Below, piece after piece: positions 1 through 64,000 of a stretch of 64,000 bases of DNA. Positions within the stretch are counted from its first letter, which is position 1. Every line of letters begins with the position of its first letter. Below the pieces are notes generated by a model. That model made no database searches and was not told where the DNA came from. It saw only the letters and a list, made by a program, of their open reading frames with translations. Origin of the DNA: Clostridia bacterium. Lineage in GTDB: Bacteria; Bacillota; Clostridia; Christensenellales; UBA1242. The translations under genes were made by a program, and so were the position numbers. The stretch lies in assembly GCA_016283155.1 (NCBI GenBank), contig JAEEMI010000016.1, positions 44,726-108,725 of the forward strand. Direction: 5' to 3'.

Positions 1-139
1 CTTGCCGAAGTTTCCACGCGATAATCATTTATATTCAGTTCCATAATACTAAATATTAACAAATATACACTATCATCACAAACAATTTTATCAAAAATAA
101 TCCACTAACACATTAAAAACCAACAACATAAATAAAATT

Positions 140-1828
140 ATGTGTGGAATCTTCGGTTGTATCAGCAAACAACCACAAAATTTAATCAAAAAAACATTAG
201 AAGGTTTAAAAATATTAGAATACCGTGGCTATGACAGTGCCGGTATCGCTTATATAACACAATCAAAGTTAAAAGTAATCAAACAAATTGGAGGTCTTGA
301 ACAACTTATTAAAAAAGTTAAAAATCAACCTGATACCACAATATGCATTGGACACACACGATGGGCGACCAACGGTGCCGTCAGTGTTGAAAATTCACAT
401 CCACATTTATCAATCGATGGTACGATTGCAGTAGTGCATAATGGCATTATTGAAAATTATCAAGATTGCCGCAAACAATTAGAGACAAAAGGTATAAAAC
501 TTAGAACACCTGTCGATACAGAGATAATCCCCAACATATTGTGTTATACATATAATAATAAACACAATATACACAAATACTTAAAAGGACAATACGTTTT
601 TTGTGCAGTAAATTATAAAAAACAAAGTTTATTCATTGCAAAGAAAGGCAACTTGCCACTTTACATTGGACAAGATCAACAAGTAATTTACATTACAAGC
701 GACACACTCGCCCTACCAAATTCCGTAACTCAAATTATTTCAATGAACAACCTAGAAACCTGCGAAATTAACGGTTCAAAAATAAGTTTCTTTTACCTTA
801 ACCGCCCTATCAAAAAGCAATGGCAGCCATTTAATCAATCTTTTACATCAAGTAACAAAAATGGTTTTTCAACTTATATGGAAAAAGAGATCAACGAAAT
901 TCCATCCATTACGCAACAAATTATTTTTCAATATACTAACAACAACAATTTACTCAAATTACGCCAAAAATTTCAACAAGATTTAAAAAATACGAAATGC
1001 ATCCACTTATGTGCGTGCGGAACCAGTTACCACGCAGCCTTAATTTTAGCCAATATCATTGAAACGAATCTTCATATCCGTGCAATCGCCCATATCAGCA
1101 GTGAATTATCAGAAACCACCCTACTCGACGAACCATCATTAGCTATCGTTATCAGTCAATCTGGTGAAACAGCCGACACACTAAATTGTATAGATATATT
1201 GGACACAAAACAAATTCCCATTATTGCACTTTGCAATATAACAACCAGCACCATCGCTAAACGAAGCAAATACACATTTCCACTACTTTGTGGTCCAGAA
1301 ATCGCCGTTGCCAGCACAAAAGCGTTTTACGCAGCTGTTTTAGTTGGATATTTACTATTTAATTCCAAAACCACAATATCTAGTAGTAATCTTATTAGAA
1401 ATATCACTACTACATTAAAAATATCACGACATTTACTACACATTCCTACCCAACTACCTAACAAAATTTTCATTATTGGGAAAGGCATCAATTATTACTT
1501 AGCACTTGAAGCTGCCTTAAAAATCAAAGAAGTAACCTATCTTCATTGTGAAGGCTATCCAGCGAACGAATTAAAACACGGTCCTCTATCAATGGTAGAT
1601 AACAAAACACTTGCGATTGCATTTGGTACTGATACTGCAAATGCAATTGCCGAAATCACTGCTCGTGGTGGCAAAGTTATTACCATTCCAACACCTACCC
1701 CATCCTCACAATTATCTTCCATTAGTCAAATTATACCAATACAAATATTTGCATTAGATTTAGCATTATCACTAGGTTATAACCCCGATAAACCGCGCAA
1801 TCTCGCCAAAAGCGTTACTGTTTTATAA
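140..1828 (+). CDS. glmS: glutamine--fructose-6-phosphate aminotransferase (isomerizing)
   Basis: 562-aa ORF. N-terminal MCGIFG (catalytic Cys2), HTRWATNG, SIS-domain motifs SQSGETADT and GPEIAVASTKAF, C-terminal PRNLAKSVTV. ATG start with no Shine-Dalgarno; the leader is almost G-free. Confidence 0.9.
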   Translation: MCGIFGCISKQPQNLIKKTLEGLKILEYRGYDSAGIAYITQSKLKVIKQIGGLEQLIKKVKNQPDTTICIGHTRWATNGAVSVENSHPHLSIDGTIAVVHNGIIENYQDCRKQLETKGIKLRTPVDTEIIPNILCYTYNNKHNIHKYLKGQYVFCAVNYKKQSLFIAKKGNLPLYIGQDQQVIYITSDTLALPNSVTQIISMNNLETCEINGSKISFFYLNRPIKKQWQPFNQSFTSSNKNGFSTYMEKEINEIPSITQQIIFQYTNNNNLLKLRQKFQQDLKNTKCIHLCACGTSYHAALILANIIETNLHIRAIAHISSELSETTLLDEPSLAIVISQSGETADTLNCIDILDTKQIPIIALCNITTSTIAKRSKYTFPLLCGPEIAVASTKAFYAAVLVGYLLFNSKTTISSSNLIRNITTTLKISRHLLHIPTQLPNKIFIIGKGINYYLALEAALKIKEVTYLHCEGYPANELKHGPLSMVDNKTLAIAFGTDTANAIAEITARGGKVITIPTPTPSSQLSSISQIIPIQIFALDLALSLGYNPDKPRNLAKSVTVL

Positions 1829-1833
1829 AACAC

Positions 1834-3027
1834 TTAATCTTCAGTTTGTAATTCATAAACCGAGTGTGTGTACATACCATCTTCTTCACGAATTAAAGTC
1901 ATATCAAAACCTTCACGGTTAACATTATCTGCTTCAACACTAACCAATTCTCCATCTGCATTACGCTCCACTACCGCGTGGCGATAAATTCCCAACGGTT
2001 TAATTTTCTTCAAGCCTGGGCCAAAATCAGTCTTTTCATCATAGAAAGCACGATAATTGTATTCAAATACTGATTCCAAACCAGCAGCACGGAAAATACG
2101 GTTATACAGACCAACCGAACCACCAAAGCGTGGATTAGCCTCCATCGCATAAACCTTACCGTCTTTACCAAACAATAAATCAATATGCACCCAACCGCGC
2201 ATACGGTATTTTTTACTAGTACGCACAAACTCGCCAAACTTACGACCACAATCATATGCTTGTTGCAACATATCTTTCGGCAATTTGGTAAAGGCCTTAA
2301 ATTCCATATAATCTAACTTATGGTGCTCAATATAACGATGCACAATTGACGGTAAAATATGAACTTCATTATTAGTAACCAAAATGTGTAAACTAGTTGA
2401 ACAAAGTGATTCAATGTAATCACTAACCAAATAAGTTTCTTTCGGATAAATTTCTTTAATCGAACGTTCCTTAAATGCCGGATTAGCAAAATATTCTTTA
2501 CTAACCACGATCGTACCAAATCCGCCCGAACCATAGTCGCGTTGAATCACAACTTCTTTCTGCTCAGGATATGTACCATTTTTTAGGCGTTTAATAATTT
2601 CTGAACCAATTACATACTCATATGGTGCAAATGGTAAAATATCTTCGAAAATTTCACGGAATTGGAATTTACTGTCCAAAATTGCAAAAATACGCGGATC
2701 ATTACAGCACAAAATTCGATCTTTTAATTCCGCTGGAACATAGCCGGCATAAACCGGTGAATACGGATAAAAATACGCATCCGGCACCTTTGCCACAATT
2801 TCACGACATTTTTCATTAATGAATTCACGCATAATTTTTGCATTACGTTCGTCAAACTCAACATTCTGACTCACTTGAATGCGTGTCGTTGCATTATGTG
2901 CGATGTTACCACGTTTATTATTACCTAATTCAGTAATGCTACCAGCAAAGTAGCCATCCATAGTTTGATTGTAAAAACTTGCTTCGGCATCACCTTGTCG
3001 GTAGCCAATGTAATAGATGTTTTTCAT
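1834..3027 (-). CDS. ATP-grasp domain protein (possible peptide/peptidoglycan-precursor ligase)
   Basis: 397-aa ORF. C-terminal half has an ATP-grasp signature (QRDYGSGGFG glycine-rich loop, VHIDLLF...VYAMEANPRFGGS). Lies 35 nt downstream of the SleC-like gene on the same strand. Confidence 0.55.
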   Translation of the reverse strand: MKNIYYIGYRQGDAEASFYNQTMDGYFAGSITELGNNKRGNIAHNATTRIQVSQNVEFDERNAKIMREFINEKCREIVAKVPDAYFYPYSPVYAGYVPAELKDRILCCNDPRIFAILDSKFQFREIFEDILPFAPYEYVIGSEIIKRLKNGTYPEQKEVVIQRDYGSGGFGTIVVSKEYFANPAFKERSIKEIYPKETYLVSDYIESLCSTSLHILVTNNEVHILPSIVHRYIEHHKLDYMEFKAFTKLPKDMLQQAYDCGRKFGEFVRTSKKYRMRGWVHIDLLFGKDGKVYAMEANPRFGGSVGLYNRIFRAAGLESVFEYNYRAFYDEKTDFGPGLKKIKPLGIYRHAVVERNADGELVSVEADNVNREGFDMTLIREEDGMYTHSVYELQTED

Positions 3028-3062
3028 TGTTTATAGTAACATTTTTTTGGCAAAGTGTCAAA

Positions 3063-4826
3063 CTAACCAAACAACGATGTCAAAGCCTGCCAAGTTGTTG
3101 GACCAACTATTCCATCAACCGTTAATCCTGCCAAACGTTGGAACTGACGTACAGCGCTATTTGTGCTTGCTCCGAAAATCCCATCTACCGCCAAAAAGGG
3201 TAGTTGTGAATACGTATTGCGGGCATTATTGAGTAAATTTTGTAAAGTAATTACATTATTACCCGTACTACCCTGTTTCAAATAAACACCTGGCCAAGCA
3301 GGTACACTTTCCGTTTCATCCCCCTGTAAAGTACGGTAAACTTGATAAAGTTTATTCCAAGTATTACGTCCAACCACGCCATCGGCAGTTAAACCGAACA
3401 AACGCTGAAAACTACGTACTGAATTAGCGGTAACGCTGCCAAAGATACTGTCTTGTGAAACAGTTTGTACGCTAGAATAAAATTGAGCGATGTAATTTAA
3501 CAGATACTGTAATTGCAATACGTCATTTCCCTTACTACCTTGACGTAAAATGCTTGTCGGCGGTGTGTCACCAATGCCAATAAATTCACCTTCAGCATTC
3601 AGTTCAGCCAAACCAGTTACGGCTGCATAAATTTGCGATATTTTGTTCCACGTACTAACACCGACCACACCATCACTGGTTAAATTAAATGTTCTTTGAA
3701 ATACACGTACTGCTTGTTCAGTTTGCGTACCAAAATTACCGTCAACAGGATTAATCACAGGAATTAACGGATAACTACGATGAATACGGTTTAAAAATGT
3801 TTGCATTCGACGAACGTCGACTCCAGAAGATCCTAAACGTAAAGGTGTACCAGGATAAGAATTCTGTACTGAACCAGTTGGTGCATTACTTAACACAATA
3901 TCATTTGGATAATAATATCTTAAAATTTCTAATACTGATAAACCTTGATTAGCTAGGCTTACCGTTCCCCATTGCGACAAACCGCTACAGGTTGCTGTCG
4001 TTCCATTACAAAATTCAGTAAAATACGGATTACGGAAACTGTCCCGATGAGCATAGACTGTGAAAACACCATCAACTAATTCCGAAATATTGGCATAGAT
4101 TTCACGATTACGTACAAAAGCCATATCATAAACTGTTGAATTAGTAATATCAAAATTATACCCACGCGAACGATACCATTCAGTATACACTCGATTTAAA
4201 GCAAAAGTTACGATTGCTGCGATATTTGCCAACAACGCATTCGTTGGCCAAGTTGGGTAAATTTCACTGCAAACCACATTTTTTATGTAATCCTGAAACG
4301 GAATCCGTACATTTGCCGCATTACTGTTGGGTGCACCTAAATGAACAGTAATATAATCAGGAACAACAACACTACTTAACACACGACCTTTTTGGTTTGG
4401 GAAATTTCCAATCGAATCATTAGTACCAATCTGTCCGTGCGTTGTAGTTGGCAAAGTCACATCAGGTGGCGGCGTAACGTAACTTTGATCTGCGTCATCC
4501 TGTCCTTCGACGTAAGGCTCCAAATTCAAGCCAACTACAGTTGTGATTTTATCGTAGATTTGCACATCAATTTTATCGATACTTTGAAAATCATTTTGAC
4601 GAATTGATACATCACACAATGTATATGCAGTCTCACCAGAGTTTGGACGTTGTGAAAATGAACTATCCGGTGCGGCCAAAGTGTAAATTTGACTATCACC
4701 ATTAGCATCGGTCATACCAGAATACAAAACTACTCCTTTCTTATCTTTAATTATGTAAGATGCATTTGCGACTGGCTCTGCTCCATTTCCAGATGTTGTC
4801 GTAATTTTAAGGTAACCTGTTCCCAT
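3063..4826 (-). CDS. SleC/SpoIID-like peptidoglycan lytic enzyme with three PG_binding_1 repeats
   Basis: 587-aa ORF. N-terminal MGTGYLKITTTS beta-sandwich-like start, central SpoIID-like block (DYIKNVVCSEIYPTWP...ALNRVYTEWYRSRGYNFDITNST...CSGLSQWG), then three copies of G..G..V..LQ..LN...DG.FG..T..AV..FQ...GL..DGVVG..TW. GGAGAAAA SD upstream. Confidence 0.6.
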   Translation of the reverse strand: MGTGYLKITTTSGNGAEPVANASYIIKDKKGVVLYSGMTDANGDSQIYTLAAPDSSFSQRPNSGETAYTLCDVSIRQNDFQSIDKIDVQIYDKITTVVGLNLEPYVEGQDDADQSYVTPPPDVTLPTTTHGQIGTNDSIGNFPNQKGRVLSSVVVPDYITVHLGAPNSNAANVRIPFQDYIKNVVCSEIYPTWPTNALLANIAAIVTFALNRVYTEWYRSRGYNFDITNSTVYDMAFVRNREIYANISELVDGVFTVYAHRDSFRNPYFTEFCNGTTATCSGLSQWGTVSLANQGLSVLEILRYYYPNDIVLSNAPTGSVQNSYPGTPLRLGSSGVDVRRMQTFLNRIHRSYPLIPVINPVDGNFGTQTEQAVRVFQRTFNLTSDGVVGVSTWNKISQIYAAVTGLAELNAEGEFIGIGDTPPTSILRQGSKGNDVLQLQYLLNYIAQFYSSVQTVSQDSIFGSVTANSVRSFQRLFGLTADGVVGRNTWNKLYQVYRTLQGDETESVPAWPGVYLKQGSTGNNVITLQNLLNNARNTYSQLPFLAVDGIFGASTNSAVRQFQRLAGLTVDGIVGPTTWQALTSLFG

Positions 4827-4897
4827 ATTTTCTCCTTTTTTGAACTATTTTAGTCTATGGTGGTAACAAAAAAAATGTTTATACCATAACTATAATT

Positions 4898-5848
4898 ATG
4901 GCAACAATAGTAATTGATGCTGGGCACGGCGGATACGATGCAGGCGCGGTCAATGGCACGCGCTTTGAGAAAAACGATAATCTACGAATGGCTTTAGCGG
5001 TTGGCGAACGTTTACAAAAATGTGGCATCAAAGTGGTTTACACACGTACCTCAGATGTCTTTGTTCCTTTATTAGAACGTAGTCGCATTAGTAACAATAA
5101 CAATGCGGATTTATTTGTTTCTTTTCACCGAAACTCAGCCAGTAACCCGATTGCCAATGGAGTTGAAACACTAGTCTACATTAACGCTTCAAACAAAGCG
5201 CTACAAGCTGCAGAGGCACTTCAACAAGCATTAGTCAATGCTGGTGTTCAAAGCAACCGTGGTGTTAAAAGAGTTAATTTAAGCGTTTTACGCGAAACTA
5301 ATGCACCAGCCATACTTTTAGAATTAGGATTTATTAACAATGAACAAGATAACGTCCTATTTGACACTCAATTTAACACATATGCTGATGTAATTGCGCA
5401 AAGTTTAGCTAAATCAGTTGGCGTTAATTGTGGTGGTTCAGGTAACGGCGATACCACACCTAACGCAACCATTCGTAACATTCAATCGACTTTAAATGCA
5501 CGTTACGGTGCAGGTCTATCGGTTGATGGTATTTGGGGACCGTTATCTCAAAAAGCATTAATTCGTGCCTTGCAAATTGAATTAAATATGAATTATGGAG
5601 CCGGTTTAATTGTTGATGGTATCTTTGGGCCCAGAACCAAAGCAGCAATTCGTAATCTATCCCAAGGTAGTCGCGGTAATTTAGTTTGGATTTTACAAGC
5701 AGGATTGTTTGTCAAAGGTTTTGAGACCACATTAGACAGTATTTTTGGTGCTAACACTGCTAACCAAGTTCGTGCCTTCCAAACTGCTAATGGACTAATA
5801 GCGGATGGAATAGCTGGAACAAATACATTTGAAGCATTAATGCGTTAA
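4898..5848 (+). CDS. N-acetylmuramoyl-L-alanine amidase (Amidase_3) with PG_binding_1 repeats
   Basis: 316-aa ORF. IVIDAGHGGYDAGAV, LFVSFHRNS and LLELGFINN motifs of Amidase_3. C-terminal DGIWGP/DGIFGP...ADGIAGTNT peptidoglycan-binding repeats. Confidence 0.85.
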   Translation: MATIVIDAGHGGYDAGAVNGTRFEKNDNLRMALAVGERLQKCGIKVVYTRTSDVFVPLLERSRISNNNNADLFVSFHRNSASNPIANGVETLVYINASNKALQAAEALQQALVNAGVQSNRGVKRVNLSVLRETNAPAILLELGFINNEQDNVLFDTQFNTYADVIAQSLAKSVGVNCGGSGNGDTTPNATIRNIQSTLNARYGAGLSVDGIWGPLSQKALIRALQIELNMNYGAGLIVDGIFGPRTKAAIRNLSQGSRGNLVWILQAGLFVKGFETTLDSIFGANTANQVRAFQTANGLIADGIAGTNTFEALMR

Positions 5849-5878
5849 TCAATTAAAAAAGGGCAACTATGCCCTTTT

Positions 5879-6373
5879 TTAGTGAATTTGTTCAAAAATT
5901 TTTTCTGTTTTAATATCTCTTTCAATCTTTTTTTGTTCTTTAAGTAATTTTTTATCGTCCGACATACTAAATTTACGTTTTTTAATTCCAAGCTTATTTG
6001 CAACTTTACCTACTGCCATTTCTGTTTTACCGATAATTTCATTAACGATTTTATCTTCATACGCTTCAATAATGTTTTCTTCCGGCTTTTCCATATCATA
6101 AACTGGATCTTCTTCCCCAGCATTGTAAGCTCTTAAATTAATAATTTTAGGTTCATATGTTGGATCCCAATTTTCCATTTTTTTCATTTTATTTGCCGTA
6201 AGTTTCATACTAGCATAGTATGCACCATAACCACCTAAAAAGAAATATGGCAAAGCCATCGGAAAAATCGCACTCAAACCAGCCACACCACCAACGGTAA
6301 GCACCGCTCGTAATGCTCCTTTAACGAATAATTTCTTTTTATTTTCTTTATTCATAATTCTATATGATAACAA
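5879..6373 (-). CDS. hypothetical membrane protein (Lys-rich N-terminus, 2 predicted TM helices, charged C-terminal tail)
   Basis: 164-aa ORF on the dominant coding strand. Hydrophobic stretches LRAVLTVGGVAGLSAIFPMALPYFFLGGYGAYY. No recognised family. Confidence 0.5.
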   Translation of the reverse strand: MLSYRIMNKENKKKLFVKGALRAVLTVGGVAGLSAIFPMALPYFFLGGYGAYYASMKLTANKMKKMENWDPTYEPKIINLRAYNAGEEDPVYDMEKPEENIIEAYEDKIVNEIIGKTEMAVGKVANKLGIKKRKFSMSDDKKLLKEQKKIERDIKTEKIFEQIH

Positions 6374-6405
6374 AGAAACTCAAAAAGTCAATAGCGAACA
6401 TATTT

Positions 6406-6999
6406 TTACTGATTAATTTTACCATCACTTAACAACATTAGAACGCCTGCGACTGGGCTAGCAAAAATAATCGTACAAATTTTAAAGGCCAAACTAACAG
6501 GTTGTTGCTTCGCAACAGATTTAAAATAATGAACCGTCATTGGAATTAACCAAAGCAATGAAACCACGTGTGTAATCGCCGAAATTGAGAAAATAAATCG
6601 ATAATTAATACCAAGCCAATCAACAAACTCAACTACATCATACAAATCAACAATTTTTAAAAGCACACCCAATGATTTTTCTAAATTGGGTATTGAAAGA
6701 GCATTTAATAAAGAATATAGTGCAAAAATTCCGGCACGAACACAAACCAAAATCATTAACACTTTTGCAACAATTTGCAAAGCGTTTTTATATTTGGGTT
6801 CAACTAACCAACGTGTTTTTAATGATCTGCCACATTTCGGACAAAAATCCATTTCGTTCGTAATCTCAGTACCACAGCGACTACAAAACTTTGTTTTTGG
6901 TCCAGTTTCCTGTGTCAAACCATTAATCGTAAATCCACAATTTGGGCAAAGTTCTGCACCTTCCTTTAATTCTTTACCACATTCAGAACAATATTTCAT
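6406..6999 (-). CDS. double zinc-ribbon membrane protein
   Basis: 197-aa ORF. Two CxxC...CxxC ribbons (CSECG..CPNCG; CSRCG..CPKCG) followed by about 4 hydrophobic helices. Confidence 0.65.
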   Translation of the reverse strand: MKYCSECGKELKEGAELCPNCGFTINGLTQETGPKTKFCSRCGTEITNEMDFCPKCGRSLKTRWLVEPKYKNALQIVAKVLMILVCVRAGIFALYSLLNALSIPNLEKSLGVLLKIVDLYDVVEFVDWLGINYRFIFSISAITHVVSLLWLIPMTVHYFKSVAKQQPVSLAFKICTIIFASPVAGVLMLLSDGKINQ

Positions 7000-7129
7000 T
7001 GTTGCCCTCCTCAGTAATAAATTTAGGGATCCTACCCTTTAATTATTACTATTATTGCATAACATCAAAATTTCTGCAAATAAATCAACCAAGAATAAAC
7101 TATAATATATTAAAACTGATATTATCAGT

Positions 7130-7615
7130 TCATAATTCAACGCCATTAAAATCTTTGATTGTATTTTTATTGGCTTTTAAAACCTTTTTATTATGCTTAA
7201 TTTTTAATTTAGTTCTTTTGCAATCTTTAAGTTTGCTGAAAAACTTTTGGACTTTTTTGGCAAGATTTTCAACATTTTGTTTAAATTCTTTTGGATATAA
7301 AATGGGGTCAATGATTAAAGATTCTAATTGCTCAAAAATGTTATTTTCCTTACCAAATACATAATCACTTTCCATCTTCCCTATTTCTTTTTTAGTTTCC
7401 GATGCAATCACAGTAATAGCAACAGCGCTGGCACCTACTGCAATTAAAGAAAAGAAATCTTGATCTTGCATTAGTTCATTAATAAATTCAGGTTCAATTC
7501 GTTTCAAAATTCCGAACGCAGCAACAAAAGCACTCGATCGCATTACACCCCTTATTGCCATATTTATATTTTTTTTCTTCTCTTCTTCCATTAAATTCAT
7601 ACTAACAAAGATCAA
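7130..7615 (-). CDS. hypothetical membrane protein
   Basis: 161-aa ORF with TTG start. Same size and layout (Lys-rich start, hydrophobic core, K/E-rich tail) as 5879-6373, but only weak sequence similarity. Confidence 0.45.
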   Translation of the reverse strand: MIFVSMNLMEEEKKKNINMAIRGVMRSSAFVAAFGILKRIEPEFINELMQDQDFFSLIAVGASAVAITVIASETKKEIGKMESDYVFGKENNIFEQLESLIIDPILYPKEFKQNVENLAKKVQKFFSKLKDCKRTKLKIKHNKKVLKANKNTIKDFNGVEL

Positions 7616-7720
7616 TATAAAAAGTCAATACTGCTTTGATAAATTATCGATGAACTAAATTTTTGTATGCCTAATAAGATAAAAACAAGACTAAAAATTC
7701 CTAAACAAAAGAGGTGAAAT

Positions 7721-8057
7721 ATGATTTTTGAAAATATAAATTGTTGTAAAAGTTGTTGTTGCGTGGACCACGTGGACCACAAGTTTTTCCTGGACCAATG
7801 GGACCACAAGGTCCTCAAGGTGAAATTGGCCCAGTTGGACTACAGGGACCAACGATTAATATCTATGGCACAATTTATAACAACATCACATCAAATGTGA
7901 CGATTGATACACCTGACACATATATTCCAATTAGCTTAAATACCACCGGTCCGGCATCGGAAACTTCAGTAACACCTAACAATTAACCAGTAATACTCCT
8001 AACACATTAACAATTGGTAATTTACCTAACGCTATTTTATCTGTTAAAGGACTTTAA
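7721..8057 (+). pseudogene. collagen-like (GXY repeat) BclA-type protein remnant, split over three reading frames
   Basis: AGAGGTG SD plus ATG at 7721 gives MIFENINCCKSCCC in frame 2. The GXY run (GPRGPQVFPGPMGPQGPQGEIGPVGLQGP) is in frame 1 (7753-7986). The tail LTSNTPNTLTIGNLPNAILSVKGL* continues in frame 3 to 8057. Confidence 0.55.
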
Positions 8058-8130
8058 CAACTCCCCCGTTGCTTCCTGCACGGGGTACATAACAAAAACC
8101 ACACCCAATAACATATATAATTGATAGGTT

Positions 8131-8271
8131 ATGCTGGAAAATTTCATTAATCAATTATTCAACCATAACAGACTTATATTATGGATATTAATTGGCATTT
8201 TTGCTTTGCTACTACTATTTCCATTGGCAACAATTATCTATACTATAACAACAATTTTTAATCAATTTTAA
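8131..8271 (+). CDS. possible 46-aa small membrane protein
   Basis: ATG ORF MLENFINQLFNHNRLILWILIGIFALLLLFPLATIIYTITTIFNQF with one clear TM helix. It is below the 60-aa track cut-off, has a weak RBS and no homology evidence. Confidence 0.25.
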   Translation: MLENFINQLFNHNRLILWILIGIFALLLLFPLATIIYTITTIFNQF

Positions 8272-8334
8272 TATTATTTAATAATAAATTGAATACGTTG
8301 TTAACCTTATAGCCAAATCAATTCATAATAAAAA

Positions 8335-8802
8335 TTACTTTTTATAATCAAAAACGATTGGACAACAATTTGGAATTCCCAACAGAGGAGCATTATTTGA
8401 TGCAGTCAAACCATAAGCTTTATTAATAAATGATACAATATTTACACCACTTGTTACGCAAATCACCATATCATCGTCACAATATTTTTTTAATATATCA
8501 TCAAGACATTCATTAACTCGATTTTGCAAATCAATCCACTGTTCATTTTCAGAATTGAATTCATTAAGCCGATTATCATCGATAATGGGTACATTTAAAT
8601 ATTTGTTAATAATCTCCGCGGTTTTTTTACACCTAAAAAACGGAGATGTATAAATAGCTCTAATTTTTGATTTTATTTTTTGATGATTAAGTAAGTCTGC
8701 AACAAGTTCGCAATCTCTATATCCAAGTTCCGACAAATTATCTTCTTGACTTTGTGGGTTACCAACTTTTCTATTTCCGTGATGAATATATAATATTTTC
8801 AT
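8335..8802 (-). CDS. histidine phosphatase (phosphoglycerate mutase) family protein
   Basis: 155-aa ORF. N-terminal ILYIHHGNR (RHG-type motif, here HHG), ...LSELGYRDCELVA..., IYTSPFFRCKKTAEII, DNRLNEF. This matches the family layout. Confidence 0.55.
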   Translation of the reverse strand: MKILYIHHGNRKVGNPQSQEDNLSELGYRDCELVADLLNHQKIKSKIRAIYTSPFFRCKKTAEIINKYLNVPIIDDNRLNEFNSENEQWIDLQNRVNECLDDILKKYCDDDMVICVTSGVNIVSFINKAYGLTASNNAPLLGIPNCCPIVFDYKK

Positions 8803-8871
8803 TAGTAAAATCCTACCCTTTTTAATTTGAGATAATTAAACAAACCGTAGTAAGTTCGTATGATTCACTTG

Positions 8872-8959
8872 TGGCGGAAGGGACAGGATTTGAACCTGCG
8901 GTACCTTGCGGCACACCTGTTTTCGAGACAGGTACATTCGACCACTCTGACACCCTTCC
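8872..8959 (-). tRNA. tRNA-Ser (anticodon CGA), type II with long variable arm, CCA encoded
   Basis: The reverse complement GGAAGGGTGTCAGAGTGGTCGAATGTACCTGTCTCGAAAACAGGTGTGCCGCAAGGTACCGCAGGTTCAAATCCTGTCCCTTCCGCCA folds as a cloverleaf. Anticodon stem CCTGT/ACAGG, loop CTCGAAA, discriminator G. Confidence 0.9.
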
Positions 8960-8970
8960 TTAATATCACA

Positions 8971-10068
8971 TTATAACACAGACGATTGACAAATATCAAA
9001 TATATAATCAGCAATCATTTTTGCACCATCATTGCCACCGGCTTGTAATGCATTAGTTAAATACTCAGATAACATTCCATTATCTAACCACCCTTGGATT
9101 AAAGTTCGAATGGCACGTGGATTTTCACAACGTGCACCACAACGATTAGTTGTAATGTATTGATAATTTTTCGCCTCTTGACCTGGGATGTGCCCCGTTA
9201 CCACAATCGCAGCACCACTGCGAGTTCCTTCCAATAACATATTCGGACCGGCTTTGGTTAATAAAATTTGCGCCCAATGTAACAATTCAGGCATATTAGA
9301 AATAAAGCCCAAAATATTCACATTGGCCAATTGCTGATTGTTTTCTTTTTCTCGATTTAATACTTTATACAAACGTTCATCGCGTCCACACACAAAAGTA
9401 ATTTCGGCATTTTTAACCTGACTTAATTCACGTACAAAAGCCAAGTTCTTTTTTAAATTAATTGATGGATTAACCATTAAAATATGAACTTTATCGGTTA
9501 AAGATTTCGGTTGAATTGGCGGAATAATATCTTCACGGATGGGAAAACCTGAAACCTTTAATTGTTCTGGTTTGAATTTCAAACGTAAATATTGTTGGCG
9601 CACTGCTTCAGTTGGTAAAAATGTCATTTGCGCCCGTTTATCACGCCAAACTCTCGGTGGATTAACTAAATCAATCACATTAATTAAAAACGGAATTGAT
9701 AAATGATTTTTACGCAATAAACGTGAAACTGCTTTTGTGAACATTCCGTGTACAGAAATTATCACATCAGGCTGAAATGTCTTAATCTCGGCGAGTAAAC
9801 CTTTCTTAACATAATGATAAATCCAATTATGTAAAAGATTTGGAAAAATTTGGGAAAACAGGTGTGACATTTTCCACACAAACGGGTGTTTTGTAGTCAA
9901 GGGAATATAACAGTTTTCCATTTTAACACCCATTTTTCCCATCAGTGGAAAACAATTTAATTGTTTTACTTCACAACCCTGAACTGTCAGACGATGAGCT
10001 ATTGCATTAGCAGCTGACTTGTGTCCTGTTCCTGTACGTTCGGCCATTAAAATTAAAACTTTATTCAT
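8971..10068 (-). CDS. MGDG-synthase / GT28-family glycosyltransferase (UgtP-like diacylglycerol glycosyltransferase)
   Basis: 365-aa ORF. MNKVLILMAERTGTGHKSAANAI N-terminus, QPDVIISVH, and C-terminal LLTKAGPNMLLEG...GHIPGQEAKN, which parallels UgtP (ITKPGGITLTEA...PVPGQEKEN). Confidence 0.7.
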   Translation of the reverse strand: MNKVLILMAERTGTGHKSAANAIAHRLTVQGCEVKQLNCFPLMGKMGVKMENCYIPLTTKHPFVWKMSHLFSQIFPNLLHNWIYHYVKKGLLAEIKTFQPDVIISVHGMFTKAVSRLLRKNHLSIPFLINVIDLVNPPRVWRDKRAQMTFLPTEAVRQQYLRLKFKPEQLKVSGFPIREDIIPPIQPKSLTDKVHILMVNPSINLKKNLAFVRELSQVKNAEITFVCGRDERLYKVLNREKENNQQLANVNILGFISNMPELLHWAQILLTKAGPNMLLEGTRSGAAIVVTGHIPGQEAKNYQYITTNRCGARCENPRAIRTLIQGWLDNGMLSEYLTNALQAGGNDGAKMIADYIFDICQSSVL

Positions 10069-10106
10069 TGCGATTTAATCGTACTTCAAATTATTATTTG
10101 TCGCAA

Positions 10107-10385
10107 TCATTTTTCAGACAGTTGCTGAAACAATTCGGGTGGTAATTGCGTTTTAAAACTACGACAGAGACTTTTTTGTAAACTCGGACTTCTCAAACAA
10201 GCCGGACAGACATATGCCCCACGTCCGTTTAAATGTTGTTTAGTCTGCACAAAAAAGGCGCCGTTCACACGCACAACACGTGTCATATCTGTAACCGGTT
10301 GCAATTTTCGACAAACGCAACATATGCGATTGATTATTTGGTGATTATTCGCCACCGAGTGTAAATTCCTCAATGTAAGCTGCAT
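10107..10385 (-). CDS. ylxR: YlxR/RnpM (DUF448) RNA-binding protein
   Basis: RICCVCRK...MTRVVRV...NGRGAYVCP motifs. The maximal ORF runs to 10421 but overlaps nusA. The ATG at 10385 (92 aa) or the GTG at 10355 (83 aa) is more plausible; the start is uncertain. Confidence 0.7.
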   Translation of the reverse strand: MQLTLRNLHSVANNHQIINRICCVCRKLQPVTDMTRVVRVNGAFFVQTKQHLNGRGAYVCPACLRSPSLQKSLCRSFKTQLPPELFQQLSEK

Positions 10386-11472
10386 CTTCTGCATTAGCTT
10401 TTTCTTCACTCTTAACATCAATCTTCCAGCCAGTTAACTTAGCTGCTAAACGAACATTCATACCAGCTTTACCAATTGCCAAAGATAACTTGTCATTAGG
10501 AACAACTACACGCGCACGCTTTTCTTCTTCATTTGCTTCAACACGCAAAACAGTTGCCGGAGACAAAGCCGAAGCGATAAATTCCAAAGGATCTTCACTC
10601 CAAGGAATGATATCAACTTTTTCTGGACGTATTTCATCCAAAATAGCATTAATACGTGCCCCCTTGGCCCCAACACAAGCACCAATTGGATCAATATTAG
10701 CGATTAATGAAGCCACTGCAATTTTGGTACGATAACCAGCCTCACGCGCCACGGCTTTAATTTCAATCTCGCCTTTTTCAATTTCTGGAACTTCTAATTC
10801 AAACAAAACTTTAACGAATTCTGGACGAGTACGTGTTACAAAAATATCATTGGTGTAACCGATATCTTTAATTTTTGGTACATAGACTTTTACAAAATCA
10901 CCAACTTTAAAAGTTTGACCCGGAAAATTATTTCGTTCGTCCAAAATTCCTTCCAATGTACTACCAGGAATTTCTAAGAAATATTTACCGCCATCATAAC
11001 GGTTAACTTTAGCTGTAACAATTTTATCTTCACGAGTTGACATTTCTTGTAAAGCTGCATTACGGCTACGTTCTTTAATCTTTTGATTCAAAACTTGTTT
11101 CACAGCCACTGCTGCAACACGACCAAAATCCTTTGGATTTTCTTCTTGTTCCAAAACATCACCAACTTTGGCAGTTTTTTTAATTTCACGAGCTTCAGAC
11201 AAAGTAATAAATTTATCATAATCAAATGGGACAAAACCCTCTTCGTCACTATCTAACTTTTCATCTTCATCTGCCACAACAGTCTTGTAACTATAAACAC
11301 GAATTGTGTTACGTTCTGGATTTAATGCTACACGAGCATTCATTGCTTCACCGTGTGCTTTACGGAAAGCAACCGATAGTGCTTCTTCCAAATCCTTAAT
11401 AATTTCGCTGACTTCCATACCACGTTCAGTGGCCATCATATTCAACGCGACGAAAAAATCTTTTGATGTCAT
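10345..11472 (-). CDS. nusA: transcription termination/antitermination factor NusA
   Basis: 375-aa ORF. N-terminal FFVALNMMATERGMEVSEIIKDLEEALSVAFRK, then an S1 domain and two KH domains (GACVGAKGARI; LAIGKAGMNVRLAAKLTGWKIDV). AAAGGAGAA SD. Confidence 0.95.
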   Translation of the reverse strand: MTSKDFFVALNMMATERGMEVSEIIKDLEEALSVAFRKAHGEAMNARVALNPERNTIRVYSYKTVVADEDEKLDSDEEGFVPFDYDKFITLSEAREIKKTAKVGDVLEQEENPKDFGRVAAVAVKQVLNQKIKERSRNAALQEMSTREDKIVTAKVNRYDGGKYFLEIPGSTLEGILDERNNFPGQTFKVGDFVKVYVPKIKDIGYTNDIFVTRTRPEFVKVLFELEVPEIEKGEIEIKAVAREAGYRTKIAVASLIANIDPIGACVGAKGARINAILDEIRPEKVDIIPWSEDPLEFIASALSPATVLRVEANEEEKRARVVVPNDKLSLAIGKAGMNVRLAAKLTGWKIDVKSEEKANAEDAAYIEEFTLGGE

Positions 11473-11487
11473 TTTATTCTCCTTTTA

Positions 11488-11736
11488 TTATTCCCAATCC
11501 TTACCGTCGATACCTTCACTGCTGACTGACAAACTATAGTTATCTCCCAGTTCTTGATCGTTTGCATCAACGATTGGATCAATTAACCGCGTAACGGTTT
11601 CACAATCAGAATGGTTAATACCACCTTCTTTGTCGATATAGAAACATAGTTCACGATTTTTCCAAGTTACACGCAACAATTTATAACCTGCTTTGGTAAT
11701 TGCGCTTTGGCATAAATCATAAAACTTATTTTCCAT
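11488..11736 (-). CDS. rimP: ribosome maturation factor RimP, N-terminal domain only (82 aa)
   Basis: GYKLLRVTW...LCFYIDKEGGINHSDCETVTRLIDPIVD...YSLSVSSEGID matches the RimP N-domain up to the (L)EVSSPG motif. The ORF stops 8 aa later, 15 nt before nusA. Confidence 0.7.
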   Translation of the reverse strand: MENKFYDLCQSAITKAGYKLLRVTWKNRELCFYIDKEGGINHSDCETVTRLIDPIVDANDQELGDNYSLSVSSEGIDGKDWE

Positions 11737-11755
11737 TTACCGCTCCTTTAGGGTT

Positions 11756-11779
11756 AAAAAAATGGACCCGTTTGGCCCA
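11756..11779 (-). terminator. intrinsic terminator-like hairpin with U7 tract between the upstream membrane-protein gene and rimP
   Basis: Minus-strand reading is TGGGCC-AAACG-GGTCCA followed by TTTTTTT. It lies 20 nt upstream of the rimP SD. Confidence 0.55.
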
Positions 11780-11830
11780 CTTCTTTTAATTTAACACATA
11801 ATTACCTGAAATGCAACTATTTTATAATAA

Positions 11831-12370
11831 TTATTTACGCACTGCCACTACAGTTGCACAAATAGCGGATACCAAAGCACCAATTCCCAATACAAAAACA
11901 CCAACACTAGCACTGTATTCAACGCCAGTTGCAACAACATCAATGTTACCTGATAATGCTCCACAACCAATAAATGTTGTAATCATAAAAATCGCAGAAC
12001 AGGCAATTACCGCAATGCTTAATCCCAAAGTTAACCATTTTAACAAACGAAGTTTCGTAAACATTTTCACAATCAAGGAAACGACCATTATAGTTAATAA
12101 CACAGCAGTAACAATCAACATACAACGAGCAATTTCCCAACCAGACACTTCGTCATAACCTTGCCAATCATTAATTACATCAAACCATTCTGATAAACCA
12201 AGTTGTTTTGTATTGCTAAATCCAATCACAGTTCCTTTCACATTAATGAACTTACACGCTAAACCGACCAAAGCCCCCACCGCGGTTAGGACACTCACAA
12301 TAATTAATACTAAACTTGTACTATTCGCCGCTTTGCGTTTACTTCTTTTTGCCATATTATATAATAGCAT
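11831..12370 (-). CDS. hypothetical polytopic membrane protein
   Basis: 179-aa ORF with 4 predicted hydrophobic helices. No recognised family. Confidence 0.5.
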   Translation of the reverse strand: MLLYNMAKRSKRKAANSTSLVLIIVSVLTAVGALVGLACKFINVKGTVIGFSNTKQLGLSEWFDVINDWQGYDEVSGWEIARCMLIVTAVLLTIMVVSLIVKMFTKLRLLKWLTLGLSIAVIACSAIFMITTFIGCGALSGNIDVVATGVEYSASVGVFVLGIGALVSAICATVVAVRK

Positions 12371-12409
12371 AAAATTTATAATACCGTCAAACTATCTTAA
12401 CAAGTATTA

Positions 12410-13519
12410 TTAAGCTTCTCTTCCAAAATCTTGTTTTGTGTTTTGTTGATTTGAATTAATTTCAATACCTGCACTTTGTAATAGTTCCAGCAAAAAAACT
12501 TGGTTCAAAAATTTACCAATCGATAAATTTTCCGTTGGAATATTAAATTTAATTACTTCTTCTCCATTTTTTACCATTGTCTGATACTGTGGTTGCTGTA
12601 AAACACTCTGCACAGTTTCTTCAAACTTTCTTTCAACTTCACATTGTGCCGGAAAAAGAACATTCATACACAAGATACTACCATCTTCGTTTTCAATTGC
12701 CCTAATTGGTTCACACTTAAACCAGCAAGGTTTATCAGGTTCCGCGATGGTTCCATCATCAAAACGACCATTTTCATATTTTGGACGCTTACTACCTGGA
12801 TAATAACGTTCAACCATTTGTGCATTAGCTAATGGTTTACGAACATATTCCACACCTTGATAGATAAATCTAGGTAATTTTTCGAGTATAATCGGTTCGT
12901 TATTCGTTGCATTATATAAAGAATCACCATTATAACAAGCGGAAAAGCTATCAACAGAAAATGAACCAGTTTGTTGTAATTTTCCTTGTACATATAAAGA
13001 TTCCAATTTTTGAGACATAAAATTACCTGCATAAAGCCGAGGCAACGTTAATACTTTATCGCCAATTTTGATGATACCAATATCTTTTTGTTCTTTTTCA
13101 ACCGTCATTCCCACATCTGCTGGATTTTCAAACTTTACTGGAATGCCAAAAGAATGGTTTCCGGCGCGAAAAACCCGATTCGTACTTTTAATTTGCCCCT
13201 GTTCATCATTATCTGGATAAACAACATTCATTCGGAAGTCGTAAACATAATCATAAGGATAATCCAAAGCCAATTCATCATAATATCTCTTGTTACGTTT
13301 CTGGCAAACAACGGTACTTGTAAACGCATACGCATAATTCATGGTTGAGTTCAATCCGTGAAATTCTTTTGATTTATAGTGGATTCCGCCATTTTTCTTA
13401 TCATAAAAAAATTCACGTGATTTAACCCCACACGCCATAGCTAAATCCGAAGCCCAAAACAATCTTCCGTTAATCTCATCTGCAGTCGGAATTACTACTT
13501 TCAAACCATCCTTTTTCAT
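12410..13519 (-). CDS. hypothetical protein
   Basis: 369-aa ORF on the dominant strand, soluble-looking, with no motif I recognise. Confidence 0.45.
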   Translation of the reverse strand: MKKDGLKVVIPTADEINGRLFWASDLAMACGVKSREFFYDKKNGGIHYKSKEFHGLNSTMNYAYAFTSTVVCQKRNKRYYDELALDYPYDYVYDFRMNVVYPDNDEQGQIKSTNRVFRAGNHSFGIPVKFENPADVGMTVEKEQKDIGIIKIGDKVLTLPRLYAGNFMSQKLESLYVQGKLQQTGSFSVDSFSACYNGDSLYNATNNEPIILEKLPRFIYQGVEYVRKPLANAQMVERYYPGSKRPKYENGRFDDGTIAEPDKPCWFKCEPIRAIENEDGSILCMNVLFPAQCEVERKFEETVQSVLQQPQYQTMVKNGEEVIKFNIPTENLSIGKFLNQVFLLELLQSAGIEINSNQQNTKQDFGREA

Positions 13520-13600
13520 ACTCCAACTACTATACTCTTCCTAATAAAAAAATCAAGACAAATTTCAATATATTCTTTGCCTTATTCAGTTTTTAACCAC

Positions 13601-15025
13601 TTATTTACGGCGTTTCTTTAATACCACACCAACGATGCTTACAATCGCAGTAATACCTGTCACACCACTAGTTCCAATTACGGCAGCAATTAATGCTCCA
13701 TTGTTTTTAGTTTCAGTTACTGTTTCACTTGGCGTTGTTTCATTATTTTGTCCTTGATCTTCAGTTTCGGTTGGTTCCGATTGAACTTCTTCCCAGTGTG
13801 CCGTCAAGGTTATATTATCCGTTACAGGAGTATTGAAATCATATACTTCGTTACAATTGTACCAACCTTTAAAGATGTAACCATCCTTTGCAGGAGCGAT
13901 TGGTTGTTCTGCTTTCTGTCCCTTTTCGATTTGTTGGTCTGGAACAACTGATCCACCATCAACATTAAATGTTACAACATAGACATTTTCCCATTTTGCA
14001 TTCAAAGTTAAATTATCAGTTATTTGTTCGTTTTCAAAATCAAATGGTACATTTTCGTCGGTTGTATACCAATATTTGAATACACAATTATTCTTGACCG
14101 GATTAGTGGGTTTTGCAACCTTGCCATTATGTGCAACCGTAACTGTTGCAATTTCATTGCCACCATTCGTGTTGAATATTACATCATGCGCTTCAACCCA
14201 AACAGCATGTACAACTTTTGGTTCAGTAACTACAGTTTCATCGTCTAATAGTTCGTTATTTTCATCATACCAACCAACAAAAATAAAACCATCTTTTTCG
14301 GCGGGGTCATAGTTATAATGCCAAAATGGTTCACTATAATCATATTCGTATTCATCATCAATTTCGCCGTCAACCATGAATGTTACTTTGCAATATTCCA
14401 TATGCGCTTCCGGATTTGCGGCTAAAATAGCATCTAGTGACGGGTTATCATTGGAAACAATAATTTCTTCCAAACCATAACAACCATTAAAAGCATAACT
14501 GTCAATATCAGTAGCATATTCGGAAAGGTAAAATGACGAATTAACCAAGTGACAATTACGGAAAGCATCGTAACCAATCGTGGTGATGTTATAAGTATCT
14601 TCGAATTCAATTTTACAACAAAGATCAGCGAACGCATTATTTTCAATATATTCAACACTGCTCGGGACATAAATGTATGTAACCATTTCACGCACCTCAT
14701 CGGGAGCATTCCATAAAAAATCATATCCGGACCCCTTCATGATTTCAGTAACCCCATCAGGTATTTCGATATGAATTTCATCGTACCCAGACAAGAACTC
14801 TTCTGAATGTCCATCATATTCATTACAAACTACTTCTTCATAATATTGTTCCAACACCCAACCTTCAATTCCGTTACCACCAACTTGACTTCCTGATAGA
14901 TACAAAATTCGGTCATTATCAGTATCCGCACTGGCTTTTTGTCCCACCGTAAAAACCAATGTTGCCGATGCCACCACGGTTAAGACCAAGGCACTTAATA
15001 CCGCGATAATTGCTTTTTTGTTCAT
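13601..15025 (-). CDS. surface protein: BspA-type leucine-rich repeats plus Listeria-Bacteroides (Flg_new) repeats, C-terminal TM anchor
   Basis: 474-aa ORF. Signal peptide, LRR_5-like units (IENNAFADL, IGYDAFRNC, IDSYAFNGCYGLEEI), three Flg_new units (GFIFVGWYDENNELL; CVFKYWYTTDENVPFDF...LTLNAKW; GYIFKGWYNCNEVYDFNTPVTDNITLTAHW), then a TM helix followed by KKRRK. AAGGAGG SD. Confidence 0.8.
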   Translation of the reverse strand: MNKKAIIAVLSALVLTVVASATLVFTVGQKASADTDNDRILYLSGSQVGGNGIEGWVLEQYYEEVVCNEYDGHSEEFLSGYDEIHIEIPDGVTEIMKGSGYDFLWNAPDEVREMVTYIYVPSSVEYIENNAFADLCCKIEFEDTYNITTIGYDAFRNCHLVNSSFYLSEYATDIDSYAFNGCYGLEEIIVSNDNPSLDAILAANPEAHMEYCKVTFMVDGEIDDEYEYDYSEPFWHYNYDPAEKDGFIFVGWYDENNELLDDETVVTEPKVVHAVWVEAHDVIFNTNGGNEIATVTVAHNGKVAKPTNPVKNNCVFKYWYTTDENVPFDFENEQITDNLTLNAKWENVYVVTFNVDGGSVVPDQQIEKGQKAEQPIAPAKDGYIFKGWYNCNEVYDFNTPVTDNITLTAHWEEVQSEPTETEDQGQNNETTPSETVTETKNNGALIAAVIGTSGVTGITAIVSIVGVVLKKRRK

Positions 15026-15140
15026 ATTACCTCCTTAGTGGTCGGTTTCTACAGTAGTCGGTTTCCACTATATTTTACTCAAAAAAAAAAGAAAAACGCA
15101 AACGTTTTTTGAATGATTGACAAATGTTTTGTCGGCACCA

Positions 15141-15170
15141 TTGACTTTGCATAAATCATAGTGATATAAT
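15141..15170 (+). promoter_or_regulatory. sigma-A type promoter for the 15196 gene
   Basis: TTGACT (15141-15146), 18-nt spacer, TGaTATAAT extended -10 (TATAAT 15165-15170). AAAGGAG SD follows. Confidence 0.6.
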
Positions 15171-15195
15171 TCAAACCATTAAAAAAGGAGAAAAA

Positions 15196-15801
15196 ATGAA
15201 TTTCAATCGCATTATTAACCACGATTTTGTTGAATATTTAATTCAAAAAGAATCCAATCCTGAAACACAAAAAGAAAACAATGCATATCGCACAGTTTCA
15301 TATTACAAAGGTAGTGTCGGCAAAATTGATTTCAGCTTTGCAAAACCAACTGATCATATCTTATTTAATGGCAATCAAGAATTCAAGTTACCAACTGAAC
15401 ATCTAATTATCAACTCAAGCAACTTGAATCACACCCAAATTATAGCCGACAAACCATTCTCAGAAACGATTCTGCATATTATTATGAACCACAAATTTAT
15501 TGATAGTGCAGGAAAATCACATACTGGTTTTAACTCATTTATCCGTGACGTAAAGGCCTTTTTACCCAATTTAATTACCAACGACGGACAGCAACTTTTC
15601 AAATCAATCATTTTTGAAAATATGTCTGCTGATTTAGGTAAAATTATTGGTAGCGAATGTAAAAAACACAACATTGACTTCAAAATTGAAGGTAATTTTT
15701 ATAAATGTCCTGTTAAAAAAGTTAAGAATATTAACTTTGACCCCACGGTTGGCTTAAAACATATTACCAGATTACGTGATAATACCAATACATACCTATA
15801 A
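15196..15801 (+). CDS. hypothetical protein
   Basis: 201-aa ORF with a good promoter, SD and terminator. No recognised family. Confidence 0.55.
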   Translation: MNFNRIINHDFVEYLIQKESNPETQKENNAYRTVSYYKGSVGKIDFSFAKPTDHILFNGNQEFKLPTEHLIINSSNLNHTQIIADKPFSETILHIIMNHKFIDSAGKSHTGFNSFIRDVKAFLPNLITNDGQQLFKSIIFENMSADLGKIIGSECKKHNIDFKIEGNFYKCPVKKVKNINFDPTVGLKHITRLRDNTNTYL

Positions 15802-15831
15802 ATGAAATCTGGTTGTTATTGCAAACAAAAA

Positions 15832-15863
15832 CCTAATCCAAATTGTGGATTAGGTTTTCTTTT
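15832..15863 (+). terminator. rho-independent terminator of the 15196 gene
   Basis: CCTAATCCA-aattg-TGGATTAGG perfect 9-bp stem followed by TTTTCTTTTT. Confidence 0.75.
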
Positions 15864-15940
15864 TGGTGGGAGTTCACGGACTTGAACCGCGGACCGACCG
15901 GTTATGAGCCGGTTGCTCTAACCAACTGAGCTAAACTCCC
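15864..15940 (-). tRNA. tRNA with CAT anticodon (elongator Met, or Ile2 if lysidine-modified), CCA encoded
   Basis: Reverse complement is GGGAGTTTAGCTCAGTTGGTTAGAGCAACCGGCTCATAACCGGTCGGTCCGCGGTTCAAGTCCGTGAACTCCCACCA. Acceptor GGGAGTT/AACTCCC, anticodon loop CTCATAA. Confidence 0.9.
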
Positions 15941-15950
15941 GTCCAAATCA

Positions 15951-15979
15951 AATTTAACAATTTTGCGTAAAATTGTCAA
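15951..15979 (-). promoter_or_regulatory. promoter for tRNA(CAT)
   Basis: Minus-strand TTGACA-17 nt-TAAATT, ending 10 nt upstream of the mature tRNA 5' end. Confidence 0.55.
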
Positions 15980-15990
15980 TGTGATTTGTT

Positions 15991-16019
15991 TTGACAAATT
16001 AAAAACAATATTGTATAAT
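15991..16019 (+). promoter_or_regulatory. consensus promoter for tRNA-Leu
   Basis: TTGACA (15991-15996), 17 nt, TATAAT (16014-16019). The tRNA starts 11 nt further on. Confidence 0.7.
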
Positions 16020-16030
16020 TAAAAATAGTT

Positions 16031-16117
16031 GGCCGGGTGGTGAAATTGGCAGACGCGTCGGACTCAAAATCCGATATCGGCAACGATGTGTGGGTTCAAG
16101 TCCCACCCCGGCCACCA
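16031..16117 (+). tRNA. tRNA-Leu (anticodon CAA), type II, CCA encoded
   Basis: GGCCGGGTGGTGAAATTGGCAGACGCGTCGGACTCAAAATCCGATATCGGCAACGATGTGTGGGTTCAAGTCCCACCCCGGCCACCA. Anticodon stem TCGGA/TCCGA, loop CTCAAAA, long variable arm. Confidence 0.9.
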
Positions 16118-16125
16118 ACTTAACG

Positions 16126-16156
16126 AAAAACCCCGCCAAAATTGGCGAGGTTTTTT
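16126..16156. terminator. bidirectional terminator between tRNA-Leu and hsp20
   Basis: AAAAA-CCCCGCC-aaaatt-GGCGAGG-TTTTTT (one mismatch in the stem). The A-run and T-run let it act on both strands. Confidence 0.65.
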
Positions 16157-16179
16157 CATATCATTGGGGTTAAAATATT

Positions 16180-16668
16180 TTATTTAATCTCAATTTGATG
16201 ACGTGCAGGTTTGTTTTCTTTCGGAATCGAAATTGACAACACACCGTGATTCAAGGCTGCATTAATTTTGCTTTCATCAATTTCTCCGACATAGAAACTA
16301 CGCGAACACGCGCTGGCAACACGTTCACGACGCAAAAATTTGCCACGGTTTTGGCTATTATCCGTTTTATTCGCTGCAACTGTTAAATAGCCGTTTTCAA
16401 AACTGATGTTCAAATCGCCACGTTCAAAACCCGGCACTTCAATTTTGAATTCGTAACCATTTTCAGTTTCTTCAATATCGGTACGCATCATATTTTGCAA
16501 CTGGCTCATTTCCTTGCGGAACGGACGATCAAAGAAGAATTCGTCCCACAGTGGGTGAAACAACCCTGATCCAAAATCATTGTACAACGATAGTTCGCGC
16601 TCCCCTTTGTCTTGATGATTTTTCATTTTTTCTTCCTCCTTTTTGTTTTTTTCTTCGTAGTTTTTCAT
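16180..16668 (-). CDS. Hsp20/alpha-crystallin family small heat-shock protein
   Basis: 162-aa ORF. MRTDIEETENGYEFKIEVPGFERGDLNISFENGYLTVAA...FLRRERVASACSRSFYVGEID...LNHGVLSISIPKE. GGGAGGGG SD. Confidence 0.9.
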   Translation of the reverse strand: MKNYEEKNKKEEEKMKNHQDKGERELSLYNDFGSGLFHPLWDEFFFDRPFRKEMSQLQNMMRTDIEETENGYEFKIEVPGFERGDLNISFENGYLTVAANKTDNSQNRGKFLRRERVASACSRSFYVGEIDESKINAALNHGVLSISIPKENKPARHQIEIK

Positions 16669-16727
16669 ATTTTTCCCCTCCCTTTATTTTATGTTTTTTG
16701 AATAACTTTATTCGTTATTCTGCTACT

Positions 16728-16756
16728 GTTATATACCTAATTGCTAGCAATGTCAA
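16728..16756 (-). promoter_or_regulatory. hsp20 promoter
   Basis: Minus-strand TTGACA-17 nt-TATAAC, about 55 nt upstream of the start codon. Confidence 0.55.
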
Positions 16757-16770
16757 CTGTTTATTGCTAA
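16744..16770 (-). promoter_or_regulatory. CIRCE-like inverted repeat (candidate HrcA operator) overlapping the hsp20 -35
   Basis: Minus-strand TTAGCAATA-N9-CATTGCTAG compared with the CIRCE consensus TTAGCACTC-N9-GAGTGCTAA. 7/9 and 6/9 arm matches, correct 9-nt spacer, arms 7/9 self-complementary. Confidence 0.4.
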
Positions 16771-16782
16771 TTTTTTAAGAAT

Positions 16783-16818
16783 AAAAACAGCCCCTCAAAA
16801 ACTGGGACTGTTTTTTTT
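16783..16818 (-). terminator. terminator downstream of the NTPase gene
   Basis: AAAAACAGCCCC-tcaaaaact-GGGACTGTTTTTTTT. An 8-bp stem with one mismatch, with A and T runs on both sides. Confidence 0.6.
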
Positions 16819-16840
16819 GTAAGCTAATTTTAATCAAAAA

Positions 16841-17371
16841 TCAATCTTTCCAATTTTGATTAATCAAAGGAATCAACGCCATAGTAAACGCATCCGCTGT
16901 TAAATCAATACGAGTAATCACTTCACGGGTTAACAGACCAATTCCACCCGTTGAACTACGTAAATCATTTTCGTCGAAAATACGATCCATTACCGTGCCA
17001 AGAGTTTCTTTCTTAATTGCCTTAACATATTTTTGTGGTACCGGAAAGCCGGCACTAGTCCCCTGACCAATTTCACCCTTAACATTTTTGATAACCGCAA
17101 CATTAACAATTTCCCAAAAGCCCAATTCATTTACCATACCTGATTCAATTGCCATAAAGTAATCTGCCATTAAATGTTTTTCGCGCGCATATTTGATTAA
17201 ATTATCGACGCGATTTAATGCCCCACGATAAGTTTCTATTCCCACAGGTTGTTCCGCTACGTTGGATTCAATTTTTATACCTTGAATTTCAACCTCGCTG
17301 AAATACCGCTCCAAAGCGATTTGCGCCCCCTTAATTTTTCCTGGATTTTTTGTGCCAATTAACACTTTCAT
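16841..17371 (-). CDS. inosine/xanthosine triphosphatase (YjjX / DUF84 non-canonical purine NTPase)
   Basis: MKVLIGTKNPGKIKGAQIALERYF start preceded by AAGGAGAAAG SD. 176 aa matches family size. The track ORF's extra 29 N-terminal residues have no SD. Confidence 0.75.
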   Translation of the reverse strand: MKVLIGTKNPGKIKGAQIALERYFSEVEIQGIKIESNVAEQPVGIETYRGALNRVDNLIKYAREKHLMADYFMAIESGMVNELGFWEIVNVAVIKNVKGEIGQGTSAGFPVPQKYVKAIKKETLGTVMDRIFDENDLRSSTGGIGLLTREVITRIDLTADAFTMALIPLINQNWKD

Positions 17372-17573
17372 TTTTCTTTCTCCTTTTTTATTTTTTTTTG
17401 CTGTCATAAAAAAAATCTTACGAATAAACAAAAAACAGCATTGTTGTTTTATGTCCATTCATAAGAATTTTCGAAAGAAATTCCCGTTTTCAACGTAATC
17501 CGGAATGGTTATAAGGGATTACATAACTATGTTACACGTTTGCTTTAAAAAAGTAAATATCTTTTCAGATGTA

Positions 17574-18323
17574 TTAAAAACGACTTTTCTCATAAATATC
17601 CAAATTCATTAATCTTGTTATTAATTTTTCATAAGGAGTTGTATAATCCGGATTAAAATATTTGTTTCTATTGAAATGACGTAACTTTCGTAATGCTTCA
17701 TCTTGAAGACGTCTAACATATTCTCCTGACACCCCCATTATAGAGCCAACCTCATCCAATGTACGCTCAAGACCATCGTCAATTCCATAACGTAAACGTA
17801 AAACCTTTGCCTCACGTTCCGGTAACATCGCTATTTGCTTCTTTAACTCGTCATTTAAAACTTCGTCTTCTACAATCGCAATTGGGTCATTTTTGTGATT
17901 TAATAATGCATTATTAATCTTAAGTCCACACTCATCAAATGAGTAAGCTAAATTGGTTAATTTATTAATACTGATAGTATCTTTTTCTTGTTTATATTTT
18001 TTAACCGAACTGTGATTAATACACAAATCAATAGCTTCATCAATATCTGATGTCAATTTATAAGCACGTTTCAGACTATGATCGTTAATTCCATATATTT
18101 TTGCAATTTGCTCAATTGGCATTCTTTTACCAAAAAAATCAATGAACGCATATTCATATGGTCCTCTTCGCACTGCTTTTGCCTCTACAACAGCCTTATC
18201 AATATCTCCATCAGTTAAAGTATATTTGTTTCTTAACGTAATATAATTTATTTCATTTTTTCTAGCAATATCACTCATAAATAATTTTTCGCCTTGATAA
18301 TTAATTTTTTTTGAATTGTCCAT
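17574..18323 (-). CDS. sigma-70 region-4 domain protein with additional N-terminal HTH-like units (not a complete sigma factor)
   Basis: 249-aa ORF. LPEREAKVLRLRYGIDDGLERTLDEVGSIMGVSGEYVRRLQDEALRKLRH is a textbook region 4.2. I see no region 2 (-10 recognition) motifs. Confidence 0.6.
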   Translation of the reverse strand: MDNSKKINYQGEKLFMSDIARKNEINYITLRNKYTLTDGDIDKAVVEAKAVRRGPYEYAFIDFFGKRMPIEQIAKIYGINDHSLKRAYKLTSDIDEAIDLCINHSSVKKYKQEKDTISINKLTNLAYSFDECGLKINNALLNHKNDPIAIVEDEVLNDELKKQIAMLPEREAKVLRLRYGIDDGLERTLDEVGSIMGVSGEYVRRLQDEALRKLRHFNRNKYFNPDYTTPYEKLITRLMNLDIYEKSRF

Positions 18324-18427
18324 TCCAACATTTCCTTTTTTTTGATAATTAATTATATAGCACAGTACAAAGTCAAAATCAATACGTTACATAGAAAAAA
18401 ATGACAATTTTTATTAATTAAAAGACT

Positions 18428-18466
18428 AAAAAAGAACACCCAGAAACTACTTCTTTCCAGGTGTTC
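18428..18466 (-). terminator. rho-independent terminator of ssrA
   Basis: Minus-strand GAACACC...GGTGTTC hairpin followed by TTTTTT, 11 nt after the tmRNA CCA end. Confidence 0.7.
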
Positions 18467-18477
18467 AATTTAAGTTT

Positions 18478-18844
18478 TGGTGGAGACGCCGGGGATTGAA
18501 CCCGGGTCCGCTTGGTTTCTTGTTCGTACTTCTACATACATAGTCGTTATCAAAAATTGACCACCAACCTAACGACAAATTGTCGTAGTCAAGGCCGACT
18601 TTTGGTGCCACGTACCGTCACCGTCTTGCCGTGGTTACGTTACGTCGTTGACTCTTTGTTTGCAGACGGTCGTTAGAAAGAGTTAAAACGTGTCGTCCGC
18701 CTAAACTTTAACTACAATTAGGCAGCTAAAGCAAGGTTTGTTGCATTTTTGTTTGCATTTAATTTTTTGTAACCAATTAACGTATGGTTACCCCGCCGGT
18801 ATGCTTTACGAACCGTCCGCCAAACGTCGAAGCCAATCGCCCCC
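18478..18844 (-). ncRNA. ssrA: tmRNA (SsrA), about 367 nt
   Basis: 5' GGGGGCGATTGGCTTCGACG and 3' CCGGGTTCAATCCCCGGCGTCTCCACCA form a tRNA-Ala-like acceptor with a G3:U pair. Internal tag ORF GCA AAC AAA AAT GCA ACA AAC CTT GCT TTA GCT GCC TAA (18718-18756) encodes ANKNATNLALAA. Confidence 0.9.
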
Positions 18845-18871
18845 ACGAATTAGAACTTTCGGTTCTTTTTA

Positions 18872-18901
18872 ATTATATCACTTTAAGTGTTAATTTTGCA
18901 A
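18872..18901 (-). promoter_or_regulatory. ssrA promoter
   Basis: Minus-strand TTGCAA-18 nt-TGaTATAAT, about 27 nt upstream of the mature tmRNA 5' end. Confidence 0.6.
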
Positions 18902-18924
18902 CCATACGCCACATAATTATAACA

Positions 18925-20421
18925 ATGATTGATTTACATAATGACGCACTGTTAGCCTTACCACGCGACGAACTACTCACCTACTTACGCCAAGCCAAAA
19001 CCGCTGGTGTCGACGAAATTTGGTTGTCAGTTTGGACTACCGAGCTAGCCGACCCATTAACTGTTATCGCCGAAAAGAAATCTTTTTTAGACCGAATCAA
19101 AAACAATCCCGATTATCCACTTTGTCGTTTACACATTGAAGATGCTTGGTTTTTAACCGCTGAAAATCTTGATGAGTTCATTGCACTCCATCCGCACAGT
19201 GTCGGTCTAACTTGGAATATGGCCAATCAACTTGCTAGTGGTGCTTACAGTCGTGGTGGAATTACAACTTGGGGTTATCAGGTTATTCAACGGCTTGAAA
19301 AAGCGGGCATTCAAATTGACACTGCCCACCTTAACCGACGCAGTTTTTGGCAATTTACACGGGTTACTACACGTCCATTAGTCTGCACACATACAGCATT
19401 CGCAGCCGTTTATCGCCACCCACGTAATCTATCTAACCGACAAATTCGAGCTATTATTAAGTCTAACGGTCTAATCGGTTTAGCACTTGTACCTAAGTTT
19501 TTAACCAACACCACTACATCTTGCAGTGCCTATGATTTAATCAAACACATTCATTATTTTAAAAAACATTTTAGTAATGCAACTTTACATTGGGGCACGG
19601 ATTTTTACGGTACCAAATACCTACCACAACACATTCAAAACTACAACAACCTGATTCATTTATTAGATACCAATATTATTGGATATTCAGTCTTACATCA
19701 ACCAATTATAGCTTACCAAATCGGCAAACCGAATGCACCACATCGTTTATTGGTTACCGCTGGAATGCACGCACGCGAATGGATTGGGTCATTAGTTTTA
19801 CAAACGTGGTTACAACAACCCACTATTCCATCAAACGTTTGTCTTACAGCCGTTATTTGTTGTAATCCCGACGGTGTTTGTCTTGCCACTAATCAATTAA
19901 CTAAGTTATCAAACCGACAACGCAAATTTTTAATGCGCATCAACCATAATTCACCTGATTTCAAATTATGGAAAGCCAATATCAACGCTGTCGACTTGAA
20001 TGTTAATTTCGATGCCGGTTGGGGACTTGGCCATACCAATTTACGCACCCCCGCACCAGCCAACTATATCGGACCTGAACCACATAGCGAACCCGAAAAT
20101 CGCGCAATATTACGTTTAATCAAAAACTTTCAACCAACAGCTAGTATCGCTTTACATACCAAAGGTAATGTAATTTATTATAGTCGTCACACTGACAAAT
20201 TAGCCGCAGAAAAGTTAGCACAAAGCATAAATTTTCAAGCCAAATTATCTACTGGATCCTACGGCGGTTTAACCGATTATTTAGCTTTACGATGTAACAT
20301 TCCATCATTCACGATTGAACTTGGTAACAATCGGTTTAAACACCCCTTGAAACAAAAACACCTACCTATACTGATGCCAACCTTAAATCAAATATTTAAT
20401 TATTTTTTTACCGGCGAATAG
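18925..20421 (+). CDS. fusion protein: M19 membrane-dipeptidase-like domain plus M14 gamma-D-glutamyl-diamino-acid peptidase-like domain
   Basis: Start moved to MIDLHNDALL (18925) because 18784-18924 overlaps ssrA and its promoter. N-terminal half has DLHND, IDTAHL and PLVCTHTAF..HPRNLSNRQIRAI (M19). C-terminal half has LLVTAGMHAREWIG, AVDLNVNFDAGWG, IALHTKGNVIYY and FTIELG (M14 Zn and catalytic residues). Confidence 0.65.
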   Translation: MIDLHNDALLALPRDELLTYLRQAKTAGVDEIWLSVWTTELADPLTVIAEKKSFLDRIKNNPDYPLCRLHIEDAWFLTAENLDEFIALHPHSVGLTWNMANQLASGAYSRGGITTWGYQVIQRLEKAGIQIDTAHLNRRSFWQFTRVTTRPLVCTHTAFAAVYRHPRNLSNRQIRAIIKSNGLIGLALVPKFLTNTTTSCSAYDLIKHIHYFKKHFSNATLHWGTDFYGTKYLPQHIQNYNNLIHLLDTNIIGYSVLHQPIIAYQIGKPNAPHRLLVTAGMHAREWIGSLVLQTWLQQPTIPSNVCLTAVICCNPDGVCLATNQLTKLSNRQRKFLMRINHNSPDFKLWKANINAVDLNVNFDAGWGLGHTNLRTPAPANYIGPEPHSEPENRAILRLIKNFQPTASIALHTKGNVIYYSRHTDKLAAEKLAQSINFQAKLSTGSYGGLTDYLALRCNIPSFTIELGNNRFKHPLKQKHLPILMPTLNQIFNYFFTGE

Positions 20422-21443
20422 AACATTTCGCCTTCGTGACTTTGGAAATAAACACCAATAATATTCGGACGTTTACTGTTAATAATTGTATAGGCTGCCC
20501 GTTTACGTGCACCACCAATAATATTACCAGCCACCTTCATATTGGTTTCAATGAACACATTATAAGCACGAATCTGTCCCATATTATCCACAACTGTGAT
20601 ACCATCAAAATTTAACATTGTTAAAAATACATCGGACATTGTTGTCAATTTTTGTTCGTTGTATTGATTAGTTTGAGCAAATAACTTCGACAAGTTAATT
20701 GGCTCAGTTAACCAAATACCATCCTCAAAGAATGAATCTGGTTTATAATCTGAATCCACTACGACACAAATAGTTCCATCAACTAAACGCGAAACATTAC
20801 GGAAAATGTTACGGTACATATTTTTAATGTCTTGTAGTTTTTTTGCGCTAGTGCGTAATTTAGAAAAGCTGGCATCAACAAATTCTTTAATCTCATCTTC
20901 CCAGTTATTTACTACACGGATATCCAAGGCAAAATTAACATTAACCACACGACCTTTCAAACTACGCATCGTAATGGTCCAAGTGTTTTCCGCATAGACA
21001 TAAATACCAAATAATTTATTACTTTTTTCTTGTAGAGTTTGTGATTTAAACAAAATTGTTTCTAGATTTTCGTCTTTAATACTATTAATAATTCTGAAAA
21101 TACCATACTCAATTTTTTCATCAGAAATAGAAACATAAACACACCAATATAAATTACAGAACGGCACTAAACTTTTTAAACGTGATGCAAACATATTTTC
21201 ATTAGCATCATTAAACAATACAATTTTTGTAGCATTAGGAATGTTCTTTACTACCATATCAATGTTATTCGTAAAGAAAATTGCTGGTTTATATTTGTGT
21301 CCCTCTTCTTCATAATTTGCAATTTGAGGAAAGAAATTTAAAAAACGATTTTGTAATTTCAAAGGAAAAGTGCCCGAAAACTCTGTTGTCAAAAAATCAA
21401 CAATTTTGGTTTTAGCGTCAATATAAAAGATATTCTCGTTCAC
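20400..21443 (-). CDS. hypothetical protein with divergent DisA_N/DAC-like (diadenylate cyclase fold) C-terminal domain
   Basis: 347-aa ORF. Its GTG start overlaps the pheT stop (TAGTG). The C-terminal 130 aa line up with DAC blocks: GTICVVVD / GIWLTEPINLSKLF / NFDGITVVDNMGQIRAYN / GGARKRAAYTI / IIGVYFQSHEGEMFY. Confidence 0.45.
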   Translation of the reverse strand: MNENIFYIDAKTKIVDFLTTEFSGTFPLKLQNRFLNFFPQIANYEEEGHKYKPAIFFTNNIDMVVKNIPNATKIVLFNDANENMFASRLKSLVPFCNLYWCVYVSISDEKIEYGIFRIINSIKDENLETILFKSQTLQEKSNKLFGIYVYAENTWTITMRSLKGRVVNVNFALDIRVVNNWEDEIKEFVDASFSKLRTSAKKLQDIKNMYRNIFRNVSRLVDGTICVVVDSDYKPDSFFEDGIWLTEPINLSKLFAQTNQYNEQKLTTMSDVFLTMLNFDGITVVDNMGQIRAYNVFIETNMKVAGNIIGGARKRAAYTIINSKRPNIIGVYFQSHEGEMFYSPVKK

Positions 21444-23749
21444 TATCCTAGTTGTACATTATTTTGTGCCGCAAAGTCAAGAATTTCTTGATGAATTTTG
21501 TTAATTTCGGTTTTGTCAAGCGTTTTTTCCGTACTAGAAACTGTAAAAGTCAACGTAAACTTATTACCATACACTGCTTTTAAACAACGTTTAGTTACCA
21601 ATGGATTATGATACTGACTCCAAATTGTATCTAATGCTGCATAATTATTTTTCCAAACAAAGGTGAAATCTAATTCAGTTTTAGGAAACTTAGACAAAAT
21701 TGGTGCTCGTTCTTTACTTACATTTTGGAAATCAATTTGTGATAAATTAATTTCAAAACCAACAGCATTCGACATTACCTGAGGATGTATAATACCAATC
21801 ATACCAACCACAGTTTTACCACATAAGATTTGTGCGTGATTAGTTGGGTGCCAGAAGTTCAAATCTGACTGTTGTAATTGATAAGCAATTTTAATGCCCA
21901 AATGTGCAAATAAATCTGTTACCATTTCGCTGACTGTTTTATAGTCCATGCCTACCGCAACTCCAGCTAAATGTTCATTTTCAATTTCTTTTTCATTAAT
22001 TACACGACCAATCTCAAACACACGCACATCGGGTTGATGTTTATTGTTTTCTGCTACCGTTAACATACTTGGTAACATTAAACTACGAATTTGGTCATCA
22101 CCCTGATTAAACGGATTAGCAACCGTCGCATATGATGGTGCTTCCACCCCAAGACGCTTCAACACTTTAGTGTCGTACCAAATATTGGTATGAACCTCGC
22201 TAAAAGCATATTTCCAAGCCAATAAATCTTTCAAAGCATCATTTACTTGAGCATTAGGAGCAGCTGGTGCTGGGACAATTGCAACTTTTGGAGCGACAGG
22301 AGTTATATTCTGATAACCATAATTACGGACAATTTCCTCAATTACATCTGCCGGTGTGGTAATATCTTTCCAGCGACGCCAAGAAGGTACAGTCACTACA
22401 ATTTCATTGGCTGTAATCTGCGGAGCAAAACCTAAAGCAGTCAATTTACACTTAACCATTTCATCTTGATTACCAAAATCAACACCAGTATAACTATTCA
22501 GCATCTTTTTGGGTAATATAATTTTCAAAGGCGGTTGTTCGGCAATTTTGCTAGTAACACGCGTAAACGCAGACTGAATTTGCGCTTGTGGTGCATACTC
22601 TCGAATCAAGCGTAACAATTCTGATGCAGCCAGCCAATTCAATTCCGGATCTAATGATTTTTCATAACGCAAACTAGCATCACTGCGAATACCCACCGCT
22701 GTAGAAGTACGACGGATATTTGAAGCATTAAACGTGGCAATTTCAAAAACAACCTCAGTTGTGCTAGCGACAACTTCACTATTTTTACCGCCCATTACAC
22801 CCGCTAAAGCAATTGGTAAATCATTACTTTTGATAAATAACATATCTTTAGTTGCCGTAATTTCGTTATCTTTTAAAGTGATAAATTGCGTACCAGGTGT
22901 TACCATACCAACACTAATTTTGTCAACCTTATTGGCATCAAAAGCGTGTAATGGATTACCAAAAGCAAACATCAAATAATTAGTTAAATCTACTAAGAAA
23001 CCGTGACTATTATGCCCTAGTTTATATAAACGATTTTGAATTATATCTGGAGATGTTACACCGCCCAAATTACTAATCTTGATTGCTCCATAAGATAAAC
23101 AATGTTCATCTTCAATTTTAATTTTCAACTTAGGTAAATTATCATATGTGTGCACCAATGTAGCATCAATCGCTTTTAACGGACGATTAAAAATTACCGC
23201 TAATTCACGTGCCATTCCATAATGGCCCCATAAATCCGGACGATTAGTAACACTGATGTTATCAATATCAATAATGTCATCTTGCAAACCTTTTAAAACT
23301 TTAGTAATTGGCGTTCCAATTTTAGTTTTAGCAGATAACTCAATAATACCATCATTGTCATCTTTGTATCCCAGTTCGGCATAAGAACAGCACATACCAA
23401 AACTTTCGTAGCCACGAATTTTAGTTGGTGCAATTTTCATACCATCTGGCATTACTGTCCCCACTGTAGCAACCGCAACAATAATTCCAGCACGCGCATT
23501 TGGTGCACCACAAACAATATTTAACGGTTTTTCTTGACCAATATCAACCGTTAACAAATGCAAATGATCACTTTGCGGGTGAGTTTCACAAGTTAAAATT
23601 TTACCAACGACAACACTTTCCAATCCTTGACCAACTGAAATAACCTCTTCCACCTCACAAGTAATTTGAGTTAACTTTTCCGCGATTTGTTGGGTTGTAA
23701 TTCCTTTTAAATCAACATAATCTTTTAACCAATCAACTGATATTTTCAT
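21443..23749 (-). CDS. pheT: phenylalanine--tRNA ligase beta subunit
   Basis: 768-aa ORF. MKISVDWLKDYVDL start, tRNA-binding domain (GKILTCETHPQSDHLHLLTVDIG), B3/4, B5 and FDX-ACB-like C-terminus. Start overlaps the pheS stop (ATGA). Confidence 0.95.
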   Translation of the reverse strand: MKISVDWLKDYVDLKGITTQQIAEKLTQITCEVEEVISVGQGLESVVVGKILTCETHPQSDHLHLLTVDIGQEKPLNIVCGAPNARAGIIVAVATVGTVMPDGMKIAPTKIRGYESFGMCCSYAELGYKDDNDGIIELSAKTKIGTPITKVLKGLQDDIIDIDNISVTNRPDLWGHYGMARELAVIFNRPLKAIDATLVHTYDNLPKLKIKIEDEHCLSYGAIKISNLGGVTSPDIIQNRLYKLGHNSHGFLVDLTNYLMFAFGNPLHAFDANKVDKISVGMVTPGTQFITLKDNEITATKDMLFIKSNDLPIALAGVMGGKNSEVVASTTEVVFEIATFNASNIRRTSTAVGIRSDASLRYEKSLDPELNWLAASELLRLIREYAPQAQIQSAFTRVTSKIAEQPPLKIILPKKMLNSYTGVDFGNQDEMVKCKLTALGFAPQITANEIVVTVPSWRRWKDITTPADVIEEIVRNYGYQNITPVAPKVAIVPAPAAPNAQVNDALKDLLAWKYAFSEVHTNIWYDTKVLKRLGVEAPSYATVANPFNQGDDQIRSLMLPSMLTVAENNKHQPDVRVFEIGRVINEKEIENEHLAGVAVGMDYKTVSEMVTDLFAHLGIKIAYQLQQSDLNFWHPTNHAQILCGKTVVGMIGIIHPQVMSNAVGFEINLSQIDFQNVSKERAPILSKFPKTELDFTFVWKNNYAALDTIWSQYHNPLVTKRCLKAVYGNKFTLTFTVSSTEKTLDKTEINKIHQEILDFAAQNNVQLG

Positions 23750-24756
23750 CGTTTAATCCCTCGCAAAAATTCTAAATTTCCTGAATTTAATAAACGTACA
23801 TCATTAATCGCATACTGCATCATTGCCAATCGAGTTAAACCAAAACCAAAGGCAAAACCTTGATATTGTTTTGAATCAACACCGGCCATTTCTAATACGT
23901 TACTGTGAATCATTCCACAACCACCTAATTCAATCCACCCCGAGCCCTTGCAAACGTTACAACCTTTACCTGTTCCATTACAAAACGGACAACTTGCATC
24001 GTATTCAAAACCAGGTTCAACGAATGGAAAGAAACCAGGACGCAAACGAACATTAATTTCCTTACCATAAACTTCAGACAAAATTGTCTTTAATACATAA
24101 ATCAAATTTGCAATTGAAATATCTTTACCCACCATCATTCCTTCACATTGAAAGAATGCAAATTCGTGTCGAGCGTCAGTGGCCTCATTTCGATAACAAC
24201 GACCCGGGAAAATCGCCGAAACTACGGGTCCATATTTTTTCAATATTTCGTTCTGCATCGCCGAAGTTTGTGTTTTTAACAATTTACCATTTGTTAACCA
24301 GAACGTATCTTGCATATCACGAGCTGGATGGTCAGATGGGATATTTACCGCATCAAAATTTTCAAATTCAGAAACAACTTCATTACCATCAACAACCAAA
24401 AAACCCATTGAACGACAAATTTCAGTAATTCGTCGTGTAATCAAAGTAATTGGATGTAAACTTCCCTGCGTTTGATTAATTGCAGGGATTGTGATATCAA
24501 TCAGCGGATCTTGTTTTAATTTCTCATTGACTGCTTTTGCACGTAAAGCCGCTTGTTTTTGGAAAAATTTAATTTCAATCTTACGTTTTAATTCATTTAG
24601 ACGTTTACCTGCCTCTGCGCGCTGTTCCGCCAACATATCTTTTAAACCAGCCAGCATCATCGTTAATTTACCAGTTTTCGAAAGATAATTTTTGTGGAAT
24701 ACAGCCAGTTCAGGTTCAGTTTGAATCTGTTCCAACTCTTGTTCAATATCATCCAT
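23746..24756 (-). CDS. pheS: phenylalanine--tRNA ligase alpha subunit
   Basis: 336-aa ORF. HPARDMQDTFW, GRCYRNEATDARHEFAFFQCEG and GFAFGFGLTRLAM class-II motifs. Confidence 0.95.
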   Translation of the reverse strand: MDDIEQELEQIQTEPELAVFHKNYLSKTGKLTMMLAGLKDMLAEQRAEAGKRLNELKRKIEIKFFQKQAALRAKAVNEKLKQDPLIDITIPAINQTQGSLHPITLITRRITEICRSMGFLVVDGNEVVSEFENFDAVNIPSDHPARDMQDTFWLTNGKLLKTQTSAMQNEILKKYGPVVSAIFPGRCYRNEATDARHEFAFFQCEGMMVGKDISIANLIYVLKTILSEVYGKEINVRLRPGFFPFVEPGFEYDASCPFCNGTGKGCNVCKGSGWIELGGCGMIHSNVLEMAGVDSKQYQGFAFGFGLTRLAMMQYAINDVRLLNSGNLEFLRGIKR

Positions 24757-24763
24757 ATAGGTT

Positions 24764-26938
24764 TCAGTATGGCATATCTTTAAAATATTGTAAATATTTA
24801 TTCAAACAGGAATTGCGTTTCTTCGTAAAGGTGTTCCCTACCATCTTTTGAATATTTTCTTGTTTTCCAACTAATACCACTAAACGTTTTGCTCGAGTTA
24901 CTGCTGTATATAAAAGATTACGTGTCATAATCATATAGGCTCCTGATACAACCGGAATAACCACCGCATCAAATTCACATCCTTGACTTTTGTGAACTGT
25001 AATTGCGTATGACAAAGTTAATGCTGATAGTTCAGAACGTGGATAAATGGTAACACGCCCATCTTCTAGTTCAACTGTAATCTCACCACTGAATTTATTA
25101 ATTGTCGCAATTTTACCGATATCGCCATTGAAGATACCTTTTCCATCTTCATTATCCTTAATCCATTCTTGTTTATAGTTATTGACAGTATGCATTACAC
25201 GATCGCCAACACGAAAAGTTGTTTCACCATATAATAATTCAGTTTTATCCTCCGCTGGAGGATTAATAATTGCTTGCAGACATTTATTCAAATTAATTAC
25301 CCCGGCCACTCCTAATTTCATTGGTGCTAGAACTTGCACCTTACTACTATCAACATTTAAATATTGTGGCAAACGCTTTGAGCACAAACCTAAAACTTCA
25401 TCCTTAATTTTCTCAGGTGTTTCAGCATTACTATAAAAGAAATCTGAACTTTTATTATCTAATATTGGCATTTCACCGTGATTAATTCGGTGAGCATTAA
25501 TCGCAATTGTTGCATCTTCTCCAGTACGATAAATTTGTGTCAAACGAATTGTTGGTACAACATCTGATTCAATAATATCAGCTAAAACATTACCCGCACC
25601 AACAGATGGTAATTGATCACTATCTCCAATAAAAACAACTTTCGTTCCAGCTAATATTTTACGTAACAATGAAGCCATTAATAAACAATCACACATTGAA
25701 ACTTCATCAACAATTACCATATCTTGTGTAATAAAACTATTATGTGGATCGTGTGAAAATTTTTCCAAACACCGATGAATTGTCATTGCCGGCTGCCCTG
25801 TAGTTTCCTCAATTCGTTTAGCTGCCCTACCTGTTGGAGCTAACATTTGCGTACTATATTCATTAGCACGATTAATGTATAAAATTGCTTTAATAATTGT
25901 TGTTTTTCCTGTACCGGGTCCACCAGTAATTACTGTTACACCACCAGTTACCGCCTGACGAATTGCTTCCTTTTGTGTTTCGTGAAAAGTAATACCTTGT
26001 AATGCTTGATAATGTTCAATTAAATCATCAACATCATTAGGCTGTTTTGTATCTTGCATTAATAATAACAATTTTTGTGCAATTGCTTTTTCTGCATTAA
26101 AGAAACGAATCAGTTGTAGACCTTGTACGCCATCCATATCAACCGGCACAACTAAACGATCAATACATAATTCATTGATAATCGTATTAAATGTCGGTGT
26201 TAGTTCATCCATTTTGATCCGTAATAAACGACACACTTTGCTAATTAAATCGGGCATTGTTACGTATGTATGACCATCGGTTTCCGCACTTACTTTCAAA
26301 ATATGCACTACTCCTGCACGTACACGAAAAGTTCCGTTATAACTTACACCAAGTTTTTTTGCCATATTATCGGCAGTAGTAAAACCAACTCCATCAATTG
26401 TTTCAATTAAGATGTACGGATTTTTTGCGACCGTTGCAATTGTATCTTTGCCATATTGTTGATAAATTTTTAATGATAAATTTAAACTAATTTCGAAACG
26501 ATACAACCACATCATCACAGATTGCATTTCACGTACGGCCATATAATTTTCAGAAATACTTTGCGCTCTTGCAGCCGAAATTCCCTTTACCTGTGTTAAA
26601 TCTTCTGGATGCGATTCAATCACCGCTATCGTATCTAGTCCGAATTTTTTCACAATTTTACGTGCTGTTGCTGGTCCAACACCAGGTAACAAACCACCGC
26701 CTAAAAATGCTAAAAGTTTTTCCTCGCTATCTGGAGGCATTAAAGTCATTTCAGTAAAAGCAAACTGTTTACCGTGTTTTGCATTATTAACAAATTCACC
26801 AATAAACTTATACTCCGCTCCAACTGACACCATTGGCGCAATTCCTACTGCAGTCAAATTATTATCCAACCGCAAAACGCGATAACCGCTTTCTTCGTTA
26901 GCAAATACAACCGCCGACACCGTTCCCTGAATTTCCAT
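24764..26938 (-). CDS. recD2: SF1B ATP-dependent RecD-like DNA helicase (RecD2)
   Basis: 724-aa ORF. MEIQGTVSAVVFANEESGYRVLRL N-terminus, HhH region, Walker A GGPGTGKTT, DEVSM, GDSDQLPSVGAGNV, SYAITVHKSQGCEF, YTAVTRAK. Confidence 0.9.
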   Translation of the reverse strand: MEIQGTVSAVVFANEESGYRVLRLDNNLTAVGIAPMVSVGAEYKFIGEFVNNAKHGKQFAFTEMTLMPPDSEEKLLAFLGGGLLPGVGPATARKIVKKFGLDTIAVIESHPEDLTQVKGISAARAQSISENYMAVREMQSVMMWLYRFEISLNLSLKIYQQYGKDTIATVAKNPYILIETIDGVGFTTADNMAKKLGVSYNGTFRVRAGVVHILKVSAETDGHTYVTMPDLISKVCRLLRIKMDELTPTFNTIINELCIDRLVVPVDMDGVQGLQLIRFFNAEKAIAQKLLLLMQDTKQPNDVDDLIEHYQALQGITFHETQKEAIRQAVTGGVTVITGGPGTGKTTIIKAILYINRANEYSTQMLAPTGRAAKRIEETTGQPAMTIHRCLEKFSHDPHNSFITQDMVIVDEVSMCDCLLMASLLRKILAGTKVVFIGDSDQLPSVGAGNVLADIIESDVVPTIRLTQIYRTGEDATIAINAHRINHGEMPILDNKSSDFFYSNAETPEKIKDEVLGLCSKRLPQYLNVDSSKVQVLAPMKLGVAGVINLNKCLQAIINPPAEDKTELLYGETTFRVGDRVMHTVNNYKQEWIKDNEDGKGIFNGDIGKIATINKFSGEITVELEDGRVTIYPRSELSALTLSYAITVHKSQGCEFDAVVIPVVSGAYMIMTRNLLYTAVTRAKRLVVLVGKQENIQKMVGNTFTKKRNSCLNKYLQYFKDMPY

Positions 26939-27016
26939 TAATGATTCATTATATAAACCAAACCAAACCTTGGCAATGAAATGATAAAAATTATCTAAAA
27001 AACTTTGTCCATAATA

Positions 27017-27045
27017 TTGACTTTACTTTAAATTTTTCATATAAT
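27017..27045 (+). promoter_or_regulatory. consensus promoter placed for a leaderless transcript of the 27052 gene
   Basis: TTGACT (27017-27022), 17 nt, TATAAT (27040-27045). The ATG starts 7 nt after the -10 and there is no SD. Confidence 0.55.
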
Positions 27046-27051
27046 TGTAGT

Positions 27052-28161
27052 ATGAAATTAAAAAATATTAACACAAATTTATTTAACAAACAAAGCATAA
27101 AAGGTACAGCTCTGGCGTTATTACTTGCTTTAGGCATTCCAACCACGGCAATAATGAACACCAGTTGCCAAAATCCGAGTAGCAATGTCATTCAACACGA
27201 GAATCCGGATCCGGATCCACATAGCGATCCTGAACAAAAACCGGAAGATCATCAAACGCCCGAAGAAACCAATTACACATTTAAAACCAAAAATTTGGGT
27301 GGCGAAAACAGCGGCTTAAAAATGTACGAATGGTACTATAAAATTCCGCTTGAAAAACAAGACGATGGCGATGAAATGATTAATTATGCTTTGCCAATTT
27401 ACAAAGCCTATGCTAAAGGTTTGGAACAACAATTGGAAAAAGATTTGGCTACCGTCCAAATTGACAAAACGAACGAAGCCAAAGGTAAAGCAATGTTGCA
27501 ACGTTTAAATGATTATTGTGGAACGGTTAAACAAGCCCTTAATTCCAATGACATTGACACGATTATCAACCAAATTTACAACGAACTCATCAACATTTAT
27601 GGACCATTGGTCCAAAGTTATGATACACAAAATGGTATGGAAAATCGTTATAAAATTGTTTACCCATTTGAAATTTTATCTAACGAAGTTTATGGCAAAA
27701 TTGGAGACAGAACAGAAAAGATGGCAAACGAATACAAAAACAACAAAAACAATCTGGTTGATTGTATGAAATATTGCGGTATGTCCGCTGCGGATAGAGC
27801 TGCAGACATTAACAATAATAATTGTCAAGTTGTTACCACGATGCATTTTGACCAAATGGTAGATGCTTTCCAAAACTGTGGTTTAATTGTCAACCAAAAA
27901 TTTGTGGCTGACCTTACCAACTTGGGGCTTTCGGCTCGTTCAATGGATAATTTAGATAATGTAACTAAAACATCTACTGATAATACAAAATCCAATCACA
28001 ACTGTCAAAAAAGATTGACACTTGATAATGATATGGAACGTGCATTATGCGGTCAAAAACAATATTCATTAACCGCAAACACCATCAAATTGTCTAAATT
28101 ACAAAATATGACTATTGTCACTAATGAACAAACCAACGATAGCATTATCTATGTTAAATAA
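27052..28161 (+). CDS. putative secreted protein or lipoprotein
   Basis: 369-aa ORF. N-terminal signal-like GTALALLLALGIPTTAIMNTSC (possible lipobox Cys) followed by a P/D/E-rich linker. No recognised family. Confidence 0.5.
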   Translation: MKLKNINTNLFNKQSIKGTALALLLALGIPTTAIMNTSCQNPSSNVIQHENPDPDPHSDPEQKPEDHQTPEETNYTFKTKNLGGENSGLKMYEWYYKIPLEKQDDGDEMINYALPIYKAYAKGLEQQLEKDLATVQIDKTNEAKGKAMLQRLNDYCGTVKQALNSNDIDTIINQIYNELINIYGPLVQSYDTQNGMENRYKIVYPFEILSNEVYGKIGDRTEKMANEYKNNKNNLVDCMKYCGMSAADRAADINNNNCQVVTTMHFDQMVDAFQNCGLIVNQKFVADLTNLGLSARSMDNLDNVTKTSTDNTKSNHNCQKRLTLDNDMERALCGQKQYSLTANTIKLSKLQNMTIVTNEQTNDSIIYVK

Positions 28162-28183
28162 TTAATTTTTTAATACTCAAAAA

Positions 28184-28212
28184 GAAAAGGATGGTTCAGC
28201 ACCATCCTTTTC
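28184..28212. terminator. bidirectional terminator shared by the 27052 gene and the 7,116-aa gene
   Basis: GAAAAGGATGGT-tcagc-ACCATCCTTTTC, a perfect 12-bp stem flanked by A- and T-rich runs. It abuts the giant gene's stop codon. Confidence 0.8.
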
Positions 28213-28214
28213 TT

Positions 28215-31200
28215 TTACTGATTATCCTGACGTTTCCAACTATAGGCTTTGGAACTTAAATCCGTACCATCCAATGGCGACTTAGTACCATCATAATTGG
28301 TCCAGAACGTAATACTTTCGTAGGTATGCTCAACTTTTTGAATACCAGTTGCTGTAGCTTCTTTGTAATCATATTCATTAGCACCTTGATAGAATGAAAT
28401 CCAGTTCCAATCACCATTACGTGCCCAGAATTTCATATAATTGTGGTAACCTTTGAATTCCGGATCATCCGAGAACACACGTTTAATACGGGTACAAGCT
28501 TCTTCAAAGGTATCAAACGGGATATATAATTGGGCGTATTTATTTTCAGGAATACATAGTTTATTACCAGCAATTTCTTCGTTTTTAAGCGAAATCTCAT
28601 CTAGACACAACGCCATTTTATCATAATCAACAACGGGTTGATAAACGGGTTTAGCTTTTTCAACATATGTAGATATATTTACAGATTTTGCACCTCCTTG
28701 ATGTGTTATATACGATGATACTTTTCCATACTCTTCTAACCTTTCACCTTCTTTTAATCCCCAATAATCATAACGATTAGGAATCGTAACTAAATCACCT
28801 GTAGATATATAATCACTTGGTCCCATCGTTATTGTTATAGAAACAGATCTATCACGTGTGCATTGATCAAAATCATAGTAACTAAATTCATCGTGTGTTT
28901 TTCTAAAGCGATACAAATCATATCTACTGGTCCAAACATTTAGAATCTCTTTTGCATCTGAATTATTCATAGAAGAATCACCAACTATTATTGCTGCACT
29001 AGTATCAGTTCTAGCTCCATAAAGAGCATACCCTTTGTCATTATAATTGACATAATCATTAATTCTAGAAGTAAGTGTACGTTCTTTATAAAGTTCGTTG
29101 TATTCATAGCGGTCTTGTACCGGACGGATATGTGTATCTTTTACGTTTGGATACAATCTTTTTCCATCATCATCGGTTTGATTCCAACCAATGGCATTTT
29201 TAGCAACTTGTTTATATTCATCAGATAATTTATTTAACGGCAACGCAAATACTGAACTTTGAATCGTTCCAGTTTCTGGATCTGTAACTTGTTCACCACT
29301 GCTGTGAACACGTGGGAATACCGTGGTACTGATTTTACGGTTCAAGATTGGTGTCGTAATTTCATCTTCACTGGCTGCACTACCTTTCTTCGCGTAATAT
29401 TCAATGTTGTTTTCGTATTTTTCCATTCGTTTCCAAACGGCATACGCTTCAATGGTTAACCAACCATCATCGGACTTTTTGGTTTCGGTTTCGCCCTCTT
29501 CGTTGGTTTCTTCGTATTCGCCACGTTGTTGTTTATAATTATCATCGTATTTATAAATGTTAATCCATTCGTAATAATTACGGAATGTCATAAATGGATT
29601 ACCGTCGTTATACCAATCCAAACAATATTCCACCAAGTCCGACGTAATCGCCACTTCGGTGGCACCGTTATATTGAATTTTACGACGATTTTCACGGTTC
29701 AAAACCCAACGGTAATCTTCGCCATTGAATTTATTTACACCATCAATTTTCAATTTATCCGCCAAACCAGCTTTGACATAATAAATGTAATGGTTTAACG
29801 TAAAATATTTTGCATCATTATCACTAAATGTTTGTGCCCAACGGAAATAATCCGCGGTGCGACCGTGTGCACGGAACAATTCCATAAAGGCTTCACGGTC
29901 TGAACCAAAGGTCATTGCCGGTGCTAATTCGGTTTCTGCGGCAACGTTTTTAGTAAATCTAGTCAATGCAGCCTGTTGTGCTGCAGCATCTCCATCAAAT
30001 GGATTTTTAAAAGTTGTCGCATCAGGAATATAACTAACAATACCCGTAATATTGTCCGCTGGAACATCGTATAATTCAACATTACCGCCGTTAAACAACG
30101 CTTTGAACAACAAATAATCGCCGTAATTACTATACCACGTATCAACACCAGATTCATTCGGAACAAATTCTGCGCCTAAAACAATTTCGGTATATTCCGC
30201 CGTCGTAAATGTTTGATTTGGATCGGTACTATCATTTTTAAAGCCCGACAAACCTTTTTCAGTTACCGAATTCCAGTCATCAACTAAAGCATTTGAACCA
30301 GGAGTACGTGTAACTGTAAACTCACCATTAGCATTAACTTCAGAAACCATCGCATAATCACCTTTCGGATCATCATTCCATTTTTCACCACGAATAGCGT
30401 GCGCTTTGATTTTGTCAAATTCTTCCGCTGTAAAGCCTTCTTGACGCCACCACAACGCTTCTTCTAAATAATCTGAAAAATTATTTGTATGTTCAGTGCT
30501 ATATTCTACATTACCACTTTCATCTTTTACATGGTTACTAATCATCCACAAAAAATCGTTGATAACTTGACGGGCAATCTTATAGTAACGTGTTTTAATT
30601 ACATTATTATCTTTATCTTTTTCTTCAACAAAGAAATCTGGATAATTACGCGACGTTGCATCATTTAATTCTGGTTCTGTCAATTCATAAATCAATAAAA
30701 TATCTTTACCCGCTTTATTTGATTCAGATGAACCGCTGGAACCGCTAGTATTAACCGTAATTTCACCAAACATTTTATTGTTATCGGTATCGATATATAA
30801 TGCAGCACCAATAAGATTATTGACATCAGCCATTAAATTGATTGCAGTGTTATTATACAGTTGATATTGTTTGCCATCACCATTAGTAAACGTTTCCGCA
30901 CCTGGCAAACTCCAAACGCCTGATGGTTCATCTGTATCAAACACGTGGTCAGCATCGATATCAGAATACCAACGCGAGTTATTATTGTTGTCATCTTGAC
31001 TCATAACTTGGATCTTATCATCGACATAAACGGCACGATAATTATTGTTATCACTCTTAATGCAACTTAAAACATTACCATAAGTCGTTGCCGATAATGC
31101 ATATTTCAGATTTTCACCTTGAATTTCATACGCATCATTAGCATTTTTCGTGGCGTAATATTTTTTAATAAATTCAATTTGTTCTTCAGTCCAACCATAT

Positions 31201-34200
31201 TGTTTACACTTCAAAGCAAAGATATAGTTATCCGTGGCAGCATCAGAAACTTCTAAAGTATCATTAGTTGTATTTCTATCGATTAGATCATACAAAGTTC
31301 CACCTAGCCCAACCATTTCTTGATACTTAGTAATCATTAATCCTAAATTTTCTTTAGCCGTTAAATAACTACTTAGTGCTTCCCATTCGTGTTTATTGCC
31401 ATTTGTATCAATATAGGAAATAACGCCCGCTTCCGATTTAACTTTTGTTGCATCTAAGTCGGTCAAACTGGCAACCCAATTTAACTCAACCGCACCAATT
31501 GAACTAATACGGGCATCGCCATTACCTTTATGACCGGTTTTAATCCATTTAGTTTCATTAGTAGTTACAATAGCTGTTTCGTGCTTCATTAAGTAAATAA
31601 ATTCAGGGATAGTTAAAGCATTGGATGATTCTTTCAAAATATCATTAGTATAAAGATAGAGAACGTAATCGGCGGTATCTCCTACGTTAGTTACCGCAAA
31701 ATCATTCGGAACATTATAAGTTTCAATAACAACATTCTTATCGTCTTTATATTCAAGCGATTTACCATAGAGATTCCTCATATAGTAATAATATTGAGTT
31801 AACGACAAACTCCAACCATTACCACCCATATTAAATGGACTATTTTCCTTGACTGAATTAACCGCATAATTAATATAGACTTGTAATGGGTCAACATTGC
31901 TAAATTTTGTAGCATCGGTAATTGGTGTCGCTAATAACGCTTTCAAATCACTATTGACAGCAACCTTTGATGCATTAGTTACTGTGGTTTTTCCATCTTC
32001 ACTAACAGTTTTAACGTATTGAACAATTTCGTCGTCACCTGTTTCAGTGTATATCTCGCGTTTCAACGCTAAATAATTTTCATAATTATTCCAATTAAAA
32101 TCAGCATTTTGTGCACCAGAAATTCCCTTCGAGATTTCATATTTATAGGTAAAGAATTCAATTGCTTTCTGTTGACGCTTCGTACGATACGTATCCAAAT
32201 TGCCAGTGAAATCTTTCTCACTCTCACCCGTAATGTCAACATCTACGGTACTAACTGCACTGTACGCTAAGTAACTTTTGTAATCGTCAATAACTTTGTT
32301 TGAGGTTTTATTTTTACCGTCAACAATAGTCGTTGTGGTCAACGCATTATTATGGGCAGTATCATTCCAGCGGTTGAAAATATTATTTTTATCTAACCAA
32401 TCAGTTAATTCTTTCAAAGCCGCAATGTCATATTTTTCAACAAACCTATTCGCGCCATCCACATAAACGATATCGATTTTAGTTGGTAAACTGCGGACCC
32501 ACGGTTCCAACATTTCAATACGCGTTACCAAATCTTTATTGCTAATGGTGTTCGACAAATATGTCAAATATTCATCGTAAACCATTGTTTGAATCTTACG
32601 TGTACTATTTTCCACAACACCAAACTGATTAAATGGCACTGCTACGTCATTATTAAATGTATATAATCCCGGAGTTGCAAAATCAGTTGCCGAAACGTAA
32701 CCCATATTAGCTGGGAATTCAATTTGTAATGATCTAGTATATTTGATACCGTCATTATTACTATACAATTCAACAGTTTCACTGCGACCAACAATTCGAC
32801 CAAAATAGAAACCAACATTTTGCGCTTGATACGATGTAACTTGAACTGTACTATTATTAATATTTGTATGCGTGTTAATTGATTCAGTAACTAAACCATT
32901 TTTACCGTTGGTTCCAACGACACCACCAATAACATATTGATATTTGCTATTTGTTGGTGCCAAAACGTTAGCGCTAATGTTGATATTTTCAACAACACCA
33001 CTATGACCGTCTCCGAAACCGCCGTTATAACCAACCGCACCACCGACAGTCATACCCCAATAACGTTGTTGTTCACTCTCACCACCTTCAGCAGGATCTT
33101 TACGGAACACAAATGAATTTTCCCCAGCCGAACTGGCAACAGTCCAATTATTTAAGGCCATTGCATTATAAGTTTTACCACTGGTAATGTTGCCATCCGC
33201 ATCTCTCTCAATTTCACCACCGGTAATTTTACCTAAATTGATACCGACCAAACCACCTAAATAATATTTACCAGTCAAACTTGCCAAACTTTCAACAACG
33301 GGTTTTTGCAACTCAATTGTTTCATCCATAATACCAATTAATCCACCAGCAACGTTACCTGCCACATTCTTAATCGCACCAGATACATTACGAATTACAA
33401 CTGTTTCATAGAAATACTCACCTGAGCCGCTATCGACTAACTCATTCAATGGCTGACCATTTATATCTTTTAAGAACCACTTTGATTCTGAGTTATAACT
33501 ACCACAATTTGCACTGGCAATGGGTTTACCGGACGCATCTTTTTGTTCAATAGTCTTATTGAAAAAGCGGGAACATATTTCGGTTTGGCCAAACGAATTA
33601 ATATAGCGATAGTTATTGGGATTAGAAGTAACAAAACCAAAAACGCCACCGGCAGCTCCGTAACCTTGTTCATAAGAAATATTTAGTGCTTCTACCTTTG
33701 CATATAATGTTTGTCGACAATATTCTTCACCCGAACTAAATGAATTAGCACCAACATCGGATATTTTATTTTGGAAATTAGCCGTAACCGATACAGAACT
33801 ATATAGATTATAGTTTTCAACAACTATTTCATTATTATAGTCACAAACCACATTCAAGCCAACGAAACCACCAACAATGTTGGCACCTTTAATTGTACCG
33901 GTACACTTTACACTAACATCGACGAAACTGGTGTTAATTGCAATACCTGCAATACCACCAACATAACGTGCGGTTGAATTAATTGTATCAATTTCAAAAT
34001 TAACGTTACGGAAGGTTGCATATTCAGTCTTACCGAATAACCCCATTGTTGCCAAATCATTGGTAACAGTACTTAAATTAATACCGCTGAATGTTAAGCC
34101 ATTACCTTCAAAAGTACCACGATAAATAATCTTATATGTATTTCTAATACCACTGATACTGATATTATCAATTAAACGAATATGATTATTTTGATAATTA

Positions 34201-37200
34201 TTTTCAATATCGGTTAAGGCTTTTGTTGTATTTTTATCTGATTCGGTCGCTTGTCCAACCGAATGATATAAATTATTTTCAAATTCATATTTATTCCAAA
34301 TCAAATATGGATTTTTTTCAGAACCAAGTTCATAAAGGTATTTAGCTGCAACTTGATCGTTACGACAACTAATCACAATATCATTAGCAGCACGCAACAT
34401 CGGGCCTTCGGTAGTCATCATCCAAATTGTATTTTTTGCTGAAATTCCCCAATCAGAGTTATTGTTTGTACCAATGGAGTAACCTTCGTAATTTTTAATC
34501 TCGTCATATTTGTCAGAATTATTTTTACCACTTAACAATCCCTTCAAGACACCGTTCCATTCATCACTAATACTAAGACCAACTGCATTACCCGCATAAA
34601 TCAAATTAGATAAATTAGCCGTATTAACAGTATCTTCAAGTTCATCACCATTACCATTGATACATACGAACGGACGATAGAAGTCTAAGGTATTACCACT
34701 TTGCGTAATAATGTTATTATTTTCAATACAATTTTTAATCACACCTTGAGCCGTGTTTTTATAGACGAAACCACCAGCTGCACCTTCGGTACCTGTTTTC
34801 ACAATTACCATATTAACCAAGCAATCAGTAATCGTTCCACTGTTAAGATGTACAAAACCACCTAAAGAGTTACGAATTGTACGGACAGCCCCTGCTTCGG
34901 ATATATGGTTCAATAATGCACGACCTACCGAACGTCCCATTGCATAAGATTGTTGAATAATACCTGTATTTTGTCCGACGAAGCCGCCCAACAAACTGCT
35001 ATAACCTTCTCGCACTTTAGCATTAGCATTGTTAACTACATTACCATCACGGAAGAACGTACTAGTGATAGTACCACTATTCGAACCAACAACACCACCA
35101 ACAATTGAAGATAGAACGTTAACCTGATCAACGTTACCTGTTCCCGTATTTTGTCCTGGACCATATAATTCAATATCAATCAAAACACGACTATTGGTAA
35201 TCATATGTGAGTTAGAACCAACCAAACCGCCCAAGACCACACTAACATTTTCGTTGTTAACCTTAACAAACAACTTAGCCGGTGACACACTCTCAAGTTC
35301 CTGGTTATCATAATATATCATTGGACTATAGTCATCATATTGTGCAATTTCGTGGGTATCACCATCAATTGCATATTTATTACCGGCATCATCTAATTCA
35401 ACAACCCATACGCCGTCTTCATCCTTTTTTAAGCGATAAGCATCTGGCTGTCCATCATTATCATAAAAACGATAGACATTCTTAACTACTTTTTTATTAG
35501 TTTCACTATCAATACCAAGTTCATAGAAATAATAATCTTTTTCTACTCCTTCAACTTTCTCAAATAAATAACCATCTTTATTGAACGGTAAAGCCGACGT
35601 AAATGTTTTACCTGTAATTGGATTAATAATCTGATTAAGGTCACGCATATTAAATTGCCATTGTGACAAGACCGCACAGTTTGTAATTACACCATTGTTG
35701 ACACCAGCTAACAATCCAACATTAACTGAGGTTGTATAATTGGCTAAATTAACTTCCAAGGTTGTTACAGGTGCTTCATCGCTGCCACGTTCAATCACAA
35801 TTTGTAAATTCATAATTACCGAATCAGCAGGAATTGAAGTAAACATACCAATGTTAGCCGGCGAATTAGTTAAATCAAATCCAGCACTATTAAAGATAAT
35901 TTTATAATTGTTTCCATCTAATACAGTATTTGATGGGAAATCTACAGGTTGCCAACGTCCGTTACGTAAACCAGGAATATTGTACATCACAATATCTTCC
36001 ATCAAAACGTACCTTACGCCAGATTGCAATGACATTAAAACGTTAGCGTTATTCTGTTTGATGAATGCCGTGAAAACACCACCATTACCGTTACCGTTTC
36101 CTCCGTTATTATCATCATCGTCATCATCGTCGTCATCATCACTAGAGTCAATGTATTTATTCCAATCATTAATATAATCAATATAACCTTCGGCTCCAAT
36201 CCTAGAATCATAAATAATGTAAATTGGATTACCGCCAGTGGTTCCATCATCTGATGTATCATTCTCTTTACTGAAATCAGGATCATATTCATCGCTAGTC
36301 GGGTCTAATCTTGGATCATAACGTGGATCAGTTTTATCAGTTGGATCAAAAATTGTGCCACTGCTATTACCCGTAGGATCTGTGCCATTACCGCCAAATC
36401 CACCTTGACCAGTTGATCCGCCACCTTGTCCATTTGAACCACCGCCTTGTTGTTGGCTTCCACTTGGATTGTTTGGATCATATTCGCCGCCACTGGAATT
36501 CGGATTATTTGGATCCGTTGGGTTTGTACCTGTGCTGCCTTGTCCACTTGAACCCGATGGATTGTTTGGATTATTTGGATCCGTCGAAGTACTCGTTCCA
36601 TCCGATGATCCAGAATTATTGTTTCCATTACCATCAGTACCAGTGCTTCCGCCATTCGAACCATTACCACTTGGGTTTGCAAAAGTTTTATCTGTAGTAT
36701 GAATCAAGATTGAACTGGTAATTACTTGAGCTTCATTAGCATTATTTGAATATGATGTTACAATTTGTGAAGAATCAACAAAATTTTGATTTACGTTACC
36801 AACATCATAACTTACATAGCCTGAAACCGTTAATACTGTTGTTGATGCATCAAGAATTCTACGAGTTAAATATGAACGATAATTATAACGTTCAATCACA
36901 TAGTTAACTTGGTGTCCTTCTTGTGGGGTATTTTTCAATGTCAAATACGGATAATGAGCATCATCACTCGACTTTGAATCAAAAGTATTAATTCTTGTTT
37001 CAATACTTTTTACGGTACGTTCAATATATGCTAATTCATCTTCAGCATAATAAGCACTATTCAAGGTGGAACCAGTTTTAATTTCAGGAGTGAAACATAA
37101 GACTACTGCATTTTCATTCAAAGTAACTGAATCAAATTTATCATTACCAATTTTTAATTTCCAGCCAACAACTTCAAACAATACTGGTTTAATTTGTAAT

Positions 37201-40200
37201 GAGTAATATGCCCAAACAAATTCCCCATTAACAAGTATGGTAAACGGAATTCGTACATCAATAAAGTCATTCAAATTCTTTGCGGAAGCTGTGAAAGTAA
37301 TACCAACAATTAAATCGTTAGCACCGTTATTAACGATATTGATATCAAAACATTCATACTTACCAACACCACTTTCCAAACCACCATTAAATACTTTAAT
37401 ATAATCATAAGCAAAAGATATATTACGGTTATCAACGTGCAATGGATAATTACAAGATGTACCAATGGCCTGCATATAGCGTGCACCAATTAACAACGTG
37501 TTATCCTCATTACCATCAGTACTGTAGCCAGGTTCAAGACCTTCATAACCTGGGAAATCAATGGTTTCAATTTTTTCAGTCGTAATTTGAATTTGTAAAT
37601 TAACATCAGTATCAATTAATGGATTTACACTACCTACTCTAGGTGCACCCGTCGCATAACCAACTTTAACAGTACCTAAAATACTATTCACAGCCGATGC
37701 ATTTTCGGACTTATGAATCATAATTCGGTTGCCAACATTCTTCAATTCGACATTAATACTACCAACATTATTTTTAACCGCAAAATACAAAGTTTCATTA
37801 TCTATCACATTATCAACAGGAGTTTCATTACGTATCGCATTATTTAATGAATTTTCAAAGTTTTGAATCAATAAATTTGCTACATTGCGAATATTTACAT
37901 TATCTGAATAAGATGCCTGAACACGCAAATCCAATGTAATATCGCTATTTAATTCTACATTATTATCTTCTACTCCTGCCAAATAGAAACCTTCCACAAT
38001 GAATACAGTTGGTGTAATATAGTACTTATAAACATAATTTGGTTCAATCGCATTTACATCATCAGAATACGGGATTTGAATTTCAATCATATAATTACGT
38101 AAAGCAACAACCGGAGCCAATGAAACATTGAAGTTAACAACATTATTATTGGATTTTTCAACTTCAACAGTAATCAAATTTTCACGTTCACCTTCGATGT
38201 TAATTGAATGGTCGGTTCCTTGCTCGACTACTTTAATATCATTATGGAAAATACGTGCTGCACTAGCAATCTCAACAGAATAATCTGTCGCTGTACCTAA
38301 GGCTTGAACTGCGTAACTAACATTTGCAGCCAAAAGTTCTTTACCAACTTTGTTATTTTCCCAATCGGCTTGACTATAACCAGTTGAAATTAAAATTTGG
38401 TTAGATACTAAAGTATTACTATTTTCAACCAATCTTGGAAGACCATTTTCATAAACAACATAAGTTGAAAGTCCAATTGCAGTATTACTCTCCGTGGTTG
38501 CCGAACAATTTCGTTTCAAATACAATCCATCAATACCGATGAAAATATGCGGATTATATACAATCATATAATTCACTGCTTCATTTTCAAGATTGCTTTT
38601 TGCATTGTTGATTGAATTTTGTAAAACCAAATCATTAGTTTCACAGGTTTCAATATGAGCAACATAACTAATTAAAGTATTAGGTTCACTATCAGTTGTT
38701 AACAATAAATAATCATCGTGCGTTTGATCACTAATTAAAGTATTGTTATTGCCAGCAGCCTTAATTGTCCAACCCTTTAATTCAAACAATAAGGGCGTTA
38801 TTTCAATACAATAACTATACCAAACATCCTTACCGTTAACAGTGGTTAAATAAGGGATATAAACACGAACTGGATTTGATAACAAAGTCGAATTGGTCGA
38901 TAATTGAATTTGCAAAGTATTCTTAGCAGTATCAACTAAAATGGTTAGTTTTTCATAGGTCTCCATTGTCCCATTAGTTGAATTATCAAACGAATTTAAC
39001 AAATTACCAGCATTCTCAGCCCATAAATATTGATAGAAAATTTGTCCTTTAATGTTTTTTAAGGTATAAAGTTTGGTTTTACCAATAATCTGGTTAGCTT
39101 GCACTTTACCCATAACCGCTGGATGCTCTGGATTTGGTTTTTTATTTGCCGACCAAACACGATAGTCAATGACACTTTCAACAACATTACGTTTATCTTT
39201 AGTAATTGTTGTGAATTCAGGGTATCCATTATTATAATTAACAGCTGCACCAAAGATAATATATTGGTTATCTTCAAAAGTAATTGACTTAGGTGCTACC
39301 CCATTGTTTAAACTTTCGTTAATACTATTAATGTGATTTTGAACGTCGCTTAACACTGCACTGGGAACTTTTGTTAAATCCGAGGTAATCACACGGTATT
39401 GCAAGTCATTAGTCGAATATGGTTCCACGACCCAAACTGAACGTTCTGGATGTTCAACTGGTTCAAAACCTAAAATCTCATAATAAACAGGATTAATCTG
39501 TAAAGTATATTTACTACTAATCTCAACATTAACCGGTGAACCAATTAATGCATCATCTAACAATAAAACATTAATATAATTCGGGTTATCTTTTGACCAA
39601 GTTGCGTCATAATAAAGACTATTAATTGTAACATCTGAACCGTTGCGTACTACCAATGAACCATTTGTCTGGAACATATCATCCAAATTACTTTCTAAGG
39701 CAGCATCATTAATGTAATATGTTTTGATTGTACCAACAGCTTGATATTCACTGTGCGTACTAGCATTGACCGTGTTAGCCTCTACTACTTTAAATGATTG
39801 CCAAACACGATGGACCGGATCATTGGTCAAATAAGGCGTACCTTGATAAGCATTGTAAGCTACCGAAGTCATAACTTGAAAATAATAGACACCAGTACTT
39901 TCTCCACGCGTACGCGTTTTAGCAGCATATTTTGATGTTAAGAATGTGTTGGTAAAATCATCTAAGATTGTTTGCAAAGTAATATGATTAGTAGTATCAA
40001 TTTCTTCATTTAATAAACTATCAGCATATTCATAAACTGGAACAAATGTGTTTCCACCAATACTAGCAATATCGTTAGTAAATTGATTAATATCGTCTAC
40101 ATAAATTGTATCATCATTATAACCAGGAAGAGCAAAACCGGTCACTTTAAATAACACCGGACGAACAACTAAAATAAATGCAACATTATCCGCATCAGAA

Positions 40201-43200
40201 CTATTAGGAGTATTATTCACGTGTGCTCGGTCATAATAGATAAAGATTTTGAATTCACTGTGAACCAATTCAGCATCCGCTTTTAGAGCAACTTGTAAAT
40301 GATTTCCATTTGTTACTTGTACCGTAATATCATCACCAGTATAACGTTGTAATTTACTGTCATCATCAGCATATTTGATATCACTATTTTCATACACAGC
40401 AATCATTTCATCAGTGAATCCGGTCAAATCAGGAACATCAATTGTATATGCCACATTGGTTCCAACTGTAATTTCTGTCATACGATTACGTGGTACATTA
40501 GGATAAACGATACCATTACCCTTGATTTGATCAGCATAGTATGCATACTCAAAAACATCACGCACAACCGCAGTTGGTTCTGCACTGTTAATTGATACAA
40601 TATTAGCTACACCGTGTGCGTCATAATTAATTGCTGCACTGACAATTAAATATTGCTTACCCATTAAAGTGGTAACTAAATAATCATCCCAATCTTTCGC
40701 CACCCACTCGTTGTTTTCATATTTTGCTAGATGAAGATTAAATGCATTAATTTGATTTTGAATTTCATCAAACAAAGTGCTGTCTGTAGAATAATGAGCA
40801 CGCACACAGAATAATAAGTCACCAACTTTCTCACCTGTTCCATTAGAATTAATCAACCACATATGACGTTCTGGATGATTAACTACCTCAAAGCCCTCAA
40901 CCAAGAACCAAACAGGTTGGATTGTCATCGTAAAAGTTGTTCCATTATTAATGGTTATTGTTACTTGTTTTTCTACTAAAGTTTGGTTTGGTTTCAAAAC
41001 AACCTTTAAAGCATAAGTATTGTTACCGCCATAGTTAACTATTTCTGCTGTGATGTAATTTTCAACTTCACTATTATTAACATTTGTTATTGCTTGGTTA
41101 ATCGTTGCACCAGCGAAACCTGCACCCAAATAATAGTATTCAGTCGTACCAACAGCTTGATAATGCAAAGCAACATTACTCTGTGCGGTTCGAGAATATT
41201 TAACGTAACTTTCAATCACATTCAATGGGTTATTAACAGTATTTAACAATTTAGGTGCTTGACGATAATTAGAACCAGCTGCACCATAATCGATTGCGAT
41301 ATCAAGTTTCAAATATTCACCATCATCTTCAATGTTAAACAAGCCACCTTTAACCGCGTTTAATTGCGTATTAAATGTTTTAATGTATTCAACAATATCC
41401 TTACCATTATACGAGATTTGATCGTTATATTTAACTTTGGCACGATAAGAAATTTCAGTAATTTCTAAATCATCCAAATAAATTGGTTGTTCAGGGAAGT
41501 CAGTATCCACTCCAATTACCTCAAATAGTACCGGTTGGATGGTTAATACGAATACCAAATTAGAACCTGAATAAAAATTAAACACAATATCCTCGTTAAG
41601 CAAATTATCAATTGCATTTTCCCAAGTACTCGTTGGTAATTCACTCGGCAATAAATTTAAGGTTAATACATTATCCACAAATGAAGCTTTCCAACCACGT
41701 TGCGCTAAGATACTTTCGTTGTAGGATAACATTTCCATATCAGCACTCAGTGTTTGACTCAAATCAATTGTATAACTAACCGTTGTACCAATTGCTTGTA
41801 CTTCAGTACGAGTGCGTGGTCCTACTGGTAACGGTAAATATTCAGCATTAGCATTGCTGTTACCACGACCAAATATTGCGTACCAGAAATCAACATCAAG
41901 ACGTACAACGAAATCACCGTTTACTTCTGGTCGTTCAATGATTGTTGGGATACCTGTCGTATAATCCAAATAAAGTGTAATATGCAAATCACCCGACATT
42001 AAACTACGATCATAATAGCGACCAATTAAATTAGCTTTTGTATTTTGTAATTCACCAATAAAGTCCGCTTTCTTTTGTGGAATTTCAAAACTTGAATTTA
42101 GTGAATGTTCACCAAAAATAGCATCAAACTTAACACCTAAAGGAGAATCCGGATCTTCGCCATAATACAAAAAGATATTACGATCTTCACTATTCTGTCC
42201 TGCCACAGTCAAATCTTCAACAACAAAATAAGCAGGAATTACATTCAAAACATACGATGGTTCTTCATCGTTATCGTTAACAAAAACACCGATACGGATA
42301 CGATTACCCAACAAAGCAGTTGTTTGCGCTAAAATAACTTTAATTTTGTTTTGGCCATCTCGTTCAATTGCCCAATCTGAACTCATTGATTGGTCGTAAG
42401 TATTCCAAACTTCGTTACCATTAACATTTGTACCGATTTTAATACTTTCAAAAACACGGTTAACATTATATATAACAGTTTGACCAATCGCTTGAGCTTT
42501 GGTATTTTCGGGAGTGCCATCAACTAATTCATAGCGATAAACATTTTGCACTGTCGTAAGACCATTCACGACATTAACCAAAGTTGGAATACCATCTTCA
42601 TAGTCTACCCCAGCAATCAAAGTAATGTAACCAGCATCATCAATACGTGATACTAGACCAGAAATGTTTAATGATTGTTTAAAGGCAGCAATTTGTGTAT
42701 CAAAATTATAACTATGGCTGTAATTTCTAACAAAATCCAAATCCAAATCTTGTAACCAACCAGTTTCATTTTTAATCAAAACCGGATTTTCATCGACGTG
42801 TTTTGACAAAAATAATTGTTCAACAGTGAAATAAGCAGGAACGATGTTCAAAACGTACATCAAATCCCCTGCTTGATTATAAGCCATAACACTTAAAACT
42901 TTATTAAATAAACTGGTATCTTCATTTAAAGTTACCAAAACTGTATTTTCTTTTACATTACAAACAGCATTCCAAGCAAAACTATTTTCCCAAACAACAT
43001 TACCATCAGCACGAATTTCGTATTTATCTAATGCCGAATCGTAAACGACACCCGGCAAAGCAATATTATAACGGACCTTAGTGCCAATTGCTTGAGCAAT
43101 CGTACGTACACGTCCATTTGGTGCCGGATCGAGCACTGGCGTAACGCTATTATTTCCTTCATTGGCGGCACCAAAGGTATTAACTGGAATATAAGTTGAG

Positions 43201-46200
43201 ATTTGTTGTCCATTACTATTTAATGTTGGAATACCGTTAACATAAGTAATGCCTGCTGTAATCAACAAATAACTAGTAGCTGTAATCGGATTAGCACTGT
43301 CAGCACGAGTTAAAGCACGTGTTGCATTATCGAAGTTAAAATTTAAAATACCATCGTCATTCGGAATACGATTAAATGACAATCTTGTATCGGTTGATAA
43401 ATTATTTTGTGCATTTAGAAGCGCTGTATTAAACGTATTAATGGCGTTATTGACGGCCGTATCATTAACAGCACTGATATTTCCCGCCTCAACTGTTATC
43501 GTACTCGGGGTAGTTAACGCCACCAATGGATACGCGGGATTATTTTGTAATTTAAATTCATCAAAGGTAAAATATACCGGAATAATGGTCAATTCTAATT
43601 GAGGAGTTACTTGGTCAGCAGTTGAATAAACGTAAACAACAATTCTACCTGCATTAATTAATGCACTATATGCAGTACTATCACTAACAGTACTACTACG
43701 ATTTTCTAAACTAACCGTCAATAAAACTGTGGTTCGATCTTGAGACTTAATATCACGATACCAATAATCACTAATTCCTGTTGTGTTATTATTTGAGTCT
43801 TGTAAGTATAACCTTGATGCGTGTATTGGATCCCAGTTATAGAATGTATATGTTTCAGCAGTGCCCACAGCTAAATATTCTGTGCGTTTGATTGTCGCAA
43901 TAGGCGTTGCAATATCATAATAGAAGGTGTGCGCATAACGGAACTCACCATTTTTGGTTAATACCGGAACACCATTAACATAAGTATACGGAATTTGTAT
44001 ATCAATTTGACCAGGAGTTTCATAGTTACGCGAAATTAAACTTGAAGTTAATAAACTTTCATTAAACGTTCTCATTTTTTCAGTCAAAGCACTACTGGAC
44101 ATACTGGTGTTGTAATTAAATAAAGCACGATATTTTAATTGCGCTAAAGCATTTTTGGATGCCAATTGTAAACGTGTCTCATAATGATCAATTACCTCTA
44201 CACTATCAAATTCAAAATAAACCGGTACAATGACAATGCTAAAATATGGATTAACATAATCGCCAGGACGACGATATGGAATACGAATTTCAATTGATTG
44301 TCCTATTGCTTTATTATCAGCTTTTATATAAACAGATAAAGTTTGATCAACAGAGTTAATTGTTACATCCGCATAGGTTGAATGAATCGTCGTATTTGAA
44401 GAACCAGTTCCGTTCAAAGTAAATTTTGCATAATTTGGCACACAATCAATTGGCAATGCAACGTCATAAACAGCCGTTGTACCAACTGCTTGATAACGCG
44501 TTTGAGCCATAGTTCGCACTGCATAATCTTCTGTATTGCTATCTGGAGTAATTACAAAACTATCGCGATATCTAGCATCCAAAGTCATAGTTTCCGTAAT
44601 TGCTTTTGCCGTTCTTTCACCTTGAATCGAAATTTGAATTTTGAAACGCGTACCATCTGGTAATCGATATGAAACCTGCGCATCCGAAACAATATAAGTT
44701 CGGAAATAATATTTACCGGTCCATTTATATCCCTCTGCAGCTGACCAAGATGAAACCATTTTAGGTGTGCCAGTTCCGCTTAAATATGGTTGATAGTACT
44801 TTTCAGTTTCATTATAAATCATTTGAGTAAAACCAACCGTATACGTCACTTTATCGTAAATTGGTTTACCTGTTAAATCCGTACCGATCTCAACGTTCTC
44901 TATATGAGCACCATTACTTGCCATTGATAATGAAATGTTGGAAACGTTAATATAATATGGCGTCGGATAAATTACCAACAGTCCACCTGCCGATTCGTTA
45001 TCCAAATAAATTACACCGGAATCAGTTTGTCCAGTTGCTAATGTCAGTAAACTTCGATTACCTTCAACGACATTAGTATTGGCAAAATGCGCCATTGTCA
45101 CATTATTAATTCCATCTTTCATTAAACTTAATGTCGCTGAATCTTTAGCTGGAGTTTTTACCTTACTTAGCGGTGATCCAACTAAATTTTCACGTATAAT
45201 TAATTCAGCACTCGGAATATTATAGAAAGGATCAACATCAGGAACAATAATTACAACGGCTACTTCAATACGTAAGTAATAAGTATAATAACCATTAACT
45301 GGAATTGTATTGGCATTCAAACAGGTCAACTTAAATTCTAATTTGGACTTACCACCTTCCAAATTAATATAGGATACATCTGTATCATCGGCGAACAAAT
45401 CATAATACACACCGTCGTATGAGAAATTATACGTTAACAAACTTGGTTTCCAGTTTTCCTGATCAATACGCATTGTTACATCATAAGTCGCTGTTGTAAC
45501 ACCGTCTAATGATACAGAATTTTGCACGATGTTCAAATAGTTAATACCACCCTTAACATCAACTTTTACGTTAGCTGTTAACGCATCTAACTCAAATGTG
45601 AATTGTTCCGTTAATCTTGTAAACTGAATATATGGGAAGAAGGAATATGTACCACCATCATAAGTAACATATGAAGTACGTCCCTCTTCTTCTGTAGTAA
45701 AATTAGTTTTGTTTAATTGCCAACCAGCACTTTGGTTTAAATTTGAATTAAAATTAAAGCCGGTACCACGTTGAACCGTAATTGTATCAATTTTGTGATT
45801 ATTTTCATCTTCTGGAGAAAGCGTTCTACGAGCTGCTAAACCAATACGATTGTTTCTAACATCAAAATTATCGATTCCTTCGACTACATAGAAAATCGAC
45901 ATCTGGGCGTTAACACTGAATTGATAATAAACTTGTACGTCGCCGTGACTATACATTTCTTCGTCATTACTGGTTCCGTGTTTATGGTTTAAATCAATTT
46001 TTAATCCTTCTCTTCCTTCATCAGGATTCAAACGAACTCCAACCGCACCAACTTTTTCTGCAGCATTATTACCAACTTTAACATACTTTTCTAATGTAAT
46101 TGTTTCAGTTAAACCTTTTAATGTCCCCCAACCAAGCACACTATACAAATCATCAAAGTAATAAACATTTGCATCAATTTGTGAACCATAAGGGTTCCTT

Positions 46201-49200
46201 GGTGTAGTATAGAATAACACGGCAACACGTTGGTTAGTTGAATTCTCTTTTGCAGGAATAATCCAATTGTAACCACCCAGATTATTACGTTTACCGCTGT
46301 TAGCATCGTGAATATGGTTGCTGGTCAACTCAGCAATATTAGATGTTACTTCTTCGGCACTACCAACAAAAATACGCACAATTTTATAATATTTAGGTAA
46401 TACCAAATCAACGTTATTATTGGTATCAACGTAATACAAACTGTCACGCGTATAAATTACCAACGCATAGGATCCCATATCCGTTACATTTTGCAATGGA
46501 TCAATCGTAACCATATCGGAATTAACACAAGCCGTAGCCACATTACCAATTTGTAGATTAGAACCATTCACAACAGGTGCGAAAGGTGATAATTCATATT
46601 TGCCATTTTTCCATTCTGCATATGCAATGCCAATATTTTTATTCGATGCGTCATCAGCCGATTTAACATTAATTTCTGCTCCACTCATTGAACCAACTGT
46701 CGAAATTAATTCAACATAATTTCCCAAATTAGTACTAAAATCATTGCCTGATATAGTTATTGTGTTAGGCTTAGTTTCTGAAATACTAACCGATACAGAT
46801 ACTAAAGCTCCAGCCATATAATTAAATTCAAACGGAAGTTCGTTATTAATTACACCATCACCATCCAAATCAAATTCGGTGAAAATATAATTTTTATAAA
46901 CTTTAAAACCAATATCAAAAACGCCATCAGTTAAATATTTGGCCGTAATCCTAAACTTATTAATTGCCCCTTGTGATTCAATTAACACATTTTCATTTTT
47001 CTGTGCAATGTCAATATGTAAATAGGTATAATCAGTAATCGACACGCCCTCGTACGAGTACATTTTTAATTCGACTTCACGGCTACAGCCAATACCATCC
47101 AAATTAAGGATGGCAGGTTGGGTCACAACGTTAATTACAGGATCAACAACAATCATATAAACCGTAATTGTACGTTGGTGTTCGTGATAAACTTCTTCAC
47201 TATAGGCGTGCAAACTAACCGTACAAGTATAAATTCCTTCAGATAAATCAATCGCATTAAAACTACGTGTATTAGTTGCGATTACTTGATTGCCAACTTT
47301 AATTTCATCAAAAATTGCATATGCACCTACACTTACACTTGGCGTATCAATCGCAAATTGATAATCATATCCCTTACGTACATAGACTGTACGCACATAA
47401 TCATATGTCGAATTATAACTATTAGAAATAGTTTGGTAAACTTTTCCCTGACTATTACTTACAACAGACATTGACAATGCTTCAACTGTTGGGAAAACCC
47501 GAACATTAAACGTATAAGATTTACCATTGGTATAACGAATCGTCATTGGATAATCTTTATAATATTGAATTGGTGCAATATCACTTGCTGTAAAGGTATA
47601 GGTTAGATGGTAATATCCCGCCACACCATCAACGCTAAAGGGTACTGAACGATCACAAGTAATTTCAAATGGTAAATTCTCACTATTATCCGAAACTTTA
47701 GTTGTATTCCAAAATTCACTATAGGTATCAATGTTATCACGAGTTACCATTCCATAAACGTCAACAGATGCCGTGCTAAATGTTTTGTATTTAGTATTAT
47801 ACACTAAAGCAACACCAGAAGTTCCATCGTCAAATTTAGTTAAGTTTTCAACTTTAAATTTGTCAATAGCACTAGTAACATCTAAATTAATATCACAAGT
47901 TGCGTTGCCCCCAATTGATAATTGCTCAATACTTTTTGCGCGTAAAACCATTGAAGTAATATGATTACCAATAAAGTTTGATGCGTTACCTTTATCAGTT
48001 AATGCTACTCCGAAAGTATTCAAGTAATTAACCGAATAGTTACTTTGCGAAAGCATTACCCATTTATTAGTTTGTTTTGACCAATAACCAATGTTTAAAA
48101 TACTATATAAATCGAAGTCTTCATCAACCAATTTTAATTGACCATTTTCTTCAATCCACTTACCCTCACGGTCATAAATTCCAGTATAATTACCATTACT
48201 ATCTTCAACGACCAATTCAAATTGGATATCAGAATCCATATTAATGGTTTTTCCATTGCCGGTATCTAGAGTAAATGTATCATAATATTTGTTAATATTA
48301 TTTTCGTTTTTACCTTCATAAAAAAATGCATCAACTGTTTTTTTACTGGGTGCTAAATTATATGATTTATCGCCGTGAATTCTTACATCACTATCGCCAT
48401 AAAATTCATAACGTACACGTAAATAAATTGTATCAACAATTTGAACATCAACATCAGACTCATCAGCAAAACTGATTTCCGTATTGTTCGTTAAATCTTT
48501 AATAATTGGATATGCCGTAATTCGCACCGCCACTTCTCCAAGGTTTTGTACTGTTGATAACGAACGTTCATACGGCGAAAGATAATCAACACGTACCATT
48601 TTAGTATCTGCACTTTCTACTTTAAAACCATAATCAGAAGCTGCAGTTTTAACTTGGTCTAAAGCAAATGTAAAAGTTGCCCCAGATTGTTCTTCACGGT
48701 TAGCAATTAAATCCCAAACATTTTCATACATTGAAGTAGTTGGTGCCTTGTATGCATCGGTTGTTGTAATTACTTTTGTTGCCTTAGGGAAAACATAAAA
48801 AGGAACATCCAGCCAGTCATCCATAGCGGGCAATTTAACTTGTAAATCAATATATTGATCAACACAAGTTGCCTGATCTGTAACAGTCAAAAAGTCATTA
48901 TCCAAAATGACACCTGAATAATCACGTTTTAAACGATATTCTACTGGAAATTTATTTGGCGTATATATGTGTTCATTATCATCAGGATGAGCATAAAAAT
49001 CATATTTACTTAATATTGCATCTGATTTTAAATTTACCCCTACCCCACCTTGACGAATTCCAAAGTGAGCATTAGTGCCAATCTTCATATCTTTAGCAAT
49101 CATACTAACGGTAACTTTAACCGAAACCGTTTTTGCACCAGATGCACTAGTGAAGACAATGTTAACCGGGGCCCCACCATTTTGTCCGGTAACTTTAAAA

Positions 49201-49565
49201 GTGTTGATTCCTGTTTTACCAGATTCAGCCAATGGCGTAACACGTTGAATTGATACTACACCGCTACTGATTGAACTATTGTTCCAATCAACGCTGCGGT
49301 CAGCAGTATCAGGTAACCCACCCACAGTAATTGTAAAATACGTTGACGATTTTGATGTTTCAACAATCCGGAACTTTTTATCTGCCGCAGTGTCTTTTTC
49401 AAGTTCGACTTCTAATTTAATATCATTTTTATCAACAGCGATGGAAACATCACCATAAACATCGGTTTGACGACCAGAATTTTGGAAAGCAAAAATAACG
49501 CCGATTACGGAGGCAATCGCAACAAAGCAAACAATGATTAAACTAACTAAACCGCGTTTTTTCAA
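28215..49565 (-). CDS. giant (7,116 aa) N-terminally membrane-anchored surface protein: tandem beta-rich modules, low-complexity linker, GLUG beta-helix units, unknown C-terminal region
   Basis: Uninterrupted 21,351-nt ORF. TTG start with GGGGGAA SD 5 nt upstream. N-terminal TM (LVSLIIVCFVAIASVIGVIFAF). Has its own promoter and terminator. All internal antisense or alternate-frame ORFs are short. Confidence 0.85.
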   Translation of the reverse strand: MKKRGLVSLIIVCFVAIASVIGVIFAFQNSGRQTDVYGDVSIAVDKNDIKLEVELEKDTAADKKFRIVETSKSSTYFTITVGGLPDTADRSVDWNNSSISSGVVSIQRVTPLAESGKTGINTFKVTGQNGGAPVNIVFTSASGAKTVSVKVTVSMIAKDMKIGTNAHFGIRQGGVGVNLKSDAILSKYDFYAHPDDNEHIYTPNKFPVEYRLKRDYSGVILDNDFLTVTDQATCVDQYIDLQVKLPAMDDWLDVPFYVFPKATKVITTTDAYKAPTTSMYENVWDLIANREEQSGATFTFALDQVKTAASDYGFKVESADTKMVRVDYLSPYERSLSTVQNLGEVAVRITAYPIIKDLTNNTEISFADESDVDVQIVDTIYLRVRYEFYGDSDVRIHGDKSYNLAPSKKTVDAFFYEGKNENNINKYYDTFTLDTGNGKTINMDSDIQFELVVEDSNGNYTGIYDREGKWIEENGQLKLVDEDFDLYSILNIGYWSKQTNKWVMLSQSNYSVNYLNTFGVALTDKGNASNFIGNHITSMVLRAKSIEQLSIGGNATCDINLDVTSAIDKFKVENLTKFDDGTSGVALVYNTKYKTFSTASVDVYGMVTRDNIDTYSEFWNTTKVSDNSENLPFEITCDRSVPFSVDGVAGYYHLTYTFTASDIAPIQYYKDYPMTIRYTNGKSYTFNVRVFPTVEALSMSVVSNSQGKVYQTISNSYNSTYDYVRTVYVRKGYDYQFAIDTPSVSVGAYAIFDEIKVGNQVIATNTRSFNAIDLSEGIYTCTVSLHAYSEEVYHEHQRTITVYMIVVDPVINVVTQPAILNLDGIGCSREVELKMYSYEGVSITDYTYLHIDIAQKNENVLIESQGAINKFRITAKYLTDGVFDIGFKVYKNYIFTEFDLDGDGVINNELPFEFNYMAGALVSVSVSISETKPNTITISGNDFSTNLGNYVELISTVGSMSGAEINVKSADDASNKNIGIAYAEWKNGKYELSPFAPVVNGSNLQIGNVATACVNSDMVTIDPLQNVTDMGSYALVIYTRDSLYYVDTNNNVDLVLPKYYKIVRIFVGSAEEVTSNIAELTSNHIHDANSGKRNNLGGYNWIIPAKENSTNQRVAVLFYTTPRNPYGSQIDANVYYFDDLYSVLGWGTLKGLTETITLEKYVKVGNNAAEKVGAVGVRLNPDEGREGLKIDLNHKHGTSNDEEMYSHGDVQVYYQFSVNAQMSIFYVVEGIDNFDVRNNRIGLAARRTLSPEDENNHKIDTITVQRGTGFNFNSNLNQSAGWQLNKTNFTTEEEGRTSYVTYDGGTYSFFPYIQFTRLTEQFTFELDALTANVKVDVKGGINYLNIVQNSVSLDGVTTATYDVTMRIDQENWKPSLLTYNFSYDGVYYDLFADDTDVSYINLEGGKSKLEFKLTCLNANTIPVNGYYTYYLRIEVAVVIIVPDVDPFYNIPSAELIIRENLVGSPLSKVKTPAKDSATLSLMKDGINNVTMAHFANTNVVEGNRSLLTLATGQTDSGVIYLDNESAGGLLVIYPTPYYINVSNISLSMASNGAHIENVEIGTDLTGKPIYDKVTYTVGFTQMIYNETEKYYQPYLSGTGTPKMVSSWSAAEGYKWTGKYYFRTYIVSDAQVSYRLPDGTRFKIQISIQGERTAKAITETMTLDARYRDSFVITPDSNTEDYAVRTMAQTRYQAVGTTAVYDVALPIDCVPNYAKFTLNGTGSSNTTIHSTYADVTINSVDQTLSVYIKADNKAIGQSIEIRIPYRRPGDYVNPYFSIVIVPVYFEFDSVEVIDHYETRLQLASKNALAQLKYRALFNYNTSMSSSALTEKMRTFNESLLTSSLISRNYETPGQIDIQIPYTYVNGVPVLTKNGEFRYAHTFYYDIATPIATIKRTEYLAVGTAETYTFYNWDPIHASRLYLQDSNNNTTGISDYWYRDIKSQDRTTVLLTVSLENRSSTVSDSTAYSALINAGRIVVYVYSTADQVTPQLELTIIPVYFTFDEFKLQNNPAYPLVALTTPSTITVEAGNISAVNDTAVNNAINTFNTALLNAQNNLSTDTRLSFNRIPNDDGILNFNFDNATRALTRADSANPITATSYLLITAGITYVNGIPTLNSNGQQISTYIPVNTFGAANEGNNSVTPVLDPAPNGRVRTIAQAIGTKVRYNIALPGVVYDSALDKYEIRADGNVVWENSFAWNAVCNVKENTVLVTLNEDTSLFNKVLSVMAYNQAGDLMYVLNIVPAYFTVEQLFLSKHVDENPVLIKNETGWLQDLDLDFVRNYSHSYNFDTQIAAFKQSLNISGLVSRIDDAGYITLIAGVDYEDGIPTLVNVVNGLTTVQNVYRYELVDGTPENTKAQAIGQTVIYNVNRVFESIKIGTNVNGNEVWNTYDQSMSSDWAIERDGQNKIKVILAQTTALLGNRIRIGVFVNDNDEEPSYVLNVIPAYFVVEDLTVAGQNSEDRNIFLYYGEDPDSPLGVKFDAIFGEHSLNSSFEIPQKKADFIGELQNTKANLIGRYYDRSLMSGDLHITLYLDYTTGIPTIIERPEVNGDFVVRLDVDFWYAIFGRGNSNANAEYLPLPVGPRTRTEVQAIGTTVSYTIDLSQTLSADMEMLSYNESILAQRGWKASFVDNVLTLNLLPSELPTSTWENAIDNLLNEDIVFNFYSGSNLVFVLTIQPVLFEVIGVDTDFPEQPIYLDDLEITEISYRAKVKYNDQISYNGKDIVEYIKTFNTQLNAVKGGLFNIEDDGEYLKLDIAIDYGAAGSNYRQAPKLLNTVNNPLNVIESYVKYSRTAQSNVALHYQAVGTTEYYYLGAGFAGATINQAITNVNNSEVENYITAEIVNYGGNNTYALKVVLKPNQTLVEKQVTITINNGTTFTMTIQPVWFLVEGFEVVNHPERHMWLINSNGTGEKVGDLLFCVRAHYSTDSTLFDEIQNQINAFNLHLAKYENNEWVAKDWDDYLVTTLMGKQYLIVSAAINYDAHGVANIVSINSAEPTAVVRDVFEYAYYADQIKGNGIVYPNVPRNRMTEITVGTNVAYTIDVPDLTGFTDEMIAVYENSDIKYADDDSKLQRYTGDDITVQVTNGNHLQVALKADAELVHSEFKIFIYYDRAHVNNTPNSSDADNVAFILVVRPVLFKVTGFALPGYNDDTIYVDDINQFTNDIASIGGNTFVPVYEYADSLLNEEIDTTNHITLQTILDDFTNTFLTSKYAAKTRTRGESTGVYYFQVMTSVAYNAYQGTPYLTNDPVHRVWQSFKVVEANTVNASTHSEYQAVGTIKTYYINDAALESNLDDMFQTNGSLVVRNGSDVTINSLYYDATWSKDNPNYINVLLLDDALIGSPVNVEISSKYTLQINPVYYEILGFEPVEHPERSVWVVEPYSTNDLQYRVITSDLTKVPSAVLSDVQNHINSINESLNNGVAPKSITFEDNQYIIFGAAVNYNNGYPEFTTITKDKRNVVESVIDYRVWSANKKPNPEHPAVMGKVQANQIIGKTKLYTLKNIKGQIFYQYLWAENAGNLLNSFDNSTNGTMETYEKLTILVDTAKNTLQIQLSTNSTLLSNPVRVYIPYLTTVNGKDVWYSYCIEITPLLFELKGWTIKAAGNNNTLISDQTHDDYLLLTTDSEPNTLISYVAHIETCETNDLVLQNSINNAKSNLENEAVNYMIVYNPHIFIGIDGLYLKRNCSATTESNTAIGLSTYVVYENGLPRLVENSNTLVSNQILISTGYSQADWENNKVGKELLAANVSYAVQALGTATDYSVEIASAARIFHNDIKVVEQGTDHSINIEGERENLITVEVEKSNNNVVNFNVSLAPVVALRNYMIEIQIPYSDDVNAIEPNYVYKYYITPTVFIVEGFYLAGVEDNNVELNSDITLDLRVQASYSDNVNIRNVANLLIQNFENSLNNAIRNETPVDNVIDNETLYFAVKNNVGSINVELKNVGNRIMIHKSENASAVNSILGTVKVGYATGAPRVGSVNPLIDTDVNLQIQITTEKIETIDFPGYEGLEPGYSTDGNEDNTLLIGARYMQAIGTSCNYPLHVDNRNISFAYDYIKVFNGGLESGVGKYECFDINIVNNGANDLIVGITFTASAKNLNDFIDVRIPFTILVNGEFVWAYYSLQIKPVLFEVVGWKLKIGNDKFDSVTLNENAVVLCFTPEIKTGSTLNSAYYAEDELAYIERTVKSIETRINTFDSKSSDDAHYPYLTLKNTPQEGHQVNYVIERYNYRSYLTRRILDASTTVLTVSGYVSYDVGNVNQNFVDSSQIVTSYSNNANEAQVITSSILIHTTDKTFANPSGNGSNGGSTGTDGNGNNNSGSSDGTSTSTDPNNPNNPSGSSGQGSTGTNPTDPNNPNSSGGEYDPNNPSGSQQQGGGSNGQGGGSTGQGGFGGNGTDPTGNSSGTIFDPTDKTDPRYDPRLDPTSDEYDPDFSKENDTSDDGTTGGNPIYIIYDSRIGAEGYIDYINDWNKYIDSSDDDDDDDDDDNNGGNGNGNGGVFTAFIKQNNANVLMSLQSGVRYVLMEDIVMYNIPGLRNGRWQPVDFPSNTVLDGNNYKIIFNSAGFDLTNSPANIGMFTSIPADSVIMNLQIVIERGSDEAPVTTLEVNLANYTTSVNVGLLAGVNNGVITNCAVLSQWQFNMRDLNQIINPITGKTFTSALPFNKDGYLFEKVEGVEKDYYFYELGIDSETNKKVVKNVYRFYDNDGQPDAYRLKKDEDGVWVVELDDAGNKYAIDGDTHEIAQYDDYSPMIYYDNQELESVSPAKLFVKVNNENVSVVLGGLVGSNSHMITNSRVLIDIELYGPGQNTGTGNVDQVNVLSSIVGGVVGSNSGTITSTFFRDGNVVNNANAKVREGYSSLLGGFVGQNTGIIQQSYAMGRSVGRALLNHISEAGAVRTIRNSLGGFVHLNSGTITDCLVNMVIVKTGTEGAAGGFVYKNTAQGVIKNCIENNNIITQSGNTLDFYRPFVCINGNGDELEDTVNTANLSNLIYAGNAVGLSISDEWNGVLKGLLSGKNNSDKYDEIKNYEGYSIGTNNNSDWGISAKNTIWMMTTEGPMLRAANDIVISCRNDQVAAKYLYELGSEKNPYLIWNKYEFENNLYHSVGQATESDKNTTKALTDIENNYQNNHIRLIDNISISGIRNTYKIIYRGTFEGNGLTFSGINLSTVTNDLATMGLFGKTEYATFRNVNFEIDTINSTARYVGGIAGIAINTSFVDVSVKCTGTIKGANIVGGFVGLNVVCDYNNEIVVENYNLYSSVSVTANFQNKISDVGANSFSSGEEYCRQTLYAKVEALNISYEQGYGAAGGVFGFVTSNPNNYRYINSFGQTEICSRFFNKTIEQKDASGKPIASANCGSYNSESKWFLKDINGQPLNELVDSGSGEYFYETVVIRNVSGAIKNVAGNVAGGLIGIMDETIELQKPVVESLASLTGKYYLGGLVGINLGKITGGEIERDADGNITSGKTYNAMALNNWTVASSAGENSFVFRKDPAEGGESEQQRYWGMTVGGAVGYNGGFGDGHSGVVENINISANVLAPTNSKYQYVIGGVVGTNGKNGLVTESINTHTNINNSTVQVTSYQAQNVGFYFGRIVGRSETVELYSNNDGIKYTRSLQIEFPANMGYVSATDFATPGLYTFNNDVAVPFNQFGVVENSTRKIQTMVYDEYLTYLSNTISNKDLVTRIEMLEPWVRSLPTKIDIVYVDGANRFVEKYDIAALKELTDWLDKNNIFNRWNDTAHNNALTTTTIVDGKNKTSNKVIDDYKSYLAYSAVSTVDVDITGESEKDFTGNLDTYRTKRQQKAIEFFTYKYEISKGISGAQNADFNWNNYENYLALKREIYTETGDDEIVQYVKTVSEDGKTTVTNASKVAVNSDLKALLATPITDATKFSNVDPLQVYINYAVNSVKENSPFNMGGNGWSLSLTQYYYYMRNLYGKSLEYKDDKNVVIETYNVPNDFAVTNVGDTADYVLYLYTNDILKESSNALTIPEFIYLMKHETAIVTTNETKWIKTGHKGNGDARISSIGAVELNWVASLTDLDATKVKSEAGVISYIDTNGNKHEWEALSSYLTAKENLGLMITKYQEMVGLGGTLYDLIDRNTTNDTLEVSDAATDNYIFALKCKQYGWTEEQIEFIKKYYATKNANDAYEIQGENLKYALSATTYGNVLSCIKSDNNNYRAVYVDDKIQVMSQDDNNNNSRWYSDIDADHVFDTDEPSGVWSLPGAETFTNGDGKQYQLYNNTAINLMADVNNLIGAALYIDTDNNKMFGEITVNTSGSSGSSESNKAGKDILLIYELTEPELNDATSRNYPDFFVEEKDKDNNVIKTRYYKIARQVINDFLWMISNHVKDESGNVEYSTEHTNNFSDYLEEALWWRQEGFTAEEFDKIKAHAIRGEKWNDDPKGDYAMVSEVNANGEFTVTRTPGSNALVDDWNSVTEKGLSGFKNDSTDPNQTFTTAEYTEIVLGAEFVPNESGVDTWYSNYGDYLLFKALFNGGNVELYDVPADNITGIVSYIPDATTFKNPFDGDAAAQQAALTRFTKNVAAETELAPAMTFGSDREAFMELFRAHGRTADYFRWAQTFSDNDAKYFTLNHYIYYVKAGLADKLKIDGVNKFNGEDYRWVLNRENRRKIQYNGATEVAITSDLVEYCLDWYNDGNPFMTFRNYYEWINIYKYDDNYKQQRGEYEETNEEGETETKKSDDGWLTIEAYAVWKRMEKYENNIEYYAKKGSAASEDEITTPILNRKISTTVFPRVHSSGEQVTDPETGTIQSSVFALPLNKLSDEYKQVAKNAIGWNQTDDDGKRLYPNVKDTHIRPVQDRYEYNELYKERTLTSRINDYVNYNDKGYALYGARTDTSAAIIVGDSSMNNSDAKEILNVWTSRYDLYRFRKTHDEFSYYDFDQCTRDRSVSITITMGPSDYISTGDLVTIPNRYDYWGLKEGERLEEYGKVSSYITHQGGAKSVNISTYVEKAKPVYQPVVDYDKMALCLDEISLKNEEIAGNKLCIPENKYAQLYIPFDTFEEACTRIKRVFSDDPEFKGYHNYMKFWARNGDWNWISFYQGANEYDYKEATATGIQKVEHTYESITFWTNYDGTKSPLDGTDLSSKAYSWKRQDNQ
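32880..36017 (-). other. GLUG-motif beta-helix region (two units) of the giant protein
   Basis: Repeated G-G-hydrophobic-hydrophobic-G-x-N-x-G-x-I motifs: LGGLVGSNSHMITNSRV, VGGVVGSNSGTITSTFF, LGGFVGQNTGIIQQSYA, LGGFVHLNSGTITDCLV, LGGLVGINLGKITGG, IGGVVGTNGKNGLVTESIN. Each unit opens with a ...F.G.F.GNG..I/F segment (YRGTFEGNGLTFSGINL). Confidence 0.65.
36078..36677 (-). repeat. low-complexity G/S/N/P/T/D linker ending in a D10 run and an NNGGNGNGNGG tract
   Basis: aa ~4297-4496: NPSGNGSNGGSTGTDGNGNNNSGSSDG...PNNPNNPSGSSGQGSTG...DPRYDPRLDPTSDEYDPDF...SSDDDDDDDDDDNNGGNGNGNGG. The D10 run is encoded by (GAT/GAC)10 at 36111-36140. Confidence 0.85.
36700..44520 (-). repeat. at least 11 divergent tandem protein modules (~200-280 aa each) inside the giant ORF
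   Basis: A Q-A-[IVL]-G-[TQ] motif (degenerate in two modules: ITVGT at ~40465, QIIGK at ~39085) recurs near 44485, 43865, 43085, 42485, 41790, 41150, 40465, 39738, 39085, 38300 and 37465. About 90 aa after each comes [IV]-x-P-x-[YLWV]-[FY]-x-[VFIL] (e.g. IVPVYFEF, IIPVYFTF, IVPAYFTV, VIPAYFVV, IQPVLFEV). Conserved at protein level only; no nucleotide repeats. Confidence 0.7.
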
Positions 49566-49617
49566 ATGCTTTCCCCCAAACGTTTTTCTCTTTTTCTCGT
49601 TAATCTAGTATGTATAA

Positions 49618-49646
49618 ATTATATTTTTTATATGTCTTATCGTCAA
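49618..49646 (-). promoter_or_regulatory. promoter of the 7,116-aa gene
   Basis: Minus-strand TTGACG-17 nt-TATAAT within the 97-nt gap after the upstream gene. 24/29 identical to the promoter at 62062-62090. Confidence 0.6.
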
Positions 49647-49662
49647 GCAAAAAACGTTTACA

Positions 49663-51288
49663 TTAGGACAAATAAACTTTATTTTGAGAATAAATTTTCA
49701 ACGATCCAACATCACTACCCTTAACCGTAATTCGATTTTTAGCACTAGCCGAATCGTTTTCATCACGACTAATTTTCATATTATTCGTTGCATATGCAAA
49801 GCGTGAACTACTGTTTGCCGAACGCGCAAAATAGACATACATATCTAAATCATTACAATTTTCACTTAAAGTGACATTAACATTACCCCAATCATCGTGT
49901 CCGCTTATATACCCACCAGAACGAATTTCCGCAGTACCAACATTTTTGAATTGTGTATTAATATTTGCCGCTCCTGCTCGCTCTCTTTCACCAAGTATTG
50001 TGATATTTACATCGCCGCCATTAATTCCACGTACATTAATCTCACCATCATAACCAAGGATGTTCACGTTTTGATTAATTGAAATCAAATCGACATCAAT
50101 TTTACCGCCGCCAACTTGATAACTATTAATTGTTACATCATCTGTCACATCACTCAATGAAATACTACCAATACCATAGTTATAAACAGTAGCCGCGCCA
50201 AGTAATTTTTTAACATTAACCGATGCAGTTGCATTTGGTTCACTCGGTGTTCCAGCCGTAAAATTTAGATTTCCATGAATGGCATCTATTTCCAAATTTC
50301 CATTAATGGTATCAAAAACAACATTACCTTTAACAAGTTTATCAACCTGTAATTTACCAGATTGAGTTTTCATAGTAACATTACCCAGTACACCTTCAGT
50401 GACATTAATTGGTGCATTAACCGTTTCAACATCTAACGATTTTTCAATAGTATACACTTTTAGCAATCCACTATCTTGCTTAAAACTCACATTACCTGAT
50501 ACTAAAGTTCCACGGAATTGATTGTTATTACCTTGAATGGTAATATTACCACCTACAGCAAGGACTTCATTACTATAACCAAAATCCAAAACATTATTTG
50601 AACCAGTCACTAATACATCATTTTCAACTTTTGCCTTACAAGTGACCTTAGTTTTATTACCTTTAATTTTGACATTCTTAACTGAACTTTTTTCATTATA
50701 TGCAACATTCACATTACCTGCACTTTCAACAACCAAATCATTAATTAACAATGCATCCGTAGCGTTTTCCATATCGACGAAAGAAAAATCAACAGAGCTA
50801 TATTGATTTTGTAAAACAAAATCATAACGAAATCCATCATTACGGTATGGTAAATTAATATATACAGTAGTTGGTTTTTGTGTGAACACCATTCCTGATG
50901 GTTCTAAGATTTTAATGCGGTAATAAAGCTGATTATTATAAGATGTCTGTGTCCATTCAATTAAAGTACGATTGATATTATTAAATGCAATACCAGTCGC
51001 CGATTCATTAACTACAATTGTATTTTGACCATCATACCCATTATTCGACATCTTAACTTCAACTTTTGTACTATTACTTTCTAAAATGAATCTACCGTTA
51101 GCAAATGCATCAACCAAATCATCATCACAATAAATTACTTGCGTATCACGTTCGTTAACCGACCTGGCCCCAAAGAAAGATGCCTTTGGAAAAATAAATA
51201 AAATTCCTGTAATCAAACCCAATATCACTGCTGCGCCCAATAATACAAACCCAAGCGTTGCGACTATACCAATTGCTTCACGTTTCAC
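49663..51288 (-). CDS. N-terminally anchored beta-helical protein (DUF4097/putative-adhesin-like repeats)
   Basis: 541-aa ORF with GTG start 9 nt after tadA. One N-terminal TM helix, then repeated short beta-strand units (GNVTMKTQSGKLQVDKLVKGNVVFDTINGNLEIDAIHGNLNF; GGDVNITILG...). Confidence 0.55.
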   Translation of the reverse strand: MKREAIGIVATLGFVLLGAAVILGLITGILFIFPKASFFGARSVNERDTQVIYCDDDLVDAFANGRFILESNSTKVEVKMSNNGYDGQNTIVVNESATGIAFNNINRTLIEWTQTSYNNQLYYRIKILEPSGMVFTQKPTTVYINLPYRNDGFRYDFVLQNQYSSVDFSFVDMENATDALLINDLVVESAGNVNVAYNEKSSVKNVKIKGNKTKVTCKAKVENDVLVTGSNNVLDFGYSNEVLAVGGNITIQGNNNQFRGTLVSGNVSFKQDSGLLKVYTIEKSLDVETVNAPINVTEGVLGNVTMKTQSGKLQVDKLVKGNVVFDTINGNLEIDAIHGNLNFTAGTPSEPNATASVNVKKLLGAATVYNYGIGSISLSDVTDDVTINSYQVGGGKIDVDLISINQNVNILGYDGEINVRGINGGDVNITILGERERAGAANINTQFKNVGTAEIRSGGYISGHDDWGNVNVTLSENCNDLDMYVYFARSANSSSRFAYATNNMKISRDENDSASAKNRITVKGSDVGSLKIYSQNKVYLS

Positions 51289-51297
51289 AATCTAAGT

Positions 51298-51690
51298 TTA
51301 ACGTTTATTGCGAAAAAAATCCACTAAAATGTTTTGGGCTTCCGTATTAGGTTGAAATTCAATTGGAGTTTGCCAATTTAAATCTGTAGTTGATTTGGCA
51401 CCAACATAAACTTTACGCAAACGTGCATTTAAAATTGCCCCCATACACATTTGACAAGGTTCTAAAGTTACATACATTTCACAGTCATTTAAACGCCAAG
51501 ATTTTAACTTGCGGCACGCACGATTTAACGCAACAATTTCCGCGTGCCATAAACAGTTTTGTTTATGTTCGCGTTGGTTATAACCTTTAGCAATTACTTT
51601 CCCATTTTTAACTATTACACATCCAATTGGTACTTCTCCCCGGCGTGCAGCAATACGGGATTGTTCAACGGCCATCTGCATAAAATTCAT
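51298..51690 (-). CDS. tadA: tRNA adenosine(34) deaminase
   Basis: HAEIVAL...TLEPCQMCMGAI CDA zinc motifs. Start taken at MNFMQMAV (TAATG overlap with the upstream stop, GGGGGA SD 7 nt upstream). The track ORF extends 5 codons further. Confidence 0.85.
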   Translation of the reverse strand: MNFMQMAVEQSRIAARRGEVPIGCVIVKNGKVIAKGYNQREHKQNCLWHAEIVALNRACRKLKSWRLNDCEMYVTLEPCQMCMGAILNARLRKVYVGAKSTTDLNWQTPIEFQPNTEAQNILVDFFRNKR

Positions 51691-52766
51691 TACCAAGTCC
51701 CCCAAATTAATGACAACACCGTGATTGATGACCCAAGCACTAATACCGCAGTTAATAAAGCCCGTTCCAACGGTCTTGAACGTTGCGGTTGATCAAATGT
51801 TTCTATGTATGCTGCTGTCGCTTTCCAAGTTGGCAAACTGCGAATTGCTCTTGGAATTACGCCACGTAAAGTATCAAAATCTTCTACAGTGAATTTTTTT
51901 TGTGAAGCCAAATAACGTACAGTATAACTATCTAAGTTACGATTAAATTTATCACGTGCCATACAGCGTAAAAGTTCGCCAATAATAATTACCGTAATTA
52001 TTACTGTCAAAATTAATGCAATACCATTACCGAGTAAGAATTTTATGACATTAACCCCTGGTAAATGTAAATCTTCTGCATAACTGAAATAAGTCGCTAA
52101 CGCATTATTGGTGAAATGGACAATAATACTTCCCCATAATGATCCTGTAGCCAACACCGTGACGCCCATAAACCAACCAAGAACACAGGAATAAAAGAAT
52201 TGACCAATATTCATATGCATTAAACCGAACAATAAACTACTTATTAGAAGCGCATTACGGACACCTAATTGTTTTACTAAACCATTTAGCAAAACTCCAC
52301 GGTGTAAAAACTCTTCACAAATTCCCGGCAACACCGCACTCAAAACCAATGTAATTAAAAGACCAAGATATCCAGTAAAAACATTATCATTAGCGGGATA
52401 CTGATAACCAAATGATTGTAACAATACGGCAAACACGCTACCGATAAAAACATTTAAAAGATAAACACATATTCCAATTACGAAACATAGAACAATATTC
52501 TTAAAAGAAATTTTTTGCCAATTAACCATTTGATTAATTTGTTTAATTGAAACAGTTTCGTGATTGATTTTTTGTGCAACTAACAACATCAACAATGGAA
52601 TGCCTAACATAACCACAACTTGTGGCAAAATACTAACAATCACTTCACACATTTCTTCAGATAAACCATTAAAGCATCCCAAAGCCGCTAAAACACGCAA
52701 TAGCATCAACAATAAGATTGCTGTACCATAAACTAATAATGTAATTAAATAACGCTTATTTTTCAT
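51690..52766 (-). CDS. CPBP family intramembrane glutamic endopeptidase (Abi/CAAX protease family)
   Basis: 358-aa polytopic ORF. EEFLHRG, FGLMH and HFTNNA motifs. Confidence 0.8.
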   Translation of the reverse strand: MKNKRYLITLLVYGTAILLLMLLRVLAALGCFNGLSEEMCEVIVSILPQVVVMLGIPLLMLLVAQKINHETVSIKQINQMVNWQKISFKNIVLCFVIGICVYLLNVFIGSVFAVLLQSFGYQYPANDNVFTGYLGLLITLVLSAVLPGICEEFLHRGVLLNGLVKQLGVRNALLISSLLFGLMHMNIGQFFYSCVLGWFMGVTVLATGSLWGSIIVHFTNNALATYFSYAEDLHLPGVNVIKFLLGNGIALILTVIITVIIIGELLRCMARDKFNRNLDSYTVRYLASQKKFTVEDFDTLRGVIPRAIRSLPTWKATAAYIETFDQPQRSRPLERALLTAVLVLGSSITVLSLIWGTW

Positions 52767-53334
52767 AATTAGGAATTCCTTTTTTAATTAATAGCCACAC
52801 AACCGCCGTAGTTGCAACAGCTAAACCTACGGATAAGATTATATTTAACACACTTAAATTAAACACATCGTTACCATTTCCAGCAAAATATGTATATGTA
52901 ATAATAAAAGCATTATTGATAAAATGAATTAACATTGTCCAACCAATTTGGTGCGTTTTAATAAAAATCCAAGCCAACCAAATCCCCATCAAAAACTGAT
53001 AAACAGTTTGCGACCAAGAATGATGATATAGTGCAAAAATCAAAGCACTAATTACCATTACACACCAAATCGGCATTTTAGTTAATTGTAATAATTTGCA
53101 ACTCAACAACCGAAAAATCAATTCTTCCATTAACGGTGCCAATAACGCTCCCATCAAAAACACCAACCAAAAGCCTGATGCAAATAAATCATTACTTGAA
53201 CGACTTTCTAGACCCCAATGAATAAAAAGTTCAGCACATAAATTTTGCAACATTAAGTATCCAAACAAGCACACAAAAGCAATGACTACACACACCGCAA
53301 ACGTACGTAAATTATTCTTAACTTTTGACATCAC
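52756..53334 (-). CDS. CPBP family intramembrane glutamic endopeptidase
   Basis: 192-aa polytopic ORF. EELIFRLL, ALYHH and HFINNA motifs. Overlaps the next CPBP gene by 11 nt. Confidence 0.8.
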   Translation of the reverse strand: MMSKVKNNLRTFAVCVVIAFVCLFGYLMLQNLCAELFIHWGLESRSSNDLFASGFWLVFLMGALLAPLMEELIFRLLSCKLLQLTKMPIWCVMVISALIFALYHHSWSQTVYQFLMGIWLAWIFIKTHQIGWTMLIHFINNAFIITYTYFAGNGNDVFNLSVLNIILSVGLAVATTAVVWLLIKKGIPNYEK

Positions 53335-53352
53335 ATCTAGTATATTATTAAA

Positions 53353-54141
53353 GTGTTAAAAATCCAAACATTAAGTAGCGGTAGCGCAGGTAATATTACT
53401 TATATTGGTAGTGCAACTACTGGTATCTTAGTTGATGTCGGTTTACCATTGTCAATGACATTGAAATTAATGAGTCAAGCCAATATTGATCCACATTCAA
53501 TTACCGGTCTGGTAATTACTCACGAACATAGTGATCATATCAAAGGCGTGGCTGATTTTGTAACGCAATACAACATACCAATTTATTGCTACAATCGTTG
53601 CGCTAAAGTGCTCCGTCGTAATTTAAAACTACCACCACACCATTTTATTGAAACAGAAAGTAATTTCTATATTGGTGATATTAACGTTAATTGTTTTCCT
53701 GTTCCACACGATAGTCAATTTTGTTTAGGTTATACATTTCACTATAACAATCTATCAGTTGGTATTGCAACTGACATAGGACAAATGACTGATATTATTC
53801 TAGCAAATTTAGCTACTTGTCAAATTGTTGTAATTGAAAGTAATCACGATGTCCAAAAACTAATGGCTAATCCTAAATACCCTGACTGGCTAAAACGTCG
53901 TATTTTAGGCAACCACGGTCACTTGTCTAACCTTGATTGTGGACGAGCGATTGCTAAATTACACCAAGCTAACGTATCGCAAATAATTTTAGCGCATTTA
54001 AGTGAAAAAAATAATACTCCTACTCTTGCCTATCAAACCGTAAAACAATACCTACAAACCCAAGGAATCACCGAAGGAAAAGATATCTTTATTGACGTTG
54101 CCTTACAAAGTCAAATCGGTAATTGTTACTGTCTTGAATAA
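53353..54141 (+). CDS. MBL-fold metallo-hydrolase (YycJ/WalJ-like)
   Basis: 262-aa ORF with GTG start. LSSGSAGN, ITHEHSDHIKG and HGHLSN motifs. Confidence 0.85.
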   Translation: MLKIQTLSSGSAGNITYIGSATTGILVDVGLPLSMTLKLMSQANIDPHSITGLVITHEHSDHIKGVADFVTQYNIPIYCYNRCAKVLRRNLKLPPHHFIETESNFYIGDINVNCFPVPHDSQFCLGYTFHYNNLSVGIATDIGQMTDIILANLATCQIVVIESNHDVQKLMANPKYPDWLKRRILGNHGHLSNLDCGRAIAKLHQANVSQIILAHLSEKNNTPTLAYQTVKQYLQTQGITEGKDIFIDVALQSQIGNCYCLE

Positions 54142-57100
54142 TTATTTAGTTGTCATCTTATGACGCATACGGATAAAGATTAATGCACCGATTCCAGCAA
54201 TTCCCAGCACAACGGCCAAAATCACATAACCAAAAGTACTTTGTTCTTGTTCAATCGTCCAACTATCACTATACACAATATCACCTTCAGCATCACGCAC
54301 GGCAATACGGTAAATACCTGCACCCGAAGTTGTAAACAATTCTTGAGCTGAATAGCTATCCGCCAATACACTACTATCAACAGTAATTTCTTGTTGAACT
54401 ACATAATCTTTTGTCAAAGTAATTGTCACATCACCTTGCGCCAAATACAACCAATATGGATTGTAATATAATGTTACCGAACCAACTGTTGAAGAACCAC
54501 TAGCACCACTCAAAATAAAATATGTACTTGCACTATTTGTTTTATGTTGTATGTTAAAACTAATTTCATAAAGAATATTAGTTTGTAAAATAGCATTATA
54601 AGCCTGCATTGTAACGACATATTTACCTGGATTATTATTGGCATCAAATGATATATATGTATCATTTGCATCTCGTACAATATAGTTATCAGTATTGTGA
54701 ATGTTATATCCGTCACGCGTAATTGAAATTACCGGAATATTGGGGTAAAGTGACATATTAAACGATTCACTAACTGTCAAGGACGGAATAATTTGGAACG
54801 AATATTCACCCGTTAATAAACTAGAAATTTCACCACCATTATTAGCATTAGGATTATAAATACGGTATTTCAAAATTATGTGATACTTGCCACTTTGATT
54901 CCAATAAAACACATTTTGCGCACCACTTACATCCATTTTTTCTTTGGTCGTACCATTTGAACCTGAATATGTCACTTCAATTTCGGTAACACAGAAATAT
55001 TGTTCAAAGAAATCTTTATTGGTCAAAGTAGTTATACCGCTACTAGCTAATAAATTATAATATTTCTTTAAAAAGCCACTACCATAATCAACCATCTTCA
55101 ATTCAACTTGATCATTATAAATCATACCACCAACTGGTTGATTTCCATTAATTTCAACAACTGGTTTTGTCATTACCGCTAATAAATAACGATCCTGTTG
55201 ATAATTAACATCACTTTCGTCATCGCTACTACCAAAATACAAATAGTTACCAATCAAGTCGTGAACCTTGAATTCATAATAACCAGCATCGCTCTGATTA
55301 ATAGTAAATACATCATTATGTTTTAATGTTTTAACCAAAATACCGTTATAATAACAATCTACCAAAATCAAATTACCAATTTGCGAATAACAGGGAGCCC
55401 CCTTATCATCATAACGAACGGAATCATCGCAATATAACTGAACAGTTAATTTTTCACCACGCGCCTTGGTCATAAAATTATTGTAGACAAAATTATATCC
55501 AGTACTTAACGGAACAAGATATGGATTATTATCAGCTGTGTTGGTTGGATTACCATTTAATTTTAAACGAATCGAATTATCACTAGGTAAACGACCTTTG
55601 TTAACACCTGTTGTGGCAAAATAAATTGGATTAGTATATGTCGGAACACCATTACTATCCTCACTAACTTTTAAAGCTAAACGCCAAATCAAAGTTTCGT
55701 TATATGGGTCATAATCATAATAATCCCAACCGTTTTCGTATCTACCAGCCAAAATACGATTAGTTTGACCCTTGAGAATTTCCAGCCCGTGTTTATCATA
55801 TTGAGTAATCGGATATGGAGCATTTATACTTTCGTCAAACGTTGTGCTGAAAATGTAACGCGTAATCGCAATCTCTTTGCCATTTACCGTATATTTATAA
55901 TCGCTATCGCTAGCTTGAATTTGCTTACCATCATCTTTAACTACTACCAAAGTATCATTAATTTGTACAATTTCAAATTTGAACGTTTGTTTAGCCCAAA
56001 CTGTGTTACGTAAAGTAACCTCGTATTTGCCTTCCTGATAGAAAGTAACTTTATTAGTATCTGGTTTTAAAGTTACCGATTCTACCTGATTATTTAAAGT
56101 ACGCGTATAAGAAATTGTAACAGGAAACATTGTGGTAAGTGTACTTCGACTAATATCAAAAGTAACCGCACTGACGAATGATTGTCCTTCAACTTCAATT
56201 AATTGATCACTCGCATTTTTCCATTCAACGTTTGGTAAACGAGTATCAAAGGCAAAAGTTTTATCAAATAAGATTGCCCCACTGGCACGACCAGTTGCAA
56301 CAATATGATACATCTGCACTGTCGATAAATTACTTTGAGGTTTAAAAGTATAATAAATCATATCATTACTAATAAACGATTGTAAATCATTCAACAATGT
56401 GTCAGTATTAGCATCATAAATTAAAACTGTATAAACAGTACGTAAATAACTAAAACTTACCCCACGTTCATCACCGACATAAATGATTCCATTTCTTGTT
56501 ACAGTGTTACCATACGCTGAGAAGTTAATTGTACTATGTGATTGTTTATGATATTCAGTTGTACTAACACGACCAAATGGATCAGTAACCTTGATAACAA
56601 ATTCGTGCGAAACATCAAGATAGATGGTTGTACCAGACAATGAAAAATGAATATTAGGCACTATTTCAGAAGTTGTTTTATCTTCAACTTCAATTTGGAA
56701 CAACGATGTTAAATTCTTATCCGATAAAATTCGTGGCAGACTGTTAAGATTAGTTACCTCCAAAGTAATCATATTACTGGTAATATTCGGTTGATAACAA
56801 TCCAATTGCATTTGTACAGCATCTTCACGTAAATTATAAAATTCAAATACTTCTACATCACCAATCCGATCGTATAGTTTATACGAACATTTTGTACCTT
56901 TTTCAGTAGCTACATTAATCCAATTATTCAAAGCATTAATCAAATTTTCTTCACTCTTAACTCCATTACCACTATCATTACCAATATGCCAACTCGCTCT
57001 ACTGCCTAAAACAGTATAATACTCATCACCACTCTCAAATTTGAAAGAATTGTTATGCAAGAAAAATTCGTGAACACTGGAAGCTGATGCACTCATTTCA

Positions 57101-60100
57101 ACACCAATTTGAATTTCGTCATTTTCATCACTAATCGCACCAATAAACGTAACAGCATTAACATAGTTGATACCTTGGACTTGAACCATATAACTGGTTA
57201 TGTGCCCCGCATAATCAGTTTCTGTGATGTAATAATATTTCATTTCGTTATCACGTAAACCAATTAGCGTAGCAAATGGTATACGTTCCTCACCTGTTTC
57301 ACCAGTATATAAACTAAATGCAATTGGTTGTTGTGAACCTTCACCAGTATAATCAACTTCACGATATGTAATCGTTTTTGCGTCCAGATAAGGATTATTA
57401 AGTCGGTCACTCTCAAAAACAAAATTAGCACTTAAACCATAGACATAATCACCAGGTAACTCTGTAGCATCCATCGTAGATGCTAAGTTATCCTCCGTCC
57501 TAATGCGGTTTAGATTATACTTTGGTTCAAAGCTATCAAACAAAATTATGTAATTCGTACGTGTGTTATCACAAGTAATTAGACTTACAGATAAACTCGC
57601 GCCATTTGTAATTGAAGTCGTATTCAGGAAATCTTCCATTAAATCAAAAGTACAAACGCCATTAACAGCGGTTGGCTCATTAAGCGATACCGACTGCGTA
57701 ACACCATTCACTTTCCAAATCCAACTTGCTGTTGTTGCACTTAAATCCACATCAGCATACATACTAGCAGGATCACTATTAAAACGGAATTGCAATTGAT
57801 CAACATTACGTGGGTCAAGAATATACCAGTAATTATTGCCGTCATATTGCATATCAGAGTTACTAATAATATTATTTTCACCTGTAACAATTTCGGCCTT
57901 GGTTCCAAAACCTGTATCAAGATTCAATGTAATACAATCCCAATTCGCACTAGTCGGAGCATTGGAATCTTTAAGTTCCACAACATTACCATCAACTAAG
58001 ATACAGGAAAGATTACGCGCATTATCAGCAATGATTAAATCATATACTGGACTATCAGTTCGACTTGCTGGATCACCAATTACCCACGGATTAGTTGATT
58101 TACCTTCTCCCAAAGCAACTGTTTGTCCATTGTTAATATAACTAAAACGTGGTGTTAACGCTGGGAAATCAAAACGATGCACCGTTTCAGATGAATTATT
58201 TTCAAGATAAGCCAAATGATTAGCGTGTTTAATTTCATAGTTAGTACTATCGTGTTTCCAAGAATATTTACTGTTAAATCCCGTTATCCAAGCGGTGCGA
58301 TTACTGCTTAATTCATATTTATCTCCTTTCTTACTATGGCTCAAGACTTCAGCATCAGCATCTTTCGCTTTTGGATATTGAGCATCTTTACTCTCAGCGA
58401 AACGAATCTTCAGGGTTGTTTGGTAATCATCTGCGTAATACAACATCTTTTGGTTATCAACAATGAAATAATAATCACGACTCCACGTATCGGGATACAT
58501 ATTGGAAGCATAGACACGTGTAATGATATACATACCAGACGGCGTAATCGTATTATCATTAAATAATGCTAAACGAATCGTACCGCCACTACTATCCTTA
58601 GCCGCATTATACAAATATATTCGACCATCATTATCTTGCCCCGGGAAATACTCAACAAGTCTACCATTAACTGTTGTCGTTGGTCGGTTTACTTGATATT
58701 CTGAAAACGGATAATTTGCTGATGTTACGTCATATGTGAATGGGTAATATTGTAAATACACGGTTTCAACACGATAAGTTTCACCAGCAGTTGCAGCTTT
58801 TTGTTCAAAAGAGAAAGTCACATAGGGACGATTTGTCATTCCCCCTGTACTGGTAACCAAACTTGTTCCCGAATCAGGTGTAGCGGTAATCATACCACGA
58901 TTAGAATGCTTCTCGTCAGTAGATAGATTAATGGGGTTTTCTTCAGCATAAACCATACCAAAACAACTATCGTGTGTTAGAACAATATAATATTCACCAA
59001 CATTTCCCAAAACATCAGTAACACGGAAATAATAGGTACCCTCTTGGTTTAAAACTAGATAACCATTGTTAATATCGGTTTGTGCAACATCACGGTAAAG
59101 ATCTCCAGACACACTCCATTCAACACGTGCTAATGGTATCTTAATTGATTGCTTGTTTTCAGTCATCACGCCCGAATTTCCCAAACTAGCAAAAATTGGT
59201 TGATACATTGTACCGCCAAAGGGATTGTTTTCTTGGCTTCGTTTGATTAATTTATTTTTACCAAAACCAATTTTAATTCCATCATCATCAAAACTAATAG
59301 TATTAGAAACTGAAGTTGGCTGACTACCACTTTGAATAAATGTTGGTGTACTATTATCAATAATCAAAACATATGGCGTTTCGTTACCAACTTCATCAAT
59401 CAAATTAAAACGATATAATCCAGCCATTGAAAACTTCTCCGATACCGTCCAACCACTCTCAGTCAACTTTGGAACCAAACTATTGGAAATTGAAATTGTT
59501 TTAGCAAATGAATACGCACTATACAAATCCGTAACTTTCGTTGATGGGAAATATGCATAATTTATTGCTAGGTTTGGATCAGCTACTGTTTTATCCGAAA
59601 CCATTTCGTAAAATTCATAATCGACACTAGCAAAATTAATTCCACTACTTTTACGATTCCAAGTTAAAGACACATCTCCTGCCCCAACAATTGCAACATT
59701 ATCTGGCAATGTATGATTTACGTCAGCTAATGACTTTGCTTGAGTATTAGCTCTAATTCCAGTTGCCTGAGTATCATCAACGACAATGTTAAAAATTGTT
59801 GTTGATTTACCGTGAGCACCATATTTAATGGTTAAACGATATTGACCTGGAATTAAACTAAATTCAAACGTACCATCTTCTTGCATTGTAATGTTTTGAT
59901 CAACATAAGTATATTTACCAAATTCCGCATACGCTAGAGTAACCATTGGTAAAACTTCAAATTTACCTAAAGTTGTTTTTCCATCATAACTTAAGCGAAC
60001 CTGATTACCTGCGATATGCAAATCCTTATTGATTTCCAATTCACCCGCATAGTATTTTTTAGTCTCATTATTAGCGGTAACTTCAAACGCGATATTCGCT

Positions 60101-62034
60101 GAATTTGTAATTTCAAAATAGAAAGTCTGTTGACATATTTCATTATTAACTTTGAAATAGATCACAACCAAGTATTGTCCGGCATCTTCAAACGGAGCAC
60201 CAACTTCCAAAGTTTTACTAGTCCATTCACTGGTGTGTCCCGTGCCGTAAAACGGACGGAAAGCCACTGTCGACAAGACCACAGCTTTTTCACCATTAAC
60301 ACCTGTTCCAGTAGCGTGTGCGACGTTACCTGACATTTTAACGGGTGGAAAGTTGGTTCTTACTGGCTGAATTGTTCCACTAGATGTAATGTAATTAGCT
60401 AAATCATTAGAATATTTCAAAGCATCCGTTACACGCATATGAGTGTAATCGACGACCGAACTGCTTTTATCAGCCGTTAAATTAGCACTACGTACCCACG
60501 CAGAAATATCACTACTAATATTTGCATTAGCACTATCGTAAAATGGCAATGGCCCATTATACTTTTCAGAAGCGTGTTGTCCACCATAATACGCTTGGAA
60601 ACCAAGAATATTCAAAACACTTGCATAGGGTTGATAACGCTTTAAAGTAACGTAACCATTATCAACGCCACGTAAATTAAAACTTTGTCGGTTATTATAT
60701 AAATAATCACTGTAGTACCGCAAAGTCGAAACCATCTGATATTCGCCGATGTTGTAGAATTTTAACTCACGTTCTTCATATCTTTCAGGATTCTCATAAT
60801 ACTTAGTTGAAGTTGCGATTTTAACATCAAAAAATGAAGCACGATAATTAACTACCGGATATTCGCTTTCGTATGAGTAATTATAAATTTCATTATTACC
60901 GGGTACGCGGTTATTGGTATTGAAACGCGGAAAATTAATGTAATTGGCTTTATTAACAATAATGAATGTAAATGATACATCAATCGGTGTATAAACACCA
61001 TCAGCTGTTGATACCATTTGTTTAAATGAAATTTCATAAACACCTTGATCACGGAACATACCACGCAAGGCTTTTGTATTGTACGCCACTGCCCCAATAC
61101 TATAGGAAGTATATTGATGTTCGTTCTGATTAAATACCAGTTGTCCCAACTGTACATTAGATTGATTATTTACTGTCAAACTATTATTATCACGATTTAC
61201 AATATACAATAAATTACCATTAGCATCACAAAGTTCAGTGCGCCCATTTCCAATGGTTTTAGCTTCAGTTAATTGATTAGTTATCGCATCGTACATATAT
61301 AAATATTCAGCATTAGTGTTTTTGATTTCAACAATATAACCTTCCATAGCGGTACTACTTGGAGCAAAAATCACATTCAATAAAGCCGTGGTTTTATCTG
61401 TATCATAAATCACTCCCGACATTGTGGTAAGCGTACTACTCGGAACACCTCGATAAACATTTTCTTCCGCATAAGTATTATCAACTGTATGAAGATTAAC
61501 ACCATTTTGAAAAGCAACGCCATCGCGTTTAATACTCAAATTAGTTGGCATCTCTTCAATGTTAGTTAACTCAAACAAAACGATGTCATCATAATTAAAT
61601 GGATCCAGCATTACCACCGGAATCTCCAAACTGTTTCCTAACCCCTTAGCAATCGAACGCATATCAACATTAGAAAAAACTGGATATGGCTCGGACGTAC
61701 GATAAGTAGACTGAAGATTACGATATGAACGATTACTAATTGGTTTAGCGTTTAAGAATTCGGTTAAGATACCACGCTCATAACGTTCGGTAGTTAGTGT
61801 CAATTTAGCACGTTGTCCTAACTCAGTTGTTCCGGTATCAGCCGCACTAAATGAAATTTTTTCATATAAATCATCAAACGTTGGAATATAATTTGGATCG
61901 ATTGTTGAAGATTCCGCCACTGCGCTAGAAAAAGTATCACGGAAATTATAAAGCAAGCTTGCCCCGAATAAAGCCAGCACGACCGTTACGCTCAAGATAG
62001 TCAGCGCAATAATTCTACCACGGCTATACTTCAT
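54142..62034 (-). CDS. giant (2,630 aa) surface protein with N-terminal and C-terminal TM helices and many Ig-like beta-sandwich modules
   Basis: Uninterrupted 7,893-nt ORF. ATG with GGGGGAA SD 5 nt upstream. N-terminal TM IIALTILSVTVVLALFGASLL and C-terminal TM FGYVILAVVLGIAGIGALIFI followed by RMRHKMTTK. At least 10 copies of G-x-Y-x-hydrophobic-x-hydrophobic-x-D-x-x-G(N) (e.g. EGTYYFRVTDVLGN, AGLYRFNLIDEVGN, AGYYEFKVHDLIGN, GIYRIAVRDAEGD). Confidence 0.85.
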   Translation of the reverse strand: MKYSRGRIIALTILSVTVVLALFGASLLYNFRDTFSSAVAESSTIDPNYIPTFDDLYEKISFSAADTGTTELGQRAKLTLTTERYERGILTEFLNAKPISNRSYRNLQSTYRTSEPYPVFSNVDMRSIAKGLGNSLEIPVVMLDPFNYDDIVLFELTNIEEMPTNLSIKRDGVAFQNGVNLHTVDNTYAEENVYRGVPSSTLTTMSGVIYDTDKTTALLNVIFAPSSTAMEGYIVEIKNTNAEYLYMYDAITNQLTEAKTIGNGRTELCDANGNLLYIVNRDNNSLTVNNQSNVQLGQLVFNQNEHQYTSYSIGAVAYNTKALRGMFRDQGVYEISFKQMVSTADGVYTPIDVSFTFIIVNKANYINFPRFNTNNRVPGNNEIYNYSYESEYPVVNYRASFFDVKIATSTKYYENPERYEERELKFYNIGEYQMVSTLRYYSDYLYNNRQSFNLRGVDNGYVTLKRYQPYASVLNILGFQAYYGGQHASEKYNGPLPFYDSANANISSDISAWVRSANLTADKSSSVVDYTHMRVTDALKYSNDLANYITSSGTIQPVRTNFPPVKMSGNVAHATGTGVNGEKAVVLSTVAFRPFYGTGHTSEWTSKTLEVGAPFEDAGQYLVVIYFKVNNEICQQTFYFEITNSANIAFEVTANNETKKYYAGELEINKDLHIAGNQVRLSYDGKTTLGKFEVLPMVTLAYAEFGKYTYVDQNITMQEDGTFEFSLIPGQYRLTIKYGAHGKSTTIFNIVVDDTQATGIRANTQAKSLADVNHTLPDNVAIVGAGDVSLTWNRKSSGINFASVDYEFYEMVSDKTVADPNLAINYAYFPSTKVTDLYSAYSFAKTISISNSLVPKLTESGWTVSEKFSMAGLYRFNLIDEVGNETPYVLIIDNSTPTFIQSGSQPTSVSNTISFDDDGIKIGFGKNKLIKRSQENNPFGGTMYQPIFASLGNSGVMTENKQSIKIPLARVEWSVSGDLYRDVAQTDINNGYLVLNQEGTYYFRVTDVLGNVGEYYIVLTHDSCFGMVYAEENPINLSTDEKHSNRGMITATPDSGTSLVTSTGGMTNRPYVTFSFEQKAATAGETYRVETVYLQYYPFTYDVTSANYPFSEYQVNRPTTTVNGRLVEYFPGQDNDGRIYLYNAAKDSSGGTIRLALFNDNTITPSGMYIITRVYASNMYPDTWSRDYYFIVDNQKMLYYADDYQTTLKIRFAESKDAQYPKAKDADAEVLSHSKKGDKYELSSNRTAWITGFNSKYSWKHDSTNYEIKHANHLAYLENNSSETVHRFDFPALTPRFSYINNGQTVALGEGKSTNPWVIGDPASRTDSPVYDLIIADNARNLSCILVDGNVVELKDSNAPTSANWDCITLNLDTGFGTKAEIVTGENNIISNSDMQYDGNNYWYILDPRNVDQLQFRFNSDPASMYADVDLSATTASWIWKVNGVTQSVSLNEPTAVNGVCTFDLMEDFLNTTSITNGASLSVSLITCDNTRTNYIILFDSFEPKYNLNRIRTEDNLASTMDATELPGDYVYGLSANFVFESDRLNNPYLDAKTITYREVDYTGEGSQQPIAFSLYTGETGEERIPFATLIGLRDNEMKYYYITETDYAGHITSYMVQVQGINYVNAVTFIGAISDENDEIQIGVEMSASASSVHEFFLHNNSFKFESGDEYYTVLGSRASWHIGNDSGNGVKSEENLINALNNWINVATEKGTKCSYKLYDRIGDVEVFEFYNLREDAVQMQLDCYQPNITSNMITLEVTNLNSLPRILSDKNLTSLFQIEVEDKTTSEIVPNIHFSLSGTTIYLDVSHEFVIKVTDPFGRVSTTEYHKQSHSTINFSAYGNTVTRNGIIYVGDERGVSFSYLRTVYTVLIYDANTDTLLNDLQSFISNDMIYYTFKPQSNLSTVQMYHIVATGRASGAILFDKTFAFDTRLPNVEWKNASDQLIEVEGQSFVSAVTFDISRSTLTTMFPVTISYTRTLNNQVESVTLKPDTNKVTFYQEGKYEVTLRNTVWAKQTFKFEIVQINDTLVVVKDDGKQIQASDSDYKYTVNGKEIAITRYIFSTTFDESINAPYPITQYDKHGLEILKGQTNRILAGRYENGWDYYDYDPYNETLIWRLALKVSEDSNGVPTYTNPIYFATTGVNKGRLPSDNSIRLKLNGNPTNTADNNPYLVPLSTGYNFVYNNFMTKARGEKLTVQLYCDDSVRYDDKGAPCYSQIGNLILVDCYYNGILVKTLKHNDVFTINQSDAGYYEFKVHDLIGNYLYFGSSDDESDVNYQQDRYLLAVMTKPVVEINGNQPVGGMIYNDQVELKMVDYGSGFLKKYYNLLASSGITTLTNKDFFEQYFCVTEIEVTYSGSNGTTKEKMDVSGAQNVFYWNQSGKYHIILKYRIYNPNANNGGEISSLLTGEYSFQIIPSLTVSESFNMSLYPNIPVISITRDGYNIHNTDNYIVRDANDTYISFDANNNPGKYVVTMQAYNAILQTNILYEISFNIQHKTNSASTYFILSGASGSSTVGSVTLYYNPYWLYLAQGDVTITLTKDYVVQQEITVDSSVLADSYSAQELFTTSGAGIYRIAVRDAEGDIVYSDSWTIEQEQSTFGYVILAVVLGIAGIGALIFIRMRHKMTTK

Positions 62035-62061
62035 TCGTATTCCCCCAACATAGTATGTTTA

Positions 62062-62090
62062 ATTATAAGTTTTATATTTGGTATCGTCAA
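62062..62090 (-). promoter_or_regulatory. promoter of the 2,630-aa gene
   Basis: Minus-strand TTGACG-17 nt-TATAAT within the 71-nt gap after the coupling-protein gene. Paralogous to 49618-49646. Confidence 0.6.
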
Positions 62091-62105
62091 TCAAAACACA
62101 ATGGC

Positions 62106-64000
62106 TTACCATTCAAATAAATCTTTGCGTTGTGCGTTATTCACACGACGGATAACAATGTCATTACGACGATGAATATCATAATAAATTGCCGCTTCAT
62201 CAAAGAACTTACCGGGAATATAGATATCTGGTGTCGGTAATAATTTAATTACCCCCTTATTAATACATTGATAAAATAATGTTACTTTACTACGCAAAGG
62301 ATGGAATGTGAAGCAATAGATAAAGATATTACCAGGAATAATATCTAGTAATTCGTTCGGTGGTAATAACGGACGACTAGCGGTATTGGTTGCAGTTGAT
62401 TTGCTACCACCTTCAGCATCATTTTTAGCTGCCTTACCAGTATTACGACTAACTGTAGTACTTTCCGTCGTAACTTCCATATCCCCCATCAAGTCCGAGA
62501 ACATCTTACGCGTATCAGTATCATTAACACCGACAAAAACCTGATGGTTACAGTTATTACGCACAGTAACTGCAGTTTCTGCACCATATGTTGTTTCCAA
62601 TTGCTTATAATCCTGCAAAACCAATGTAAAGAAAATCAAACGTGAACGCGAAACGGTAATAACGGTAGCAAAATCATTAATCTTTGGCATATTACCAAAC
62701 TCATCAAGAATGAAATAGGTTGGCCACGGTAATTTACCACCACGTTCATTGGCACTAGCAACTAATGATTTATACAACTGTGAAATACACAAAGTGGCTA
62801 ATGGATGACGAACCTTAATTTGATCAGGAATAATCAAGAAGAAAGCAGTTGGCTTTTTCGCAAAATCTTCAAATTTAATATCGGTACCACTGGTAATATA
62901 ACAAATACCCTTATCGTTAAACATCGACAATTTTTGTGTTGCGATACCGAAGAAGTTACGCATCGTGTTTTCTGCGTTAGCAGTAACAGTTTGCGCCAAC
63001 GAAGCAGCTACCGATAAGACATCACGACCCTCAAAATAATTTTTAATTGTTTTAAACATTGCTTGCGGATCATTATCACGAATTGATAAAATTTTGAAAA
63101 TATTATAGAAATTAAACTTCTCACGTGTCATTCCCAAATTTGGATTCAAACTATCTTCTAACATGGCCATTGCTGTACCCTGAATTAAATCACGAGCCCC
63201 CTGCTCCCAACTTGGATCTTTCTCATTTTCTATTGGACAGATTGCCGAACAAATATCTTTAATATCAGCTTCAGCATCAGAAATTAACTGTTGACGTAAA
63301 GTACGCATTTCATTTTCTGCCATTTCTTTACTAGGAAACGCAATGCCATTAAAAGCATACCAAACTGGTGGATAAGTACTAGCAATCACACGTAATCCTA
63401 ATTTAGCAGGATTTGCGTTTTCATAACGTTGAATTTCACGTTCTAGATGCTGTGCTCGTTGAAACATATCCCAAGGTTTTTCAAAAGGATTCCATCGTGA
63501 ACTACGAATTGGATCATTTAAATTAAACACCTGGACGTCATAACCTTGATGACGCAAACTTTCTGCCATTGAACGATAAATTTCTCCCTTGGGGTCGGTA
63601 ATAACTAGATTAGGTTTTTGATTAGAAAACCCCAATGTATAAATAAATGGGAAAACATAACCTTGTGTTTTTGCCGCACCAGTTGTACCTAAAACAATCG
63701 AATGATAATCCTTGGGAATCATATTGATATGAATATCATTACCAATTAATTCAAAACGAGCTAACGGACCTGTTTTCTTTAAACTTGATAATTGCGAAGC
63801 ACGCGTGTAAATATAGATTCGGTCACGTTCTGCCGGCGTCATCCAACGGTTAGAATAATATTGCGAAACCCCACTTTTCTTTTTTCCATTTTTGCCATCT
63901 GCATCCAGAAACTTAAACAAAAAGAATGCCAGCAAGCATAAAGGAATCAGCATCATTCCTGTTTGAAAAATTGTATCATTAATTGCTGCAAAACTAAATA
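62106..64000 (-). CDS. type IV secretion coupling protein (VirD4/TraG/TraD family), probably 5'-truncated by the window edge
   Basis: HSIVLGTTGAAKTQGYVFP (P-loop position), NLVITDPKGEIY...GYDVQVFNLNDP and YFILDEFGNMPKI (Walker B) match the T4CP layout. The reading frame stays open upstream of the first Met at 63956 through position 64000. Confidence 0.75.
   Translation of the reverse strand, partial: FSFAAINDTIFQTGMMLIPLCLLAFFLFKFLDADGKNGKKKSGVSQYYSNRWMTPAERDRIYIYTRASQLSSLKKTGPLARFELIGNDIHINMIPKDYHSIVLGTTGAAKTQGYVFPFIYTLGFSNQKPNLVITDPKGEIYRSMAESLRHQGYDVQVFNLNDPIRSSRWNPFEKPWDMFQRAQHLEREIQRYENANPAKLGLRVIASTYPPVWYAFNGIAFPSKEMAENEMRTLRQQLISDAEADIKDICSAICPIENEKDPSWEQGARDLIQGTAMAMLEDSLNPNLGMTREKFNFYNIFKILSIRDNDPQAMFKTIKNYFEGRDVLSVAASLAQTVTANAENTMRNFFGIATQKLSMFNDKGICYITSGTDIKFEDFAKKPTAFFLIIPDQIKVRHPLATLCISQLYKSLVASANERGGKLPWPTYFILDEFGNMPKINDFATVITVSRSRLIFFTLVLQDYKQLETTYGAETAVTVRNNCNHQVFVGVNDTDTRKMFSDLMGDMEVTTESTTVSRNTGKAAKNDAEGGSKSTATNTASRPLLPPNELLDIIPGNIFIYCFTFHPLRSKVTLFYQCINKGVIKLLPTPDIYIPGKFFDEAAIYYDIHRRNDIVIRRVNNAQRKDLFEW

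Follow-up and report, generated by a model that had tools for sequence, protein, structure and literature searches.

Tandem arrays of beta-sandwich domains serve as stalks in SasG/Aap, SiiE, LapA and MpIBP. In SasG/Aap the G5-E repeats are tandem two-part beta modules, strictly alternating, which form an elongated rod that projects a distal domain from the Gram-positive cell. Giant proteins of Clostridia from mammalian guts are usually read as adhesion proteins (bioRxiv 10.1101/2023.11.21.568195). The stretch of DNA analysed here, 64,000 nucleotides in length and referred to below as the window, contains a giant gene of an uncultured gut Clostridia lineage; in its product, an unannotated module made of two parts occurs in 11 copies that are old and highly diverged.

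The array would resemble SasG/Aap both in its strictly alternating two-part beta modules and in the rod projecting a distal domain that we propose for it. On the other hand, SasG repeats are near-identical in DNA and vary in number between strains, whereas paralogous modules in the window protein are only about 20% identical and their number is fixed. The module is also longer, at about 230 aa against about 128 aa, with each half a normal globular domain possessing a core, and the protein has neither an LPXTG anchor nor a Pfam match to G5. Ebh/EbhA of S. aureus (roughly 1.1 MDa) is likewise a giant Gram-positive protein with a long middle series of diverged two-sub-domain modules; it is membrane-anchored and its modules make up a rod, as we propose for the window protein too, but those modules are all-alpha three-helix bundles and its anchor is C-terminal, whereas the modules described here are beta-rich, give no FIVAR/GA match in Pfam, and follow a putative N-terminal anchor. 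SiiE, LapA, MpIBP and Big_x/Cadherin-like proteins share with the window protein the use of tandem Ig-like extenders within multi-thousand-residue adhesins, the last strand of one domain entering the next; in the window protein, however, every second domain has a different, helix-containing fold, Ca2+-binding acidic motifs are absent, and the host is a Gram-positive-type Clostridia with no evident T1SS signal.

The giant gene and its array of 11 modules

The array lies within a single open reading frame, the parts of which, together with the gene directly upstream, are as follows.

49663..51288, minus strand: 541-aa open reading frame directly upstream of the giant gene and co-directional with it; N-terminal TM segment and a repetitive Gly/Asn/Val-rich body
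28215..49565, minus strand: giant open reading frame holding the array, 7,116 aa, TTG start; sole long open reading frame at the locus
49485..49553, minus strand: N-terminal hydrophobic segment, aa 5-27 (about 21 residues), after a KKR motif; signal peptide or signal-anchor
44529..49484, minus strand: N-terminal region, aa 28-1679; no recognised domains
36075..36692, minus strand: low-complexity linker, aa 4292-4497, rich in Gly, Asp, Asn, Ser and Pro and including a poly-Asp run
32706..36074, minus strand: GLUG-like region of Gly-rich repeats, aa 4498-5620, carrying at least 12 GG[LFV][VI]GxNxGxI motifs
28218..32705, minus strand: C-terminal region, aa 5621-7116; no wall-anchor motif, no TM segment

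The modules occupy the following positions.

43911..44528, minus strand: M1, aa 1680-1885; sub-domain 2 at 43911-44219
43131..43910, minus strand: M2, aa 1886-2145; sub-domain 2 at 43131-43574
42531..43130, minus strand: M3, aa 2146-2345; sub-domain 2 at 42531-42833
41835..42530, minus strand: M4, aa 2346-2577; sub-domain 2 at 41835-42230
41196..41834, minus strand: M5, aa 2578-2790; sub-domain 2 at 41196-41528
40509..41195, minus strand: M6, aa 2791-3019; sub-domain 2 at 40509-40910; the module modelled
39780..40508, minus strand: M7, aa 3020-3262; sub-domain 2 at 39780-40154; degenerate ITVGT motif
39129..39779, minus strand: M8, aa 3263-3479; sub-domain 2 at 39129-39485
38343..39128, minus strand: M9, aa 3480-3741; sub-domain 2 at 38343-38789; QIIGK motif
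37509..38342, minus strand: M10, aa 3742-4019; sub-domain 2 at 37509-38006
36693..37508, minus strand: M11, aa 4020-4291; sub-domain 2 at 36693-37181

An initial annotation, made by reading the DNA by eye, had described a series of 11 modules marked by a Q-A-[IVL]-G-[TQ] motif, and the series is real, with motif positions within a few bases of those it gave. A regular expression recovered nine of the motifs, and inspection by eye added LAVGT and ITVGT, both degenerate; the 11 motifs lie at aa 1692, 1898, 2158, 2358, 2590, 2803, 3032, 3275, 3492, 3754 and 4032, corresponding to nucleotides 44492 down to 37472. The hydrophobic strand that had been placed about 90 aa further on ([IV]xPx[YLWVF][FY]) begins 79-102 aa after the first motif in 11/11 modules, and the pattern occurs once per module inside the array, with a single chance match elsewhere in the 7,116 aa. 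In a leave-one-out HMM analysis each module was recovered with an E-value between 5e-21 and 2e-7 and exactly 11 copies were detected, the two sub-domains alternating strictly along the array. As also claimed at the outset, nucleotide-level repeats are lacking: the longest direct repeats in the array span 20-60 nt at 62-85% identity and are located on the motif codons, while TRF arrays occur in the downstream linker (36111-36141 and 36400-36450) and none was found among the modules.

Outside the array, the N-terminal hydrophobic segment, also present in the orthologues P0020, P0021 and P0027, is the only clearly TM-like stretch of the protein (Kyte-Doolittle peak 3.06); of three other segments that barely exceed the cut-off of 1.6, two correspond to the IxPVxF strands of M5 and M7. 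The protein shows none of the recognised domains for anchoring in or binding to the wall (LPXTG, SLH, LysM, CWB), and a search of its C-terminus for an LPXTG motif and for a hydrophobic tail yielded neither. The N-terminal region (aa 28-1679), without a match in Pfam, NCBIfam or PDB, is homologous to the N-terminal parts of two distant relatives, P0032 and P0033. The linker (G 20%, D 16%, N 14%, S 13%) is missing at this position in P0020. The region that follows gives no Pfam match at E<=1 in the window sequence itself; it aligns with P0033 (E 5e-65), in which a motif aligning with window aa ~4860 passes the Pfam GLUG threshold (PF07581, 29.4 vs 20.5 bits), and by this homology the region appears GLUG-like. 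For the C-terminal region there was no match in Pfam, NCBIfam or PDB, and a homology search was empty.

Orthologues of the giant protein, among them proteins of 6,535-6,970 aa, were identified in uncultured Clostridia/Eubacteriales represented by 16 species-level MAGs; these come from the guts of mammals, mostly ruminants, and synteny is kept in every locus. The 541-aa open reading frame, which has no match in Pfam, adjoins the giant gene upstream in 13/13 loci whose sequence reaches that far (38-55% identity); the conserved neighbours of the gene include this membrane protein and a second large surface protein of 2,630 aa.

Given the low GC of the genome (about 35%), the Asn-rich composition of the protein and the lack of any database annotation, it could be asked whether the open reading frame is functional at all, or is instead an assembly artefact or a decaying pseudogene in which periodicity reflects compositional bias. 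However, the frame is uninterrupted over 21 kb, orthologous frames of >4,000-5,300 aa are likewise open in 12 independent MAGs, and the gene is under purifying selection (dN/dS = 0.10-0.14). Together with the significance of the leave-one-out profiles and a confident AF2 model, these data effectively refute this explanation, to which we assign a negligible probability.

A new repeat-domain family and its predicted structure

The suggestion that the module could not be assigned to a known domain was borne out. Neither the whole region (with Pfam scanned at E<=1) nor 29 individual modules matched Pfam, NCBIfam or PDB sequences, the individual modules giving only singleton chance matches to Pfam at E<=5. 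When 1.84 billion protein representatives were searched with a profile, only 19 proteins were returned, nearly all of them orthologues or their fragments and one an artefact. The modules constitute a new family of repeat domains that Pfam, NCBIfam and PDB do not contain.

Several known families were considered and rejected, in agreement with the initial view that the module fits none of Big, Cadherin, FIVAR, Rib or SdrD. There was no HMM match to the Ig-like and cadherin-like families of Pfam (Big_1, Big_2, Big_3, Big_9, Cadherin, Cadherin_5 and others). Classical cadherin repeats were set aside because no acidic column is conserved, so that the DxD, DRE and DxNDN Ca2+-binding linkers are absent, and CnaA/CnaB isopeptide domains, including the SdrD B repeats, because the alignment has no column of conserved Lys, Asn or Glu and Pfam gave no match. 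SasG/Aap G5-E repeats are excluded by the lack of a G5 match, of nucleotide repeats >60 nt and of LPXTG, and by the fixed count; the FIVAR/GA modules of Ebh and the Rib domain gave no Pfam match, and the predicted structure is rich in beta strands and has only one helix. An apparent link to P0029, a protein with 28 Big_9/Cadherin_5 repeats, arose from the adding up of numerous weak matches; when hhalign was used to compare sub-domain 1 with a Big_9-type repeat of this protein, the probability was 0.8%.

The AlphaFold2 model of M6 (pLDDT 90.6, pTM 0.85 for the whole module) supports the two-part organisation proposed for the module, including the beta-sandwich character of its first part. Sub-domain 1 (residues 8-95, pLDDT >90) is predicted to be a seven-strand Ig-like beta-sandwich with strands at 8-14, 18-25, 31-36, 48-54, 60-67, 78-83 and 87-95, and sub-domain 2 (residues 98-221) a beta-rich domain of roughly 125 aa with one 18-residue helix, which retains a pLDDT of 89.5 when modelled alone. 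Strand 98-104, which opens sub-domain 2, begins only two residues past sub-domain 1, and the pTM of 0.85 for the pair implies a defined inter-domain geometry. The two sequence motifs coincide with structural elements of the model, QAxGT forming the A-B hairpin and IxPVxF the last strand into the next domain.

When M6 was compared with the PDB by Foldseek, the matches were mostly tandem Ig and cadherin ectodomains, including protocadherin-19, LAR, titin, NCAM and FLT3 (E 1.5e-5 to 1e-3, probability 0.97-0.99), with TM-scores of only 0.2-0.3. On the model, sub-domain 1 belongs to the Ig-like beta-sandwich fold class, a structural class rather than a sequence family, and the combination of high probability with low TM-score marks it as a common fold represented by a new sequence family. 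For sub-domain 2, no match with E<1e-3 or TM>0.5 was found by Foldseek in PDB or BFVD; for the domain alone, the top matches, E-cadherin and protocadherin-15, were not significant (E 0.4-0.5).

At the protein level the paralogous modules are 16-30% identical to M6 and about 20-25% identical to one another. Across modules, G16, Y21, P94, F97 and Y191 are invariant or nearly so, and a G-x-P is shared; these residues belong to turns and the core, and the alignment has no position at which Asp, Glu, His, Cys, Ser or Lys is invariant. This lack of an invariant catalytic-type residue argues for scaffolding rather than catalysis.

Positional conservation and the proposed stalk

We lean towards a reading in which the giant protein is displayed on the cell surface, probably through an N-terminal anchor, and its modules are the building blocks of an extracellular stalk; the N-terminal segment could alternatively be a cleaved signal peptide, the protein then being released. 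Each module would be a rigid domain pair, in which the last strand of the Ig-like sandwich (IxPVxF) enters the first strand of a beta-rich second domain with one long amphipathic helix (IxxFNxxL motif), and at the end of this domain the chain would make the conserved YxxGxP turn and then follow a long last strand into the QAxGT hairpin of the next module. Placed head to tail, 22 such domains would make a rod of about 80-100 nm, as estimated from typical Ig-domain dimensions, which may keep the distal parts, a GLUG-like region and a C-terminal region of roughly 1,500 aa, at a distance from the membrane and wall; there they would presumably bind a substrate or another cell. We infer the extracellular location, the rod geometry, the role as a spacer or 'ruler' and the adhesive role of the distal parts.

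The history of the array was examined through its orthologues. The module count is 11 in 12/12 orthologous loci with enough sequence, as in the window, and module i of each orthologue shares 24-74% identity with module i of the window and scores 3-9 times better against it than against any other, except at the loci L008 and L012. There a second M9-M10 pair has taken the place of M7-M8, which leaves the count at 11; this is a single rearrangement event, common to two related loci, on which the fixed-length argument rests. With its diverged paralogues, position-wise orthology, constant count and low dN/dS, the array is old and stably maintained, as first supposed, yet not frozen, since one module pair was replaced. 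The most conserved module across orthologues is M1 (mean 59% identity) and the least conserved is M10 (mean 40%), and certain modules have invariant loops of their own (IRIPYxRPGDYxNPY in M1, an HPER loop in M6 and M8). Individually conserved modules with specific loops would be unexpected for a pure spacer, and this points to position-specific interactions beyond length.

It is conceivable, if doubtful, that the modules themselves bind, as a multivalent adhesin or lectin-like array in which each position would recognise a ligand of its own, such as a partner protein or a glycan of plant walls or mucin; sub-domain 2 would then be the recognition domain displayed on an Ig-like pedestal. Every position keeps its identity across species that are only 30-40% identical, the module-specific loops contain charged and aromatic residues, and sub-domain 2, conserved to the same degree as sub-domain 1, has a fold without a detected counterpart and may have a specialised role. 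However, no binding- or catalytic-type residue is common to the modules, there is no likeness to a CBM, lectin or adhesin domain in Pfam or PDB, and the invariants inside each module are mostly G, P, Y, F, W and L, as folding cores would give.

Position-specific conservation would also be expected where defined modules pair with defined partners, as in lateral or trans self-association of a cadherin- or S-layer-like kind, in which the array would build an envelope lattice or a cell-cell junction rather than a free-standing stalk. Protocadherin and further ectodomains of the Ig superfamily that pair homophilically are among the best structural matches, and the conserved neighbours are a surface protein and a membrane protein. 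The top whole-module Foldseek match is protocadherin-19 EC1-4 (E 1.5e-5), but at a TM of 0.24-0.29 and about 10% identity; TM-scores of 0.2-0.3 to cadherins reflect generic beta-sandwich likeness, and the modules have neither conserved acidic Ca2+-binding linker motifs nor SLH or other S-layer domains. We consider self-association improbable.

Within the stalk model, a further and rather unlikely proposal is that sub-domain 2 has a truly novel fold and that the array acts as a bacterial 'molecular ruler' of 11 non-interchangeable modules, with selection on their number as well as on their presence. The stalk would then set the working distance of the GLUG-like and C-terminal head, much as in the Ig/Fn3 super-repeats of titin, where position-wise orthology also exceeds similarity between neighbours and the fixed number of units is consistent with a length-setting role; titin, however, is eukaryotic and intracellular and has no sequence relationship to the window protein, for which a ruler function would be an extrapolation. 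The loss of M7-M8 in one lineage, with the count restored by duplication of M9-M10, fits the ruler idea.

Nothing is overturned by these results: tandem beta-sandwich stalks are a familiar theme in giant adhesins, and what is described here is a new domain family inside a familiar kind of protein. Sub-domain 2 is a confidently predicted domain without a detectable structural relative, and the array is an unusually clean bacterial example in which unit number and individual identity are both kept across many species, the opposite of the recombining, variable-number repeats of well-studied Gram-positive adhesins. The giant protein is unannotated along its whole length, and definition of the domain would improve annotation of genomes in the host lineage. 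If the fixed count reflects a constraint on length, the family would allow the adjustment of distance from the cell surface to be investigated.

The module array and its place among known families

The array lies within a giant ORF, in which it is followed directly by a compositionally biased linker:

28215..49565, minus strand: giant ORF with the array inside, 7,116 aa, TTG start, single ORF
36075-36692 (including 36111-36141), minus strand: linker of ~206 aa that separates the array from the GLUG-like region, with a high content of Gly, Asp, Asn, Ser and Pro and ten consecutive Asp residues

The initial annotation had read the modules by eye from two anchors, a QA[IVL]G[TQ] motif and a hydrophobic strand about 90 residues further on. 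A regular expression recovered nine of the positions reported for the first motif, the remaining two carrying the degenerate forms LAVGT and ITVGT, and an [IV]xPx[YLWVF][FY] strand was present 79-102 aa after the first motif in 11 of 11 modules, with just one more, chance, match in the rest of the 7,116-aa protein. When cuts were placed 12 residues ahead of every first motif, 11 modules (M1-M11) of 200-278 aa resulted, and an array spanning aa 1680-4291 (nt 36693-44528). Leave-one-out profiles, built in each case from the other ten modules, recognised every module at E-values from 5e-21 to 2e-7 (database size 1e6), and the full module profile found the 11 copies and nothing further significant in the giant protein. 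Profiles of the half-modules alternated strictly, as 11 pairs of sub-domain 1 and sub-domain 2 with no orphan copies. No nucleotide-level repeats had been seen originally, and indeed the longest direct repeats measured 20-60 nt at 62-85% identity and fell on conserved motif codons; TRF placed arrays in the downstream linker only. The motif, profile and repeat scans thus bear out both the observation of the array and its coordinates.

Two further anchors were added in the second half of the module, an IxxFNxxL motif in its helix and a frequent HPE(R/x)P loop following its first strand. The residues common to all modules (G, Y, P, F, Y) are those of turn and core, and no catalytic-type or metal-binding side chain is conserved across modules. 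Comparison of sub-domain 1 with sub-domain 2 by hhalign gave no similarity, and the module is therefore not a detectable internal duplication.

That the module matched no known domain had been a judgement by eye, and it withstood searches of Pfam, NCBIfam and PDB sequences, whether made with the region or with single modules. The whole 7,116-aa protein gave nothing in Pfam at E<0.01, the best matches (EF-hand, 0.05; DUF3858, 0.44) being noise, and was without a match in NCBIfam. When 29 individual modules were compared with Pfam at E<=5, only singleton matches were obtained, to 21 unrelated families. Against PDB sequences the best E-value of the module profile was 0.28, and the other three regions of the giant protein had no PDB relative. 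A link to Big_9/Cadherin_5 through the database protein P0029, which the module profile matched at E 2.6e-53, was rejected as evidence of homology: the score is an artefact, being summed over 28 near-identical Big_9/Cadherin_5 repeats contributing a few bits each, and hhalign of sub-domain 1 with the P0029 repeat aligned 12 columns at a probability of 0.8%.

Predicted structure of the module

M6 was modelled by AlphaFold2 from an alignment of 29 sequences, comprising paralogues and orthologues, with a mean pLDDT of 90.6 and a pTM of 0.85. The model agrees with the proposed two-part module and its beta-sandwich-like first part: residues 8-95 are predicted to form seven strands and two short helices, with QAxGT as the tight turn that joins strand A to strand B and IxPVxF at the end of the last strand. 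The second domain (98-221) opens with a strand at 98-104, two residues after the first domain, and is predicted to hold nine strands together with a helix of 18 residues (139-156), with the conserved YxxGxP as the turn following strand 182-191.

Foldseek matched the whole module to tandem Ig/cadherin ectodomains in the PDB (protocadherin-19, LAR, titin, NCAM and FLT3), with E-values of 1.5e-5 to 1e-3 and probabilities up to 0.99. The TM scores of these same matches were just 0.2-0.3 and the rmsd >10 Å, so the module and these ectodomains are alike only in their generic beta-sandwich architecture. Sub-domain 2 modelled alone (pLDDT 89.5, pTM 0.78) had no significant match among PDB structures (best E 0.38, TM <=0.33) or in BFVD (best E 0.2). 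We conclude that the module is a new domain family, in which a first half of common fold is joined to a second half without a structural match in the PDB or BFVD.

Distribution, age and genomic setting

An exhaustive HMMER search with the module profile over 1.84 billion cluster representatives returned 19 proteins only. Full-length orthologues (6,535-6,970 aa) account for four of these, each with 11 modules, as in a fifth protein, a fragment of 3,801 aa; a further 11 are shorter fragments, and one is the artefactual match P0029. The other two, P0032 (6,053 aa) and P0033 (3,063 aa), are distant relatives whose N-terminal and GLUG-like regions are homologous to those of the giant protein and which possess 2-3 modules only, in P0032 with other sequence inserted between them; these two proteins suggest that the array grew to 11 modules in the lineage under study. 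Word-indexed protein searches gave nothing with the module alignment or the C-terminal region as query, and one fragment (P0025) plus one weak match only with M5-M8. Given that exhaustive HMMER found the orthologues, the word index misses these giant proteins, and its negatives for very long, Asn-rich proteins do not amount to absence.

The same comparisons bear on the rest of the giant protein. Its only convincing hydrophobic segment is at aa 5-27, preceded by a KKR motif. The linker is missing at that position in the orthologue P0020 and is thus a lineage-specific insertion. It is followed by a stretch of ~1,100 aa in which the motif GG[LFV][VI]GxNxGxI occurs at least 12 times; this stretch has a homologous counterpart in P0033 that scores above Pfam's GLUG threshold. 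For the last ~1,500 aa no relatives were detected outside the family, and they contain no LPXTG motif and no C-terminal anchor.

A locus search with the M1 orthologue alignment, taking one genome per GTDB species, placed the giant gene in 16 MAGs of uncultured Clostridia/Eubacteriales from water-buffalo rumen and cecum, roe deer, water deer and a mouse gut catalogue; a JGI metagenome scan added one 3.6-kb fragment only. Two of the 16 are titled 'Prevotella sp.' (L003, JAMPCO010000002.1; L004, CAZXAV010000001.1), and these contigs are probably mis-binned, since they carry the giant gene in full Clostridia-type synteny (MBL, CAAX, CAAX, deaminase, 541-aa ORF).

The suggestion that the array is old and stably maintained was upheld, with 11 modules in all 12 orthologous loci that provide enough sequence. 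By BLAST, each orthologue module best matches the module at the same position in the window, at 24-74% identity and with a bit score 3-9x that of the next-best module, and paralogous modules are 20-30% identical; all duplications are thus older than the common ancestor of these lineages. The sole exception, and the only rearrangement among the 12 complete arrays, is common to the related lineages L008 and L012 (L012 being the same as P0023), in which a second M9-M10 pair replaces M7-M8 and the total is again 11. Mean identity falls along the array from 59% in M1 to 40% in M10, with sub-domains 1 and 2 about equally conserved. The dN/dS ratio (Nei-Gojobori, ~5,200 codons) was 0.14 for loci L006 and L007, the least saturated pair (dS 0.75), and 0.10-0.12 for other pairs. 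The module array is genuine, it is ancient, and selection acts on it.

Three further ORFs are situated upstream of the giant gene:

49663-51288, minus strand: 541-aa ORF, co-directional with the giant gene and 98 nt upstream of it, with an N-terminal TM segment
54142-62034, minus strand: second large ORF, 2,630 aa, with a signal-like N-terminal segment and, at the C-terminus, a TM anchor (…FGYVILAVVLGIAGIGALIFIRMRHK)
62106-63956, minus strand: VirD4/TraG-type type IV coupling protein (PF02534, E 7e-48)

The VirD4-like gene, 12 kb upstream of the giant gene, raised the possibility of an adhesin of a mobile element or of conjugation. This is disfavoured by the position of the giant gene amid housekeeping genes (tadA-like deaminase, RecD2, PheS) in a synteny kept across species, for which vertical chromosomal inheritance is the better fit. 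The order 2,630-aa ORF, MBL, CAAX, CAAX, deaminase, 541-aa ORF, giant gene is the same in every locus reaching far enough, again indicating vertical inheritance. The surrounding genome has ~35% GC, with negative GC skew throughout, and the flanking genes, which include GlmS, amidases with PG_binding_1, NusA, tmRNA, tRNAs and, also nearby, two CAAX proteases and an MBL hydrolase, are an ordinary chromosomal set of a Gram-positive-type bacterium. The 90%-identity cluster of PheS has members named as Clostridia or Eubacteriales MAGs.

The 541-aa ORF, whose body is repetitive and rich in Gly, Asn and Val and which has no Pfam match, occupies the same place in 13 of 13 related loci reaching that far (38-55% identity), and may be a functional partner of the giant protein. 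The 2,630-aa ORF, directly downstream of the coupling protein gene, has no Pfam or NCBIfam match, and its C-terminus is syntenic in 10 related loci. Neither neighbour has sequence or modules in common with the giant protein.

Elsewhere in the window, 13601-15025 (minus strand) encodes a probable surface protein with BspA-type leucine-rich repeats (LRR_5) and Listeria-Bacteroides repeats (Flg_new). The tmRNA gene (18478-18844, minus strand, 145.7 bits) covers the initial 61 nt of a mechanically listed ORF at 18784-20421 (plus strand); given this overlap, and Peptidase_M19 and M14 Pfam matches that start only at residue 116, the true start of that ORF is probably further downstream.

A proposed role for the array

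In Clostridia of mammalian guts, giant proteins are generally read as adhesion proteins (bioRxiv 10.1101/2023.11.21.568195). The most economical reading of the array is that its 22 domains in series would form a rigid extracellular stalk, the two domains of each module joining strand to strand in a confidently predicted geometry, and that this stalk would have an N-terminal anchor on one side and a large distal region on the other. Such a stalk would resemble the extender regions known from other giant adhesins.

The conservation goes beyond that of a simple spacer, in that every position is individually conserved and the count of 11 is invariant even after a module pair has been replaced, which suggests that position-specific contacts, a length constraint, or both act on the array. 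The same two observations are in keeping with modules that are themselves putative binding units, or that mediate a putative ordered self-association, and we retain both as rival candidates to the rigid stalk. The domain family is new; with the array read as a stalk, its architectural role in the protein would be a familiar one.

Follow-up and report, generated by a model that had tools for sequence, protein, structure and literature searches.

The locus analysed here lies at one end of a 64-kb stretch of Clostridia DNA (64,000 nt, hereafter the window), where a coupling protein (T4CP) gene is followed on the same strand by the gene of a giant surface protein. The features are listed below.

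51690-53334, minus strand: two CPBP/CAAX (Rce1-like) intramembrane protease genes (Pfam).
53353-54141, plus strand: MBL-fold (Lactamase_B_2) gene, convergent with the giant gene and a syntenic marker of the site (Pfam).
54142-62034, minus strand: giant surface protein of 2,630 aa (open reading frame; ATG at 62034).
54145-54240, minus strand: tripartite C-terminal end of the giant, comprising an STFG motif, a transmembrane helix and the basic tail RMRHKMTTK.
62035-62105, minus strand: 71-nt spacer with a sigma-70-type promoter and a Shine-Dalgarno sequence (consensus scan).
62106-64000, minus strand: T4CP gene (VirD4/TraG-like, CD1115 family), of which residues 35-664 and the stop codon lie in the window.
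62700-62717, minus strand: T4CP Walker B, YFILDE, a hydrophobic strand followed by Asp-Glu (sequence reading).
63099-63278, minus strand: start of the T4CP all-alpha domain, DAEADIKDICSAICPIENEKDPSWEQGARDLIQGTAMAMLEDSLNP... (identity profile).
63666-63689, minus strand: T4CP Walker A (P-loop), GTTGAAKT (sequence reading).

The T4CP stop codon, TAA, occupies 62106-62108 on the minus strand, and the frame is unbroken up to base 64000 (FSFAAINDTIFQTGMMLIP...). As originally predicted, the gene runs on outside the window, by just 34 codons. The full 664-aa protein was read from the locus L037 (GCA_918298255.1), whose contig is 99.34% identical to the window; the 630 residues encoded in the window are identical to the L037 protein, and the N-terminal 34 residues lie past the window edge. 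Two N-terminal hydrophobic/transmembrane helices are found in this full-length ortholog (approximately residues 6-29 and 45-64), and the motifs LGTTGAAKTQG, ITDPKGEIY, GYDVQVFNLNDP and YFILDEFGNMPKI were found by reading. The protein matches the Pfam models T4SS-DNA_transf (PF02534; 163.9 bits, cutoff 20.1, E 7.7e-48), TraG-D_C (PF12696; 103.5 bits, E 9.6e-30) and TrwB_AAD_bind (PF10412; 84.3 bits, E 1e-23) and the NCBIfam model conju_CD1115 (NF045973; 285.5 bits, cutoff 250). Its AlphaFold (AF2) model (pLDDT 78) is matched in Foldseek by Cagbeta and TrwB over most of its length (best E 8.6e-16, target TM-scores 0.56-0.76), and a profile search matches 8dol and 1e9r. The open reading frame thus encodes a VirD4/TraG-type coupling protein, with a family match far above chance, and its architecture is complete, with both the nucleotide-binding and the all-alpha domain in addition to the pair of transmembrane helices at the N-terminus. 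Family models, fold and motifs agree with the layout first read from the letters, and assignment to an ATPase family other than the T4CPs is contradicted by Pfam and NCBIfam T4CP models that score above their curated cutoffs. A defence-system identity was considered and rejected; PADLOC mad8 scores only 35.7 bits, compared with 164-285 bits for the T4CP models, a weak match that reflects the common P-loop fold.

Compared with known coupling proteins, the T4CP of the window exhibits certain discrepancies. CD1115-family VirD4-like proteins (NF045973), which occur on Firmicutes plasmids such as the 68-kb plasmids of Bacillus thuringiensis, belong to the same sequence family and have the same Pfam domains, and the best annotated plasmid matches bear the CD1115 name. 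The nearest annotated CD1115 plasmid T4CP is 29% identical. Unlike these plasmid proteins, the T4CP of the window is chromosomal, has no relaxase or T4SS nearby, has its P-loop Gly replaced and has no C-terminal extension. The solved T4CPs TrwB (R388) and Cagbeta (H. pylori) share its fold, membrane-anchored N-terminus, nucleotide-binding domain and all-alpha domain at 13-17% sequence identity. Each of the two serves a complete T4SS and has its own defined substrate (relaxase-DNA complex and CagA, respectively), whereas the window neighbourhood contains no channel or substrate gene. In the identity profile, the most conserved stretches are the start of the all-alpha domain and the Walker B region. 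Identity at the start of the all-alpha (substrate-binding) domain is 0.82-0.85 inside the clade and 0.48 against the T4CPs of conjugative elements, so that this segment is conserved to the level of the catalytic core even against the latter; SWExGARD[LM]I was chosen as the most conserved peptide pattern of the T4CP.

Of the Walker A motif, Lys, Thr and two of the Gly residues are retained. The Gly that canonically precedes the Lys is replaced with Ala, encoded by GCA at 63672-63674 on the minus strand, and Walker B is present and invariant. The motif was therefore correctly read as A-K-T, and it is indeed atypical, with Gly at this position in 142/144 wider T4CP representatives. Every ortholog with an identity of 89% or more has AAKT, and the assemblies concerned are independent, so the change is real and conserved, and no sequencing error. 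At 78-84% identity the motif reads ANKT or SSKT, and in most others SGKT. A non-Gly residue precedes the Walker Lys in 17/72 clade members versus 2/144 wider representatives (Fisher p = 1.8e-7), and the NJ tree places at least four independent replacements of Gly by A, N or S within the clade. Walker A endings of the form GKG in some clade members were also considered as degeneration and set aside; functional Cagbeta itself aligns with SGKG.

A P-loop change of this kind could mark a decaying relic or pseudo-ATPase, that is, an inactivated gene heading for loss. The rarity of non-Gly residues in T4CPs at large and the variability of the position (A, N, S) in the clade would fit such decay, but selection and the rest of the ATP site argue against it, and we regard it as very improbable. 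The DE of Walker B, the RSR, QDYKQL and NNCN motifs downstream of it, and likewise the Lys and Thr, are invariant in 17/17 proteins with a non-Gly P-loop. The T4CP has a dN/dS of 0.02-0.06 at saturated dS, with reading frames intact in more than 20 species; the dN/dS of the giant is 0.13-0.30 between species. Judged from these low T4CP ratios and the invariance of all remaining ATP-site motifs, the gene is not decaying, and purifying selection on it is very strong. Among residues other than Gly, Asn is the most tolerant of a positive phi angle, and its recurrence at this position therefore fits a kept loop backbone geometry. MCM helicases are active with A or S before the Walker Lys, a variant reportedly described by Koonin in 1993. 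The MCM Walker A (Gxx[G/x]x[G/A]KS), in which [G/A]KS occurs naturally (PMC2674469), resembles that of the T4CP in having Ala or Ser for the Gly before the Lys. MCM is an active hexameric translocase ATPase, but of an unrelated ATPase clade (AAA+), so by analogy the substitution may be called compatible with activity, which says nothing on the activity retained in the T4CP of the window.

The T4CP gene is chromosomal and does not reside in a mobile element. It begins 24 nt downstream of the housekeeping genes ppx-pnp, with pnp nearest, and both genes lie upstream of the T4CP in the same-species loci L037 and L042. The upstream 10 kb were compared in about 20 MAG loci of relatives, and contain ppx, pnp, a flippase-like gene, DUF421 and uvrA. 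The window itself comes from an uncultured lineage, has a GC content of 35% and carries tmRNA, tRNAs, nusA, pheST, glmS and recD2 as chromosomal markers. On the other side, the MBL gene follows the giant in every clade locus that reaches far enough and bears a giant, down to 50% MBL identity, and the same CPBP/CAAX genes are found in L001, L005 and L037. Searches by tblastn with VirB4, VirB6-like, pilin and MobL probes gave no match in the 64-kb window, of which 62 kb lie downstream of the T4CP, or in the 10-kb upstream flanks of about 20 orthologous loci, and no relaxase, oriT-associated gene, integrase or T4SS gene was found within about 60 open reading frames. Of the components that define an integrative conjugative element (ICE; relaxase, VirB4 and T4CP, with integrase/att or Rep/Par), the T4CP alone is present at the locus. 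An integrative mobilizable element finds equally little correspondence here, with neither relaxase nor integrase and with a site that is syntenic across species at saturated dS. The neighbourhood inspected spans about 72 kb around the T4CP gene, and T4SS genes could exist elsewhere in the genomes. Pfam and NCBIfam provide no family for the 541-aa protein or for the secreted proteins of 893, 177 and 138 aa upstream in related loci. The 893-aa protein was compared with the VirB6-like protein of L040 as a candidate of that kind, with a negative result.

These surroundings bear directly on one of the two readings originally offered, in which the window edge enters an integrated conjugative element with the giant as its cargo or adhesin. 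The T4CP-then-giant order does belong to a MobL conjugative element in the distant loci L034/L035. At the present site, however, this reading is refuted by the housekeeping flanks in the same and related species (ppx, pnp, flippase-like gene, DUF421 and uvrA), by the probe searches of window and flanks, with no integrase, relaxase, VirB4, VirB6 or pilin, and by synteny across species with saturated dS; it is almost certainly wrong. VirB4, relaxase or T4SS partners had been expected just outside the window, and upstream extension had been proposed as the check. In the 99.3%-identical strain this extension runs into pnp and ppx, without VirB4, VirB6 or relaxase.

The T4CP-then-giant pair is present in 20/24 evaluable loci, namely 18/22 related loci together with the window and L037. 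The sister clade (L038-L041) has it too, as do L034/L035, MobL-type conjugative elements of uncultured Clostridia in which just 5-7 nt separate the two genes. In L034/L035, MobL relaxase, ArdC-like and T4SS_pilin genes flank the pair, which lies between the MobL relaxase and VirB2-like/VirB6-like genes. In L040/L041, the pair lies opposite an operon of pilin, VirB6-like and VirB4 genes, and in L040 VirB4 and a VirB6-like membrane protein of the Mycoplasma-ICE type flank it. The pilin-like and VirB6-like proteins are homologous among these T4SS-bearing loci. As in the window, the T4CP of L034/L035 and L040/L041 (34-43% identity) is followed by a surface protein of 2,390-2,854 aa with a C-terminal anchor, and these giants have a beta-sandwich repeat and the C-terminal layout in common with that of the window. 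The L034/L035 giants and the giant of the window have one repeat-domain type only in common (hhalign 94.5%, E = 8e-8). Unlike the window, these loci bear genes for a relaxase, a VirB2-like pilin, a VirB6-like protein and/or VirB4, and the T4CPs of L034/L035 are extended at the C-terminus by a coiled coil of roughly 110 aa that is absent from the T4CP of the window. The same two-gene core is kept in two T4CP clades after loss of the neighbouring T4SS: the clade of the window and, in the sister clade, L038/L039. Since distant relatives hold the same pair inside real T4SS clusters, the pair in the window is a vertically inherited, chromosomally fixed remnant of a Firmicutes-type conjugation/T4SS cluster. 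In the plasmid collection, the best match to the T4CP has 29% identity, and neither this protein nor the giant of the conjugative elements has a close relative there. Literature searches on orphan T4CPs, CD1115 and Christensenellales T4SSs yielded no description of the T4CP-giant pair.

The giant starts with a signal or anchor, continues as a long array of beta-sandwiches and has a predicted transmembrane helix at its C-terminus. In the AF2 model of its last 1,100 aa (pLDDT 78), tandem beta-sandwiches precede a terminal helix, and the Foldseek matches are arrays of the Ig/FN3 type, among them GhpA, titin-like proteins and contactin. Within this fast-evolving protein, the C-terminal transmembrane helix and the tail, R[ML]RxxM[TS]TK, are near-invariant in the clade, and a transmembrane helix with a basic tail of about nine residues is common to all T4CP-linked giants of the clade, the sister clade and the conjugative elements L034/L035. 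Signal, helix and basic tail are present, but the helix is preceded by QSTFG in place of an LPXTG motif. No sortase-family Pfam match was found among window open reading frames of at least 100 aa, and the NCBIfam C-terminal sorting-domain models do not match the giant. This tripartite end could be a sorting signal, read by a sortase-like enzyme or the adjacent CPBP proteases, and not a docking site; the CPBP/CAAX proteases are, speculatively, possible processors of the C-terminal signal. Pfam and NCBIfam searches gave no family for this protein or for the 7,116-aa giant of the window, exact look-up of the 2,630-aa protein and of the cluster member P0150 gave no match, so that the gene context was taken from P0121, which is 99% identical, and a search with the last 450 aa returned two fragments and nothing more.

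The spacer between the two genes occupies 62035-62105, in agreement with the 71-nt same-strand gap noted at the outset. It contains a predicted promoter with a -35 element TTGACG (62085-62090) and a -10 element TATAAT (62062-62067), which together match 11/12 consensus positions, and a GGGGGA Shine-Dalgarno sequence ahead of the giant gene; no terminator-like site was seen in the spacer. In 14 species with saturated synonymous sites, the TTGAC core of the -35 element does not vary and the -10 hexamer hardly does, and both the GGGGG run and the spacing are preserved. With so strongly conserved a predicted promoter between them, the T4CP and the giant need not be co-transcribed.

This arrangement raises the question of whether the two proteins are partners at all. 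The T4CP may serve an independent housekeeping role, for example FtsK/SpoIIIE-like membrane-bound DNA translocation, with the giant as an independently expressed leftover of the same ancestral element. The stand-alone promoter of the giant and the 24-nt gap to ppx-pnp fit this explanation, as does the persistence of the T4CP without an adjoining giant: an intact T4CP has no giant downstream in L026, L027, L029 and L033, and L007 retains just pilin and T4CP. In L033, the T4CP lies within apparent V-type ATPase genes, as judged by N-terminal sequences alone with no family library. Against independence, the two-gene core survives in two separate T4CP clades from which the neighbouring T4SS was lost, the pair is kept in 20/24 evaluable loci, and the near-invariant cytoplasmic tail of the giant needs explaining. 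We consider an unpartnered T4CP fairly unlikely, although the adjacency could be mere inherited gene order.

Alternatively, the T4CP may act in trans, as T4CPs of integrative mobilizable elements would. It would then serve a T4SS channel elsewhere in the genome or that of resident or incoming ICEs or plasmids, or interfere with them as a host decoy, with the giant as the matching mating adhesin. The retention of full architecture and ATP-site motifs and the origin of the pair in T4SS clusters are consistent with this notion; T4SSs are known to be used in trans (PMC3158045), and the inspection covered about 72 kb around the gene. However, the roughly 60 open reading frames include no relaxase, oriT-associated gene, integrase or T4SS gene, the position 24 nt after pnp is stable across species, and the C-terminal extension of the L034/L035 T4CPs is absent. 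We judge a trans-acting coupling protein fairly unlikely too, albeit worth serious consideration.

The favoured reading is the second of the original two, in which a conjugation-derived ATPase was recruited to a surface protein. It is supported in part, by the conserved pairing and by the T4SS ancestry. In our judgement, the T4CP is, on balance, a chromosomal T4SS remnant co-opted outside classical conjugation, likely with the giant. Given that neither the Lys and Thr nor Walker B nor the sensor motifs vary, the protein would still bind nucleotide, and the change from Gly to Ala, Asn or Ser would retune the ATP site and not destroy it. Its co-opted role would dispense with a relaxase and perhaps with a T4SS channel. 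The likeliest site of action would be the cytoplasmic face of the membrane, alongside the giant fibril, where the transmembrane helix and the near-invariant basic tail of the giant form a candidate dock. There, the T4CP may couple surface contact of the fibril to ATP-dependent handling of a DNA or protein substrate, or may organise the fibril base. The giant would need no special exporter, since it has an ordinary N-terminal signal; it is probably exported by Sec and expressed from its own conserved promoter. A more specific and quite speculative form of recruitment, which we think improbable as it stands, is a channel-independent two-component surface system. In such a system, a membrane-embedded hexameric T4CP would dock on the helix and tail of a beta-sandwich fibril of about 100 nm. 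Its retuned ATP site would be a switch or a motor by which a macromolecule is transferred or taken up on contact, or would serve to organise or actuate the fibril. If true, it would be the first coupling-protein function outside the type IV secretion machine.

Co-option of this kind has a parallel in the chromosomal relaxase-less (MOB-less) T4SSs, which Guglielmini et al. (2011) interpreted as co-option (PMC3158045). These systems likewise consist of chromosomal conjugation-derived genes without a relaxase. They are defined by VirB4, with or without a T4CP, whereas in the window VirB4 is missing and the T4CP survives. A second comparison is provided by the 'Hodor' conjugative megaplasmids of gut Bacillota, which encode giant surface proteins of >7,300 aa and ~2,640 aa (preprint PMC12934698). 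The sizes are strikingly near those of the 7,116-aa and 2,630-aa open reading frames of the window, the likeness being by description only. Both cases concern gut Firmicutes and secreted giants that end in a motif, a transmembrane helix and a basic tail, and Hodor associates these with VirD4, VirB4 and VirB6. Hodor differs in its GC content of 45-47%, Rep/Par, sortases and S-layer/MBG-domain giants; the window is chromosomal DNA of 35% GC whose giants have no Pfam match. On GC content, chromosomal markers and domain content, the identification of the window as a Hodor megaplasmid was rejected.

Coupling proteins are defined by what they couple, namely a relaxosome or an effector to a T4SS channel. 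In a Clostridia lineage of family rank, which inhabits the guts of ruminants, humans, mice and termites, a T4CP is kept under selection of core-gene strength; its sole recurrent partner is a giant, fast-evolving surface fibril, and its neighbourhood has lost the genes for channel and relaxase. One practical consequence is that ICE finders that count T4CP matches will mis-score these genomes. The clade also offers a set of naturally occurring P-loop variants, with G, A, N or S ahead of the Lys while the rest of the ATP site does not vary, which is useful for understanding how nucleotide cycling is tuned in T4CPs. Chromosomal retention of the T4CP after loss of the nearby transfer machinery suggests a job outside classical conjugation. 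If these genomes contain no T4SS elsewhere, T4CPs can function independently of a channel, and the conserved pair is a concrete place to look for such a function.

The minus-strand ORF at 62106-64000 carries all the motifs quoted in the original prediction, and its frame is open at base 64000. Pfam matches to T4SS-DNA_transf (7.7e-48), TraG-D_C (9.6e-30) and TrwB_AAD_bind (1e-23) were obtained, and the NCBIfam equivalog "VirD4-like conjugal transfer protein, CD1115 family" is matched at 285.5 bits (cutoff 250). An AlphaFold2 model (34 homologs as input, pLDDT 78) aligns structurally with Cagbeta of H. pylori and TrwB of R388 (target TM-scores 0.56-0.76, lowest E-value 8.6e-16). By sequence and predicted fold, the product is a type IV coupling protein (T4CP) of the CD1115 family. 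It deviates from the family at one Walker A position, and neither VirB4 nor a relaxase is co-localised with it. Contig CAKJZN010000001.1 (GCA_918298255.1), which encodes P0121, a 99%-identical homolog of the 2,630-aa giant protein downstream, aligns without gaps to window positions 44142-64000 at 99.34% identity. Its T4CP has 664 aa and the same final 630 residues, so the window T4CP is short by only 34 codons; these fill out a two-helix N-terminal membrane domain, the normal T4CP topology.

63689-63666, minus strand: T4CP Walker A sequence GTTGAAKT, with the unusual Ala encoded by GCA at 63674-63672
62717-62700, minus strand: T4CP Walker B sequence YFILDE

Upstream of the T4CP, CAKJZN010000001.1 carries a PNP_UDP_1 nucleoside phosphorylase gene at a 24-nt gap and a Ppx/GppA gene, followed by the contig end. 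The 10 kb upstream in other species of the clade of window-type T4CPs hold ppx and pnp, three uncharacterised secreted/membrane proteins on the opposite strand, a Polysacc_synt/MurJ-like flippase gene, DUF421, DUF4363 and uvrA. The window is chromosomal, with glmS, nusA, pheST, recD2, a sigma factor, cell-wall amidases, three tRNAs and a tmRNA. Tblastn probes from related type IV secretion system (T4SS) loci (VirB4, two VirB6-like proteins, three VirB2-like pilins, a MobL relaxase and an ArdC-like protein) gave no VirB4, VirB6-like, pilin, MobL or ArdC-like match in the 64-kb window or the flanks of window-type loci. Where T4SS and relaxase partners had been anticipated beyond position 64000, the near-identical contig has ppx and pnp instead; given these housekeeping flanks, the chromosomal gene content and the probe results, the idea of a conjugative element beginning at the window edge is unsupported. 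As a rival explanation, the T4CP may use a T4SS in trans, possibly encoded elsewhere in the genome.

The opposite-strand trio upstream of ppx is itself conserved (L001, 2324-5938; L002, 3914-7552; L005, 3127-6666) and encodes one secreted protein of ~890-900 aa plus two small proteins with membrane anchors (~140 and ~175 aa). None of the three has a family match, and the largest is unrelated to VirB6-like proteins. The tmRNA gene provides a handy chromosomal marker for this uncultured lineage.

18478-18844, minus strand: tmRNA gene, tag peptide ANKNATNLALAA

Two loci with T4CPs of 34-35% identity to that of the window, L034 and L035, are genuine conjugative elements with the genes in the order ArdC-like anti-restriction protein, MobL relaxase, T4CP, 2,390-aa giant, VirB2-like T4SS_pilin and VirB6-like membrane protein, and the giant ORF lies only 5-7 nt past the T4CP. 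In the sister-clade loci L040 and L041 (T4CP identity 43%), an operon divergent from the T4CP and a 2,854-aa giant encodes a pilin, a VirB6-like protein matching the Mycoplasma-ICE families MMCAP2_0566 and Mbov_0396, VirB4 (DUF87, P-loop_TraG) and a 1,028-aa unknown protein. This compact T4SS-like cluster (190-9513 in L040; P0082 is present on at least 30 contigs) has no relaxase within 10 kb and may be a relaxase-less, possibly domesticated T4SS of a common gut Clostridia species. Other loci of the sister clade are reduced: only the T4CP and a 2,520-aa giant are left in L038 and L039, flanked by aminoacyl-tRNA synthetase genes and hipA, and only a pilin and the T4CP in L007, among pfor, ppdK, recO, minDE and mreB. 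In the termite-gut loci L028 and L031, which belong to the window's own clade, a pilin-like gene still lies just upstream of the T4CP. Judged by gene content, the full and reduced loci show a reduction series: in at least two separate branches it is the T4CP that survives, mostly together with the giant. The T4CP and giant trace back to a T4SS module of the Firmicutes type, and the channel and relaxase genes of that module have gone from their vicinity.

The Ala in the P-loop, for which a sequencing error had been considered, is genuine and conserved: every ortholog with 89% identity or more, across independent assemblies, reads GTTGAAKT. Orthologs of 78-84% identity read GTTGANKT or GTTGSSKT, with P0011 (SGKT) as the sole exception; two further sub-branches have G..G[AS]NKT, and GTTG[SA]GKT is found in most of the clade and in all 45 sister-clade sequences in the tree. 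At least four independent Gly replacements are placed on this neighbour-joining tree. A non-Gly residue precedes the Lys in 17 of 72 clade members versus only 2 of the 144 alignable proteins among the 149 nearest 50%-identity representatives in a 1.84-billion-protein library (Fisher p 1.8e-7, on phylogenetically non-independent counts). In all 17 proteins, the other two Walker A glycines, the Lys and the Thr are invariant, as are TDPKGE, the Walker B DE, RSR, QDYKQL and NNCN, suggesting that the ATP site is modified, not abandoned. Asn, the non-Gly residue that best tolerates the positive-phi backbone of P-loop glycines, is the recurrent replacement, which fits a modified site. MCM helicases, functional with [G/A/S]KS, fit it as well; the [G/A]KS form is given in PMC2674469. 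The L034 T4CP (2127-4394), inside a genuine MobL element, reads GATGTSKT, and its close relative in L035 has the canonical GATGTGKT; the missing Gly before the Walker Lys thus appears compatible with the T4CP of an apparently intact conjugation module. On the other side, G15A in Ras, at the equivalent position, strongly weakens nucleotide binding, so that altered kinetics or affinity is likely for the variant T4CP.

Pairwise Nei-Gojobori comparisons with 13 other species give dN/dS values of 0.02-0.06 for the T4CP (dS >1 or saturated) versus 0.13-0.30 for the giant, and only synonymous changes separate the T4CP from that of the 99% strain. By these values the T4CP gene is maintained and not in decay. 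The start of the all-alpha domain (residues 241-300 of the window protein, 63099-63278) is conserved on par with the Walker B region, with identities of 0.82-0.85 within the clade, 0.54-0.68 to the sister clade and 0.48 to conjugative-element T4CPs. The contact of this substrate-binding domain has apparently not changed since the relaxase vanished from the neighbourhood.

The predicted 71-nt gap to the giant gene was confirmed, with the T4CP stop TAA at 62106-62108 and the next gene starting at 62034. A survey of the pair, with a single genome scanned for each species, gave 28 loci, all from uncultured Clostridia, Eubacteriales or Christensenellaceae MAGs of ruminant, human, mouse and termite guts. 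A giant ORF (same strand, at least 1,500 aa, starting at most 3 kb downstream) follows the T4CP in 18 of 22 evaluable related loci, or 20/24 with the window and its near-identical counterpart L037. Most of these giants have 2,400-2,850 aa, and the gap is 70-75 nt in the closest species. Identity to the window protein drops from 64% to 22% for the giants and, over the same species, only from 95% to 63% for the T4CP; by sequence, the related giants are fast-diverging homologs of the window giant. Downstream of the giant there is always a convergent MBL-fold gene, even where MBL identity has fallen to 50%. This synteny indicates that the pair has long resided at one chromosomal site. Deeper branches have a different upstream flank (ScpA/ScpB in L006). 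Four clade members and L007 have a T4CP without an adjoining giant; an independent housekeeping role of the T4CP, such as FtsK-like DNA handling, is a rival explanation to partnership with the giant.

In L033 (4712-15511), from a Christensenellaceae MAG, a T4CP with a canonical P-loop and no giant lies amid genes that appear, from N-terminal sequences alone, to encode V-type ATPase subunits. Three loci titled 'Prevotella sp.', L012 (CAZXAV010000001.1), L015 (JAMPCO010000002.1) and L023 (CAYJJH010000010.1), yet carry the Clostridia-type locus, with the synteny of the clade and T4CP identities of 78-92%; their labels or binning are probably wrong.

All T4CP-linked giants comprise an N-terminal signal/anchor, a very long ectodomain, a C-terminal TM helix and a basic tail of ~9 residues. 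Window-type and sister-clade giants are homologous over ~400 C-terminal residues (E = 4e-13), whereas the window and L034/L035 giants have only a repeated "G.Y...D.aGN" beta-sandwich module in common (hhalign 94.5%, E = 8e-8). The 2,630-aa protein has no family match in Pfam or NCBIfam. An AF2 model of its last 1,100 residues (pLDDT 78) is a beta-sandwich string with a terminal helix, and Foldseek matches it to Ig/FN3-type arrays, including the GhpA grappling-hook base, thick-filament proteins, contactin and alpha-2-macroglobulin. Given this model and the shared architecture, "surface protein" seems a fair description. Variation is almost absent from the TM helix and the cytoplasmic tail, R[ML]RxxM[TS]TK, although the ectodomain evolves fast. 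Further genes lie downstream.

53353-54141, plus strand: MBL-fold gene, convergent, between two giant genes
51690-53334, minus strand: CPBP/CAAX (Rce1-like) intramembrane protease genes, two in tandem, 20 bp away from the MBL gene
49663-51288, minus strand: 541-aa membrane-anchored protein, Gly/Asn/Val-rich, preceding the 7,116-aa ORF
28215-49565, minus strand: second giant ORF, 7,116 aa, with a TTG start and an N-terminal signal/anchor

The protease and MBL genes keep their synteny with the 2,630-aa gene from species to species. These proteases could process the STFG-TM helix-basic tail of the giant; motif, helix and tail could be a sorting signal. The 7,116-aa ORF is without a C-terminal TM helix, and neither half matches any Pfam family; the 541-aa protein looks beta-helix-like and has no family match. 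BLASTP found neither homologous to the 2,630-aa giant. The 99% strain carries the same pair, with a giant of 7,113 aa.

The spacer between the T4CP and the 2,630-aa gene is conserved far beyond synonymous sites in 14 species.

62090-62062, minus strand: near-consensus -35/-10 promoter sequence TTGACG-17 nt-TATAAT, within the 71-nt spacer 62035-62105

The spacer also holds a GGGGGA Shine-Dalgarno sequence, and no terminator-like site was found in it. Across the 14 species, with synonymous sites saturated, TTGAC, the -35 core, never varies, the -10 hexamer hardly changes, and the promoter spacing and GGGGG run are kept. The giant gene is thus very probably driven by a strong promoter of its own. 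Lying 24 nt behind pnp, the T4CP is judged by spacing to be probably transcribed by read-through from ppx-pnp. Such separate expression makes it harder to argue for functional coupling from a strict operon.

Among annotated plasmid T4CPs, the nearest has 29% identity to the window T4CP. Relaxase-less "domesticated" T4SSs are known and defined by VirB4 (PMC3158045), whereas the T4CP is the survivor at the window locus. Giant surface proteins are also associated with conjugation genes on the recently described "Hodor" megaplasmids of gut Bacillota (PMC12934698), whose GC content, replicon type and domain content are different. No published account of a giant fibril paired with an orphan T4CP came up in literature searches. 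The descriptive findings on the locus are solid, and from them we infer its mechanism.

A complete T4CP under selection has a fixed chromosomal place next to a giant membrane-anchored fibril, and we infer that this T4CP has been co-opted. The fibril is the best candidate for its partner, because it is the sole neighbour retained in both reduced lineages, because its TM helix and tail hardly vary despite quick ectodomain evolution, and because T4SS recognition signals commonly take the form of basic C-terminal tails. The caveats to a docking model are substantial: T4CPs without a giant, the ordinary Sec-type N-terminus of the giant, its own promoter, the possible sorting signal and a possible T4SS elsewhere. 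With the fibril as best candidate partner, docking of the T4CP hexamer at the fibril base is favoured; there, it would couple surface contact to an ATP-dependent event, or would organise the fibril.
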